From Candidatus Limnocylindrales bacterium (GTDB taxonomy: Bacteria > Chloroflexota > Limnocylindria > Limnocylindrales > CSP1-4), in assembly GCA_036520795.1 (NCBI GenBank), contig DATDJA010000089.1:1-34154 (forward strand): DNA of 34,154 nt, read 5' to 3'. Every line of letters begins with the position of its first letter. The first letter of the stretch is position 1. Positions 1-34,154 of this stretch are shown here, piece by piece. A program made the position numbers and the translations under genes. The notes beneath the pieces are model-generated. The model was not told the DNA's origin. It did not search any database and was given only the letters and a program-made list of their open reading frames with translations.

Positions 1-503
1 GCCGGCTTGGCCGCCGCGACGAGCGCGTCGAGGCGCTGGGCGTCGATCGCCTTCGGGTCGGGGACCGTCACCCGGACGACCACCATCGGGTCCGCCGTCC
101 CGGGCAGGTCGCCGCCCGGGTCGACCGACCACCCCGTCGCGCCGTTTTCCACGATCTCCACCGAACCACCGGTCTGGATCTCGACCTGGCCCGCCAGCCC
201 GGCCGCGGTTCCCCGCAGCCGGTAGAGCTCGACCGCCCGCGCCACGATGGCCCGCCGCCGATCCTCCTCCCAGCCCTCGTCGAGGGCGATCCCAACCCAG
301 CCGGCGAGCCACGGCAGGAAATCGACCGGCGTGAGCGACGGGTCCAGGTACGAGTCGAAGTTGTCGATCGTGCTGAACACGGGTGCCAGCACGGCGTCGA
401 AGCCTTCGAGCATCCGCTGGACCAGGTCGTCGTCCTGGTACAGGGCGGGCAGCGACGGTCCCAGCGGGTGCGGGTTGACGAGCCGGGGGACGAATCCGCG
501 CAT
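1..503 (-). CDS. Phage tail protein I-like baseplate protein (Afp12/gpI-like), 3' end cut by window edge
   Basis: Absent from the ORF track because it has no stop in the window. Reverse-complement reading from ATG 503..501 stays open to position 1: MRGFVPRLVNPHPLGPSLPALYQDDDLVQRMLEGFDAVLAPVFSTIDNFDSYLDPSLTPVDFLPWLAGWVGIALDEGWEEDRRRAIVARAVELYRLRGTAAGL... This shows the P2 gpI-type signatures (DP..TP..FLPWLA.W.G and LYR.RGT). The ATG overlaps the upstream TGA by 1 nt (TGATG). Third codon positions are strongly G/C. Confidence 0.8.
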   Translation of the reverse strand, partial: MRGFVPRLVNPHPLGPSLPALYQDDDLVQRMLEGFDAVLAPVFSTIDNFDSYLDPSLTPVDFLPWLAGWVGIALDEGWEEDRRRAIVARAVELYRLRGTAAGLAGQVEIQTGGSVEIVENGATGWSVDPGGDLPGTADPMVVVRVTVPDPKAIDAQRLDALVAAAKP

Positions 504-2449
504 CAGGCGCCCTCGACCAGCACCTGGTGCTCGTAGCTGAACACGAGCGCATGAGCCTCGAGCTCGAGCCGCTGCGTCTGCTGGCCACGCTGGCCGGTCA
601 CCGGGTCCGCCCCGAACAGGCGGGCGTCCTCGACCAGCTCCGTCCCGCGGATACCCTGGAGGACCGAGTAGACCTCGCCGGCGTTGATCGGCCGTCCGAA
701 CGGCCAGCCCGTCCCGTCGGGCCCGCCGGTGATCGGGTGGAAGTACTCGTACAGCGCGCGCAGGGCGTCCTCCTGCAGCGTCTCCGGCTTGACCCGGCTG
801 CGTGACCGGAGCTTGGCCACCACCGTGATGCCGCGGTACACCGGCGGCTCGACGATGGCCCGGGTGCCGATCACCCGGCTCTCCTCGAGGCGGTCGGTGA
901 TCTTCTGGAGGGTGTCCGGATTGGGCACGAGCTGGTCGAACCGCAGCCTGCCGTCATCCGCGACCGCGGACGGCACGATGAGGACGCGCACGGACCCGGC
1001 GTCCGTTCCGTCGCCGGCCGCAACGGCGCGCACGCGGGCGACCTCGGGCGCCGCCTCGCGGGCCAGCTGCTCGTAGTCCTCCGTGGTCACGGCGCGACCC
1101 CTGGCCCGCAGCCGGATCGGTCCGCGGACCTTGGCGTTCTCGACGTCCTCGCCCTCGACCCCGCCGCGCGCGGGCTTGCGGTTCTCGACGCGCGACACGA
1201 ACGGAATGGACGACTTGAGCACGGTGATGGCGCGGGTGGAGACGTTGCCCTTGCGCCCGCCGCCGACGCGGTACTCGCGCAGCCGGAGATGGGCGCCCTT
1301 GGCGGGCACCGCGCCGTAGCGTCGCAGCGCGCCGTCGGCGAGCCGCACCGCCGGGCCGAACCGGACCTCGCCCGACGACAGGTCGAGCGTGAAGTGCCGG
1401 TCATCGGGCCCACTGGCGGCGAAGTCGGACACGTAGGTCCACTCCTCCCAGCCCTCGTCGCCCGAGACCTCGAGGACCGGGTCCTCGTCGCCCGGGACCA
1501 CCGGGCCGCGCTTGAGGCCGAAGTGCTGGCCGGGAACGTCCTCGGAGACGCCCAGCTCCTCCTCGCGAACGAGCTCGGCGTTGACGACCTCGACGGTGCC
1601 GCCGATCGTGATCGCGTTGAGGCCCTTGATGTTCGGGGACGCGCTGTACGCCGGCTGCCCCTCGGCGAGCTCGGTGACGCGGGCCCGGAGCCAGCCGGCG
1701 CGTTGCTTGGTGATCACCGAGACGACGTGACCACGCGGGACGTGAATCACCACGTCACCGTCGCGGTTCAGGCCGCCGGTCGAGTCCGAGTCGAGCTCGC
1801 ACGGCTCCCAGTCGTCGCCCGTCCAGGCCTCCCAGGCGAGCGGCGGGTTGGTGGGATCGACGCCGACGCCGTCGATGTCGGCCTTGAAGCGCAGGCGAAC
1901 GGCGTTCGAGGGGACCGCCTCGGTGAGACCGATATACAGGGCGTCGCCGGGCGACGGCACCTTCTGGAAGCAGAAGACCTCGGAGCCCTTCTCGAGCGCG
2001 GCCATGTGGTCGCGGAGCGTCTTGCCATCGATCATCGAGCCCAGCGTCGCCAGCTCGGCCGGGACGATCCGCAGGTCTTCGATCGAGGTGAACGCGATCG
2101 CTTCGTCCGTGTCGGTCCGGACGGTGGCCACCTGGGTGCCGGTCGGGATCGTCACGACGTCCGGCTGTGGCGCGGACAGCCAGAATGTGACCGGGCTGCG
2201 GGCCGCCGTCGGCGGGTAGAGGCTGACGCCGATGAGCTCGAGGAACTTGACGTAGTTCCGGTCCGGGACGCGGTTCAGGCGATAGACGACCTGCTCGGTC
2301 ATCCAGGCGAACAGCTCGATCAACGTCACGCCCGGGTCAGAGACGTTGTGATCGGTCCACTCGGGGCAGCGCTGCTGAACCTGGCGCTTGGCATCGTCGA
2401 CGAGGTCCTGGAAGCGGCGATCGTCGAGGTTGGGAACCGGCAGGGCCAT
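503..2449 (-). CDS. Baseplate J-like protein (Afp11 / gp6 / gpJ family)
   Basis: 648 aa. The N-terminus MALPVPNLDDRRFQDLVDDAKRQVQQRCPEWTDHNVSDPGVTLIELFAWMTEQVVYRLNRVPDRNYVKFLELIG is the typical start of CIS/phage baseplate assembly proteins. It sits between gp25 and the tail protein I gene. Confidence 0.9.
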   Translation of the reverse strand: MALPVPNLDDRRFQDLVDDAKRQVQQRCPEWTDHNVSDPGVTLIELFAWMTEQVVYRLNRVPDRNYVKFLELIGVSLYPPTAARSPVTFWLSAPQPDVVTIPTGTQVATVRTDTDEAIAFTSIEDLRIVPAELATLGSMIDGKTLRDHMAALEKGSEVFCFQKVPSPGDALYIGLTEAVPSNAVRLRFKADIDGVGVDPTNPPLAWEAWTGDDWEPCELDSDSTGGLNRDGDVVIHVPRGHVVSVITKQRAGWLRARVTELAEGQPAYSASPNIKGLNAITIGGTVEVVNAELVREEELGVSEDVPGQHFGLKRGPVVPGDEDPVLEVSGDEGWEEWTYVSDFAASGPDDRHFTLDLSSGEVRFGPAVRLADGALRRYGAVPAKGAHLRLREYRVGGGRKGNVSTRAITVLKSSIPFVSRVENRKPARGGVEGEDVENAKVRGPIRLRARGRAVTTEDYEQLAREAAPEVARVRAVAAGDGTDAGSVRVLIVPSAVADDGRLRFDQLVPNPDTLQKITDRLEESRVIGTRAIVEPPVYRGITVVAKLRSRSRVKPETLQEDALRALYEYFHPITGGPDGTGWPFGRPINAGEVYSVLQGIRGTELVEDARLFGADPVTGQRGQQTQRLELEAHALVFSYEHQVLVEGA

Positions 2450-2451
2450 GG

Positions 2452-2850
2452 TCAGTCTCCTCCCGGGATCACGTAGAACGGGAATACGAGGTTGCGGCGG
2501 TCGTTGGTCCGCCGGATGGCGTAGCGGATGTCGATGTACATCACCGTCGGGTCACGCGAGTCGAAGCTCACGCCCACGTCGTCGACGTCGATCCGGGGCT
2601 CCCAGCGGGCCAGCGCGTCCTTGACGTCGGCGGCGATCGCGGCCGCGGTCGCGCCATCGGCCGAGGCGAACACGTACTCGTGGATCCGGCAGCCGAACTC
2701 CGGGCGCATCGGGCGCTCGCCGGGCGCTGTCCCCAGCACCAGCCGGATGGCCTCCTCGATCTCGCGTTCGCGCGTGACCAGCGCGATCCCGCCGGTCGCG
2801 TCTGTCCGCAGCGGGAACGCCCAGCCTCGTCCGATGAACTCGTCGCTCAC
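2452..2850 (-). CDS. GPW/gp25-family baseplate wedge protein (Afp9-like)
   Basis: 132 aa. IGRGWAFPLRTDATGGIALVTREREIEEAIRLVLGTAPGERPMRPEFGCRIHEYVF is the classic gp25 lysozyme-like motif. GTG start preceded by AGGAGAAAC. The stop lies 2 nt from the next start. Confidence 0.92.
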   Translation of the reverse strand: MSDEFIGRGWAFPLRTDATGGIALVTREREIEEAIRLVLGTAPGERPMRPEFGCRIHEYVFASADGATAAAIAADVKDALARWEPRIDVDDVGVSFDSRDPTVMYIDIRYAIRRTNDRRNLVFPFYVIPGGD

Positions 2851-2861
2851 GCGCGTTTCTC

Positions 2862-4523
2862 CTAGTTGATGGCGACGGTCGCGCCCTTGATCGTCATCTG
2901 ACCCGTGGCCTCGAGCTTCATCGAGCCGCCGGCCTTGATCTCCACGTCCTGCTTGACGTCGATCGTCAACTTGCCCTCGGTCTCGATCTTGATCTGCTTG
3001 TTCATGTCGTCGAGCGTGATCGTCACGGCGCCGCCCTGGGTCACCAGCTCGATCGAGGAGTCGCTGCTGCTCTCCCGGAAGCTGATCTTGTGGCCGGTGC
3101 GCGACTTGAACCCGCGATACGTGACGGAGCCGGCGTCGAGGTCAGATCCATAGTCGAACGGGATCGTGTCCTTGCCGTTCCACAGCCCACCGACCACGAT
3201 CGGCCGGCTGAGATCGCCAAGCTCGAACGCGACGAGCACCTCATCGCCGACCTCGGGCATCCAGACCACGCCCGAGTCCTTGCCGGCGCCGGGAGCGGCG
3301 ATCCTCGCCCAGTCCGAGACGGCGTCGGCGGACAGCCACGGGAGGGACACTCGCACGCGCCCTGCCTGCTCGGGATCGTCGTTGTCGCTGACGATGGCGA
3401 CGGCGACGCCGTTGATCCGGTCGGCGGCGCCACCGTGCGACAGCAGGCCGTGGAGCGATCGGTCCTGGCGCCCCGTGAACTCGAGCGACGTGCGGTACAT
3501 GCCGTCGCCGAACTCGTGGCGCGACCCGGAGACGACCCATTTCCCGGCCAGCGCCGGGTCGACCCCGCCGATGCTGACCGCGACCCCGGCCTTGAGGTCC
3601 GGCGACCCGGCAGCGACCGCGGTCGCCTCGAAGGCCGCCGACCCGATCTGCTCGGCGCGGGCCGTCGCAAGCTGGTCGGCCGCCTGCTGGTTGTTGACGC
3701 CGTGATCGACGACGACCAGCGTCTGGCCACCGATCTTGCCGGCCAGGTCCCCGGGCGTCGTCGGCAGCTCCGCGTTGGTCGCCGTCGCCTCGGCCGTCCC
3801 GATGACCTCCTGCTTGTTCTTCGGGTCCCAGCCGCGGACCTCCACCTTGCTGACCTGCGCCACCGCGCTCAAGCGCGCCCGGAAGTCGAGCAGGTTGTCG
3901 CCCCATACGAGCTCGGTCGCGCTCGCGCTGGTCCCGGTCGCCTCGGCCGGCGCGCTCGAGGACTCGACCGGCTTCTTGAACAGCAGCTTCTCCCCGTCGA
4001 CCCGGCAGTCGTAGCCGATCTGGCGCGCGAGGCCGTACAGGAAGTCGAGGTCGGACTGGTTGATCTGGAAGACGTGGTCGAACGTCCCCTCGGACTCGTC
4101 GACGTCGGCGGTCAGGCTCGCGGCGCCGGCGACCTGGGACGCGATGTCCGAGTACTTCGTGTTCAGGTAGGTCGCGGTCTTGCGCCCGGCCGCCAACCGG
4201 TGCGAGCGGTCGTAGCCACGGACGACGGCGAGCGTGCCGTGGGACCCGTACTCGCTCTCGATCGACGTCACCTCGGCGTCGATGAGCGCCTTGGGCATGT
4301 CCTCGTTCGCCGACGTCGTCGAGATCTTGACCTTGGTGCCGACCTCGAGCCCGGCCCGCCCGAGGACGTCCTTGCCCGGATCCCGGAACACGAGCGCGAA
4401 CATGTCCGGCATCGCCAGGCGGTCGACGACGGTCGCGCTCTCGAGCTGGCCGTCGATGTCGTCCGCTAGCTTCGACCCATCGATCTCGATGAGGCGGCCG
4501 ATGGAGACCTCGGGATCGGGCAT
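2862..4523 (-). CDS. VgrG-like spike / late control gpD-gpV fusion (Afp8-like)
   Basis: 553 aa. The N-terminal part is gpD-like. The central OB-fold segment is GVAVAIVSDNDDPEQAGRVRVSLPWLSADAVSDWARIAAPGAGKDSGVVWMPEVGDEVLVAFELGDLSRPIVVGGLWNG. The C-terminus is a beta-helix-like repeat (IKIETEGKLTIDVKQDVEIKAGGSMKLEATGQMTIKG). Confidence 0.9.
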   Translation of the reverse strand: MPDPEVSIGRLIEIDGSKLADDIDGQLESATVVDRLAMPDMFALVFRDPGKDVLGRAGLEVGTKVKISTTSANEDMPKALIDAEVTSIESEYGSHGTLAVVRGYDRSHRLAAGRKTATYLNTKYSDIASQVAGAASLTADVDESEGTFDHVFQINQSDLDFLYGLARQIGYDCRVDGEKLLFKKPVESSSAPAEATGTSASATELVWGDNLLDFRARLSAVAQVSKVEVRGWDPKNKQEVIGTAEATATNAELPTTPGDLAGKIGGQTLVVVDHGVNNQQAADQLATARAEQIGSAAFEATAVAAGSPDLKAGVAVSIGGVDPALAGKWVVSGSRHEFGDGMYRTSLEFTGRQDRSLHGLLSHGGAADRINGVAVAIVSDNDDPEQAGRVRVSLPWLSADAVSDWARIAAPGAGKDSGVVWMPEVGDEVLVAFELGDLSRPIVVGGLWNGKDTIPFDYGSDLDAGSVTYRGFKSRTGHKISFRESSSDSSIELVTQGGAVTITLDDMNKQIKIETEGKLTIDVKQDVEIKAGGSMKLEATGQMTIKGATVAIN

Positions 4524-4531
4524 GGCGTGAT

Positions 4532-5269
4532 TCAGGCGCCACGCGTCGCGTCGGCGACGCTAGGGATGAGCAGGATCGTGCCCGCCGGCAGGCGCATCGG
4601 GTCGTCGATGTCGTTGAGCTCGGCGATCGAGCGCCAATAGGTGGGCTTGCCGAGCTCGCGGTAGGCGACGGACTGGAGCGTGTCGCCGTCGATCACCTGG
4701 TGCACGCGCCGGCTGTTCACGGCGTGCGACGTGGGGTTGGTGCCGGTCGCCGGATCGGACTGGGCGGTGATGGTGATGGCGACCTCGGCCCGCACGGGCG
4801 TGCCGTCCATGCGGAACAGCGTGTACTTGACCGTCGCCTGGGTCAGGAACCCGATGAGCTTGTCGAGCTGCGGGTTGCCGCCCCACTTGAACTGGACCAT
4901 CGGCGGGCAGTGGCGGCCGTCCGAGCCCGACGACTTGGTCGGCTTCATCCAGGACAACAGCGTCGTGATCTTGGGCGTCACGTCGCCCTTGGCCTCGGAG
5001 AAGGCGTCGAAGAACAGGTTCGTCGTGAACGACATCGCCCCGGTGCCGCCGTACTGCTGCTGGCCGCCCTCACGGCTGGGCGTCGTGGCGCTCGGGACTG
5101 ACACCTGTTGGGACAGCGTGTAGTCGGTCGGATTGAACGAGCACTCGATCTCGTGCGGGCCGTCGGGCATGTTCTTGCCCACGCACACGAGCTTGGCCTT
5201 GTTGCCCTTGATCAGCCCGAGGGCCTGTCCGACCGCCGATGCCGCCGATCCGACCGCGTCCATCACCAT
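4532..5269 (-). CDS. CIS tube-initiator protein with C-terminal LysM domain (Afp7/Pvc7-like)
   Basis: 245 aa. The tube-fold N-terminal part includes IECSFNPTDYTLSQ and CPPMVQFKWGG...YTLFRMDGTPVRAEV. The C-terminal LysM is HQVIDGDTLQSVAYRELGKPTYWRSIAELNDIDDPMRLPAGTILLIPS. Confidence 0.85.
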   Translation of the reverse strand: MVMDAVGSAASAVGQALGLIKGNKAKLVCVGKNMPDGPHEIECSFNPTDYTLSQQVSVPSATTPSREGGQQQYGGTGAMSFTTNLFFDAFSEAKGDVTPKITTLLSWMKPTKSSGSDGRHCPPMVQFKWGGNPQLDKLIGFLTQATVKYTLFRMDGTPVRAEVAITITAQSDPATGTNPTSHAVNSRRVHQVIDGDTLQSVAYRELGKPTYWRSIAELNDIDDPMRLPAGTILLIPSVADATRGA

Positions 5270-5278
5270 GGCCGGCCC

Positions 5279-5764
5279 CTAGAACCCCACGCTCACGTTG
5301 GCCGACATGGACATCGCGCCAGCCAGCAGCCCGCCGAGTGCGCCGAGCCCGATGATCTCCTGGTACGTGACCTCGAGCGTCTCGGTCGCGACGTTGTTGC
5401 TCATGATGTCGAGGCTGGGCCCGCTCCACTTCACGGGCACCACGCCGGCCAGGTTCCAGGTGGTGATGTCGTCGCCGGCCATGGTCATCGCGGTGATCGA
5501 CATCGTCTGGGGGATGACCTTGATCATGTTGCTCTGGAGCCAGAGCATCAGAAGCTCGGACGTCGAGTCGACCGGCCGGCTCAGGCGCAGGTTCGTGTAC
5601 TTGCACGGCCCGAGGACCTTGTGCGTGTACCCGTTGACCCCGCCCTCGCGGAACTCCTTGATCTCGTACTCGAACCCCAGGCCCTCGATCTTGGTCCAGA
5701 TTCCCAGGGGGATGAAGCCGTCGATCGTGCACTTGTACGCGACGCTGACTGCCGGATCGCCCAT
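5279..5764 (-). CDS. Second tube-family protein (T4 gp19-like fold; Afp5-like)
   Basis: 161 aa. VSVAYKCTIDGFIPLGIWTKIEGLGFEYEIKEFREGGVNGYTHKVLGPCKYTNLRLSRPV is typical of CIS/phage tail tube proteins. It is a paralog of the protein at 8323..8757. Confidence 0.85.
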   Translation of the reverse strand: MGDPAVSVAYKCTIDGFIPLGIWTKIEGLGFEYEIKEFREGGVNGYTHKVLGPCKYTNLRLSRPVDSTSELLMLWLQSNMIKVIPQTMSITAMTMAGDDITTWNLAGVVPVKWSGPSLDIMSNNVATETLEVTYQEIIGLGALGGLLAGAMSMSANVSVGF

Positions 5765-5776
5765 CGGTCCTCCCTG

Positions 5777-7732
5777 CTAGAACGAATCGAACGTGAGGCC
5801 CTTGGCCTCGCGCTCGTGGATGACTTCCGCCTTGAGCTGGCCGCGGATGCGCCCGAACAGCTGCTTGGCCAGCTCGTCCAGCTCCCGGTCGGACCGGCCG
5901 GCACGCTCGGGCGTGGCGCCTGGGGCCGGGGCCTCCTCGCGCTGGACGATGGGCGTCGCGGTGAAGGTGGCGACGGGGATACCGCCGCCGGCAGACGATG
6001 TCTGGACGACTGGCGGGGCTCCGGGCGACGCAGGATCGGCGACGATCCGGGCCACGACCGGCATGGCGGCCGCGGGCGTGGGGGCCGGCGCGGGTGTCGG
6101 TGCAGCGGCGACGGTCCGCGCCAGCGAGAGTGGCGTCGATGCCGGTCGAGCAGGGGAGGCCGGCCGGGGGGCGGTCGTCGCCGGCTGGGCTGGGAGGGTC
6201 GTCGGCACCGGCCAGCCACCAGCGTCGCCGACCGTCGGCTGGCCGCCGAAGTCGGGGGCGGGGAAGACGATCTCGCGCGGCGCGGGCGTGGATGGCCGTT
6301 GCATCGCCGCGCCAGCGGGCGCGTCCTGGATCGCCGACAGCTGGACCGGCAGCACGCGATCGGCGGTCGGCGATGCCGAGAGGGAAGTCACCGTAGCGGG
6401 AAGCGCGTCGCCCGAGTCCCAGCGCGCGAGGACCGGCGCCGGGGCGTCGGCGTTGGTCGCGGCGGCGCCGGCCGTGCCCGCCGCCGGGCGATCGGGCCCG
6501 ACCGTGGCGGAGGCACCGACCGAGGGACGGAGGGGCCGGACGCCGACCGTCGGCAGGACCGTGGACGCCGAGCGGGAGACGGTTGGCGCGCCGGTGGTCG
6601 GGGTGGCCCGGGCGACCGACGTCGGTGACGCCGGGGTGGTCGGACCGGAGGTCGAGGCGTCACGCCGTTGACGGGCGACCGTGAGCACCGGAAGCGGGCG
6701 CGGGGCGATCGGCGCCGCGGGGCCGTGATCGTGGCCGCGGTGCGGGTCGGCGGCCCCCGGGGCGGCGGTTGAGGCCTCCGCCGGACCGTGGCCGCCGGAC
6801 GGCTCGGACGCTGCAGCCGGTTCGACCGGCAGGCGCTGCGCCGTGGCGCTTGCCGGCGGCACAGTGATCGGGGCGCCCAGGCCCGCGCGGCGGGGCGTGG
6901 CGCCGGCCTGACGCTGGGCGGCGGGCCGCGGCGTCTCGACGGGCAGCTCCGCGAACCGACGAATCGGCGCCTGCGCGGGTCTCGCGGGATCGGGTACGCC
7001 GGTCGGCGAGGACGCGGACGCGGGGATCCGGCCGCTCGCCTGGATGGGCAAAGCGAGGTTCGCGGGCCGCGACCCGCGGCCGGGATCCGTGGGCGAGCCG
7101 GACGCGCGCGACGAGCTCACGGGGAGCGGCGCCAGCGTCGGCGAGGCCTGGGTGAGCGGCCTCGGGCTCGGCGTGACGGTCGCGGCCGGCGTCACCGGCG
7201 AGACCGTCCGGATCGGCGGCAGGTCGAGTTCGGGCGGCGGCGTCACGGTGCGCACCTCCGCGACGACGGGCGCGTCGACCGCGCGCGCGACGACGGGCGA
7301 TCCCTCGTCGGCGGCGGCCGCCGGGCTGTCCGCGGCAGGGCTGTCGGCGGAGGGGTGTCGCTGCACCTGCCTCGTCGTCAGCGGCGCACCGGACGTCAGG
7401 CTCGGGACGGCGTGGGGGTGCGCGACGACGATGCCCGCCGGCGCGACCGGACTCGACTCGTGGCCCAGCGGGCTCACGATCGGCGGCAGCGGGGCATGGC
7501 CGGGCACGGCCGCCAGGAACGGCGCGGCGGGCGCGACCACCGGCGGCGGACCTGCCGTTCGCTGGATGGGCGGCAGCGTTCGCCAGGCTCCCGTGGGCGG
7601 GATCGGCGCGGGGACAGGCGGGGAGGCCGGCACCGCGTCGGTGACGCCGGCACCGGCGTCACCGGAGGTCGAGGACGCCCCGTCGTCGGACGCGCTGCGG
7701 CCGAACGGCCACGGCAGACGCACGGGACTCAC
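5777..7732 (-). CDS. Pro/Ala/Thr-rich 651-aa protein in the tape-measure slot (Afp14-position candidate)
   Basis: Lies between the chaperone-like pair and the second tube gene. Almost entirely low complexity (P, A, T, S, V) except the C-terminal ~45 aa, RSDRELDELAKQLFGRIRGQLKAEVIHEREAKGLTFDSF. The GTG start overlaps the upstream TGA (GTGA at 7729..7732). Confidence 0.6.
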   Translation of the reverse strand: MSPVRLPWPFGRSASDDGASSTSGDAGAGVTDAVPASPPVPAPIPPTGAWRTLPPIQRTAGPPPVVAPAAPFLAAVPGHAPLPPIVSPLGHESSPVAPAGIVVAHPHAVPSLTSGAPLTTRQVQRHPSADSPAADSPAAAADEGSPVVARAVDAPVVAEVRTVTPPPELDLPPIRTVSPVTPAATVTPSPRPLTQASPTLAPLPVSSSRASGSPTDPGRGSRPANLALPIQASGRIPASASSPTGVPDPARPAQAPIRRFAELPVETPRPAAQRQAGATPRRAGLGAPITVPPASATAQRLPVEPAAASEPSGGHGPAEASTAAPGAADPHRGHDHGPAAPIAPRPLPVLTVARQRRDASTSGPTTPASPTSVARATPTTGAPTVSRSASTVLPTVGVRPLRPSVGASATVGPDRPAAGTAGAAATNADAPAPVLARWDSGDALPATVTSLSASPTADRVLPVQLSAIQDAPAGAAMQRPSTPAPREIVFPAPDFGGQPTVGDAGGWPVPTTLPAQPATTAPRPASPARPASTPLSLARTVAAAPTPAPAPTPAAAMPVVARIVADPASPGAPPVVQTSSAGGGIPVATFTATPIVQREEAPAPGATPERAGRSDRELDELAKQLFGRIRGQLKAEVIHEREAKGLTFDSF

Positions 7733-7887
7733 TCCTCCTCGGACAGGCGCCGATTGATGCGGCCGATCTCATCCACGAACCGCAGCCGCAGCGGGTGTTC
7801 GAGGTCGAGGATGGTGTCCATCGGCCAGTGGAAGTGGTAGGCGACGTACGCGACCTCTTCAAACAGGCGGTCAGTCGCGTACGTCAC
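7729..7887 (-). CDS. Unlisted 52-codon conserved small CIS protein (second chaperone-slot ORF)
   Basis: Read by hand: (GTG)M-TYATDRLFEEVAYVAYHFHWPMDTILDLEHPLRLRFVDEIGRINRRLSEEE-TGA. 46 of 52 codons end in G/C. GTGA overlaps link it to both neighbours (7884..7887 and 7729..7732). It is probably too short for the ORF track. It resembles a short family I recall at this position in actinobacterial CIS loci, which I could not verify. Confidence 0.6.
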   Translation of the reverse strand: MTYATDRLFEEVAYVAYHFHWPMDTILDLEHPLRLRFVDEIGRINRRLSEEE

Positions 7888-8318
7888 GATTCCCCCAGGC
7901 GCTGCTCACCCGCCACGTCGACCGTGAACGCGTGATTGCACGCGGGACACGTCACCGACGCCTGCGTGTGGCCCTCCTGGTTGACGCGGCGGTAGAGGTC
8001 CTGCAGGAAGGCGAGGTCCGATGCGAACAGGCCCTCGATGACCCCGGTATGCACCTGGGGCAGCGTCCCGAGTCGGGTCACGACCCGGGACAGCAGCAGG
8101 ATCGTCAGGTAGGCCTCGTTCTCGCGGACGCGAGGATCCCGCTGGGGGATGATCTCGTCGCGCGCCGTCGCGAGGCGCATGACGCCGTCGCGATGGACGG
8201 TGCCGGACCCGTCGACGAAGCCGCGCGGCAGCACGAACGCGTATTCCGTCCGGAGGGCGTCGGACGCGTTCGTGCCAAGGCGCTCGGCACCGAGCTCGGG
8301 CAGGAGTGCGGTGGTCAT
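7884..8318 (-). CDS. Tail assembly chaperone-like protein (P2 gpE-position)
   Basis: 144 aa, directly downstream of the tube gene. YAFVLPRGFVDGSGTVHRDGVMRLATARDEIIPQ resembles gpE/gp41/gp14-type chaperones. A CPACNH motif lies near the C-terminus. Confidence 0.55.
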   Translation of the reverse strand: MTTALLPELGAERLGTNASDALRTEYAFVLPRGFVDGSGTVHRDGVMRLATARDEIIPQRDPRVRENEAYLTILLLSRVVTRLGTLPQVHTGVIEGLFASDLAFLQDLYRRVNQEGHTQASVTCPACNHAFTVDVAGEQRLGES

Positions 8319-8322
8319 CGAC

Positions 8323-8757
8323 CTAGCCCTTGACGAGCGTCTCGCAGGCCAGGGTCGCCTCCTCGATCTGGACGCCGCTGGTCGTGGCGCCGCCCTCGGA
8401 GAGGCTGATCTTGGACACCATCGCGTTGGTGAAGTTGTAGCGCAGGATCTCCTCGCCGATGGTGTTCATGAGGATCACCGAGCCGTTGCGACGGTCCGGG
8501 TTCCCCTGCATGACGGCGGTGTGCCAGTCCCAGATCTCGGTCGCCCCGGTCAGGCCCCGCTTGAGGGTGACCGTCGGGGTCTTCGGCTTGCCCGGGAGCT
8601 TGCCGATGGTGACCTTGCCCTGGTCGTTGACGAACGGGTTGTCGACGATCTCCACCTCGCTCGAGACGCCCGAGACCGAGGTGAAGTTGGCGACGACGCC
8701 GACGCCGTCGATGTCCAGCAGGACGTTGCCTTGCAGCAGCGGATCAGTCGTGGGCAT
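8323..8757 (-). CDS. Major inner tube protein (Afp1/Pvc1-like, gp19 fold)
   Basis: 144 aa. VLLDIDGVGVVANFTSVSGVSSEVEIVDNPFVNDQGKVTIGKLPGKPKTPTVTLKRGLTG...WDWH. GGAGG lies upstream of the ATG. The gene is immediately downstream of the sheath gene. Confidence 0.9.
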   Translation of the reverse strand: MPTTDPLLQGNVLLDIDGVGVVANFTSVSGVSSEVEIVDNPFVNDQGKVTIGKLPGKPKTPTVTLKRGLTGATEIWDWHTAVMQGNPDRRNGSVILMNTIGEEILRYNFTNAMVSKISLSEGGATTSGVQIEEATLACETLVKG

Positions 8758-8796
8758 GCGAGCCTCCGTGGCCTTCCGTTTGCGTGGTCATGACGG

Positions 8797-10299
8797 CTAC
8801 TCGGCGTCCGGCGAGCCAGAGAACTGGGCGATCCGGAACACCACGAACTCGGCCGGCTTCACGGGCGCGATGCCGATGTCGATGATCAGCTGGCCGGCAT
8901 CGCGGACCTCGGGCGGGTTGTTCTCCTCGTCGCACTTGACGAAGAACGCCTGGTCGGGCGTCGCGCCGAACAGCGCGCCGTCACGCCAGACCCGCAGCAG
9001 GAACGCGTTGATGGTCCGCTTCACGCGGCCCCACAGGCGCTGGTCGTTGGGCTCGAAGACCACCCACTGGGTGCCCTCGAAGATGGACTCCTCGATGTAG
9101 TTGAACAGGCGCCGCACGTTGAGGTAGCGCCAGGACGGATCGCTCGAGATCGTCCGCGCGCCCCACACCCGGATGCCGCGACCGGGGAAGGCCCGGATGC
9201 AGTTGATTCCGTTGGGGTTGAGCTGGTCGTGCTCGGCCTTGGTCAGGTTGAGCGCGAGGCTGATCGCGCCCCGAACGACCTCGTTGGCCGGCGCCTTGTG
9301 GACGCCGCGGGTGTCGTCGTTGCGGGCCCAGATCCCGGCCGTGTGGCCGGACGGCGGCACGAACTTCGCCTGGCCGGACAGGGGGTCGAAGACCTTGATC
9401 CAGGGCCAGTAGAGGGTCGCGTACTTGCTGTCGTAGCCGGCCTTGTCGACCCGCCACTCCTTGACCTGCTGGGCGTTGAGCCCTGGCGGCGCGTCGAGGA
9501 TGGCGACGCGATCGCCCATCAGCTCGCAGTGGGCGATCATCGCGAGCTGGACGGCCTGGAGGCCCTCCAGATCGATCATGCCCTGCTCGTACACGGCCAT
9601 CAGGTCGGGCACGGACAGCATGGTGACCTCGTCGACGGCCTCGAGTCCGGCGAAGCCGGTCCGGTCGGACGAGTTGCCGACGTAGTCGTCGGGGGTCAGC
9701 CGGGACGGGGCGGCCGCGCTGCCGCCGACGAGGGCGGTCGAGCCGGCGGCCGGCGCCAGGGCGCCGACGTCCTCGATGGTGATCGTCTTCGACTGCGCCT
9801 TGACGACCGTGGCGACGTTCTGCTTGCCGCGCGCCGTGCTGACGTTGTCGAAGGTCTCGACCTCCTTGCCGCCGCGCTTGACGACGAGCTTGAAGTTGCC
9901 TTCCTCGCCCGCGGGCTGGACGTCGATGCTCAGGTCATTCCCTTCCGGACCCGCCTCGAGGGCGGCGACGCGGAAGGCCGGCTTGGCCTTGTCCGTCGAG
10001 CTCGGCAGCTCGGCGCTCGCGGTCGGCGCAACGCCGTCGGCGCCGACGCGCACGACGTACGCGGCCCCGCCACCGTTCAGGAAGTAGCCGTAGATGGCAT
10101 GTGCGAGGTACGAGCCTTCGATGAAGTCGCCGAAGGTGGACGTGAACTGGTTCCAGTTCGTGACCAGGGTCGGCGCGTTGGCCGGCCCGCGAGCGGCCAG
10201 TCCGACGAACGCGGCGACGGCCGTTCCAACGCCCTCGATCGGACGGGACCCGGCCTCCACCTCCTCGACGTAGACGCCGGGCGAGAGATAGTTCGGCAT
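8797..10299 (-). CDS. Contractile tail sheath protein (Afp2/Pvc2-like)
   Basis: The track ORF runs to 10347, but the internal ATG at 10299 gives MPNYLSPGVYVEEVEAGSRPIEGVGTAVAAFVGLA, the canonical sheath N-terminus, preceded by GGAAAGGG. The C-terminal part contains INCIRAFPGRGIRVWGARTIS. Confidence 0.92.
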   Translation of the reverse strand: MPNYLSPGVYVEEVEAGSRPIEGVGTAVAAFVGLAARGPANAPTLVTNWNQFTSTFGDFIEGSYLAHAIYGYFLNGGGAAYVVRVGADGVAPTASAELPSSTDKAKPAFRVAALEAGPEGNDLSIDVQPAGEEGNFKLVVKRGGKEVETFDNVSTARGKQNVATVVKAQSKTITIEDVGALAPAAGSTALVGGSAAAPSRLTPDDYVGNSSDRTGFAGLEAVDEVTMLSVPDLMAVYEQGMIDLEGLQAVQLAMIAHCELMGDRVAILDAPPGLNAQQVKEWRVDKAGYDSKYATLYWPWIKVFDPLSGQAKFVPPSGHTAGIWARNDDTRGVHKAPANEVVRGAISLALNLTKAEHDQLNPNGINCIRAFPGRGIRVWGARTISSDPSWRYLNVRRLFNYIEESIFEGTQWVVFEPNDQRLWGRVKRTINAFLLRVWRDGALFGATPDQAFFVKCDEENNPPEVRDAGQLIIDIGIAPVKPAEFVVFRIAQFSGSPDAE

Positions 10300-10484
10300 G
10301 CGTTGCCCTTTCCGGATGCAGGGATCCCGATGACGTGACCGTCCCACCCAATCGAGGGCCGAACAAGGCCCGAGAGGGCGCGCGGGAGGGCGGGCGCCAT
10401 TGCCCGAAGGGGCGACCAGCGGTGCCCGGACGGATGCCCCGCGACCGACTGGCGCCGCGGCCCGGCTGAACCGACGATCGGTGG
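10300..10484. promoter_or_regulatory. Divergent intergenic region between the sheath operon and the cap/ATPase operon
   Basis: 185 bp is the only sizeable non-coding gap inside the CIS block, and it is flanked by divergent starts. I could not pick out clear -10/-35 elements. It contains a GGGATCCC palindrome at 10321..10328. Confidence 0.4.
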
Positions 10485-11210
10485 GTGATCTACGACGTCG
10501 ATCAGCTGCTCGAGAAGCTGGTCAAGCGCGACGCGCTCAACGGCTCGTCCGTCGACCTCGTGTTCGACGCGCCGACCAAGGACTGGGTCGCGCGCAGGAG
10601 CGGTCCCGCGGTCGACCTGTACCTGTACGACATCCGCGAGGACATCGCGCGCCGCGTGCCCGCGTGGGAGGACGTCCGCGACCCGGGCGGCACCGTGACC
10701 CGGCGCCGGCAGCCGCCGCGGCGCTTCCGCCTCGCCTATCTCGTCACGGCGTGGACGCAGCGGCCCGAGGATGAGCACCGCCTGCTGTCCTCGTTGCTCG
10801 CCTGCTTCCTGCGCAACCCGATGATCAAGCCCGAGGACCTCGACGACCCCCTGAACGAGGCCGACCTGCCGGTCTACCTCGAGGTCGCCCAGCCACCCAG
10901 CCAGGAGCGGTCGCTGGCCGACGTGTGGTCCGCCCTCGGCGGCGAGCTCAAGCCATCGCTGGACCTCGTGGTCGTGGCCCCGATGGTGGTCGACTCGAGC
11001 ACCTACTTCGGGCCGCCGATCCAGGAGGGACCGTCGATCGGCATCGCCTCGACCAACGGCGCCAGCGAGCGCCGCAGCGGCGGCCGCAAGGCCGAGGGAC
11101 CGCTCGAGATCGAGCCGTCCACCACCGAGCTGCTGCCGGCGAACGCGGGCGCGAAGGACGGCGGGGTCAGGCTCCGTGTCAGCGGCGTCCGGCGCCCGCC
11201 GCACCGATGA
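10485..11210 (+). CDS. DUF4255 / Pvc16-Afp16-like tail terminator (cap) protein
   Basis: 241 aa. VDLVFDAPTKDWVARRSGPAVDLYLYDIREDIARR...RRFRLAYLVTAWTQRPEDEHRLLSSLLACFL is the characteristic DUF4255 core. Confidence 0.88.
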   Translation: MIYDVDQLLEKLVKRDALNGSSVDLVFDAPTKDWVARRSGPAVDLYLYDIREDIARRVPAWEDVRDPGGTVTRRRQPPRRFRLAYLVTAWTQRPEDEHRLLSSLLACFLRNPMIKPEDLDDPLNEADLPVYLEVAQPPSQERSLADVWSALGGELKPSLDLVVVAPMVVDSSTYFGPPIQEGPSIGIASTNGASERRSGGRKAEGPLEIEPSTTELLPANAGAKDGGVRLRVSGVRRPPHR

Positions 11211-11217
11211 CCGGGCG

Positions 11218-13335
11218 ATGAGCCGGGCCGCGCCGGCGAGCGCGGAACCCGAGCTCGGCTCGCCGGACCCGTCCCTGCGCTACCTGCTCGGGCGGCTGTC
11301 CCTGGTCGAGCGCCTGGTGCGGTCCGCGGTGGATCGCCGCCGCGCCGTCGACGCGGATCCCGGCGACCGGTTCCGTGGCCTGTACATCTCGGACGAACAG
11401 GTCGACGGGCTGCTCGACCACGCCTCTGGACCGCTCGTCCCGCAGGTGGACGAGGCCGACCTCACCTTGCGCGCGGCCCTCGAGGCGCGCGCGTCCGAGG
11501 AGGAGCAGGCCGGCGCCGGGCTCCGGCTGCGCACGATGGCGCGCGCCTTCGATCTCGAGCCGATCGACGTCGAGCTCCTGCTGATCGCCCTCGCGCCGGA
11601 CCTCGACCCGCGCTTCGAGCGCCTGTACGGCTACCTCCACGACGACGTCTCGCGCCGGCGCGCGAGCGTCGGCCTGGCGATCGAGCTATGCAGCCCCGCG
11701 GCCGCCTCGGACGGCGCCCGGATCCGTGCGCGGCTGGGGCCCATGGCGCCGCTGCTGGCGGGACGGCTGCTGCTCATCGAGGACGTCGACCGCCCGTCGC
11801 TCACCCGCCCGCTGCGGGTCCCGGATCGGGTCACGGCCCACCTCCTGGGCGACGACAGCCCGGACCCCGTCGTGGAAGCGCTGCTCACCCCGTCGGTGGC
11901 CGTCGAGGTCGACGAGGTCGACGTCGTCGCGCACGGACTCAGGGCCGGCCTCGGGCTCGTGTACGTCCGGGAGCGCCCCGGCGCCTCCGGCCAGTCGCTT
12001 GGCCTCACGGCACTCGCGCGCCTCGGCCGTCCGGCGCTCGGGCTCGACCTCGGGCGGATGGCGGCGGGCGACGATCCGGCACTCATAGCTGTTGCGGCGT
12101 CCCGCGAGGCACGGCTGCGCGGCGCCGGGCTGGTCGTCGGGCCGGTCGAGCCGCTCGTGGAGCGCGGTGCGACGGCCGTCCGCGCGTTCGCGGAGCTGCC
12201 GGGTCCGGTGATCCTGGTCGGGGGGCGTGACTGGGACCCCGCCTGGTCGCGCGATCCGCCGCTCGTCGTGGACGCGCCGGTACCGGCGCTGGCGACCCGC
12301 CACGACCTGTGGGTCACCTCGCTCAACGGCGACCAGCCCGAGGGCTTCGACCCCGCCGCGGCGACGATCGCCTTCCGGCTCACGCCCGAGCAGATCGACC
12401 GGGCCGCCCAGGCCGCCCGCCACGCCGCGACGGCCGCCGACCGCACGATGACCGTGGCCGACGTCGCGGCCGGCGCGCGTGCCCAGAACGCCGCCGGCCT
12501 CGAGCGCCTCGCGCGACGGATCGAGCCCTCCGTTGCCTGGAAGGACCTCGTGCTGCCGGGGGTCGTCGAGGCCCAGCTGCGCGAGCTCACCGCCCGGGCC
12601 CGGCACCGCGACCGCGTGGTCGGGGAGTGGCGCATGGGCACGACCGGCGCGCGCGGGATCGGGATCACGGCCCTGTTCGCCGGCGACTCCGGGACCGGCA
12701 AGACGATGTCGGCCGAGGTCGTTGGCCACGACCTGGCGCTCGACGTCTACGTGATCGACCTCTCGACGGTCGTCGACAAGTACATCGGCGAGACCGAGAA
12801 GAACCTCGACCGGATCTTCACCGAGGCCGACCGAGTCAACGGGATCCTGCTGTTCGACGAGGCGGACGCGCTGTTCGGCAAGCGTTCGGAGGTCAAGGAC
12901 GCCCGCGACCGGTACGCGAACGTCGAGGTCGCCTACCTGCTCCAGCGGATGGAGCGCTTCGACGGCGTCGCGATCCTGACGACCAACCTGCGTTCCAACG
13001 TCGACGAGGCGTTCGTGCGGCGGCTCGACGCGATCATCGACTTCCCGATGCCCGAAGAGGAGCACCGGCGGCTGCTGTGGGAGCGCAACCTGGCGCCCGA
13101 GCTCCCCGTGCAGGACGGCATCGACCTCGACTTCCTCGCCCGCCGATTCAAGATCTCCGGCGGCAACATCCGCAACGTGTGCGTGACCGCCGCCTACCTG
13201 GCCGCCGCCGCCGACCGCCCGGTCAGCATGGCCGACCTCGTCCGCGCAACCGAGCGCGAGTACCGCAAGCTCGGCCGGCTCACCGTCGAGGCGGAGTTCG
13301 GCGAGTACTACGACCTGGTCACGGCCACCGAGTGA
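11218..13335 (+). CDS. AAA+ ATPase (Afp15/Pvc15-like CIS assembly/cargo-loading ATPase)
   Basis: Walker A is FAGDSGTGKTM. Walker B is ILLFDEADALFGKR. The second region of homology is AILTTNLRSNVDEAFVRRLD. The ATG at 11218 is chosen here, but the in-frame GTG at 11176, which overlaps the cap gene, is also possible. Confidence 0.92.
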   Translation: MSRAAPASAEPELGSPDPSLRYLLGRLSLVERLVRSAVDRRRAVDADPGDRFRGLYISDEQVDGLLDHASGPLVPQVDEADLTLRAALEARASEEEQAGAGLRLRTMARAFDLEPIDVELLLIALAPDLDPRFERLYGYLHDDVSRRRASVGLAIELCSPAAASDGARIRARLGPMAPLLAGRLLLIEDVDRPSLTRPLRVPDRVTAHLLGDDSPDPVVEALLTPSVAVEVDEVDVVAHGLRAGLGLVYVRERPGASGQSLGLTALARLGRPALGLDLGRMAAGDDPALIAVAASREARLRGAGLVVGPVEPLVERGATAVRAFAELPGPVILVGGRDWDPAWSRDPPLVVDAPVPALATRHDLWVTSLNGDQPEGFDPAAATIAFRLTPEQIDRAAQAARHAATAADRTMTVADVAAGARAQNAAGLERLARRIEPSVAWKDLVLPGVVEAQLRELTARARHRDRVVGEWRMGTTGARGIGITALFAGDSGTGKTMSAEVVGHDLALDVYVIDLSTVVDKYIGETEKNLDRIFTEADRVNGILLFDEADALFGKRSEVKDARDRYANVEVAYLLQRMERFDGVAILTTNLRSNVDEAFVRRLDAIIDFPMPEEEHRRLLWERNLAPELPVQDGIDLDFLARRFKISGGNIRNVCVTAAYLAAAADRPVSMADLVRATEREYRKLGRLTVEAEFGEYYDLVTATE

Positions 13336-13356
13336 AGGTGCTCATGGAGACGTCCG

Positions 13357-14088
13357 ATGCTGCCGCCGCCCGCTGACCGATCCGCAACGCCCGACCCGCT
13401 CGATGAGGCGCTCGCCGCCCTCGACGTGCGCGCAAAGGCGCTCAGTGACGCCGCGAACGACCTGTTCAAGGCCGTCGCCCGGGTCGTCGCCGACGCGGTC
13501 CTGACCGCGGCCGCGCAAATCGTGGAGGCGCAGGCCGACCACAGCCTCGAGCTGGGCGCCAAGGGCCTCAGGCAGCTGCGGGCCGAGATCGACGGCTGGT
13601 GCGACCAGGTGGACGCGGCGACGCGCCGGCGCCTGATCGCCCCGGACGGTAGCCCGCCGATCTGGCCCCAGGCGTGGACGTTTCCGACCCCGCCGGTGAC
13701 CATCCCCGATGCCGACCGTGTTCCGTTCACCGGGGTCGGCCAGCCGCCCCCACCGCGGATCGACAACGCGATCCGGTCACTGGTCGCGGACGGCGTCGCC
13801 GCCCTCGTCGCGGCCGGGTACGACCTCGGCACCGACCCGGACTGGGAGACCGCGGCGGACGGCCGCGCGGTCCGCTTCGCCGGCCTCTATCGGCCGTCGC
13901 CGGTCCTGTTGAGCAGGGCGCGCGCATATTCGAACCGGCGCAGCGCCTACATCAGCGCGGTCGATCGCGTGCTGTGGTTGCGAGCGGTCGCCGCGGCCGA
14001 GGCGGCCGAGGCGGCGGCCAATCGTGACCGGGAGGCGAAGCGCGCGAAGGCGGCCCAGCACTGGGCGGAGGCCGGCTCCCGGGACTAG
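13357..14088 (+). CDS. Hypothetical protein (helical N- and C-terminal segments), last gene of the cap/ATPase arm
   Basis: 243 aa with strong G/C third-position bias in this frame. The overlapping minus-strand ORF 13308..13832 has shadow-frame composition. I recognised no motif. Confidence 0.6.
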   Translation: MLPPPADRSATPDPLDEALAALDVRAKALSDAANDLFKAVARVVADAVLTAAAQIVEAQADHSLELGAKGLRQLRAEIDGWCDQVDAATRRRLIAPDGSPPIWPQAWTFPTPPVTIPDADRVPFTGVGQPPPPRIDNAIRSLVADGVAALVAAGYDLGTDPDWETAADGRAVRFAGLYRPSPVLLSRARAYSNRRSAYISAVDRVLWLRAVAAAEAAEAAANRDREAKRAKAAQHWAEAGSRD

Positions 14089-14095
14089 GGGACGG

Positions 14096-14776
14096 TCAGG
14101 CTGGTGCGACGGCGGTCGCCGACATCGCGACCGGGATGAACACCCCGCCGTCGTCGACGATGAAGGTCACCGTGGCCGTAACCTTGTCGCCGGCCTCGAG
14201 CACCGGCAGCTCGGCCGTCGTCTCCGCGTCCCAGCCGGGGCCGGCCTCGACGCGCCCGAGATCGAACCCGGCCAGGGCATTGGCCGGGTTCTCCATCCCG
14301 CGCCAGACCGCGACCTTGGCACGCCCCGACGCGAGCTCGACTGGGAGCGTCCCGGTGCCGCGCTGGACCAGGCGGATCCGCGCGCGTCCGTCCGTCAGCC
14401 CGACCTCAAGCGCGATCGCCGCAACGGGCGCATCCGTGCGCGCATCGGCGATCCGCCGGCACGCCGCCAGCAGGTCGCCCCACGGCGGGTCGGCCTCGGC
14501 GCCCGCCTCGAAGACCGACCGTGCGCCGCCAACCTCGAGCTGCTCCACGCTGGCGTCGGCCGGCAGCGACCCGGGCCGCGGCGCGGCCGCCGACCCGACG
14601 GCCGACACCAGCCCCTCGAGCTCCGAGACCACCCCGGCCGGGAGCGACCCGCCGAACCGGCCGACGACGGGCGCGATCGACCGCCACAGCCGGAACGAGC
14701 CGTCGGCTTCGACGTCGAGGAGCTCGCGTTCGGGCGGCGGCATCGACGACAGCCGCCGCCACGTGACCAGCGTCAT
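14096..14776 (-). CDS. Protease-associated partner protein A (candidate inhibitor/immunity or loading adaptor), paralog of 19060..19788
   Basis: The internal ATG at 14776 forms an ATGA overlap with the stop of the upstream protease (14773..14776). The product begins MTLVTWRRLSSMPPPERELLDVEADGSFRLWRSIAPVVGRFGGSLPAGVVSELEGLV and aligns with partner B. The track ORF 14096..15325 has a spurious N-terminal extension. Confidence 0.75.
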   Translation of the reverse strand: MTLVTWRRLSSMPPPERELLDVEADGSFRLWRSIAPVVGRFGGSLPAGVVSELEGLVSAVGSAAAPRPGSLPADASVEQLEVGGARSVFEAGAEADPPWGDLLAACRRIADARTDAPVAAIALEVGLTDGRARIRLVQRGTGTLPVELASGRAKVAVWRGMENPANALAGFDLGRVEAGPGWDAETTAELPVLEAGDKVTATVTFIVDDGGVFIPVAMSATAVAPA

Positions 14777-16497
14777 CGTGGCCCCGACGTCCAGGTGAGG
14801 TCTGGGTAGGCGCCGCGGACGATTCGCACGAACTCCTCGAGGTGCCGGGGCTCGACGGCGTGGTCGTGCGGCGTCACGCCGCCCAGGACCTCCGGGTTGC
14901 CCATGATGCTCCGGCTGGCGTACGAGAACACCGACTGGATCGTCCACTTGCTGCCCTCGGGCAGCTTGTCCCGCATCGCCTGGACCAGCGACTTGGAGAA
15001 CCAGCCGTCGTACTTGTCGTTGTACGCGGTCTGGACCTCCTGTGCGAAGTCGCCCTGCTGGGGGACGCCGCCGACGATGAGGCCGACAGCGGTCAGGAGC
15101 GTCGTCGCCGTCGGGGCGCGCTGGGTCGCGTCGCGCAGGTACAGCGCATTGTGGAGATCGACGGCGATCTCGGCCGCCGTCTTGCCCGAGGCGTTGGCGG
15201 GGCCGGTGATGTCCTGGCCGGTGATCTTCTTGTAGTCGCCGTGGGTCCGCTGGTACTCGTCCTGGAGGCCGATGAGGTGGCCAAACTCGTGCGGCGCGGT
15301 CGTGGCGTCCATGAGCGGGAACCACATCCCGGCGTTCGCCCGGTCTTCCACCGACTGCGTGCCCGGGACCTTGTTGTCCTTCACCCGGATCGACTTCTCG
15401 GCGCCGGACCGGTTCTCGATCCCGAACCGGATCGGGATCTTGAGCCCGCCTGTCTCGACTGCGGCGAACTTGTTCCAGACCGTGTCGATCTGGGACTGCC
15501 AGGTGGCGATCGGCGCTGTCACGCCGGCGTCGGGCTTGAAATCGACCGGGACCCGGACGGTGAGCTCGCGCTGCTGGAGCACGTACTCGAACCGGCCCTG
15601 GACGGTGGTCGTCTCGCCCTCCGTCATGTGCTGGTCGATCTCGTTGGTGAAGGTCCCGGCCGCCTGGACCTGCAGCAGGTCGAGCGCCTTGCGCAGGTCG
15701 CTGCCGCTGAGCTCGTCCTGCAGGTCGCGGTCGAGGTGGTTGCCGGTCAGCGCCAGGTACTCCCGCTGGATGGCCAGGATCTCCTCGGGCTCACGACCCG
15801 TGAGCGCGTTGAAGATCTCGTCTTCCTCGGTGCCCCAGCCCGCCATCGCCTCCTTGAGGTGGACGGCGGTGACCTTCGCCCGCTCGGTCGCGGCGGTCGC
15901 CCGTTCGCCCTCGGTGAGGGTCGACTCGTCCGCGGTCGGTGCCATCGACTGGGTGACGCGCGCGAGCTCGGAGTCGTTGAGCTCGTCGCGCAGCTCCGCG
16001 TCGAGGTCCTTGTTGGCGACGCTCTTGTAGGCCTTGCGGATCTCGTCCATGTCGGCGGCCGTCCGGCCGGCGAGCGCGCCGTAGATCGCCTCTTCGTCGG
16101 TACCCCAGCCGCGCATCGCGTCGTCGAGGCGCCGCGCGATCTGGGTCGCCTGGTCCGGGGAGACTGCGCGCTGCACCGTGAGTCCCGGCCCGGCCGTCCC
16201 GCCGGCGGGCGTGCGCTGGAGGGCCTCGACGGTTGCCCGGTTGCCCGCGGTCGCCTGGAGGTCGACCACGCCGGCCGGATCGAGGACGCTCGCCTCGATG
16301 GTCGATGCGCTCGCCGCGAGGGGCCCCGCCGCCGGCTCCAGCGTGAGCCGGGGCCCGCCGGTCGCGGGGGCGGCGGCAGACGACCGGCCGGCCGGCGATC
16401 GCGTGGCGCGGGTCTGCATGCCGGCGATCGTATCGACGTGCCCCGGGATCGGGCTGCCCATTGGGGCAGACTTCCGGGCGGTCGTGGCCGAGGCCAT
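14773..16497 (-). CDS. Annexin-repeat / metzincin-like zinc metalloprotease fusion (CIS cargo candidate A)
   Basis: The N-terminal ~115 aa are low complexity and carry the DLQATAGNRATVEALQR motif. Two annexin repeats follow (GWGTDEEAIYGALAGRTAADMDEIRKAYKSVANKDLDAELRDELNDSEL and GWGTEEDEIFNALTGREPEEILAIQREYLALTGNHLDRDLQDELSGSDL). The zinc site is APHEFGHLIGLQDEY, with a candidate Met-turn at SRSIMG. No Sec signal peptide. Alternative starts at 16461 and 16419. Confidence 0.88.
   Translation of the reverse strand: MASATTARKSAPMGSPIPGHVDTIAGMQTRATRSPAGRSSAAAPATGGPRLTLEPAAGPLAASASTIEASVLDPAGVVDLQATAGNRATVEALQRTPAGGTAGPGLTVQRAVSPDQATQIARRLDDAMRGWGTDEEAIYGALAGRTAADMDEIRKAYKSVANKDLDAELRDELNDSELARVTQSMAPTADESTLTEGERATAATERAKVTAVHLKEAMAGWGTEEDEIFNALTGREPEEILAIQREYLALTGNHLDRDLQDELSGSDLRKALDLLQVQAAGTFTNEIDQHMTEGETTTVQGRFEYVLQQRELTVRVPVDFKPDAGVTAPIATWQSQIDTVWNKFAAVETGGLKIPIRFGIENRSGAEKSIRVKDNKVPGTQSVEDRANAGMWFPLMDATTAPHEFGHLIGLQDEYQRTHGDYKKITGQDITGPANASGKTAAEIAVDLHNALYLRDATQRAPTATTLLTAVGLIVGGVPQQGDFAQEVQTAYNDKYDGWFSKSLVQAMRDKLPEGSKWTIQSVFSYASRSIMGNPEVLGGVTPHDHAVEPRHLEEFVRIVRGAYPDLTWTSGPR
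15253..15294. repeat. 42-nt segment, inverted near-copy of 18476..18517 (zinc-site codons)
   Basis: The reverse complement ccgcacgagtttggccacctcatcggcctccaggacgagtac matches 18476..18517 at 39 of 42 positions. All 3 differences are synonymous third positions. Confidence 0.9.
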
Positions 16498-16521
16498 TGC
16501 GGAGGCTGCCGCGGTGGCCGA

Positions 16522-16541
16522 TCCTGTAGTCAGCTACAGGA
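16522..16541. promoter_or_regulatory. 8-bp perfect inverted repeat (TCCTGTAG-tcag-CTACAGGA) overlapping the Shine-Dalgarno of the DUF4157 gene
   Basis: Read directly: 16522..16529 is the reverse complement of 16534..16541. AGGAGG at 16538..16543 lies 6 nt before ATG 16550. The repeat sits in the ~52-bp gap between the two divergent cargo operons. Confidence 0.5.
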
Positions 16542-16549
16542 GGACCGCC

Positions 16550-17251
16550 ATGCGCGATTTCGAGTTGGAAGCCGCCCGCGGCGTCCCGATTGCACCGGAG
16601 CGTGACCTGCCCACGCCGGCGACGGCCGAGTCAGCCCCGGTCGCCCCGGGTCGCTCGCCCGCGCTCGACGCGGCGACGCTGATGCACCTGCAGCGGACCG
16701 CCGGCAATGCCGGGGTCGTGCAGATGCTGGCGGGCGAGGATGAGCAGGTTTCGCCGGTCCACGACGTAGTCGGGTCGGGCGGCGGCTCGGCGCTCGACGC
16801 CGGGACCCAGTCGACGATGGAGTCGGCGTTCGGCCAGTCGTTCGACAACGTCCGCGTCCACACCGACGACCAGGCGTCGCAGTCGGCGGAGTCCGTCGGC
16901 GCGAACGCCTATACGGTCGGCTCGGACATCGTGTTCAAGAGCGGCCAGTTCGATCCCGGCAGTGCATCGGGCCAGAAGACCATCGCGCATGAGCTGGCCC
17001 ACGTCGTCCAGCAGTCGCGTGGGCCGGTCGACGGTTCGGAGGCGGCCGGCGGCATCCGCGTCAGCGACCCGTCGGACCGCTTCGAGCGCGCCGCCGACGC
17101 GACCGCGGAGCAGGTGATGGCCTCGGTCTCGTCCTCGCAGCCGTCCGCGTCGGATGCCGGCGCGCTGCAGCGGGAGGAAGACCCGCTGTCCGCCCCCGCC
17201 GCCGTCCAGCGCGAGGCGCTGCCCGAGGAAGAGGAAGAGCCGGGGAGCTGA
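16550..17251 (+). CDS. DUF4157 (eCIS-associated HExxH) domain protein
   Basis: ATG at 16550 with a perfect AGGAGG SD. The N-terminal motif is MHLQRTAGNAGVVQMLAG. The DUF4157 core is LDAGTQSTMESAFGQSFDNVRVHTDDQASQSAESVGANAYTVGSDIVFKSGQFDPGSASGQKTIAHELAHVVQQ. The tail is acidic (EEEEEPGS). The track ORF start at 16178 lies inside the opposite-strand gene. Confidence 0.88.
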   Translation: MRDFELEAARGVPIAPERDLPTPATAESAPVAPGRSPALDAATLMHLQRTAGNAGVVQMLAGEDEQVSPVHDVVGSGGGSALDAGTQSTMESAFGQSFDNVRVHTDDQASQSAESVGANAYTVGSDIVFKSGQFDPGSASGQKTIAHELAHVVQQSRGPVDGSEAAGGIRVSDPSDRFERAADATAEQVMASVSSSQPSASDAGALQREEDPLSAPAAVQREALPEEEEEPGS

Positions 17252-17254
17252 TCG

Positions 17255-19060
17255 ATGGCGGGCCCGGGCGCGCAACGCGTCCAGCACGGAGACGATCGCC
17301 AACCGGGGGAACGCGGCGGCACCGCCGACCTGGCCCCCGGTCGCGACGACGCGGTCGACCTCGGCGCGATCGGGGCGGGCCCGCGCCGGCTGCCCGTGCA
17401 CGCCGCCTCATCGATGGTCGTCATGGCGCTCCAGCGCAGCGCGGGCAACGCCGCCGTGCAATCGCTGCTCGGGCCTCGCCCCTCGCTCCGCCTCCAGCGC
17501 GACGACGCGCCCGGGGCGACGCCCGTGGCCCCCGGAGCCTCGGGCGCCGGGGCCGCCGCGGCGCCGGCCCCACCCGCGAGGACCGCCCTCAACCCCGGCG
17601 ACTCGAGCGTCGAGGTGGGGGAGCTGCAGCAGGCGCTGAACGCGCTCGGCGCGGCGGTGCCGCCGCTGCGGATCACGGCGCTGTACGGCCCCGAGACCAC
17701 GGCCGCGGTGACCGCGTTCCAGGCGTCGCACCCGCCGCTCATCCCGGACGGCATCTGCGGCCTGCCGACGTGGGCGAAGGTGGACGAGCTCGCCCCGCGC
17801 GTCTCGCGCCAGGGACGCAGCGTCGTCGAAGGCCCGGCCGAGGGCGAGCCGCGGGGGACGCCGCTCGGGGGGACCATCCACCCGACGGTGCGCCGCACGT
17901 CGACCGGGCCGGCGGTCGAGGAGCTGCAGCAGAAGCTCAACACGATCCCGTCCGACCAGGTACCGACGCTGCTCGACGTTGACGGCAAGTTCGGTCGGAT
18001 CACCCGGCAGGCCGTGATCGAGTTCCAGCAGTCCCGAACGCCGCCGCTCGTCGCCGACGGCGTCGTGGGGCCGTTGACGTGGTCCGCGCTCGACGCGGTG
18101 GCAGGCCCGGTGACCGTCGGCCGCGAGTCGTTCGACTGGGAGCAGCGAGCCGAGGGCACGATCACCGGGGGCCCGTCGCGGTTCACGTGGCGCCTCCTCG
18201 ACGACAAGCTCCAGGTGACCGTGAACCTGCGCTTCACGGGGTCGCCCAGCCACCCGCGCGTCGCCCAGTGGCGTACCGACATCACGAGCGTGTGGAACAC
18301 GTTCCGGTTCGAGAACCCCGACGACCCCGGGCACCCGCTGGACCTCGAGTTCGTCGTCGGGACCGGGACGCCCGCCGACGCGTCCGTGGCGGTCGTCGTG
18401 ACCCCGGCCGGGACGACCCCCGGGCGCTCGGACTCGGCGAACTGGCACACGGGCGACACGGACCCGGGGCTCGCGCCGCACGAGTTCGGACACCTCATCG
18501 GGCTCCAGGACGAGTACAACCGGGCACCGGAGCAGTACGCGGCGGTGACCGGCGAGCAGGCGCCGATCGGCCGGGTCGATGCCCCCCTCGACGCGGCCGG
18601 CAACCCCGTGGCCCCCGAGGTCATTGCGGCGGAGATGCGCACGGCGGTCACGGGGGCGGCCGCCGGCCGCGGCGCGGCGGCGCGGGCGGTCGTCACGAAG
18701 TACAGCCTCCGCCAGGGCGCCTTCAGCCAGCGCATCGCCCTCGCCTACGAGACCGCGAACGCGGGCAGCATGCTGCGCGAGGACTTCGGTCCGGCCGGCT
18801 TCGTGATCGTCAACGACCCGGCCGGGACCATGGGCAACGACGTCGCGGCGCGGATTCCGGGCCAGTTCGACACCGCCGGCAACGAGGCGGTGGCGGTCGA
18901 GCCGTTCCTGTACAGCAACCGCGGCATCATGGGCACCATGGCCAGCCTGAACTCGCCGATCAGCGCACATGACCACCCCGTGGCCGAGCGGCACGTGCGC
19001 CACTTCCGGGACATCGTCCGGCGGAACCGGCCCGGCACGTGGCGGACGGTCCGGCGCTGA
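17255..19060 (+). CDS. Peptidoglycan-binding-domain / metzincin-like zinc metalloprotease fusion (CIS cargo candidate B)
   Basis: The N-terminal motif is MALQRSAGNAAVQSLLG. Two PG_binding_1-like domains are present (VEVGELQQALNALG...YGPETTAAVTAFQAS...DGICGLPTWAKV and PAVEELQQKLN...VDGKFGRITRQAVIEFQQS...DGVVGPLTWSAL). The zinc site is APHEFGHLIGLQDEY, with a candidate Met-turn at NRGIMG. The C-terminal ~290 aa are paralogous to protease A. Confidence 0.88.
   Translation: MAGPGAQRVQHGDDRQPGERGGTADLAPGRDDAVDLGAIGAGPRRLPVHAASSMVVMALQRSAGNAAVQSLLGPRPSLRLQRDDAPGATPVAPGASGAGAAAAPAPPARTALNPGDSSVEVGELQQALNALGAAVPPLRITALYGPETTAAVTAFQASHPPLIPDGICGLPTWAKVDELAPRVSRQGRSVVEGPAEGEPRGTPLGGTIHPTVRRTSTGPAVEELQQKLNTIPSDQVPTLLDVDGKFGRITRQAVIEFQQSRTPPLVADGVVGPLTWSALDAVAGPVTVGRESFDWEQRAEGTITGGPSRFTWRLLDDKLQVTVNLRFTGSPSHPRVAQWRTDITSVWNTFRFENPDDPGHPLDLEFVVGTGTPADASVAVVVTPAGTTPGRSDSANWHTGDTDPGLAPHEFGHLIGLQDEYNRAPEQYAAVTGEQAPIGRVDAPLDAAGNPVAPEVIAAEMRTAVTGAAAGRGAAARAVVTKYSLRQGAFSQRIALAYETANAGSMLREDFGPAGFVIVNDPAGTMGNDVAARIPGQFDTAGNEAVAVEPFLYSNRGIMGTMASLNSPISAHDHPVAERHVRHFRDIVRRNRPGTWRTVRR
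18476..18517. repeat. 42-nt segment, inverted near-copy of 15253..15294
   Basis: ccgcacgagttcggacacctcatcgggctccaggacgagtac matches the reverse complement of 15253..15294 at 39 of 42 positions. Confidence 0.9.
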
Positions 19061-19788
19061 TGGGCGAACCGAGCGAGGCGCTGGTCCGGTACCGGCGGAC
19101 CGGCGGGCGACCCCCGAGCGACGACGAGGCCCTCGACGTCGCGGACGACGGGTCGTTCACCGCGCGCCGGACGGTCGCCGGCGCGCGGGTCGGGACCTTC
19201 GCGGGCCGGCTGGCGTCCGGGCGCGTCGAGGCGCTCCGCGAGGCCGTCGACGCGGTTCGCGACGCGCATGACGTCCAGGTCGCGACGCCGCTCGACGGCG
19301 CGACCGAGGTGCTCGAGGCGGGCGGGCACACGACACGGACGGGCTCCAACGAACGCCCGACGGACCCGTGGAAGGCGCTCGTCGAGACCGTGCGTTCCAT
19401 GCTCGACGAGGACGCCGTCGCCGATCCGCTGGCGGCGATCGAGCTCACGGCGACGTCCCGCGAGGCCGCCCTCACTCAGGCCGGGCCGGCACCGGTCGAG
19501 ATCGACCTCGGGTCGGTGACGCTGCGCGTGGTCCGGATCGACACCGCAGGGCTCGTGCTCGGCCGGTGGCAGGCGCGGCTCCAGGACGCGGGCGACGAGG
19601 ACACCGCCGAGCCGCCCCCTGCGTGGACATCGGCCGCCGCCGGCTGGCGAGCGACCCTCCCGTTCTCGCACGGGCTCGAGCTCGCGGACGGCGACTGGCT
19701 CCAGGTGTGGGTCTTCGCGACGATCCGGGATGCCGCCGGCGACGGCGGCGAGCGCGCCGCCCGCCTGTTCGTCGCCGTTCCCGGATGA
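19060..19788 (+). CDS. Protease-associated partner protein B (candidate inhibitor/immunity or loading adaptor), paralog of 14096..14776
   Basis: ATG 19060 overlaps the protease TGA by 1 nt (TGATG). The product begins MGEPSEALVRYRRTGGRPPSDDEALDVADDGSFTARRTVAGARVGTFAGRLASGRVEALREAV. Shared blocks with partner A are LV..RR...PP...E.LDV..DGSF, VG.F.G.L, E.LE.GG and DPW..L...P.AAI.L. Confidence 0.75.
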   Translation: MGEPSEALVRYRRTGGRPPSDDEALDVADDGSFTARRTVAGARVGTFAGRLASGRVEALREAVDAVRDAHDVQVATPLDGATEVLEAGGHTTRTGSNERPTDPWKALVETVRSMLDEDAVADPLAAIELTATSREAALTQAGPAPVEIDLGSVTLRVVRIDTAGLVLGRWQARLQDAGDEDTAEPPPAWTSAAAGWRATLPFSHGLELADGDWLQVWVFATIRDAAGDGGERAARLFVAVPG

Positions 19789-19798
19789 GGGAGCGGCG

Positions 19799-20446
19799 CT
19801 AGATCAGGCCCTCGCGGATCGCGTACGCGACGGCGTGGGCGCGGTTGCGCAGCTCCAGCCGCGACGTCACGTCGTGGATGATGTTCTTCACGGTCCGCTC
19901 GGAGTAGAACAGGCGCGCCCCGACCTCGGCCGTGTCGTAGCCGTCGGCGAGCAGCCGGAGCACGGCCGCCTCGCGCTCGGTGAGGCCGGAGAACGTCAGC
20001 CCGCGCGGTGACAGGACCTGGCGCTGCAGTTGCCCGACCTGGCGCAACAGGCGGCCCAGGAGGTCCGGCGGCAGCGTGCCCTCGCCCGCCGCGGCCGACC
20101 GGATCGCGGCCGCCAGGTTGCCCGCGGTCGCCTCGCTCCGGCGGATGACGCCCGTCACGCCGGCCTCCGCGGCCGCGAGGAGCGAGCGATCGTCCACGCG
20201 CGACACGAGCAGCACGATCCGCCGCACGCCGCGGCCCCGCAGCGCGCGCATCTCCGCCAGCACCTCGGGCGCCACCTCCTCGGCGACGACCAGCGCCACG
20301 GAGTCCTCGGGCGTCGCGTCGTCGGCCACCACCACGAAGCCCTGCGCGCGCCGCAACTGGCTCGCGATGCCGGCCCTCGAGAGCGGATCGGACGCCCGGA
20401 CGGCGACCGGGATCGGGGCCTTGATGGGCATCAGTTCGGCGACCAT
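19799..20446 (-). CDS. LuxR/NarL-family response regulator with degenerate receiver domain
   Basis: The C-terminal HTH is LTEREAAVLRLLADGYDTAEVGARLFYSERTVKNIIHDVTSRLELRNRAHAVAYA. The receiver-like N-terminus lacks the acidic pair (VAVRASDP) and has VVAEEVAP where DxxMP is expected. The ATG at 20446 is preceded by GGGGAG with a 7-nt spacer. The track ORF start at 20548 is a TTG. Confidence 0.85.
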   Translation of the reverse strand: MVAELMPIKAPIPVAVRASDPLSRAGIASQLRRAQGFVVVADDATPEDSVALVVAEEVAPEVLAEMRALRGRGVRRIVLLVSRVDDRSLLAAAEAGVTGVIRRSEATAGNLAAAIRSAAAGEGTLPPDLLGRLLRQVGQLQRQVLSPRGLTFSGLTEREAAVLRLLADGYDTAEVGARLFYSERTVKNIIHDVTSRLELRNRAHAVAYAIREGLI

Positions 20447-20576
20447 TCGTGCACTCCCCATGGGTCCCCACCAACGGCAACCAGGGAAGGAGGCGGCAGC
20501 CGGAAGACCTCGGCGGACCCTACCGCGCGTGGGTGTCCGGCCAGTCAACGTGCACTTAACGGGCAGCCCGACATGC

Positions 20577-20599
20577 CCCGAAAGGACGCCCGAAAGGAC
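20577..20599. promoter_or_regulatory. Tandem 11-bp direct repeat CCCGAAAGGAC x2 (12-bp period) in a divergent promoter region
   Basis: Read directly: 20577..20587 and 20589..20599 are identical. The repeats lie between the LuxR-type gene and the envelope operon, in a locally A-rich stretch of a very GC-rich window. Confidence 0.45.
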
Positions 20600-20613
20600 T
20601 ATCGGGCCATGCG

Positions 20614-21909
20614 ATGGGGTCCTGTTCCGGCGGCGATTGCGCGGCTACACTCACGCCCGTGGGTGCATCCGTCACGCTGGTCACACCTGCCCTGGCCGTC
20701 GAGCCGGGACAGGAAACCACCGCCGAGGTGCGGGTCCGGAATACGGGCAGCGTGGTCGACGAGTTCTCGCTTGACGTGATCGGCGACTCCGCCGGCTGGG
20801 CGGTCGCGGAGCCCGCGGTCATCTCCCTGTTCCCCGGCGCCGAAGCCACCGCCAAGCTCGTCTTCCGGCCGCCGCGCGCCGCTTCGACGCCCGGCGGCCT
20901 CGTCCCGTACGGGATCCGGGCCCGCTCGAAGGAGGACCCGGCGGGGTCCGCGGTGGAAGAGGGCTCGATCAACGTCGGGACCTTCCTCGACCCCTTCGCC
21001 GAGCTCGCGCCGCGCACCTCGCGCGGCTCGCGCACCGGAACCCACGACCTCGCGATCGACAACCGCGGCAACGCGCGGCTGAACGCCGAGGTCGAGGGCA
21101 CCGACGCCGATCGGAACCTGAAGTTCGACATCAACCCGCCGGGTGTCGTGGTCGAGCCCGGCATGGCCGGCTTCGCGAAGGTGCGGGTCAGCCCGGTCAA
21201 GCGGTTCTGGCGCGGCCAGCCCAAGACTCGCCCATTCCAGCTGTTCGTGAAGCCCGAGGGCGGCGTCCCGATCACGATCGACGGCACGCTGCTCCAGGAG
21301 TCGGTGCTCCCGTCGTGGTTCCTCAAGGCCCTGCTGGCGCTGATCGTGCTGCTGATCGCCCTCGTGCTCATCTGGCTGCTGCTGCTCAAGCCGACGATCC
21401 AGACCGCGGCCAGCGACGCCGTGGCCTCGCCGCTCGCGAGCCTCAAGGCGGACGTCAACGACGCGCTTGCCGACGCCGGCCTGGCGACGATGGGCCCCGA
21501 GCCGAGCGCCGGCGACGGCGGACCCACGCCGCCCGCCCCGACGGCCCCCGCACCCAGCGACGGCAGCGGCGGTCCGCCGTCGCCGACGAGCACGCCGGGC
21601 GTCGTGATCCCCGGGCTCGGCAACCCCGTCGACGGGCGCCTCGACAAGGCCAATCCGAGCATGACCGCCGCCGGCACCCTGTTCGTGACGGACCTCGTGT
21701 TCTCCAACCCGAACGGGGCGACGGGCAGCGTCGACATCAAGCGCGACGACACGTCCCTGCTGCACCTGCGGCTCGAGAACTTCCGCGACTACGACCTCCA
21801 CTTCGTGACCCCGATCGTGATCGCGCCGGGGCAGTCGCTCGTCCTGAGCCCCGCCTGTGAGACCGCCTGCGATCCGGCCGTCTTCTACTCGGGGTACCTG
21901 CGGCCCTGA
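20614..21909 (+). CDS. Bitopic membrane protein: two N-terminal beta-sandwich-like domains, one TM helix, Pro-rich linker, C-terminal extracytoplasmic domain
   Basis: 431 aa. LAVEPGQETTAEVRVRNTGSVVDEFSLDVIGDSAGWAVAEP and HDLAIDNRGNARLNAEVEG...VVVEPGMAGFAKVRV are CARDB/NEW3-like strands. The TM helix is WFLKALLALIVLLIALVLIWLLLL. The in-frame GTG at 20659 is an alternative start. Confidence 0.8.
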   Translation: MGSCSGGDCAATLTPVGASVTLVTPALAVEPGQETTAEVRVRNTGSVVDEFSLDVIGDSAGWAVAEPAVISLFPGAEATAKLVFRPPRAASTPGGLVPYGIRARSKEDPAGSAVEEGSINVGTFLDPFAELAPRTSRGSRTGTHDLAIDNRGNARLNAEVEGTDADRNLKFDINPPGVVVEPGMAGFAKVRVSPVKRFWRGQPKTRPFQLFVKPEGGVPITIDGTLLQESVLPSWFLKALLALIVLLIALVLIWLLLLKPTIQTAASDAVASPLASLKADVNDALADAGLATMGPEPSAGDGGPTPPAPTAPAPSDGSGGPPSPTSTPGVVIPGLGNPVDGRLDKANPSMTAAGTLFVTDLVFSNPNGATGSVDIKRDDTSLLHLRLENFRDYDLHFVTPIVIAPGQSLVLSPACETACDPAVFYSGYLRP

Positions 21910-21914
21910 GGCCC

Positions 21915-23972
21915 ATGGCGCGCCGCGTTGCCGCCGTCGCGCTGCTGCTGGCGCTGGGATCGGCCGTGCCGGCCACGCCCGCGGTTCGTGCCGTCGCCGG
22001 CGTGCAGGCGCCGCCCGCGCCGCGACCGGTGGTCTCGGCGCCCGTGCCGACGCCGCCCGGACGCACGCTCCTGGCCTCGAAGAGTGCCGGGGGCGGTTTT
22101 CCGAACGCGCTGTCCTGGACGCCGTCGATCTCGGCCAACGGCCGCTATGTCGCCTACGCGTCGACCGCGACCAACATCGTGCGGTCCGGCCCCGGCGCGC
22201 CCGCCGCCGGCGTGTTCCTGCGGGACATGAGCAATGGGCGGACCATCCGGCTCCCGATCCCGGCCAGCCTCACCCGCGGCGGCCGGGCGACCGAGCCCTC
22301 GATCTCGGCCGACGGCTCCGTCGTCGCGTTCACCTACCAGGAGCCGGCGACGGACGACGGCTCGGTCGTGCTCGCCTGGGACCGGTCGACCGGGCGCTCC
22401 CAGGTGGTCTCGCGGACCAACGCGGGCGGGATCGTCCAGGGCAGCAGTCAGCCATCGGTGTCGGCGACCGGGCGCTTCGTCGCCTACACGTCCACGCGGC
22501 AGAACCTCGTCGGCGGGCCGGGCGGCGACCCGGACGTGTTCCGCTACGACCGGGATCGGCAACGGACCGTGGTCGTGTCGGTTGGGCAGGTCTCCCCGCT
22601 CGATCCGGGCCGCGACACTGCACCGTCGATCTCGGCCAACGGCAACGTCGTGGCGTTCCAGTCGGACGGTGGGGACCAGCTGATCCCCGCCAACACCGGG
22701 CCCGGCGACCAGGTCTTCGTGCGCGACATCGCGGCCGAGCGGACGAGGCAGGTCAGCGTCGCCCTCGACGGCCCACCGAATGGGCCATCGGTCACGCCAT
22801 CGATCTCGGCCGACGGCAACGTGATCGCCTTCACCTCGGCCGCGTCTGACCTCGCGTCGATCGACGACAACGTCGTGCCCGATGTGTTCGTGCGGGACAT
22901 GCGTGCGGGCGCGACCACGATGGTCTCGGTCACGCCCGACGGCCGCGCCCCGACCGCCCGCAGCGAGGGGCCGTCGATCTCGGCGGACGGCCGGATGGTC
23001 GCCTTCCAGTCCGAGGCCCTCGACATCATCGGCCTCGGCGCGAGCGTCGCGACCGCGCACCTGGCCGCCGCGGCGGCGAAGCGGACCGAGGTGTTCGAAC
23101 GGGACCTCGTCGCGAACGAGACGGTGCTCGTGTCGGTCGGCCGGAACGGCCGGCCGGGCGGCCTGGTGAGCGCGCAGCCCGTCGTCGGCGGGAACGGCCG
23201 GTTCGTCGCCTTCGCCTCGACATCGCCCCGCCTCGTGCCCCGGGACACCCTGGGCGTGACCGACGTGTTCCTGCGCGACATGCCGCCCGTGCCGCGCCTC
23301 AACCCGTCCTCGATCGACCTCGGCACGCTCGACGTCGGCATCGCGTCGGCGCCGGGGGCAGCGATCCTCGGCAACAGCGGCTGGGGCCCATTGAGCGTCG
23401 GTCGCGCCGCGGTCACCGGCCCGGAGCGGCTCGACTTCGACGTTGTCGCCGATGCCTGCGACGGCCGGGTGCTCCATCGCACGGAGAAATGCACGGTGAC
23501 CGTGACCTTCACCCCGAGGGGCGGCGGCCGGCGGGACGCGACGCTCGCGATCCCCGACGGGTACACAGGTTCGCCCCGGACCGCCCGCCTGCGCGGCTCC
23601 GGGGTCAGGGCGCCGGTCAACCGGCCGCGGTTCGAGATCAGCCCCGAGGTCGGGGCGCCGGGGCTGGTCGTGGTCGCGACCGGATCCGACTTCCCGCCCA
23701 ACAGCCTGGTCCGCCTGTCATGGAGCCGCGGGACGACACCGACGATGCCGGCCGTACGAGCCGGCGCGGACGGCCGGTTCACCGCGCAGGTGCTGGTGTT
23801 CCACAATGACCTGACGGGCCCGCGCGACCTGCGTGCGGACCCCGTCACACCGGGGGCGTTTCCCCGGGCGACGGCACGGCTCCTGGTGACACGCCCGTCG
23901 GTCACGCCGCCGGGATTCCTCATGATCCGCCGCTTCATCGACCTCCCGCTCGTGCTCCTGATGCGAGGCTGA
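21915..23972 (+). CDS. Secreted seven-repeat PD40/TolB-like beta-propeller protein with C-terminal Ig-like domains
   Basis: The signal peptide is MARRVAAVALLLALGSAVPATPA. Seven repeats fit S[IV]SA[DNT]G..VA[FY].S (SISANGRYVAYAS, SISADGSVVAFTY, SVSATGRFVAYTS, SISANGNVVAFQS, SISADGNVIAFTS, SISADGRMVAFQS, VVGGNGRFVAFAS), several followed by DVF.RD. Two beta-sandwich-like segments follow. Confidence 0.85.
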   Translation: MARRVAAVALLLALGSAVPATPAVRAVAGVQAPPAPRPVVSAPVPTPPGRTLLASKSAGGGFPNALSWTPSISANGRYVAYASTATNIVRSGPGAPAAGVFLRDMSNGRTIRLPIPASLTRGGRATEPSISADGSVVAFTYQEPATDDGSVVLAWDRSTGRSQVVSRTNAGGIVQGSSQPSVSATGRFVAYTSTRQNLVGGPGGDPDVFRYDRDRQRTVVVSVGQVSPLDPGRDTAPSISANGNVVAFQSDGGDQLIPANTGPGDQVFVRDIAAERTRQVSVALDGPPNGPSVTPSISADGNVIAFTSAASDLASIDDNVVPDVFVRDMRAGATTMVSVTPDGRAPTARSEGPSISADGRMVAFQSEALDIIGLGASVATAHLAAAAAKRTEVFERDLVANETVLVSVGRNGRPGGLVSAQPVVGGNGRFVAFASTSPRLVPRDTLGVTDVFLRDMPPVPRLNPSSIDLGTLDVGIASAPGAAILGNSGWGPLSVGRAAVTGPERLDFDVVADACDGRVLHRTEKCTVTVTFTPRGGGRRDATLAIPDGYTGSPRTARLRGSGVRAPVNRPRFEISPEVGAPGLVVVATGSDFPPNSLVRLSWSRGTTPTMPAVRAGADGRFTAQVLVFHNDLTGPRDLRADPVTPGAFPRATARLLVTRPSVTPPGFLMIRRFIDLPLVLLMRG

Positions 23973-23978
23973 CGCCGA

Positions 23979-25040
23979 ATGACCGACGACACCCGGACGA
24001 TCTGCAAGCGCTGCGGATTCACGAACATCCCGGGCGATCAGTTCTGCGGCTCCTGCGGCACGTTCCTCGAGTGGGACGGGGTGCCCGCGGAGGGTGCCAC
24101 CACCGCCGTCGACGCCGCCCCGCCGCCCGACCCGCAGCCGAGCGCCCCCGTGGCGGCGCCCCCGCCCGACGACCAGGCGGGCTACGGCGACCTCGTCCGC
24201 TGCCCCGCCTGCGGGACGGCCAACGCGTCGAGCCGCACGTTCTGCCAGTCGTGCGGCGCCACCCTGGCGGCCGCGGAGCGCGTCGAGGCGGCGTCCCCGG
24301 AGCAGATCGCGCAGGCGGTCGCCTGGACGTCGGCGCCCGGCACCAAGGCCGGCCCGACCACGAAAACAGCCGGCGGGGACGCGTCGTCGGGGTCCCGCGG
24401 CATCCCGAGCTGGATCGTCTGGGTGGGCGTGATCGGCGTGCTCGTCGGGGTCGCGATCGTGCTCGGTGGCCTGGCGCTGCGGGGCGAGAACCCGGGCACC
24501 GGCGCGACGGGGAGCGTGCGTCCATCGGGGCCGGCGTCCAGCGATGGGCCGGGGTCGAGCGGCCCGGGCGACTCCACCGCGCCCGGCACGGCCGTACCCA
24601 TCCCGTTGTCGGAGGCCGAGGCGTCGTCGACCGTGGCGGCGAAGTTCCAGGCGAACAAGGCCATCGACGGTGACCCGGACACCAGCTGGCAGGAGGGCAA
24701 GGGCCAGGAGAAGGGCGAATGGATCGAGGTGACCTTCGATTCGTCCCGCGCCGACACGTTGCTCATCCGGAACGGCTACGGCGCCTCGCAGGCGCTGTTC
24801 AAGGGCAACCGGCGGCTCAAGGACGTCGAGGTCTCGGTCAACGGCGGGGCGCCCATCGCGGTCCGGCTCAAGGACGTGATCAAGGAGCAGGAGGTCGACC
24901 TCGGCGGCGTGTCGGGCGCGACATCAGTCCGGATCACGATCGTGTCGACCTACCCGGGGCAGAAGACCTCGGTCGCCGACACGCCCTTCGACGATGCCGC
25001 GGTGAGCGAGATCTCCGTGCTCGGCGTGCCGGGCGGCTGA
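23979..25040 (+). CDS. Double zinc-ribbon / single TM / discoidin (F5/8 type C)-like domain protein
   Basis: The zinc ribbons are CKRCGFTNIPGDQFCGSCG and CPACGTANASSRTFCQSCG. The TM helix is IPSWIVWVGVIGVLVGVAIVLGGLAL. The C-terminal domain includes FQANKAIDGDPDTSWQEGKGQEKGEWIEVTF...VSEISVLG. Confidence 0.82.
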   Translation: MTDDTRTICKRCGFTNIPGDQFCGSCGTFLEWDGVPAEGATTAVDAAPPPDPQPSAPVAAPPPDDQAGYGDLVRCPACGTANASSRTFCQSCGATLAAAERVEAASPEQIAQAVAWTSAPGTKAGPTTKTAGGDASSGSRGIPSWIVWVGVIGVLVGVAIVLGGLALRGENPGTGATGSVRPSGPASSDGPGSSGPGDSTAPGTAVPIPLSEAEASSTVAAKFQANKAIDGDPDTSWQEGKGQEKGEWIEVTFDSSRADTLLIRNGYGASQALFKGNRRLKDVEVSVNGGAPIAVRLKDVIKEQEVDLGGVSGATSVRITIVSTYPGQKTSVADTPFDDAAVSEISVLGVPGG

Positions 25041-25050
25041 GGGGAGCCGC

Positions 25051-26553
25051 GTGAGCGCGTTGGGGGCCGGAGTCGGCAAGGCCGTCGGGGGACTCGGCGG
25101 GCCGCAGATCGCCGCGATCGTGGTCGCGGGCGGCCTCCTGGTCGGCGCCATCGGGGGTGGGCTGGCCGGCGGCGGCGGATCGGGCCAGCAGGGGACGACG
25201 CAGGCCACGCTGTCGATCTACCCCTGTCCGGACTCGGGGCCGGCGCTCGCCACCGTCGGCTCGGGCCAGAAGTTCCTGGTCACCGGCAAGAACGCCGACG
25301 CCAGCTGGGCGCGCATCTACTACCCACTGCCCGGACGTACGGAGGCCTGGGTTCCGTCGGGCCCGCTCCAGGTCGACGGCTCGCTCGATGCGCAGCCGGT
25401 CGTGCCCTGCGCGCCGGTCGTCGCCGGCCCCGGCGCGTCGGTGGAGCCGAGCTCCAGCCTCACGGCCGTCGGGAACAACAGTCCCTCGCCGGGCCCTACG
25501 GCGGAGCCGACCATCACGCCGTCCGACAGCGGCCCGACCCTCGCCCGCTTCGACTTCGGCACGAGGATCGCCGGCGGTCCGCAGCGCTACTGCGAGCGGA
25601 CGCCGCGCTCGATCACCGTCAGCGTGCGGGCGACGGATGCCAACGACGTCGCCAGCGTCGTCCTGGCCTACCGCAAGCCGGGCGCCGCAGACTTTGCGAC
25701 CAAGCCGATGGTGCGCGTCGGCGGGAGCGACACCTGGCGCACGTCCCTGGCCACCGACGCAAACGGCATCACCGGGCCTGGCAGCCTGCGCCTCTACGTG
25801 AGCGCCACGGACCGCGACCCGACGCCGCACACCTCGCGGCTCCCGGCGCGCTCGATCGATGTCGTCGCGTGCGCAAACACCGGTCCCACGCTGGCCTCGC
25901 TGCGGGCCGCGCCGGGAACCGTGTCGACGAACCTCGCCGCGTGCCAGTCCAAGCCGAAGGCGACCGCGATCTCCGTTGAAGCGACCGACGTCGACGGCGT
26001 GGACGGCGCGACGCTCCACTACCGGCTGCCGGGCGACAACGCGTATCGCGACGCCAAGATGACGAAGAACGGGAACCGGTGGCGGACGACCGTGACGCCT
26101 GTCGACCAGCGGCCGAACGCGGACGGCAAGGCGTCGTACTACGTCACGAGCGACGACGACCTCGGCGAGTCTTCGAGGTCGGCCACGCAGACCTTCACGG
26201 TCAACCGCTGCAACTTCCCCGCCGCGATCCGCTACTCCGACAGCACCGGGACGCCGTTCTGCCCGCAGCGCACGACGCGCTTCTTCTACCTCGCCAACGA
26301 TCGGGACGGGCTCACCGCCTCGAGCGCGACGTTCGTCTACAAGTACCGGCTCGCCAGCGGCAAGATGAAGACGGCGAAGGTCAAGATGTCGGGCCAGGAC
26401 CAGGGCGGCAACTGGTTCTACACGGTCGACATCGTGCCGACCGCGAAGTGGGCGCTCGACGGGTCCATCGTGACGTTCCACGTCCAGACGAAGGACCGCT
26501 TCGGCGGCATCTCCAACGGCGGCAACTCCAAGACGACGCAGAGCTGCCCGTGA
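25051..26553 (+). CDS. Membrane-anchored SH3b-like domain protein with three Cys-initiated Ig-like repeats
   Basis: GTG start after GGGGAG. The TM helix is IAAIVVAGGLLVGAIGGGLA. The SH3b-like segment is ATVGSGQKFLVTGKNADASWARIYYPLPGRTEAWVPSGPLQV. Three ~90-100-aa repeats begin at CERTPRS, CQSKPKA and CPQRTTR. Confidence 0.78.
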   Translation: MSALGAGVGKAVGGLGGPQIAAIVVAGGLLVGAIGGGLAGGGGSGQQGTTQATLSIYPCPDSGPALATVGSGQKFLVTGKNADASWARIYYPLPGRTEAWVPSGPLQVDGSLDAQPVVPCAPVVAGPGASVEPSSSLTAVGNNSPSPGPTAEPTITPSDSGPTLARFDFGTRIAGGPQRYCERTPRSITVSVRATDANDVASVVLAYRKPGAADFATKPMVRVGGSDTWRTSLATDANGITGPGSLRLYVSATDRDPTPHTSRLPARSIDVVACANTGPTLASLRAAPGTVSTNLAACQSKPKATAISVEATDVDGVDGATLHYRLPGDNAYRDAKMTKNGNRWRTTVTPVDQRPNADGKASYYVTSDDDLGESSRSATQTFTVNRCNFPAAIRYSDSTGTPFCPQRTTRFFYLANDRDGLTASSATFVYKYRLASGKMKTAKVKMSGQDQGGNWFYTVDIVPTAKWALDGSIVTFHVQTKDRFGGISNGGNSKTTQSCP

Positions 26554-28490
26554 CCAAGGTCGTCGCGTTCCTGCCCAAGCTCGCGGTGTTCGGCGTCATG
26601 GTCGTCGTCGGCTTCATCGTCAGCTCAGCCGTCGTCCAGGCCTTCCAGGACCGCTCGCCCCGGTCGGCGACGACCGAGGTGCCCGACTACCTGCTCGCCG
26701 GCGCCCCCGACACGCCCGGCGCCTCCGCCGAGCCCATCGCCTTCAACGTCGAGCCATCGGGCTCGCCCGAGACCCTCGAGTCGCTCGCCCCTGCCGACCT
26801 GACCGCCGCCGCCGACACCGTCCTCGGCGCCGAGCCGGCTGTCTACAAGAACCCGTCGGGATTCCCGCGCATCCCGCCGATCTCGCAGTTCGACGGCGGA
26901 CCGTTCCAGGGCGCCAATTGCACGCTCACCTCGGGCGCGATGCTGGCCCGCCTCGGCTACGGCGTCGTCACCTCCGGCACGACCCTCCGCGGCCTCCAGG
27001 ACGACCAGGAGGGCGGCACGGACCTCAACGACCTCAACCAGGCGCTGTGGCGCGGCTACGGCGTGAGCTTCCCGACCGGCTACCTGCGCCCGGAGCAGCT
27101 CAAGAACCTCCTCGCGAAGGGCTACGGCACCGTCATCCAGGGCGACTACTCGAAGATCCCGCGCGCGCTGCGCCTGCAGAAGGACTTCCTCGGCGGGCAC
27201 GCGATCTTCCTCGACGGCTACTACCCGGGCAACCCGGCCAAGGACATCCCGGAGGCCTACTACGTGATCGACCCGCTCGGCCGGCCGCACTCGGGCTACG
27301 AGGGCGACTGGTGGCCGGCGTCGGTCGTCGACGACTTCGGTACCGCCTTCGGCGGCGGCGATCACATCCCGGCGATGTGGGCGTATCCGCCGGGCGGCGT
27401 CCCGCCCGAGGTGGTCGGTCCGGACGTGCTGCCGATCCCGCACGGCGGTGGCGGCGGTGGCGGTGGCGCCACCCCGGAACCCGGCGTGACACCGGATCCC
27501 GGCGAAAGCGCGTCCCCGTCGGTCCCGCCGGTCATCGAGCCCGGTGACCTGCCGCCGGTCACCCCGTCCGGCGACACGCCGCTCGACGGCGGCCCATTCC
27601 TCGGTGTCTTCGACCTGTTGCCGGTTCTCGAGATCTGCCTCGGCGACCCGCCGCCACCCGGCTGTCCGACGGGGGTCGAGGCGACCTTCCAATATGCCCC
27701 GGTCACCGTCCTCGAGATCCCACCAGGGCCCACGGTCACGGTGGTGTTCGTCGACTCCGATCGGCCCAACATCGCGATCGTCGGCTTCACGGTCGATCCA
27801 CCGACGCCGGCGACGGTCCACTACTGGCAGCACGACGGCACGCCGGCGAGCGTGCTGGGCCCATCCGCGATGTCGTCGATGACGCTGTTCGGCACGACCA
27901 TCCAGCTCGCGGAGCTCGACGTGCTCGCGTCAACGACGTACGACTTCCAGGCGACCGCGGGCGGCGGCCTGTCCGTCGGCAGCAGCCCGGTCGGCCAGTT
28001 CACGACCGGCAACGGCGTCGAACAGTTCAACGTGGCGCTGGCGCAGGTCGACGCGCCCGTGTTCCAGCTCGAGGCGGGGCTGTCGCCGTACCTCCACCTG
28101 GCGCCCGAGGCGTTCGCGCAGCCGCTCGTCCAGCTCGCCGACATCGGCGGCTCGTCGTGCGACGACGAGATCGCGTTCGGTGGCGTCGGCTATTGCGCGG
28201 ACCTGGACATCGTTCCCGCCGCAGACCCCGGCTGCACGCAGGCGGCGGTCACGTACGCCCTGTCCGGGATCGACGCCGACAGCGTCGTCGTCCGTGCGTT
28301 CCCGACAGAGGAGGGCACGACGCCCGACGGCGACGTGAGCCTCGAGGGCGTGCTGGAGGCCGGCGGCCCCGCGCCGTCGGGCGAGGTCGGGGTCGGCTGC
28401 CTGGCGTCGGGGCTGAGCTACCACATCGTGCTCGACGCGGTCGGCGACGACCGCGGAATCCTCGCCTCGGCGGACGTGAGCGTTCCCTAG
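26550..28490 (+). CDS. Membrane-anchored papain-like cysteine peptidase-fold protein with Gly/Pro linker and C-terminal beta-rich region
   Basis: GTG 26550 overlaps the upstream TGA (GTGA). The TM helix is LAVFGVMVVVGFIVSSAVV. The candidate catalytic residues are Q-x3-C (FQGANCTLTSGAM, Cys codon 26919..26921), His (FLGGHAIFLDGYY, 27198..27200) and Asp (YVIDPLG). The track ORF start at 26079 is a shadow extension into the previous gene. Confidence 0.7.
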   Translation: MTKVVAFLPKLAVFGVMVVVGFIVSSAVVQAFQDRSPRSATTEVPDYLLAGAPDTPGASAEPIAFNVEPSGSPETLESLAPADLTAAADTVLGAEPAVYKNPSGFPRIPPISQFDGGPFQGANCTLTSGAMLARLGYGVVTSGTTLRGLQDDQEGGTDLNDLNQALWRGYGVSFPTGYLRPEQLKNLLAKGYGTVIQGDYSKIPRALRLQKDFLGGHAIFLDGYYPGNPAKDIPEAYYVIDPLGRPHSGYEGDWWPASVVDDFGTAFGGGDHIPAMWAYPPGGVPPEVVGPDVLPIPHGGGGGGGGATPEPGVTPDPGESASPSVPPVIEPGDLPPVTPSGDTPLDGGPFLGVFDLLPVLEICLGDPPPPGCPTGVEATFQYAPVTVLEIPPGPTVTVVFVDSDRPNIAIVGFTVDPPTPATVHYWQHDGTPASVLGPSAMSSMTLFGTTIQLAELDVLASTTYDFQATAGGGLSVGSSPVGQFTTGNGVEQFNVALAQVDAPVFQLEAGLSPYLHLAPEAFAQPLVQLADIGGSSCDDEIAFGGVGYCADLDIVPAADPGCTQAAVTYALSGIDADSVVVRAFPTEEGTTPDGDVSLEGVLEAGGPAPSGEVGVGCLASGLSYHIVLDAVGDDRGILASADVSVP

Positions 28491-28508
28491 CCGGGGTAGG
28501 ATCGGGGC

Positions 28509-29867
28509 ATGGTTGCCCACCGGCATCGCGTGGTCATCATCGGCGGCGGCTTCGCCGGCCTGTACGCGACGAAGAACCTCGGCAAGGCCCAGGACCTGGT
28601 CGACGTCACGCTGATCGACCGGCGCAACCACCACCTGTTCCAGCCGATGCTCTACCAGGTCGCGACGGGAGCCCTGTCGCCGGGCGAGATCGCGCAGCCG
28701 CTGCGCTCGATCTTCCGCCGCCTGCGGAACACCACGGTGCTGCTGGGGGAGGCGGTCGACATCGACGCCGAGGCGCGCGAGGTCCGGCTGTCCGACGGGG
28801 GCCCCCTGCCGTACGACACGCTGATCGTCGCGACCGGCGCCCACCACGCCTACTTCGGGCACGACGACTGGGCCCCCTACGCCCAGGGCCTCAAGACCAT
28901 CGACGACGCCATCGAGGTCCGACGGCGGATCCTGATCGCGTTCGAGGCCGCCGAGCGCGAGGCCGACCGCGCGCAGCGCAAGGCACAGATGACGTTCGTG
29001 CTGGTGGGTGGCGGGCCGACGGGCGTCGAGCTAGCCGGGGCTTTGGGCGAGATCAAGAACGACACCCTGCGCAACGACTTCCGCTCGATCCGGCCGCGTG
29101 ACGCCACGATCCTGCTCGTGGAGGCGATGGACCGCCTCCTGCCGACCTACCCGCCCGATCGCTCCGCCTCCGCCCGCCGGCAGCTCGAACGGCTCGGGGT
29201 CACCGTTCGGACGAGCACCCGGGTCATCGACGTGAACGATCACTCCGTTCGTGTTGTCACCGAGTCGGGCGCCGAAGAGGTGATCGAGGCGCGGACGGTG
29301 CTCTGGGCGGCGGGCGTGCTGGCGTCGTCGTTCGGGCGCAAGGTCGCGGCGGCGACCGGCGCCGAGACCGACCGCAGCGGGCGCATCCGCGTGCTGCCGG
29401 ACCTGACGATCCCAGGGCACCCGGAGATCTTCGCGGTGGGCGATGCCGCGATCCAGCCGTGGAAGCCCGACCGGCCCACGCCGGGCGTCGCCCAGGGCGG
29501 CATCCAGGGCGGGACGTACGCCGCGAAGACCATCCTTGCCCGCCTGCGCGGCCAGCCGACGAAGCCGTACCGGTACAGCAACCACGGCGACGTGGCGGTG
29601 ATCGGGCGGCTCGCGGGGGTGACCGACATCCCGTGGATGGGCCCGTTTGGGCGCCAGGGCGGGTTCACCGCCTGGCTGCTGTGGCTGGGGATCCACATCG
29701 TGTACCTGATCGGCTTCGCGAACCGGATCGTCGTCACCACCCGCTGGGCGTTCTCGTTCCTGACCCGCGGGCGCTCGACGCGGCTGATTACCGGACAGCC
29801 GCTGGTGCCCCACATCGAGGAGCCGCTCGCGGTCGACACGGAGGACCGAGAGGCCGAGCGGGTCTAG
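28509..29867 (+). CDS. ndh: Type II NADH:quinone oxidoreductase (NDH-2)
   Basis: VVIIGGGFAGLYATKNL...LIDRRNHHLFQPMLYQVATGALSPGEIAQPLR. The second dinucleotide fold is FVLVGGGPTGVELAGAL. GDAA is followed by a C-terminal membrane-association helix. Confidence 0.93.
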   Translation: MVAHRHRVVIIGGGFAGLYATKNLGKAQDLVDVTLIDRRNHHLFQPMLYQVATGALSPGEIAQPLRSIFRRLRNTTVLLGEAVDIDAEAREVRLSDGGPLPYDTLIVATGAHHAYFGHDDWAPYAQGLKTIDDAIEVRRRILIAFEAAEREADRAQRKAQMTFVLVGGGPTGVELAGALGEIKNDTLRNDFRSIRPRDATILLVEAMDRLLPTYPPDRSASARRQLERLGVTVRTSTRVIDVNDHSVRVVTESGAEEVIEARTVLWAAGVLASSFGRKVAAATGAETDRSGRIRVLPDLTIPGHPEIFAVGDAAIQPWKPDRPTPGVAQGGIQGGTYAAKTILARLRGQPTKPYRYSNHGDVAVIGRLAGVTDIPWMGPFGRQGGFTAWLLWLGIHIVYLIGFANRIVVTTRWAFSFLTRGRSTRLITGQPLVPHIEEPLAVDTEDREAERV

Positions 29868-31273
29868 GCCGCCTTGCCCCGGTTCGCCGCGACGATCCCG
29901 GCGAGGCGCGCAACCCCGGCCTCGATCGCCGGCTCCGCGATCACCCCGTAGCCGAAGATCAGGCCGTCAGGGCCGGGCGCGATGCGGCGCGTCGCCAGGC
30001 TGCCTACTGCGATGCCGGAGGCAAGGGCCTCGGCAACCACACCTGCCTCGTCGACGTCGCCGGGCAGCCAGGCGAGGACGTGCAGGCCTGCCGCCGCCCC
30101 AACGGGACGGACGTCGGGCAGGTGCCGGGCAAGGGCCGCAAGGAGCGCGTCCCGCCGGCCTCGATAGATCGCCCGCATCCGGCGCAGGTGATGGTCCAGC
30201 TCGCCACGCTCGAGGATGTCGGCGAACGCCAGCTGGTCGAGGGCCGCGGAGCCCATGTCGGCGGCCTGCTTCGCCTCGATCAGCCGGTCCGTGAGGTGAG
30301 GCGGGGAGACGAGCCAACCGAGGCGCAGGCCCGGAGCCAGCATCTTGCTCGCGGTTCCCGCGTAGACCACGTTGTCGCGGTTGAGTCCCTGGATGGCGCC
30401 GATCGGCTCGCGGTCGTAGCGGAACTCGGCGTCGTAGTCGTCCTCGATGATCAGCGCGCCGCGGCGGACGGCCCAGTCGACGAGGGCGGCGCGACGCTCG
30501 GGAGGGAGGACGGCGCCGGTCGGGTACTGGTGGGCGGCGGTGACGACGATGCCGTCGACGTCGAGACCGTCGAGCAGGTCCACCCGTACCCCGCGCTCGT
30601 CGACCGGCACGCCGACCGAGTCCAGCCCCGCTCGTGCAAGCGTGGTGCGGTACTCGGGGTCCGACGGGTCCTCGACGGCGATCCGGCGCGCGCCGGCGGC
30701 ACGCATCGCGCGCGCGGTCAGGGCGAGCCCCTGGGCGAACCCCGCGCAGATCACGACGTCGGCCGGATCGGCGCAGGCGCCACGGGCGCGGTTCAGGTAC
30801 GTGGCGAGCGCGACGCGCAGCTCCGGGATACCGTGGCCGTTGAGGTAGGTGAGCCGCTCGCTCGGGGCGTCGGTCAGGACGCGACGCAGGCTGCGCAGCC
30901 AGGCGGCCCGCGGGAACTCGGCGACGTCCGGGCGGCCGGGGCGGAAGTCGAACTCGATGGTCGGGGGCTGGAGGACCGGGCGGTAGACCTCGGTGACCGT
31001 CGCGTTGCGGGCGACGCGCGTCGCGCCGCCCGGCGTGCTGGCGAGGTAGCCCTCGGCGGTCAGCTGCGCGTAGGCCTCGACGACGATGCCGCGCGACACG
31101 CCCAGCTGGGCGGCGAGCCCGCGGGTCGAGGGGAGGGCGGTCGTGGCTGGAAGGCGGCCGTCGCGGATGGCCTCGCGGAGCGCCTGCTCGAGCTGGTGGT
31201 GGAGCGCGTGCGGGTGGTCGCGATCCAGGATCACGAGCAGCTCGAGGTTGGAACTGGTCCTCGTTCTTGCCAT
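29864..31273 (-). CDS. MocR/PdxR-type GntR-family regulator with PLP aminotransferase-like domain
   Basis: The N-terminal winged HTH is LHHQLEQALREAIRDGRLPATTALPSTRGLAAQLGVSRGIVVEAYAQLTAEGYL. A large aminotransferase class I/II-like C-terminal domain follows (YPTGAVLPPERRAALVDWAVRRGALIIEDDYDAEFRY...GTASKMLAPGLRLGW). Confidence 0.9.
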   Translation of the reverse strand: MARTRTSSNLELLVILDRDHPHALHHQLEQALREAIRDGRLPATTALPSTRGLAAQLGVSRGIVVEAYAQLTAEGYLASTPGGATRVARNATVTEVYRPVLQPPTIEFDFRPGRPDVAEFPRAAWLRSLRRVLTDAPSERLTYLNGHGIPELRVALATYLNRARGACADPADVVICAGFAQGLALTARAMRAAGARRIAVEDPSDPEYRTTLARAGLDSVGVPVDERGVRVDLLDGLDVDGIVVTAAHQYPTGAVLPPERRAALVDWAVRRGALIIEDDYDAEFRYDREPIGAIQGLNRDNVVYAGTASKMLAPGLRLGWLVSPPHLTDRLIEAKQAADMGSAALDQLAFADILERGELDHHLRRMRAIYRGRRDALLAALARHLPDVRPVGAAAGLHVLAWLPGDVDEAGVVAEALASGIAVGSLATRRIAPGPDGLIFGYGVIAEPAIEAGVARLAGIVAANRGKAA

Positions 31274-31276
31274 TGA

Positions 31277-31300
31277 ACCGGACCTTATCAGAGGTCCGGT
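31277..31300. promoter_or_regulatory. 8-bp perfect inverted repeat ACCGGACC-N8-GGTCCGGT next to the MocR-type gene start (candidate operator)
   Basis: Read directly: 31277..31284 is the reverse complement of 31293..31300. GAGGTCCG occurs at 31291..31298 and again at 31343..31350, 52 bp apart. Confidence 0.45.
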
Positions 31301-31352
31301 CCTGCGTCACGATGCATCCATCAGCTCGAACCCAGCAACCTGGAGGTCCGAC

Positions 31353-31499
31353 GTGGACAGCCTCTTCGCCATCCTCTCGTTCGCCGCCCTGTTCGCCATC
31401 TTCGGAACCATCGCCGCGATCGTCGGCGAGGACTCGCGCGACGGCTTCGGCGAGCATCCGTCCGTCCGGTACCTGACCCTGAATCCGCGACACCGCTAG
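31353..31499 (+). CDS. Small (48 aa) single-TM protein, divergent from the MocR-type regulator
   Basis: GTG at 31353 lies 6 nt after GGAGG (31342..31346). The product is VDSLFAILSFAALFAIFGTIAAIVGEDSRDGFGEHPSVRYLTLNPRHR. Third codon positions are strongly G/C. It is the tail of track ORF 31086..31499, whose upstream part overlaps the regulator gene. Confidence 0.55.
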   Translation: MDSLFAILSFAALFAIFGTIAAIVGEDSRDGFGEHPSVRYLTLNPRHR

Positions 31500-31588
31500 C
31501 CGGCGTCCGACCTCGTGGCGGGTGACGCGCTGACGCTCGATCGCGAGCGAGCCCGAAACCGTCCTGCTGGCCGCGCTAGGCTGCCGGC

Positions 31589-32977
31589 GTGGACGAAGCC
31601 ATTCCCCGCAGCTGCGACATCGCGGTCCTGGTGCCGCGCCGCGGGGCGGACGCGATCCTCGCGCGCCTCGATGACGACGCGACCAGCGACGCGCCATGGA
31701 GGCTGCCGTCGGTCAATCTCGTGATGGACGACGACCAGCCGATGAGCCACGTGTTCGAGGCCGCCGCAGCCGCTGTCGGCCTGCCGCTGATCCCGCTCCG
31801 GCTCGTGGTGAGCGAGCTCGACGCCGAACGAGCGCCGACGCTGATGGTCCTGGAGGCCGAGCCGCTCGAGGCGCCGCCGCCGGCTGGCTTCCGCTGGGTG
31901 GAAATGGGCGCCGTCCGCGGCCGCGTCGGCCCGTCCGGCGTCGGCGGGACCCTGGACTGGTGGCTCGAGCGCGGTCGCGACGGTCCGGACGTCCAGGGAC
32001 CATGGCGCCGCCCCGCCTGGACCCGGCCCGGCTGGCACGATCGCGCGTCATCGTGGATGGTCGACCGGATGGCCGAGGCCGGCCGGCCGGCGGAGGGGCC
32101 ACCTACGACGATCCACGCGTGGCCACTCGCGGTCGTGCTCCGCGCCCCCGCGGCCGGTGGCCCGTGCTTCCTCAAGTGCGCCGCGCCGGTGTTCGCGCAC
32201 GAGGCGTCGATCACCAGCACCCTCGCCGAGCGCACGCCGGACCTCGTGCCAGAGGTCATCGCCATCGATCCTGAGGAGAACTGGCTCCTGATGGGCGACC
32301 TCGGCGCCGACATCGTCGGTCTCGGGCCGGCCGACGGGTGGGGTGACGGGCTTGCGTCCCTCGCGGCGCTGCAGCTGGCCTGGTCCGGCGAACCGGACGC
32401 CCTGATCCGTGCCGGGCTGCCGCGGCGTCCACTGACTCGTCTCGCCGCGGACATCCCCGGCTTCCTCGGCCAGAACGAGCTCGGCGATCGCCTCCGGCCG
32501 GCGGTCCGCGACGAGTGGGACGCCGCCGTGCCGCGCCTCGTCGAGGCCTGTGAGCGCCTCGGGGCGCTGGGCGTGCCGGACACGGTGGTGCACGGGGACT
32601 GCCATCCCTGGAACGTCGCCCGGACGGGGCGCGGGCCGGTCGTCTTCGATTGGTCGGACGCCTCCATCGGGCCGCCGTTCCTGGACCTGCCGGCGACGCT
32701 CGCGCGCACGCCGGACGTGGCGATCCGGCGCGCCCTCGCCGACCGGTACCTCGCCGCGTGGCCCGAGGTGGCCGAGGCCGATCGGCCGCGGGTCGCCGAC
32801 CTGGCGATGGTCGTCGGCTCCCTGTACCAGGTCCAGAGCTACCTCGGCTTCCTCGGGACGATCGACCCGATCGAGTCGTTGGACCTCGCCGGGGCGGACG
32901 TATCGTGGCTGGGCCGGTCCCTCGAGTCCCTCGAGCACGGCATCGCGGCCGGACGCCGGACGGATCTGCTCGCCTGA
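31589..32977 (+). CDS. Aminoglycoside phosphotransferase (APH)/kinase-like family protein
   Basis: 462 aa. The catalytic loop is VVHGDCHPWNV (HGDxxxxN), followed by VVFDWSDASIGPPFLDL. The substrate is unknown. Confidence 0.8.
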   Translation: MDEAIPRSCDIAVLVPRRGADAILARLDDDATSDAPWRLPSVNLVMDDDQPMSHVFEAAAAAVGLPLIPLRLVVSELDAERAPTLMVLEAEPLEAPPPAGFRWVEMGAVRGRVGPSGVGGTLDWWLERGRDGPDVQGPWRRPAWTRPGWHDRASSWMVDRMAEAGRPAEGPPTTIHAWPLAVVLRAPAAGGPCFLKCAAPVFAHEASITSTLAERTPDLVPEVIAIDPEENWLLMGDLGADIVGLGPADGWGDGLASLAALQLAWSGEPDALIRAGLPRRPLTRLAADIPGFLGQNELGDRLRPAVRDEWDAAVPRLVEACERLGALGVPDTVVHGDCHPWNVARTGRGPVVFDWSDASIGPPFLDLPATLARTPDVAIRRALADRYLAAWPEVAEADRPRVADLAMVVGSLYQVQSYLGFLGTIDPIESLDLAGADVSWLGRSLESLEHGIAAGRRTDLLA

Positions 32978-33001
32978 CGCCCGTCCTGCCGGACTCGACG
33001 G

Positions 33002-34117
33002 TCAGTCGAACGTCACCACCTGGCGCGCGGCCTCGCCGGCGCGGAGACGGTCGAACGCGTCCTCGAGCTCGCTGAGCGGCAGGCGCCGGTCGATGAGACG
33101 ATCGATGGGCAGCCGGCCCGCGAGGTACCACTCCGCGTAGCGCGGGAAGTCGATCGCGGCGACCGCCGACCCGTAGTTGGAGCCGATGATCCGCCGGCCG
33201 CCGTCGACGAACGGGAACGCCTCGAAGCTCGCCGTCTGCCCGAACGCGGTCAGCCCCACGAGGACCGCCGTCCCGCCCGGTGGCAGCGCGGCCACCGCCT
33301 GCTCGATCGTCGCGGGCAGGCCGATCGCCTCGAACACGTAGTCCGGCCCGCCCTCGCCCGCGGCGACCCGGATGCCCTCGATCGTCGCGTCCGGACTCTT
33401 CGGGTCCGCGTGGACCCAGTGCGTGGCCCCGAGCTCCCCCGCGAGGTCGATCTTCGCGCGGTTCACGTCCACCGCGATGATCCGCCGCGCGCCGGCGAGC
33501 ACCGCGCCCATCACACACGACAGCCCGACCCCGCCGAGGCCGATCACCGCGACCGTCGAACCGGCGGGCACCTCGGCCGTCTTGATCACGGCCCCGACGC
33601 CGGTCGAGACCCCGCAGCCGATCAGCGCCGCGACCTCGGGCGGCACGCCGTCGGGCATCGGGACGACCGCCGTCGCCGGCACGACCTGCGCCGTGGCCAT
33701 CGTGCCGATCGAGAGGTAGGCGAGGACAGGCGAGCCATCCGCCCGGGTCAGGCGCGACGTGCCGTCGGCCTGCGTGTGGTGCAGCGACGGCGAGCCGGAG
33801 CACAGCCACTGGCGGCCCCGCTGGCACTCGCGGCAGCGCAGGCAAGGCGCGTACCACGACAGCGCGACGGCCAGACCCACCGCGGACGGGTCGAGCCCGG
33901 CGCCCACGGCCTCGATGACACCGGCACCCTCATGGCCGAGCACGATCGGGCCGGGACGATCCCAGTCGCCGTCGCGCACGTGCAGATCGGAGTGACACAC
34001 GCCCGACGCGGTCATCCGCACGAGGACCTCGCCGGGTCGCGGGTCGTCGAGGCGCAGCGTCTCGACGGTGGTCGCCTCGCCGGCGCGCTCGATGACGGCC
34101 GCCTGGATCTCGCGCAT
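33002..34117 (-). CDS. Zinc-dependent alcohol dehydrogenase (MDR superfamily)
   Basis: MREIQAAVIERAGE...GVCHSDLHVRDGDWDRPGPIVLGHEGAGVIEAVG. The structural zinc site is CLRCRECQRGRQWLC. The Rossmann motif is VIGLGGVGLS. The ATG at 34117 is preferred over the track start at 34150. Confidence 0.92.
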   Translation of the reverse strand: MREIQAAVIERAGEATTVETLRLDDPRPGEVLVRMTASGVCHSDLHVRDGDWDRPGPIVLGHEGAGVIEAVGAGLDPSAVGLAVALSWYAPCLRCRECQRGRQWLCSGSPSLHHTQADGTSRLTRADGSPVLAYLSIGTMATAQVVPATAVVPMPDGVPPEVAALIGCGVSTGVGAVIKTAEVPAGSTVAVIGLGGVGLSCVMGAVLAGARRIIAVDVNRAKIDLAGELGATHWVHADPKSPDATIEGIRVAAGEGGPDYVFEAIGLPATIEQAVAALPPGGTAVLVGLTAFGQTASFEAFPFVDGGRRIIGSNYGSAVAAIDFPRYAEWYLAGRLPIDRLIDRRLPLSELEDAFDRLRAGEAARQVVTFD

Positions 34118-34154
34118 GCCCCTACGATGCCCGATCGCGGGCGGCTCCACCCGG

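Follow-up and report, generated by a model that had tools for sequence, protein, structure and literature searches.

Downstream of an Afp15-like ATPase gene, a Limnocylindrales (Chloroflexota) MAG carries the cargo region of a contractile injection system (eCIS/CIS), where two paralogous modules stand in mirror orientation around a DUF4157 gene. In each module translation of the protease gene is coupled to that of a downstream gene encoding a two-domain partner protein of 226-242 residues, and sequence comparisons across genomes suggest that the partner is probably the cognate inhibitor or immunity protein of its protease. The best explanation as a whole, which we hold to be reasonably likely, is an eCIS cargo section of tagged metzincin-like proteases and partners that inhibit them or confer immunity, composed of ancient paralogous modules.

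The window (the whole stretch of DNA analysed, 34,154 nucleotides) encodes Baseplate J, VgrG-like spike, tube, sheath, Pvc16_N and WHD+AAA ATPase proteins, and its ORFs and Pfam domains place the modules just beyond the last of these genes (Table 1). The Afp15-like AAA+ ATPase, whose gene we take as the start of the cargo region, is the presumed cargo-loading ATPase of the eCIS and adjoins a module in other loci as well (L001, L003, L006, L009, L010, L020 and L036); the GerE/LuxR-type regulator at the opposite border also keeps its position in related loci. Protease A and partner A together span 14096-16497 on the minus strand, and protease B and partner B span 17255-19788 on the plus strand. 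The protease A stop overlaps the partner A start in an ATGA at 14773-14776, and the corresponding junction of module B is a TGATG at 19058-19062. The ATGs of protease A and of the DUF4157 gene are divergent and 52 bp apart, the latter is preceded by an AGGAGG ribosome-binding site, and protease B starts 3 nt past the DUF4157 stop codon. The real start of protease A is perhaps a Met downstream of the ATG at 16497. The original prediction had given this gene order, the 52-bp gap, both start/stop overlaps and the setting in an eCIS cargo region past the ATPase, and its sequence-level statements all checked out.

The DUF4157 product scored 109.3 bits against PF13699 (cut-off 22), a family now named 'eCIS core domain', and has its HExxH motif as AHELAHVVQQ. 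DUF4157 is an established marker of eCIS toxins, which are encoded alongside it (PMC8213781, PMC11297309). The EAT criterion (Geller 2021 / Danov 2024) places such genes at most about 10 genes from eCIS core genes and at most 2 genes from DUF4157; here the DUF4157 gene has a protease gene on either side, each at a distance of 2-5 genes from the AAA ATPase gene. We consider three proteins candidate cargo: the annexin-protease A, the stand-alone DUF4157 protein and the PG_binding_1-protease B.

Table 1 Features of the cargo region (positions counted from the first nucleotide of the window).
Feature	Position	Strand	Basis
Afp15-like AAA+ ATPase (WHD + AAA)	11176..13335	+	Pfam WHD 9.8e-29, AAA 9.5e-23
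Partner A, 226 aa	14096..14776	-	ORF
Protease A, full gene, 574 aa if the start is the ATG at 16497	14773..16497	-	ORF
Protease A catalytic domain, about 289 aa, divergent metzincin-like, with HEFGHLIGLQDEY, SIMG motif and HDHxVxxRH	14773..15642	-	Family-invariant residues
Active-site segment of protease A, PHEFGHLIGLQDEY	15253..15294	-	Identical peptide in protease B
Two annexin repeats of protease A, accessory domain	15673..16149	-	Pfam PF00191, E=9.5e-25, 2 stretches
N-terminal tag of protease A, …VVDLQATAGNRATVEAL…	16213..16269	-	Q..AGN motif match
Stand-alone DUF4157 / eCIS_core protein, 233 aa, HELAH motif	16550..17251	+	Pfam PF13699, 1.1e-31
N-terminal tag of DUF4157 protein, LMHLQRTAGNAGVVQML	about 16679-16735	+	Q..AGN motif match
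Protease B, 601 aa	17255..19060	+	ORF; catalytic domain 18140-19060
N-terminal tag of protease B, VMALQRSAGNAAVQSLL	about 17420-17476	+	Q..AGN motif match
Two PG_binding_1 repeats of protease B	about 17591-18091	+	Pfam, E=2.9e-24
Active-site segment of protease B, PHEFGHLIGLQDEY	18476..18517	+	Identical peptide in protease A
Partner B, 242 aa	19060..19788	+	ORF; TGATG junction
GerE/LuxR-type regulator, borders cargo region	19799..20548	-	Pfam GerE, 8.4e-13

The N-termini of the three cargo candidates, about 100 residues that match no domain, have in common the motif LQ(R/A)xAGNxAV (LQRxAGNxAV). A six-frame scan of the window gave three matches to its core, Q..AGN, and no others, one in each cargo candidate. 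The motif is kept in homologues, and across all loci 44 of the 60 matches fell within protease or DUF4157 ORFs; LQRxAGNxAV is also found on neighboring unknown ORFs. Loading in AlgoCIS requires a disordered N-terminal sequence, and the AAA+ ATPase has been proposed to unfold the cargo (bioRxiv 10.64898/2026.05.27.728243). The motif may likewise be part of a system-specific loading sequence, recognized via the adjacent Afp15-like AAA+ ATPase. The shared LQRxAGN tag and the mostly non-eCIS location of the protease–partner pairs described below were both missing from the original prediction.

By their sequences, the proteases share a divergent metzincin-like catalytic domain with a snapalysin-like HExxHxxGxxD motif. 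Pairwise alignment of proteases A and B gave 27% identity across about 300 C-terminal residues (E=6e-18), including FSYASRSIMGN/FLYSNRGIMGT and HDHAVEPRH/HDHPVAERH, and so confirmed the predicted paralogy via the C-terminal domain; the differing N-terminal domains, annexin versus PG-binding, were recovered by Pfam, and annexin fusions predominate in the A clade. The putative HExxH zinc-protease site was likewise found as foreseen. Invariant across the family are H118, E119, H122, G125, D128, E129, Y130, M247, H259, H261, R266 and H267 of the catalytic domain. The HEFGHLIGLQD residues (HEFGHLIGLQDEY) are invariant in alignments of 26 and 15 sequences and match the extended HExxHxxGxx(H/D) signature of metzincins; by analogy with snapalysin the third zinc ligand is probably Asp. 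About 120 residues past the zinc motif, beyond a helical insert of about 115 residues, comes an invariant Met within S-I/L-M-G; this conserved SIMG is a possible Met-turn.

The catalytic domain has no family match in Pfam, NCBIfam or the PDB. Its closest PDB sequence matches are to snapalysin (E=0.05, active-site helix only) and to IgA protease M64, MMP-11 and myroilysin (zinc motif only). None of the curated Pfam/NCBIfam peptidase families M6, M7, M10, M43, M64 and ATLF scored above its gathering threshold, the sub-threshold matches being M64 (E=0.17), M6 (E=0.22) and the TIGR03296 M6 domain (16 bits versus a cut-off of 110.8). The AF2 model of the protease A catalytic domain (pLDDT 81.8) has an N-terminal sub-domain with a secondary-structure order compatible with metzincins. 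Foldseek against the PDB gave no match to this model at E<=1e-3, and the best metzincin was profragilysin-3 (E=0.13, TM 0.18). As there is no significant PDB fold match and the presumed Met-turn region has pLDDT<50, we infer proteolytic activity from the motifs alone; proteases A and B would be zinc-dependent.

The AF2 model of partner A (pLDDT 94.9, pTM 0.88) has an alpha/beta N-domain (residues 1-115) and a beta-sandwich C-domain (117-223), and sequence and model agree that the N-terminus is a folded beta-strand from the outset that lacks the tag. Partners A and B had been called paralogs, and their alignment (37% identity in the first 123 residues, E=6e-14) agrees; the nearest relatives of partner B are the partners of B-type proteases in L006, L036, L020 and L004. 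The family has 303 representatives among 1.84e9 proteins. Partner A belongs to no Pfam or NCBIfam family, 19 family members searched against Pfam gave no match at E<=10, T6SS-type adaptor/chaperone families (DUF4123, DUF1795/Eag, DUF2169) included, and a sequence profile search of the PDB returned 0 matches at E<=10. The suggestion that the partner N-termini recall emfourin-type inhibitors is unsupported by these searches. Among the top 50 Foldseek PDB matches listed for the partner model there was no known protease inhibitor or immunity fold, only generic beta-sandwiches on the C-domain with TM<=0.30. A lipoprotein signal peptide is present in 5 of 168 partner representatives, one of them encoded downstream of a PG_binding_1-protease in the eCIS locus L050, as would be anticipated for immunity proteins but not for loading adaptors.

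Sampling by the protease motif gave 39 genomic loci, which with earlier loci added 41 protease–partner pairs, drawn from Chloroflexota and Actinomycetota, for 43 altogether, ranging over Chloroflexota, Acidimicrobiia, Actinoplanes and Agromyces, with ATGA or GTGA overlaps at most junctions. The partner ORF is directly downstream of the protease in all but 5 of the 39 loci; the exceptions are two contig edges (L033, L044) and three remote relatives (L046, L047, L049), L046 being a DUF4157-fused relative. A-type partners accompany A-type proteases and B-type accompany B-type. The protease and partner distance matrices are correlated with r=0.886, a value reached by 0 of 2000 Mantel permutations, although such co-diversification would also follow from tight linkage alone. 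Of 903 comparisons, 94% show greater divergence in the partner than in the protease (a protease distance of 0.13 against a partner distance of 0.27, for example), and the partner evolves about 1.5-2 times faster. Thus, in the polymorphic-toxin logic of Zhang et al. 2012, the 43 pairs have a gene in the immunity position that is directly downstream, co-varies with the protease and evolves faster. Most pairs in other genomes are outside eCIS loci; as they persist at loci having no eCIS gene within ±10 kb, the role of the partner seems tied to the protease rather than to the machine. Three records (L038, P0033, P0170) have protease and partner fused in frame, but the Fodinicola fusion is missing from a second assembly of the same species (P0070), so frameshift errors in high-GC DNA may account for these fusions.

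An inhibitor or immunity role is favored because the partner is strictly downstream with overlap, co-diversifies with the protease, evolves faster, lacks the cargo tag and has lipoprotein-signal variants; the predicted toxin–immunity pairing therefore gains from the comparative pattern, although not from the supposed likeness to emfourin. Counting against this reading are the partner fold, which matches no known inhibitor or immunity protein, and L046, which has no partner. Moreover, many PVC/eCIS toxins lack immunity genes (PMC3482391, PMC8213781), so the prior odds of finding one at this locus are not overwhelming. The strict 1:1 coupling, the overlaps, the co-diversification and the lack of similarity to known inhibitors would also suit a dedicated chaperone or loading adaptor that maintains protease solubility or hands the protease to the Afp15-like ATPase or tube with catalysis uninhibited, a role modeled on the T6SS Eag/DUF4123/DUF2169 adaptors. 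We consider this improbable, as pairs are maintained far from eCIS genes, some partners appear from their signals to be lipoproteins exported from the cytoplasm where loading occurs, and no Pfam adaptor family was matched. T6SS adaptors, moreover, are usually encoded upstream of the effector, and the partner gene is downstream. DUF4157-type accessory proteins have been proposed as eCIS toxin chaperones (PMC11297309). For AlgoCIS, the N-terminal sequence and the ATPase were identified as the basis of loading, and a cargo-specific adaptor was not described (bioRxiv 10.64898/2026.05.27.728243). It is also unlikely that the partner serves the enzyme as a working subunit or activator (a substrate-recognition module on the Ig-like sandwich, for example), co-delivered or required rather than antagonistic: the modeled C-terminal beta-sandwich would be a typical binding module, the overlaps imply stoichiometric co-translation and fusions are on record, but the partner lacks the tag, its faster evolution is more typical of an antagonist, the fusions may not be real and the lipoprotein variants would separate it from the tag-bearing cytoplasmic protease.

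The modules are ancient paralogs assembled into one locus rather than products of a recent local duplication. The original prediction had an ancestral protease–inhibitor pair duplicated and inverted at this locus and then retargeted by gain of annexin or PG-binding domains. Its premise of paralogous two-gene modules with different N-terminal domains, in inverted orientation, stands, and those domains are clearly shuffled in the family (a B-type catalytic domain carries Annexin+PG_binding_1 in L004 and L020), but the duplication and inversion in this lineage are very improbable. A and B are only 32% (protease) and 29% (partner) identical, whereas identity reaches 92% between A and L006-A and 85% between B and L006-B, and the A and B clades each span several orders or phyla, with much closer orthologs of each lying in other genomes and in a different phylum. 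Related MAGs (L006, L020, L004) show the same mirror layout, module A occurs by itself in L001, L003 and L009, and one MAG has A in an eCIS locus (L009) and B on another contig (L040). The active-site segments, one read as its reverse complement, are indeed identical at 39 of 42 nt, which would suit a duplication; given the shared peptide and the codon usage of the contig, however, 38.1 ± 1.5 identical bases are expected and so the match adds no information beyond the identical peptide.

Given the inhibitor or immunity reading, the partner would bind its own protease 1:1 in the producer cytoplasm and keep it inactive, and would be left behind as the protease is unfolded and loaded via its N-terminal tag. 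The partner may found an undescribed metallopeptidase inhibitor/immunity family (alpha/beta N-domain plus Ig-like C-domain, in cytoplasmic and lipoprotein forms) dedicated to an equally undescribed family of snapalysin-like metzincin toxins and, separately, LQRxAGNxAV may be the loading signal of this lineage of Chloroflexota/Actinomycetota contractile injection systems; we offer this tentatively, as possible but somewhat short of an even chance. Were the motif a sequence-specific loading signal, a search for it alone could pick out cargo genes distant from the machine.

The proteases resemble snapalysin (MEROPS M7) and other metzincins in that HExxHxxGLxD(E/H)Y matches snapalysin HETGHVLGLPDHY, a conserved Met lies downstream and the modeled N-terminal topology would be beta-alpha-beta-beta-beta followed by the HExxH helix. 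They differ in that the likeness is limited to about 20 residues with no significant fold match, and in having the helical insert between the zinc motif and the conserved Met and an extra invariant HDHxVxxRH. As cited in PMC9505478, in the Serratia proteamaculans protealysin–emfourin operon the inhibitor gene is directly downstream of an intracellularly made metalloprotease, and emfourin binds protealysin 1:1 at the active-site region. The gene order is the same as that of the protease and candidate inhibitor genes here, but protealysin is thermolysin-like (M4) rather than metzincin-like and the sequences show no relationship. Whereas the partner has two domains and 226-242 aa, emfourin is a smaller protein with a single domain. 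VgrG2b is delivered as a T6SS spike fusion and has DUF4157-like metallopeptidase motifs. In work by Wood and colleagues from 2019 it was reportedly a T6SS metallopeptidase effector that acts on the cell envelope and has a cognate immunity protein. The candidate pairs would likewise combine a metallopeptidase toxin, delivery by a contractile machine and a cognate immunity gene; the delivery system is another one, the immunity family is unrelated and the partner here is mostly cytoplasmic.

In PVC-type toxins a metallopeptidase toxin, Tox-ALFMetallopeptidase, comes after an annexin accessory domain (Zhang et al. 2012, PMC3482391). Protease A has the same order of N-terminal leader, annexin repeats and C-terminal HExxH peptidase beside a phage-tail-like delivery system, but DUF4157 is in trans rather than fused, the protease had no match to Pfam ATLF or to anthrax lethal factor in PDB sequence or fold searches, and the immunity family listed for those toxins, Imm-SuFu, was not found, the partner being a different protein. 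eCIS-associated toxins are occasionally accompanied by a cognate immunity gene (Geller et al. 2021, PMC8213781; Danov et al. 2024, PMC11297309). The modules differ from these in that the toxins are candidates, the protease domain and partner are in no annotated family and most pairs are outside eCIS loci. They agree in lying just past the eCIS core and Afp15-like ATPase next to a DUF4157 gene, in an N-terminal region that has no recognizable domain and in a gene in the immunity position after each toxin. The locus is a new example of a known arrangement rather than a new kind of system.

The protease-partner modules start directly past the Afp15-type ATPase of a contractile injection system and stop at a GerE/LuxR regulator, on a complete contig of 34,154 bp (GC ~73%) from a 'Candidatus Limnocylindrales bacterium' MAG of the phylum Chloroflexota. 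The layout, the junctions and the 52-bp spacing given in the original prediction were all borne out on rechecking. The two proteases are paralogous (pairwise alignment over ~300 C-terminal residues, 27% identity, E = 6e-18), as are the two partners, of which the first 123 residues align (37% identity, E = 6e-14), and Pfam confirmed annexin repeats in one protease and PG_binding_1 repeats in the other. The gene between the modules carries PF13699, formerly DUF4157 and now renamed 'eCIS core domain'. Where the contig is richest in GC (0.75-0.80) there is a 651-aa ORF without a Pfam match, in the usual place of a tape-measure/Afp14-like length determinant. The 243-aa ORF next to partner A, which matches no family, was found in the related loci L001 and L007; in L003, L006, L009 and L020 the same position is empty of it.

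Features of the window and of related loci (L numbers; positions within each locus)
Feature	Positions	Strand	Remarks
CIS structural proteins	503-10347	minus	baseplate J, VgrG-like spike, CIS_tube/LysM, two gp19-type tube proteins, sheath
651-aa ORF	5777-7732	minus	between the two tube genes
Pvc16_N	10485-11210	plus	divergent from structural block
WHD+AAA ATPase, Afp15 type	11176-13335	plus	divergent from structural block
243-aa ORF	13357-14088	plus	between AAA ATPase and partner A
Partner A	14096-14776	minus	start within ATGA overlap of protease A stop codon
Protease A	14773-16497	minus	two annexin repeats
Helical insert of protease A	14920-15200	minus	residues ~150-240
Tag of protease A	16213-16269	minus	LQATAGNRATV
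DUF4157 gene	16550-17251	plus	AGGAGG upstream; 52 bp from protease A ATG
Tag of DUF4157 protein	16679-16735	plus	LQRTAGNAGVV
Protease B	17255-19060	plus	begins 3 nt past DUF4157 stop; two PG_binding_1 repeats
Tag of protease B	17420-17476	plus	LQRSAGNAAVQ
Partner B	19060-19788	plus	start in TGATG junction with protease B
GerE/LuxR regulator	19799-20548		far boundary of cargo modules
Trio gene 1	20614-21909	plus	431-aa protein
Trio gene 2	21915-23972	plus	PD40 beta-propeller protein
Trio gene 3	23979-25040	plus	double-zinc-ribbon + NADase_transloc/F5_F8-type-C protein
Tag-bearing ORFs, L016	9743-11182; 11201-12709
Tag-bearing ORF, L012	14566-16089
Tag-bearing ORFs, L050	1-1299; 1730-5302
Tag-bearing ORF, L003	8545-8898
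PG_binding_1-protease, L050	6418-7755
Lipoprotein partner, L050	7869-8813		downstream of PG_binding_1-protease
Imm32 gene, L005	3136-3408		overlaps protease start
Fused ORF, L046	8096-10732		879 codons
Protease + partner frame, L038	8295-10538		Fodinicola feengrottensis HKI 0501

The original prediction had a single protease-inhibitor pair duplicated on the spot, inverted and retargeted. The 39/42 nt identity of the two PHEFGHLIGLQDEY-coding segments was confirmed. Given the same peptide and the codon usage of the contig, the expected identity is 38.1±1.5 nt and thus the match is uninformative on recent duplication. Closer relatives are found elsewhere: module A is 92% identical to the A-type module of L006 and module B 85% identical to the B-type module of that locus, whereas A and B share ~30% identity. 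The inverted arrangement, in which partner B, protease B and DUF4157 run one way and protease A and partner A the other, followed by the AAA ATPase gene, is found again in L006 and L020, and L004 has a variant in which the protease at the B position carries Annexin plus PG_binding_1. Module A stands alone in L001, L003 and L009, and in a single MAG the modules are split, A lying in the eCIS locus (L009) and one of B type on a separate contig (L040). Recent duplication or gene conversion was rejected on the codon-bias expectation and the distance comparisons, and together with the recurrent layout and the split modules these speak against the local scenario. The cassettes are paralogous and old; they move as units, with their N-terminal domains shuffled.

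Related loci were collected with the protease motif, one genome per species, giving 39 loci; this search took the place of a partner-based search (A3) that gave only 5. With five exceptions among the 39, the partner gene lies directly downstream of the protease gene; two of the exceptions stop at a contig edge and three are remote relatives (L046, L047 and L049). In L046, which adjoins an Afp15-like AAA ATPase, the N-terminal tag, DUF4157 and the protease domain are fused in one open frame and a downstream partner gene is absent. The junctions are mostly overlaps of the ATGA or GTGA type, over a range that runs from Chloroflexia MAGs to Ilumatobacter, Actinoplanes, Paractinoplanes and Agromyces. 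For 43 protease-partner pairs, taken from the motif-search loci and from loci reached by protein look-ups, enzyme and partner distance matrices were correlated (r = 0.886, Mantel 0/2000), and in 94% of 903 comparisons the partner had diverged more than the enzyme. Three main clades were seen: an annexin-fused A clade of Chloroflexota and Acidimicrobiia, a B clade of Chloroflexota and a PG_binding_1-fused clade of Actinoplanes, Agromyces and related genera. The pair is also present in cultured Actinoplanes, Paractinoplanes, Agromyces and Fodinicola strains. No eCIS gene lies within ±10 kb of L002, L008 and most actinobacterial pairs. L005, a 7.4-kb Chloroflexota MAG contig devoid of eCIS genes, has a PG_binding_1-protease plus partner pair preceded by a 1023-aa ORF and an Imm32 immunity-family gene, the latter overlapping the protease start, which suggests a polymorphic-toxin island.

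Neither Pfam nor NCBIfam recognized the ~290-aa enzyme domain; M6 and M64 gave sub-threshold matches only, over the HExxH helix. Residues H118, E119, H122, G125, D128, E129 and Y130 are invariant in sets of 26 and 15 homologues, as are the downstream Met in S-I/L-M-G and H259, H261, R266 and H267. A catalytic-domain profile run against solved structures gave weak matches confined to the active-site helix, the best being snapalysin (HETGHVLGLPDHY, E = 0.05) followed by IgA protease M64, MMP-11, myroilysin and MMP-20, all metzincins. The AF2 model (pLDDT 81.8) has an N-terminal sub-domain of order beta-alpha-beta-beta-beta, then the HExxH helix and then a helical insert, the segment around the conserved Met being of low confidence. 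Foldseek with this model returned no significant PDB match (best metzincin profragilysin-3, E = 0.13). Our reading is that the enzyme is a very divergent metzincin-like metallopeptidase, presumably active, in which Asp probably serves as third zinc ligand. Snapalysin and other metzincins have the closest catalytic motif, with the window domain below every curated family threshold. An anthrax-lethal-factor-type toxin was rejected, as Pfam ATLF was absent and lethal factor did not appear in PDB sequence and fold searches. The helical insert, which separates the zinc motif from the conserved Met, gave weak Foldseek matches to annexin repeats (e.g. rmsd 2.3-3.1 Å over 86-97 columns). Besides the two clear annexin repeats at the N-terminal side, a degenerate one may be contained in the catalytic domain.

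The partner matched no Pfam or NCBIfam family, and a PDB sequence profile search gave no matches. Out of 1.84 billion cluster representatives, an exhaustive profile search picked out 303; of the 150 that were listed, nearly all stand alone as proteins of 215-245 aa, and Pfam gave no additional domains for the longer forms. The confident AF2 model (pLDDT 94.9, pTM 0.88) consists of an alpha/beta N-domain (residues 1-115) and a beta-sandwich C-domain (117-223), for which the matches listed by Foldseek against PDB and BFVD were only generic Ig-like sandwiches (query-normalised TM <= ~0.3). The suggested likeness to emfourin is unsupported by sequence, as judged by Pfam (19 members, E<=10) and the PDB profile search, and these searches, together with Foldseek of the two-domain model on PDB and BFVD, returned nothing specific to emfourin or other known inhibitors.

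The partner is, on balance, probably the inhibitor or immunity protein of its protease. A cytoplasmic loading adaptor, the alternative raised in the original prediction, does not fit the exported variants: five of 168 partner representatives (P0120, P0139, P0152, P0174 and P0223) have an N-terminal lipoprotein signal (e.g. …AVGVGQSVAAC…) followed by a Ser/Thr/Pro-rich linker. One such partner is encoded in L050 downstream of a PG_binding_1-protease, a gap of 114-246 nt replacing the overlap; this locus also has genes for DUF4157, Pvc16, sheath and tube. Export of the partner is in keeping with an immunity protein guarding the envelope. Protease and partner share one stop-free frame in L038, P0033 and P0170; these may be occasional natural fusions or artefacts of frameshifts in high-GC DNA, and since P0070, from another Fodinicola assembly, has a normal unfused protease C-terminus, we set the fusions aside as evidence of interaction.

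Six-frame translation of the window contains exactly three Q..AGN sites, one each in protease A, the DUF4157 protein and protease B, at 50-90 residues into the protein; the partners have no such tag and begin straight with a beta-strand. A slightly looser pattern gave 60 matches in 1.46 million ORF residues from 48 loci: 33 in protease ORFs (plus the two of the window), nine in DUF4157 ORFs (plus the window and L050) and the rest mostly in unannotated ORFs adjoining these. The form [LIMV]Q(R)xAGNxAV is thus almost confined to these three kinds of ORF; the tag also occurs in protease homologues remote from any eCIS genes, and the Actinoplanes group has the variant LLQAGGNAA. A search of one literature library for LQRxAGN motif strings found no paper. 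In AlgoCIS a disordered N-terminal sequence common to the cargos of one system is needed for loading, DUF4157 is not, and an AAA+ ATPase is proposed to unfold cargo (bioRxiv 10.64898/2026.05.27.728243). From this analogy and the tag distribution we infer that the tag is part of the loading signal, and it may be a general cargo-loading tag.

Anatomy, conservation, co-diversification and motif distribution form the established part of our proposal. On synthesis in the cytoplasm, each protease would already be in a 1:1 complex with the partner to which it is translationally coupled, and the partner would block its activity. The tagged N-terminus would steer it to the Afp15-like ATPase, which would unfold the protease, strip off the partner and thread the protease into the tube. 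In the target, an accessory or localising role would fall to the annexin or PG_binding_1 domains. The MMP pro-domain has the PG_binding_1 fold too, and hence peptidoglycan targeting can only be presumed. Annexin accessory domains preceding metallopeptidase toxins have been described for PVC-type toxins (PMC3482391).

If confirmed, the proposal would bring a metallopeptidase family and an inhibitor fold that are both new, together with a simple sequence tag by which CIS cargo could be found genome-wide, and would leave the general picture of how eCIS work unchanged. What is new here comprises two unannotated protein families and a cargo tag that is potentially useful. Immunity genes are reported missing for most eCIS toxins, and how producers tolerate these toxins is an open question (PMC8213781, PMC3482391). 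The window provides a putative toxin family of proteases whose partner is strictly coupled, in ~300 sequence clusters, with Actinoplanes, Paractinoplanes, Agromyces and Fodinicola carriers usable for genetics.

The window system is probably an eCIS toxin-plus-immunity cargo cassette, a kind already described. The protealysin-emfourin operon is the closest functional analogue of the pair, the partner lying outside the emfourin family by sequence. The gene trio past the GerE regulator is kept with the eCIS in L001, L003, L004, L006 and L009 and partly in L018 and L020; its first product has an Ig-like N-domain and a hydrophobic TM-like stretch. This 431-aa protein agrees with what has been published on Sco4256, which is associated with particles of the Streptomyces class IId CIS. 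If the window system belongs to class IId, firing inside or between sister cells may occur, which would make a self-protecting inhibitor all the more necessary.

Follow-up and report, generated by a model that had tools for sequence, protein, structure and literature searches.

The locus and its genes

Here we describe a gene that joins two annexin repeats to a zinc-protease-like domain and that lies beside a CIS locus in a Candidatus Limnocylindrales MAG. The window, by which we mean the whole stretch of DNA analysed, is 34,154 nucleotides long, and the Pfam matches within it bear out the CIS neighbourhood that the original prediction had given to this gene. The genes discussed below are as follows.

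503..13335, both strands: CIS structural and assembly genes from Pfam matches, with baseplate J, gp25, VgrG-like spike, LysM-tube, two tube genes, a 651-aa tape-measure-like gene, a DUF6760-like ORF and the sheath on the minus strand, and a Pvc16_N cap and AAA+ ATPase on the plus strand
7729-7887, minus strand: the small DUF6760-like ORF
14096..14776, minus strand: partner gene 1, 226 aa, coupled in translation to the annexin-protease gene through an ATGA stop/start overlap
14773..16497, minus strand: annexin-protease gene, an ORF of 574 aa counted from the first ATG
16550..17251, plus strand: divergent eCIS_core (DUF4157) gene, PF13699 at E=1.1e-31, with LQRTAGN at nt 16688; its start is set from orthologues of 212-237 aa
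17255..19060, plus strand: paralogous protease of 601 aa, in which a pair of PG_binding_1 domains (PF01471 in two stretches, E=2.9e-24) replaces the annexins, and with LQRSAGN
19060..19788, plus strand: partner gene 2, 242 aa, coupled in the same way to the PG-binding protease through a TGATG overlap

The annexin-protease is identical to P0001 (VIZ22_02565, from a Candidatus Limnocylindrales MAG), and the NCBI call for it is 548 aa long, starting at Met27 (nt 16419). The GC3 of the gene is 0.94. Homologues number 214 at E<=1e-5, and the conservation counts given below were taken from 81 aligned homologues (alignment A3); a scan of the genome collection with the annexin-protease as a single-protein query returned three close Chloroflexia MAG loci only. 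A signal peptide and a TM segment were searched for in the protein, and none was found. In the AlphaFold2 model of the full-length protein (mean pLDDT 83.4), a disordered N-terminus is followed by the two annexin repeats and then by a protease-like domain of about 295 aa, and the placement of the repeats between a disordered N-terminal tag and the protease is borne out by the model and its pLDDT values. The features of the protein, in order from its N-terminus, are these.

16162..16497, minus strand: N-terminal region, residues 1-112, mostly disordered, a candidate cargo-loading sequence
16240..16260, minus strand: LQATAGN motif, residues 80-86, within a predicted helix (74-95)
15946..16158, minus strand: annexin repeat 1, residues 114-184, five helices, Pfam 47.5 bits and E=1.9e-12
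16099-16110 and 15982-15984, minus strand: Ca site of repeat 1, G-W-G-T (130-133) and Glu172
15676..15912, minus strand: annexin repeat 2, residues 196-274, five helices, Pfam 48.8 bits and E=7.6e-13
15829-15840 and 15712-15714, minus strand: Ca site of repeat 2, G-W-G-T (220-223) and Glu262
14776..15669, minus strand: zinc-protease-like domain, residues 277-574
15253-15291, minus strand: zinc motif HEFGHLIGLQDEY, residues 403-415, HExxHxxGxxDEY
14929..15177, minus strand: helical insert, residues ~441-523, like a degenerate annexin repeat that lacks G-x-G-T
14899-14910, minus strand: S-I-M-G, residues 530-533

Annexin repeats and their calcium sites

Two annexin repeats had been called from the letters of the span 15673-16146 (minus strand), which corresponds to residues 118-275 of the 574-aa ORF, and the identity of both was confirmed by Pfam, phmmer, AlphaFold2 and Foldseek alike. 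Pfam Annexin (PF00191) matches the whole protein at E=9.5e-25 (86.9 bits, two stretches), and when the repeats were scanned separately, each scored above the gathering cut-off of 25 bits. Searching PDB sequences with phmmer gave annexins only among the 60 matches listed, the best being annexin VI (E=1.6e-36) and annexin A4 (E=4.8e-22), and repeat 1 is 44% identical (32/72) to repeat 1 of annexin A4. In the AlphaFold2 model, 10-residue blocks within the repeats have pLDDT values of 80-97, and repeat 2 begins with a long first helix (196-218). The best 50 Foldseek matches in the PDB are all annexins or annexin fusion constructs, with probability 1.00 and E down to 2.7e-9; alignments to whole annexins have an rmsd of ~29 A and TM of 0.12-0.25, and the match is one of repeat to repeat, not of a rigid body. 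A rigid arrangement of the two repeats with the insert, in the manner of an annexin core, was considered and is unsupported by this rmsd from the full-length Foldseek comparison. Nor was the four-repeat curved disc of the canonical annexin core found, the protein having two canonical repeats and a possible degenerate third in the protease domain.

Each repeat carries the type II Ca-site pattern that was to be checked, GxGT with an acidic residue further on, here a Glu at +39 from the Thr (E172 in repeat 1, E262 in repeat 2). In repeat 1, G130, G132, T133 and the acidic residue at +39 are each present in 81/81 homologues; in repeat 2, the same holds for G222, T223 and the acidic residue, with G220 in 76/81. 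At the tip of the loop, Trp or Leu is found in 74/81 homologues in repeat 1 and in 63/81 in repeat 2; the wider set of Leu, Trp, Ala or Val accounts for 80/81 in repeat 2. Both repeats here have Trp at this position, as does repeat III of annexin A5. With the Ca-site residues so strongly conserved, the natural reading of the sequence is that the annexin pair would hold the C-terminal domain to a membrane in a Ca-dependent manner, and from the annexin sequence and fold we infer Ca2+-dependent binding of anionic phospholipid.

The eukaryotic annexins A4, A5 and A6 (PDB 2zhi, 1avr, 1avc) share with these repeats the five-helix fold, the type II Ca2+ site of G-x-G-T and an acidic residue at +39, and 35-44% identity per repeat. 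Whereas theirs is a disc of four repeats, there are only two canonical repeats here, separated by a linker of ~30 residues that extends helix A of repeat 2, with a CIS-type N-terminus fused on one side and an enzyme on the other. Used alone as a query, the annexin pair finds 1813 clusters (50% identity) at E<=1e-3, which makes the description of annexin repeats as rare in bacteria out of date for this module. An eCIS_core/DUF4157 domain occurs in 15 of the 62 nearest relatives of the pair that were scanned, with toxin domains in others, and annexins of the same type are fused in relatives to unrelated M35, PLD, ADP-ribosyltransferase and RelA/SpoT toxin domains. The nearest repeats outside the family, ~50-54% identical, come from multi-annexin proteins of metagenomes, and an eCIS_core domain is present in at least one of these; annexin A4 stands at 44% and carp annexin A6 at 32-35%. 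Recent horizontal transfer from eukaryotes was dropped as the default origin in view of these nearest repeats, and a recent eukaryotic acquisition is not indicated by the sequence comparisons.

A membrane-directed role for the annexin domains of PVC-delivered toxins was proposed already in 2012 (Zhang, Aravind et al.; PMC3482391), annexin proteins of Haliangium and Microscilla were treated by Kodavali et al. in 2014 (PMC3894181), and Annexin PF00191 was listed as eCIS-enriched by Geller et al. in 2021 (PMC8213781). As in the PVC/eCIS polymorphic toxins, the annexin module here precedes an enzymatic toxin domain at the C-terminus (a metallopeptidase in some of those toxins), and both are tied to phage-tail-like injection loci with a PVC-metallopeptidase/DUF4157 association. 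In contrast to those toxins, DUF4157 is here encoded by a neighbouring gene of its own; an unclassified zincin at the C-terminus takes the place of Peptidase_M90 (anthrax-LF-like) or Ntox3; the annexin module is interchangeable or combinable with PG_binding_1; and there is a dedicated coupled partner gene in a Chloroflexota (Limnocylindria) MAG. Zhang et al. described a single annexin domain; the present protein has two repeats in tandem, and the Ca sites of both are fully conserved. Annexin-bearing cargo of injection machines is already known, and the present gene is a new and well-defined example of it. In the literature that we consulted on bacterial annexins, we found no experimentally assigned function for them.

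The zinc-protease-like domain

The C-terminal domain is modelled with confidence (pLDDT 89.7) and has the combination typical of metzincins, HExxHxxGxx(H/D) with a Met downstream. All of HExxHxxGxxDEY (including H403, E404, H407, G410 and D413), M532, G533, H544, H546 and H552 are invariant (81/81), and HExxHxxGxxD is present in 120/120 homologues among the matches listed. The same motif and downstream Met are shared with metzincins that use Asp as the third ligand, namely snapalysin (MEROPS M7, PDB 1c7k), IgA peptidase M64 and fragilysin/MMPs, where the motif reads HExxHxxGxxD(E/H)Y, and to fragilysin and MMPs there is also a weak resemblance of fold. Unlike any of these, the domain has a long N-terminal beta-sheet and a helical, annexin-like insert of ~85 residues.

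No peptidase family reached threshold in Pfam/NCBIfam scans of the annexin-protease and 18 family members. The best sub-threshold matches were M64 (E=0.0023), M6 (0.0069) and M7 (0.021), each covering no more than ~20 residues at the motif. When a family profile was run against PDB sequences, the lowest E for this domain was 0.11, and Foldseek of the protease model against PDB and BFVD gave nothing better than E=0.025, with TM<=0.3, the weak matches being fragilysin and MMPs in the PDB and, in BFVD, MMP-like proteins of viruses together with an ascovirus protein. Assignment to M7, M64, M6, fragilysin or MMPs was dropped, the resemblance being sub-threshold and at the level of the motif. The term metalloprotease in the original prediction stands as far as HExxHxxGxxDEY and the invariant Met carry it, as a motif-based description to which no Pfam/NCBIfam family corresponds above threshold.

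With the protease-only model as query, the insert matches annexin (Sm)1 in Foldseek (4mdv_A, prob 0.90, rmsd 2.6 A over 84 columns), as well as other annexins. By hhalign against a profile of 401 annexin repeats, it aligns in register with P=1.2e-4 and a probability of 56% (P=0.0017 in a first test). These comparisons are suggestive of a degenerate annexin repeat (441-523) built into the catalytic domain.

Cargo status and the N-terminal motif

The gene has several marks of CIS cargo: a complete CIS cluster with an AAA+ ATPase surrounds or adjoins it, its product has a disordered N-terminus with a motif common to its neighbours, and an eCIS_core gene is adjacent. DUF4157 is a marker of eCIS toxins (PMC8213781), and cargo loading in AlgoCIS needs disordered N-terminal loading sequences (preprint 10.64898/2026.05.27.728243). 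Here, pLDDT falls below 50 at residues 1-69 and 91-109, and a hydrophobic segment was looked for in residues 1-112 and not found. Between the two disordered stretches lies LQxxAGN, which in the whole window occurs in three adjacent genes only (the annexin-protease and those with the motif at nt 16688 and nt 17429). It is highly conserved, with Q81 in 77/81 homologues, A84 in 79/81 and G85 and N86 each in 80/81, and is retained in CIS-distant homologues.

The order of the CIS genes is identical in loci L001, L002, L008 and L011; the same cargo cassette is found in L001, L002 and L008, and its position between the AAA+ ATPase and a LuxR regulator is conserved in several CIS loci. Where both are compared on the same contigs, identity is 79-85% for baseplate J and 50-59% for the annexin-protease, the cargo diverging much faster. 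In Ilumatobacter L003/L004 and in L009, the protease-partner pair is present and no CIS gene was found within 10 kb, so either not every member is CIS cargo or the machine lies at another place in those genomes. In the close relative L011, no tail fibre was recognisable after the baseplate; the product of the gene after Tail_P2_I is 885 aa long, and its topology (a Zn ribbon, a disordered stretch of (PEPEPV)n, a single TM segment and then a C-terminal domain) is CisA-like.

Chloroflexota CIS have been imaged inside cells, and have been placed with those of Streptomyces in lineage IId (PMC12998442). In Streptomyces coelicolor, Sco4256-4258 (Casu et al. 2023, PMC10066040) are likewise three adjacent effector genes in a CIS cluster, with a similar N-terminus, and were proposed to be 'cell envelope-targeting effectors' that act on the envelope after firing. 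Their C-terminal envelope-directed module is a ricin-type carbohydrate-binding domain, whereas here it is an annexin or PG-binding module. The likeness is one of architecture: the Streptomyces proteins have a TM helix and no enzymatic domain, while the protein described here has no TM segment and a zincin domain, and its membrane attachment would be peripheral and Ca-dependent.

Partner genes and the paralogous cassette

A member of the partner 1 family lies directly downstream of the protease homologue in every context inspected, with or without a nearby CIS, at 37-40% identity across these contexts. Its 55 relatives in a homologue search are hypothetical proteins, none with a Pfam domain, and neither Pfam at E<=10 nor a profile search against PDB sequences gave anything credible for partner 1 itself. 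A suspected likeness of its N-terminus to emfourin, the protealysin inhibitor, was set aside as unsupported by the Pfam, PDB-profile and homologue searches. The partner is also found on contigs that encode members of the protease family lacking the annexins. PADLOC models of anti-phage defence found nothing among the six cassette proteins.

On the other strand, the arrangement is repeated. The protease domains of the annexin-protease and its paralogue are 27% identical (E=6e-18, residues 289-569 against 296-596), partners 1 and 2 are paralogues with 37% identity (E=7e-14), and the paralogous partners track the paralogous proteases. In some relatives, two annexins, two PG_binding_1 domains and the protease are found in one chain. 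The partner is most likely an inhibitor or immunity protein that keeps the protease harmless in the producer's cytoplasm, or an escort that brings it to the machine. It is cytoplasmic, without an export signal, which fits an inhibitor acting before loading and not classical immunity against a toxin that acts on the envelope.

Discussion

We favour, with moderate confidence, the reading that the gene encodes a protease carried as CIS cargo, which calcium would tether to anionic membrane at the bacterial cell envelope. The disordered N-terminus and LQxxAGN helix would most likely direct loading into the CIS, probably helped by the AAA+ ATPase of the locus. Once delivered, the annexin pair, with its type II Ca2+ sites and Trp loop tips, would most likely act as a Ca2+-dependent clamp on anionic phospholipid, while the C-terminal zincin, with Asp as presumed third ligand and a conserved Met, would most likely cleave a protein or peptide substrate at the membrane; we infer both the activity and the substrate of this domain. 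Given a paralogue with peptidoglycan-binding domains, and hybrids that carry both modules, the most likely site of action would be the bacterial envelope, where the cytoplasmic membrane meets the wall and external Ca2+ is available. This could be the envelope of the producer itself, if its CIS resembles the cytoplasmic, self-lysing CIS of Streptomyces and Roseiflexus, or that of a neighbouring bacterium. Against this reading, the fold of PG_binding_1 is also that of MMP propeptides, so the module of the paralogue could be a prodomain instead of a wall anchor. The original prediction had left the target as either eukaryotic or the inner leaflet of a bacterial membrane; the PG-binding paralogue and the hybrids favour a bacterial envelope over the eukaryotic cytosol, and a eukaryotic target is the less likely.

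A more speculative and rather unlikely extension would make calcium the switch of a self-directed weapon. The protease would be soluble, partner-bound and loadable in a cytoplasm low in Ca2+; once the cytoplasmic CIS has fired through the membrane of its own producer, the cargo would meet external Ca2+ and clamp onto the anionic outer face, the sister protein would grip the wall, and envelope proteins would be digested, resulting in regulated cell death in a filamentous Chloroflexota. Should this hold, a bacterial annexin would for the first time have a functional role, and there would be a mechanistic handle on killing by cytoplasmic CIS. The effectors of Streptomyces/Chloroflexota-type CIS are poorly understood, and this family, with more than 200 sequence clusters in metagenomes, has readable modules (loading motif, Ca/lipid clamp, wall anchor, zincin and coupled partner) that can be tested singly. 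It is a tractable route to the site of action of CIS cargo and to the ligands of bacterial annexins. That injected toxins can carry annexin as an accessory domain had been published before; what is gained is a good model family and not a new principle.

That the particles are instead released and inject a protist, fungal or animal cell, in which the annexins would bind phosphatidylserine or PIP2 of the inner leaflet and position the protease, we regard as unlikely. It was the first option of the original prediction and is also that of Geller et al., who placed Annexin among eCIS-enriched 'mostly eukaryotic' domains and predicted that such domains mark effectors directed against eukaryotes (PMC8213781). 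The repeats are indeed strikingly close to those of animals (44% identity to annexin A4 repeat 1, E=1.6e-36 to annexin VI), but the peptidoglycan-binding domains of the paralogue and hybrids would have no ligand in eukaryotic cytosol, and no tail-fibre gene can be recognised after the baseplate in the close relative. Calcium also counts against a eukaryotic target, the resting level in the cytosol being low. Moreover, the Chloroflexota CIS of the related lineage have been seen only inside cells (PMC12998442).

Perhaps the protein is freed in the cytoplasm of the producer or a target bacterium and is recruited to the inner leaflet where a CIS puncture admits Ca2+, as eukaryotic annexins are at wounds. 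Annexins need Ca2+ far above the resting level of the cytoplasm, which would suit a response to puncture, and the Ca sites are intact and the partner protein cytoplasmic. A cytoplasmic mode of action has also been proposed for the related CIS lineage (PMC12998442, PMC10066040). Such homing would, however, leave the peptidoglycan-binding modules of the sister protein and hybrids unexplained, and we think it no likelier than a eukaryotic target.

Quite improbable, in our view, is that the protein is not CIS cargo at all and belongs to an autonomous protease-partner module located beside CIS loci, for example an envelope protease, non-classically released or lysis-associated, with its inhibitor. 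The pairs that have no CIS genes within 10 kb (L003/L004, L009) would fit this, as would a partner family that tracks the protease and not the CIS; yet in several CIS loci the cassette keeps its place, flanked by the AAA+ ATPase and the LuxR regulator, the N-terminal motif is common to the DUF4157 gene and persists in CIS-distant homologues, and the annexin-protease has no secretion signal.

It is very improbable that the annexin pair is an intramolecular prodomain, a Ca2+-controlled regulator of the protease or an easily unfolded spacer for tube loading, even with an apparent annexin-like insert beside the active site that hints at annexin-protease contacts and a full-length model that is confident throughout, since conservation is concentrated on the lipid/Ca loop (G-x-G-T, acidic +39, hydrophobic tip) and the fusions of annexins to M35, PLD, ADP-ribosyltransferase and RelA/SpoT argue for a generic targeting role.

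Annexin repeats and their calcium sites

The original prediction of two annexin repeats at 15673-16146 on the minus strand falls within an open reading frame of 574 aa at 14773-16497 (-), annotated by NCBI as VIZ22_02565, whose coding frame is marked by a GC3 of 0.94. We refer to its product as the annexin-protease. Pfam Annexin (PF00191) matches this protein in two stretches with E=9.5e-25, and taken one by one the repeats reach 47.5 and 48.8 bits, where the cut-off is 25. The 60 matches listed in a phmmer search of PDB sequences are exclusively annexins, headed by annexin VI (E=1.6e-36), and repeat 1 is 44% identical to repeat 1 of annexin A4. In an AlphaFold2 model built from 81 homologues (mean pLDDT 83.4), each repeat forms five helices, residues 1-69 and 91-109 are disordered, and the best 50 Foldseek matches in the PDB are all annexins or annexin fusions at probability 1.00. 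Both repeats also carry G-W-G-T with a Glu at +39 from the Thr, the type II Ca2+-site pattern. The predicted pair of repeats is borne out, and the annexin identity is beyond chance.

In eukaryotic annexins, the G-x-G-T loop, the acidic residue at +39 and the loop-tip residues provide Ca2+ binding and bilayer contact. Their conservation across 81 homologues, which are 43-86% identical to the annexin-protease, argues from the alignment that selection acts on exactly the Ca2+-binding and bilayer-contacting residues of both repeats.

Conservation of calcium-site positions among 81 homologues
First Gly of G-x-G-T: repeat 1, G130, 81/81; repeat 2, G220, 76/81
Second Gly and Thr: repeat 1, G132 and T133, 81/81; repeat 2, G222 and T223, 81/81
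Acidic residue at +39: repeat 1, 68 Glu and 13 Asp; repeat 2, 41 Asp and 40 Glu
Loop-tip residue: repeat 1, Trp/Leu in 74/81; repeat 2, Leu/Trp/Ala/Val in 80/81

Origin of the annexin module

A full HMMER scan of the annexin pair alone against 1.84 billion representatives returned 1813 clusters at E<=1e-3. When the 62 nearest relatives (at most 1250 residues each) were scanned with Pfam, eCIS_core/DUF4157 was found in 15, Aspzincin_M35 in six, and PLD, ADP-ribosyltransferase and RelA/SpoT domains in one each. The nearest repeats outside the annexin-protease family, at about 50-54% identity, come from metagenomic multi-annexin proteins, and P0122 is the only Pfam-checked protein with such nearest repeats to contain eCIS_core. 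This company of toxin and eCIS_core domains, together with the metagenomic source of the nearest repeats, places the module in a bacterial pool of toxin and cargo domains, as far as sequence comparison can tell. The pair is also unusually close to animal annexins: beside the value for annexin A4, identities are 32-35% to carp annexin A6 and 28-32% to a Nematostella protein. These repeat identities gave us no indication that the module was taken up recently and privately from a eukaryote.

The C-terminal domain and its insert

Residues 277-574 form a confident domain (pLDDT 89.7 when modelled alone), in which all 81 aligned sequences retain HEFGHLIGLQDEY, Met532-Gly533, His544, His546 and His552. 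The consensus is metzincin-like and, as in snapalysin, has an Asp as third ligand. Only sub-threshold matches were obtained in Pfam (M64, M6 and M7, E 0.002-0.02), the family profile reached snapalysin among PDB sequences at a sub-threshold E=0.11, and Foldseek against the PDB and viral models likewise stayed below threshold (E>=0.025, TM<=0.3), led by fragilysin and MMPs in the PDB, and in the viral library by an unnamed ascovirus protein followed by MMP-like proteins. Since all comparisons of family and fold fall below threshold, we call the domain an unclassified zincin, with putative protease activity.

A helical insert (residues ~441-523, window 14929-15177, minus strand) separates the active-site helix from the Met. 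Foldseek matches it to annexins (4mdv_A, prob 0.90, 2.6 A over 84 columns), and in hhalign the insert and a profile of 401 annexin repeats align in register (P=1.2e-4, probability 56%). Control segments gave short 12-column matches only, and the one at P=0.012 lies within the control's overlap with the start of the insert and is the same helix match. The insert has no G-x-G-T, and these comparisons are suggestive of a degenerate third annexin repeat that lacks the Ca loop.

The CIS locus and its probable cargo cassette

By Pfam content, the window encodes a complete contractile injection system (CIS), which the following cassette adjoins:
503-13335: CIS genes, namely baseplate J, gp25, VgrG-like spike, LysM-tube, two tube proteins, sheath, Pvc16_N cap and AAA+ ATPase
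14096-14776, minus strand: partner 1, 226 aa, downstream of the annexin-protease
14773-16497, minus strand: annexin-protease
Divergent from the annexin-protease, plus strand: eCIS_core/DUF4157 protein
17255-19060, plus strand: paralogous protease in which two PG_binding_1 domains take the place of the annexins
19060-19788, plus strand: partner 2, 242 aa, 37% identical to partner 1
Last gene of the cassette, minus strand: LuxR regulator

The protease domains of the two paralogues are 27% identical (E=6e-18), and each protease gene overlaps its partner gene, through ATGA for partner 1 and TGATG for partner 2. By eye, the PG-binding paralogue has a helical region equivalent to the insert. A 52-aa ORF at 7729-7887 (-), shorter than the default ORF length filter, lies between the second tube-like gene and a 651-aa tape-measure-like gene, and its position and length match those of the DUF6760 mini-gene that is called in relatives. 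A 243-aa Ala/Arg-rich ORF (13357-14088, plus strand), for which no family matches were found, separates the AAA+ ATPase from partner 1; this slot holds a 461-aa gene in the related locus L001 and is empty in L002 and L008, and is therefore variable.

All three cargo-like proteins carry [L/I/V/M]-Q-x-x-A-G-N in their N-terminal regions, encoded at 16240-16260 (-), 16688 (+) and 17429 (+) in adjacent genes, and the motif was found in no other ORF of the 34-kb window. LQxxAGN is nearly invariant in the 81-homologue alignment of the annexin-protease family and recurs in a few unrelated annexin proteins of other architecture (P0130, P0148, P0236 and P0242), where it precedes the first of the annexin repeats by ~40 residues. 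The motif is a candidate CIS loading signature.

Relatives and module exchange

Of the 214 clusters homologous to the annexin-protease, most consist of two annexin repeats plus protease. Some members have three or four G-x-G-T repeats by motif count (Pfam gave two or three annexin stretches in the three of these that were scanned), some have no annexin at all, and a form of ~730-765 aa combines the N-terminal motif, two annexin repeats, two PG_binding_1 domains and the protease. In relatives (L008 6887-9181, P0107, P0116 and P0118), the gene position of the window's sister protease (17255-19060) is occupied by this combination of annexin x2, PG_binding_1 x2 and protease; the window copy therefore seems either to have lost the annexin pair or never to have acquired it.

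Synteny extends over the entire cassette in three further Chloroflexota-type contigs (L001, L002 and L008). The protease-partner pair is solitary in an Ilumatobacter MAG and one further contig, with no CIS genes found within 10 kb. The partner family comprises 55 clusters, in which no Pfam domains were found; it occurs on contigs of the protease family, annexin-less members included, and accompanies the protease also where no CIS is nearby. It probably acts as an inhibitor, immunity protein or chaperone. A frameshift in P0102 joins the protease to its partner.

Where both genes lie on one contig, identity to the window copies is 79-85% for baseplate J (window 503-2449, minus strand) and only 50-59% for the annexin-protease; the payload changes far more quickly than the injection machinery, which is what an effector should show. 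Across metagenomes, conservation of baseplate J is extreme: the best 120 of 7858 clusters (E<=1e-20) are all 78-100% identical.

Relation to published work

Zhang et al. 2012 described annexin domains that precede a metallopeptidase or Ntox3 in PVC-delivered toxins, and proposed a membrane-directed accessory role for them (PMC3482391); a catalogue of bacterial annexins joined to DUF4157 and Peptidase_M90 was given by Kodavali et al. 2014 (PMC3894181); and Annexin is one of the "eukaryotic-like" domains that Geller et al. 2021 listed as enriched in eCIS (PMC8213781). The principle that headed the original prediction, annexin fused to a CIS-associated metalloprotease, is therefore already published. 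In the literature searched, we found no description of the annexin-protease family itself, its link to a Chloroflexota CIS, the unclassified zincin with its annexin-like insert, the way annexin and PG_binding_1 replace each other or occur together, the coupled partner family or the LQxxAGN signature.

Proposed mode of action

The N-terminus probably directs the annexin-protease into the CIS. In AlgoCIS, a disordered N-terminal region and an AAA+ protein are both required for cargo loading (10.64898/2026.05.27.728243), and in S. coelicolor three adjacent effectors with a common N-terminus fill the tube lumen (PMC10066040). The partner would neutralise or escort the protease in the producer's cytoplasm, and the annexin pair would clamp the protein onto anionic lipid once Ca2+ is available. 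One might speculate that the cargo is calcium-gated: the low Ca2+ of the cytoplasm would keep it inactive, and it would engage once outside. The union of annexin and peptidoglycan-binding modules in one protein points to a site where membrane and wall meet, and the site of action would be the bacterial envelope.

The type of CIS decides whether this envelope is the producer's own or that of a neighbour. Imaging has shown Chloroflexota CIS within cells, and they have been assigned to lineage IId, which also includes the self-lysing Streptomyces system (PMC12998442). A lead on the type comes from L011, a close, 97%-identical relative in which the gene directly after the baseplate genes (12816-15473, plus strand) encodes no recognisable tail fibre; from the N-terminus, its 885-aa product comprises a zinc ribbon, a disordered region with ~500 residues of (PEPEPV)n-type repeats, another zinc ribbon, a single TM helix and a C-terminal domain. 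By layout, its topology is like that of Streptomyces CisA. A similar layout is seen in the window at 23979-25040 (+), which encodes a 353-aa DZR-TM-NADase_transloc/discoidin protein.

Follow-up and report, generated by a model that had tools for sequence, protein, structure and literature searches.

Accessory proteins of the Streptomyces contractile injection system (CIS) are the closest described counterparts of the locus studied here. In S. coelicolor, deletion of sco4256-58 phenocopies deletion of the CIS; the proteins are toxic in E. coli, the tube lumen looks empty in the triple mutant, and they were read as CIS "effectors" needed for CIS-mediated death (Casu et al. 2023, PMC10066040). 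CisA (SCO4242) is a membrane protein with N-in/C-out topology that is required for CIS firing in the same species, being needed for contraction and cell death while not forming part of the CIS particle (Casu et al. 2025, PMC12237407). The zinc ribbon of Sco4242 lies at residues 5-28, and the top match of its C-terminal domain is PF07461 NADase_NGA / 7JI1 (Vladimirov et al. 2023, PMC10020575, Suppl. Data 7). SlpR/SCO4263, of the LuxR type, has been reported to regulate the Streptomyces CIS (SLP) cluster specifically (Nagakubo et al. 2021, PMC8505568).

Layout of the locus

We analysed a stretch of 34,154 nucleotides (DATDJA010000089.1:1-34154), here called the window, from the MAG of a soil bacterium of the Candidatus Limnocylindrales (Chloroflexota) (GCA_036520795.1). 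The original prediction, made from the sequence before its source was given, implied an actinobacterial host, which is wrong. The features of the window are the following, with the five operon genes designated P1 to P5:

1..13335, type IId CIS genes: baseplate J, gp25, VgrG, tube and sheath on the minus strand, AAA ATPase on the plus strand
13357..19788, variable cargo island in the interval from the CIS ATPase to the LuxR gene: annexin-repeat protein, one PG_binding+HExxH protein and small unknown genes
19799..20548, minus strand, LuxR/GerE-type regulator (Pfam GerE, 8e-13), divergent from the operon, in the SlpR/SCO4263 position
20614..21909, plus strand, P1, Sco4256-4258-type CIS-associated bitopic protein (annotated start GTG 20659)
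21915..23972, plus strand, P2, secreted protein with a PD40 beta-propeller of seven repeats and Ig-like (choice-of-anchor D) domains
23979..25040, plus strand, P3, CisA-type bitopic protein with zinc ribbons, TM helix and NADase-type discoidin domain
25051..26553, plus strand, P4, Gly-rich TM anchor with putative SH3b-like domain and Ig-like repeats
26550..28490, plus strand, P5, TM anchor with putative C39-like cysteine peptidase and FN3-like domains (GTG start)

By ORF listing and GC3 phase, P1-P5 are co-directional on the plus strand from 20614 (or 20659) to 28490, and are separated by 5, 6 and 10 nt and then a 4-nt overlap, exactly as had been predicted. The divergent LuxR gene and the adjoining CIS and cargo island were borne out as well. 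The content of this island differs from locus to locus. On the other side of the structural genes, the contig end falls within the last baseplate gene, directly before the canonical cisA position as seen in L115 and other loci.

A hydrophobicity scan found exactly one strong segment in each product, internal in P1 (240-258) and P3 (149-167), N-terminal and signal-like in P2 (5-23), and at residues 20-38 in P4 and 11-29 in P5. This agrees with the signal peptide or single TM helix expected for every product, and no such segment was found in nine other cluster proteins tested. The domains initially read from the sequence also held for the most part: those of P1, P2 and P3 are recovered by profiles or an AF2 model, that of P4 is weakly matched but consistent across orthologues, and that of P5 is supported through invariant residues.

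Relation to the Streptomyces accessory families

Public annotation and homologue alignments place the start of P1 at GTG 20659, giving a protein of 416 aa. Its AF2 model contains tandem Ig domains, a helix at 219-272 (numbered from this start) and a C-terminal beta-sandwich, and P1 is predicted to have its tandem PapD/Cep192-like Ig module in the cytoplasm and, beyond a single TM helix, the beta-sandwich outside it. The Foldseek matches of the model (CEP192 SPD-2, FimC/PapD, RbmA, 2QSV and CsuC) are those of the HHpred list published for domain 1 of Sco4256 (Vladimirov et al. 2023, Suppl. Data 5). Homology to Sco4256 and to CisA was tested through the same-position proteins of other Streptomycetaceae clusters. 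P1 shares 37% identity over 254 aa (E 1e-55) with a Streptomyces "RICIN domain-containing protein" whose gene sits between the sheath/DUF4157 genes and the AAA ATPase of a CIS cluster, and 43.6% identity over the length of P1 with a Kitasatospora protein encoded directly after the baseplate genes. Streptomyces genes named "hydrolase" or "hydrolytic protein" are matched with E-values of 1e-34 to 1e-40.

The traits of Sco4256, Sco4257 and Sco4258 recur in P1: the conserved N-terminal tandem Ig domain of ~215 aa (PapD/RbmA/Cep192-like), one TM helix right after it at ~220-260, followed by the variable C-terminal domain, and a gene in or beside a type IId CIS cluster (in the window and also in L112 and L193), near a LuxR regulator. 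P1 also has the juxtamembrane "KPxxxSAA" motif. Judged by sequence and architecture, P1 is a homologue of these CIS-associated proteins. It differs from Sco4257/58 in its C-terminal domain, a small beta-sandwich with an invariant LENFRDYDxH motif instead of a RICIN or lectin domain. P1 is single copy, in contrast to the three tandem paralogues of S. coelicolor, and shares its operon with a PD40 propeller and a CisA paralogue. A scan of 185,579 species genomes for the exact LENFRDYD pattern gave only 45 stretches, almost all of them at CIS/LuxR sites.

P3 (353 aa) has zinc ribbons at residues 9-30 and 75-96 (Pfam DZR 6e-11, Zn_Ribbon_1 4e-9), with ~45 aa between them and ~50 aa from the second one to the TM helix, and a NADase-type discoidin domain at residues 213-347 (Pfam PF25302, 1e-18; NCBIfam NF047619, 2e-29). 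The cisA-position proteins of Kitasatospora and Streptomyces clusters match the same Pfam families and are hit by P3 in BLASTP (E 6e-12 and 3e-6, respectively), the first ribbon being 65% identical to that of the Kitasatospora protein. As in CisA, an N-terminal zinc ribbon and a second Cys-rich/zinc-ribbon element precede a single TM helix and a C-terminal NADase/F5-8-type C (discoidin) domain, ~150 aa in the CisA description and ~140 aa here, and the locus is a type IId CIS locus. On the other hand, the long unstructured cytoplasmic N-region (~285 aa in CisA) is absent from P3, where a 45-aa linker replaces it, and its gene belongs to the operon at the LuxR side of the locus, whereas cisA comes directly after the baseplate genes. 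A separate zinc-ribbon/TM/discoidin gene is found at the baseplate end of relatives (26 from 53 loci). Since relatives carry this canonical gene at the cisA position, P3 is a short-linker paralogue of CisA, and it may be either redundant or diverged in function.

The likely true start of the LuxR protein is M35, at 20446, as orthologues begin with "MVAEPIPFK". It shares 46% identity (E 6e-51) with the LuxR protein from a Streptomyces CIS cluster and resembles SlpR/SCO4263 in being CIS-adjacent, although it is divergent from the membrane operon and not from structural genes. The window LuxR gene has no TTA codon and therefore no bldA-type control. The earlier view of an undescribed envelope module with no named pathway is overturned, as P1, P3 and the regulator all fall into CIS accessory families that are already described.

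P2 matches PD40 (5e-23) and choice_anch_D (2e-9), and seven "PSISADG"-type repeats are readable in its sequence. In loci of Chloroflexota and of some Actinomycetota, its gene comes directly after that of P1 or close to it. TolB of the Tol-Pal system, also exported and with PD40 propeller repeats, was considered for P2 and rejected, given a score of 43.4 bits against the TIGR02800 cut-off of 343, no TolB N-domain and no Tol-Pal context.

In P4, a short cytoplasmic tail and a Gly-rich TM anchor are followed by a conserved, putatively SH3b-like domain and, after a PT-rich linker, by three Ig-like repeats, whose number varies from 1 to 3 among orthologues. The block at residues 57-120 is conserved; SH3_3 is matched in 3 from 15 orthologues (weakly, best E 0.037) and Big_7 in 8 from 15. 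No match to P4 was found in plasmids.

In P5, a TM anchor and a disordered linker precede a putative C39-like (papain-fold) peptidase domain at ~100-285 and two FN3-like domains. Q113, C124, H217 and D241 are invariant in 34 sequences. The model shows two FN3-like sandwiches after an alpha/beta domain predicted with confidence, in which C124 lies at the N-terminus of a helix (124-137) and H217 on a strand (216-225), at pLDDT 80-90, so that the Gln/Cys/His/Asp catalytic pattern, with Cys at a helix N-terminus and His on a beta-strand, is present. P5 itself has no Pfam match, the Peptidase C39 assignment falling below the Pfam threshold, and its Foldseek list is dominated by the FN3 part, with the fold not matched to a peptidase. 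PF13529 is weakly matched by 3 from 34 orthologues (best E 0.0055). A distant relative (P0328) with E 7e-27 to the P5 profile reaches 28.6 bits for Peptidase_C39_2 (cut-off 24) in the same region, and this transitive link makes P5 a putative C39-like cysteine peptidase. Relatives of this domain occur together with wall-hydrolase domains of the LysM and Peptidase_M23 types, and it also forms the C-terminal part of giant proteins (1100-2450 aa).

Conservation beside the CIS and competing readings

When co-occurrence with CIS loci was checked, P1-P5 were colinear in all 34 related species loci covering the region, which is therefore not a chance arrangement, and the LuxR gene was divergent upstream of P1 in 33 of them. 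In a set of 53 sheath-centred loci, P1 was no further than 10 kb from the sheath in 32, and LuxR in 37, Dormibacterota and Acidimicrobiia being among them. In several clades of Chloroflexota, as well as in some Actinomycetota, LuxR and the divergent P1-P2-P3 adjoin type IId CIS genes. In a sister Chloroflexota clade the order is sheath, AAA ATPase, LuxR, P1-P2-P3, with an alpha-amylase-like gene after P3; P4 and P5 are absent there, being seen only in the clade of the window. Domain fusions point the same way: in an acidimicrobial locus (L190), one protein encoded beside a CIS ATPase joins a zinc ribbon to the P1 Ig module, a TM helix and a PD40 propeller. At the cisA position of a Deinococcus CIS cluster lies an FHA-Ser/Thr kinase with a P1-type module.

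We suggest that the operon, divergent from LuxR, is probably a membrane-side partner module of the cytoplasmic type IId CIS, with docking or firing and wall-acting functions. Such an expanded membrane partner module is the most likely reading because P1 and P3 are related to Streptomyces proteins required for firing. The original prediction had proposed docking or triggering of the neighbouring CIS from adjacency only; this part is now strengthened by the homology of P1 and P3, the identity of the LuxR regulator, the cross-phylum LuxR and P1-P2-P3 arrangement and the fusion. The idea of five genes as one indivisible CIS-linked unit did not stand, since the sister clade lacks P4 and P5, one genome has P1-P5 preceded by sugar-metabolism genes, with neither LuxR nor CIS within 10 kb upstream, and several loci have CIS and LuxR without the operon (L132, L133 and L149; in L149, LuxR adjoins the downstream dehydrogenase gene).

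The last two of these exceptions would suit an ordinary envelope or wall-remodelling module, formed by P2, P4 and P5 or by the whole operon, that neighbours the CIS by lineage-specific synteny and has no role in it. PD40, SH3b-like, Ig and C39-like domains are generic in envelope proteins and, as the flanking housekeeping genes are also syntenic, simple vertical inheritance could account for much of the synteny within the clade. However, characterised members of the P1 and P3 families are CIS-specific, and shared regional ancestry cannot explain why P1, usually with LuxR and sometimes with P2, is CIS-adjacent in Dormibacterota, Actinomycetota and Chloroflexota. Together with the near restriction of the LENFRDYD pattern to CIS/LuxR sites and the fusion of PD40 to P1 and zinc-ribbon modules in L190, this makes a plain envelope module unlikely.

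It is also improbable that P1-P5 are cargo of the CIS, that is, toxic effectors in or on the particle, with the ectodomains (the P5 peptidase among them) as delivered toxin or targeting domains. This reading follows from the publication of Sco4256-58 as "effectors", with their toxicity in E. coli and the empty-looking lumen of the triple mutant (Casu et al. 2023), and it would suit both the adjoining variable cargo island and the giant proteins, in which the C-terminal placement of the P5-type domain is typical of polymorphic toxins. Yet all five products have a signal peptide or an anchor, which no neighbouring cargo-island protein has, and the content and order of the operon are fixed whereas the island is variable. 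In the L190 fusion the P1 module shares its side of the membrane with the zinc ribbon, and the PD40 propeller lies across from them, which fits a resident N-in/C-out protein better, and P3 resembles CisA, which is outside the particle composition (Casu et al. 2025).

A lysis cassette opening wall and membrane for particle release, like the holin/endolysin cassettes of tailocins and some extracellular CIS, could draw on the predicted membrane-tethered peptidase P5 (of a domain family co-occurring with LysM and M23 wall hydrolases), the SH3b-like domain of P4 and the glycan-binding type of discoidin domain in P3, but it is very doubtful. In Streptomyces, Roseiflexus and Deinococcota, related type IId systems do their work within the cytoplasm without being released. 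None of the products resembles a multi-pass holin, each having a single hydrophobic segment, and the conserved core P1-P2-P3 has no hydrolase, P5 being missing from the sister clade.

Proposed working and comparison with other membrane anchors

As a membrane partner module of the CIS, the operon might work as follows. P1 and P3 would be single-pass proteins with cytoplasmic N-modules, tandem PapD/Cep192-like Ig domains in P1 and zinc ribbons in P3, and their Streptomyces counterparts (Sco4256-58 and CisA) are accessories needed for CIS membrane recruitment, firing and killing. Outside the membrane would lie the beta-sandwich of P1, the discoidin-type glycan-binding domain of P3, the secreted propeller P2, P4 and the tethered peptidase P5, possibly in one physical complex. 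These outer parts would bind the cell wall at the CIS docking site and may cut it, with the wall as a candidate substrate of P5. They could couple the envelope state to firing, or help to breach the wall after firing.

A bolder version, which we put forward tentatively, is that Sco4256-type proteins are resident N-in/C-out membrane receptors and not luminal toxins, and that in Chloroflexota they build a dedicated trans-envelope CIS firing platform with the CisA paralogue, a PD40 propeller on the periplasm side and, in this clade, the SH3b/Ig protein and the tethered peptidase. If true, this platform would give the cytoplasmic CIS its so far missing equivalent of the T6SS membrane complex, linking wall or glycan status outside to baseplate triggering inside and cutting the wall locally at firing.

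The likeness to the T6SS membrane complex (TssJLM) and to the fibre-like protein that anchors the Anabaena CIS to thylakoids is functional only, all being membrane anchors that would set the firing site; no sequence or domain homology to them was found, and none is expected. The components encoded in the window differ in being single-pass proteins with predicted wall-binding ectodomains, in a Chloroflexota host presumed to be monoderm.

The five-gene operon and its neighbours

Five co-directional genes were found in the window (G+C of 72%), backed by third-position GC phase and by the ORF listing, which reproduced the spacing originally claimed for them: 5, 6 and 10 nt, followed by a 4-nt overlap. 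The neighbourhood contains a cytoplasmic, type IId contractile injection system (CIS) and is organized as follows.

Features of the window (P1 to P5 from ORF listing and GC phase)
1..11204, minus strand: CIS structural genes (baseplate J, gp25, VgrG, tube proteins and sheath)
11176..13335, plus strand: AAA ATPase of the CIS
After the ATPase: variable island with an annexin-repeat protein, a PG_binding/HExxH protein and small genes without assignment
19799..20548, minus strand: LuxR/GerE gene, after the variable island and divergent from P1
20614..21909, plus strand: P1
21915..23972, plus strand: P2
23979..25040, plus strand: P3
25051..26553, plus strand: P4
26550..28490, plus strand: P5, with a GTG start and a 4-nt overlap with the P4 stop
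Downstream of P5: NDH-2 gene (18 nt off), then a GntR-aminotransferase gene

The public record places the P1 start at GTG 20659 (416 aa), where the alignments with homologues also begin. P5 gave no exact match in the assembly index, probably owing to a different start in the public annotation. A signal peptide or single TM helix had been proposed for every product, and the Kyte-Doolittle scan agrees: every product has exactly one strongly hydrophobic segment. P1 and P3 have it in their interior (240-258 and 149-167, respectively), P2 has a signal-like one (5-23), and in P4 (20-38) and P5 (11-29) it is an anchor at the N-terminus. The same scan found no such segment in 9 other proteins of the cluster. 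A TolB identity for P2, the PD40-propeller protein, was ruled out on score.

A scan of 19700-30000 for promoters and terminators came up empty, which makes it uninformative on the co-transcription of the operon. The NDH-2 gene (ndh, 28509-29867) begins after an 18-nt spacer (28491-28508) without a terminator-like site, so read-through from P5 may co-transcribe it with the operon. This gene is missing or displaced in many related loci.

Other observations concern the CIS side of the contig. Comparison with locus L115 (a close relative with a 93-94% identical sheath) indicates that the last gene of the baseplate module is broken by the contig end. In L115 itself, an IS3-family transposase ORF (L115:21038-21415) lies in the slot expected for the canonical gene at the cisA position, that is, after the baseplate genes. 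Within the structural block of the window, a 651-aa ORF (5777-7732, minus strand) had no Pfam match; it is very rich in G+C (0.80 at 6001-7000), its codon positions differ little, and its product may be tape-measure-like or of low complexity. The annexin-repeat protein (574 aa, 14773-16497, minus strand; Pfam Annexin 9.5e-25) lies between the CIS ATPase and LuxR, and homologues with 43-84% identity occupy the same place in several relatives. Since annexins are uncommon in bacteria, it may be a membrane-binding CIS cargo. The PG_binding/HExxH protein (17255-19060, plus strand) has two PG_binding_1 domains and the N-terminal motif 'ALQRSAGNAAV', which resembles the N-terminus, of DUF4157 type, found in eCIS cargo; Pfam made no DUF4157 call on it. 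The same slot upstream of LuxR holds giant proteins of ~2,570-2,770 aa in five other loci (L048, L050, L053, L058 and L066), at least two of them (L048 and L053) with a similar N-terminal motif, 'LQRMAGNSAV'.

Conservation and linkage to the CIS

The five genes form a genuine and conserved operon: P1-P5 are colinear in all 34 loci of related species that span the region, with LuxR divergent upstream in 33 of the 34. The CIS genes (AAA, sheath and tubes) are 1-6 kb past LuxR in most loci, and in five the gap is occupied by a giant protein of ~2,700 aa with an N-terminus like that of the PG_binding/HExxH protein of the window. Adjacency within the clade is by itself weak evidence of a functional link, since the flanking housekeeping genes are syntenic too.

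Beyond the clade, a sheath-anchored scan listed 80 loci from at least 570 confirmed relatives, and among the 53 listed loci that span a complete 10 kb towards the ATPase we found the AAA ATPase in 43, LuxR in 37, P1 in 32 and P2 in 22, while 26 have the zinc-ribbon start at the cisA position. P1 homologues are found beside the sheath in Dormibacterota and with LuxR, sometimes also with P2, in Acidimicrobiia; in loci of Actinomycetota, P1 is paired with LuxR and a PD40 protein. In a sister clade, recovered by a metagenome scan seeded with its P3, the order is sheath, AAA, LuxR and P1-P2-P3, and the gene after P3 is unrelated and alpha-amylase-like. From these loci, including the sister clade devoid of P4 and P5, the conserved core is LuxR divergent from P1-P2-P3. 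The exact pattern LENFRDYD of the P1 family matched only 45 stretches in a genome scan and added no new lineages. The original prediction placed these families in an actinobacterial frame, which does not fit, as the window comes from a Candidatus Limnocylindrales MAG and the close relatives of P1 and P5 are without exception from Chloroflexota MAGs.

Some loci depart from this arrangement. In L195 (contig_9938 of MAG MFD04716.bin.3.469), P1-P5 are present and colinear, with neither LuxR nor CIS within 10 kb of the operon; upstream are sugar ABC transporter, LacI, GH116 and GH16 genes and two unassigned proteins (274 and 868 aa). In L149, LuxR adjoins the downstream dehydrogenase gene and the operon is absent, and in L132 and L133 CIS and LuxR are found with P1 absent within 4 kb.

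The window LuxR shares 46% identity (E 6e-51) with the LuxR of a Streptomyces CIS cluster, and SlpR (SCO4263) is a reported cluster-specific regulator (Nagakubo et al. 2021, PMC8505568). Control by bldA was ruled out for the window gene, which contains no TTA codon.

P1 and P3 compared with CIS-associated proteins of Streptomyces

In plasmids searched by tblastn, P1 residues 5-221 match Streptomyces genes annotated as 'hydrolase', 'hydrolytic protein' and 'RICIN domain-containing protein' (E 1e-34 to 1e-40); pSCATT was also matched, and a full-length Kitasatospora homologue (43.6% identity) comes after the baseplate genes of its CIS cluster. The homologue in Streptomyces sp. NBC_01426 has sheath/DUF4157 genes on one side and genes for the AAA ATPase, DUF4255 and LuxR on the other, the same gene arrangement as in sco4253-4263. 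Pairwise BLASTP of P1 with this protein gave 37% identity over 254 aa (E 1e-55), spanning the N-domain, the TM helix and a juxtamembrane motif. Domain 1 (residues 2-215) of Sco4256 (NP_628430) was mapped to RbmA, CsuC, FimC/PapD, 2QSV and CEP192, with a TM helix at residues 219-250 (Vladimirov et al. 2023, PMC10020575). In the AF2 model of P1 (pLDDT 77), two Ig domains are joined by a long TM helix and a disordered linker to a beta-sandwich modelled with confidence, and Foldseek returned the same structures as that published list. By sequence and modelled structure, P1 is a Sco4256-58-type protein, the homology with the S. coelicolor protein, like that of P3 with CisA, being judged through positional equivalents in other clusters. 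The sco4256-58 triple mutant phenocopies CIS deletion (Casu et al. 2023, PMC10066040). P1 was also considered as a CisA homologue and rejected, because the zinc ribbons and discoidin C-terminal domain of CisA fit P3, and P1 fits Sco4256-58.

P3 combines a double zinc ribbon with an NADase-type discoidin domain (Pfam, NCBIfam). HHpred of CisA (Sco4242) mapped a zinc ribbon (5-28), a TM helix and a C-terminal domain (319-464) with NADase_NGA, 7JI1 and F5/8 type C as top matches (Vladimirov et al. 2023, PMC10020575). The cisA-position proteins of Kitasatospora and Streptomyces clusters share the Pfam families of P3 and match it with E 6e-12 and 3e-6, respectively. In many loci of Chloroflexota, Dormibacterota and Actinomycetota, the post-baseplate gene opens with the same zinc ribbon and runs on into a long disordered stretch that is PE-rich; one full example (L151) then adds a second ribbon and 'PWWR', with a TM helix and a discoidin domain after them. 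A single genome can carry both genes (contig CAWHIA010000018.1 is in both L041 and L114), and P3 is therefore a short-linker paralogue of the canonical cisA-position gene. CisA (NP_628416) is needed for contraction and cell death (Casu et al. 2025, PMC12237407), and predictions have it form a pentamer and touch the baseplate protein Cis11 with its cytoplasmic part. Roseiflexus reportedly lacks close homologues of CisA.

Fusion proteins indicate that the P1, P2 and P3 modules belong together, and they place the Ig module, by prediction, on the cytoplasmic side. In Acidimicrobiia, a single 635-aa protein adjoining the CIS ATPase (L190:5102-7087) joins the P1-type tandem Ig module to a zinc ribbon and, through a TM helix bearing a 'KP' motif, to a PD40 propeller (Pfam 3e-41). 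The CIS cluster on a Deinococcus taeanensis plasmid encodes at its cisA position (L242:13729-18570) a 1613-aa FHA-Ser/Thr kinase with a P1-type Ig module, a hint that phospho-signalling may feed into these CIS.

P4, P5 and the role of the locus

P4 and P5 were found only in the clade of the window, and tblastn gave no match for either in plasmids. Past its anchor, P4 has a conserved block of ~60 aa, with weak SH3_3 matches in 3 of 15 orthologues, and then a PT-rich linker and Ig-like repeats (Big_7 in 8 of 15). Its orthologues come in two sizes, ~326 aa and ~500-540 aa, which differ by repeats gained or lost behind the linker.

In P5, residues Q113, C124, H217 and D241 are invariant, and the model combines two FN3-like sandwiches with a confidently modelled alpha/beta domain in which C124 lies at the start of a helix. 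Pfam made no call on P5 itself, a PDB sequence search with its profile gave a marginal FN3 match only, and Foldseek with the whole model returned no peptidase fold, its list being dominated by tandem FN3 domains. The profile search of 1.84 billion representatives recovered 501 relatives, mostly the peptidase domain alone. One has Peptidase_C39_2 above the Pfam threshold on that region, flanked by LysM and Peptidase_M23, and two others join the domain to M23; these combinations point to a predicted wall-directed activity. P4 and P5 are a clade-specific extension, probably with wall-binding and peptidase activities.

No named pathway had been recognized for this operon. By homology and synteny, the P1-P3 core and its regulator correspond to the accessory repertoire of type IId CIS. 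A membrane docking or firing module with extracytoplasmic wall-associated parts is the best-supported mechanism, and we regard it as reasonably probable. Our literature search found no papers linking Limnocylindria to CIS or describing the LuxR and P1-P5 operon.

CisA is, to our knowledge, the sole known factor in how cytoplasmic CIS meet the membrane and commit to firing. The locus adds concrete candidate partners for the docking and trigger step, raises the question of whether Sco4256-type 'effectors' are cargo or receptors, and is relevant to CIS research. Type IId CIS of Chloroflexota, Dormibacterota and Actinomycetota commonly have modules of the CisA and Sco4256 types; here both share a conserved, LuxR-linked operon with a PD40 propeller. 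To this are added the fusions (zinc ribbon, Ig, TM and PD40; FHA-kinase and Ig) and the wall-binding and peptidase additions predicted in one clade.
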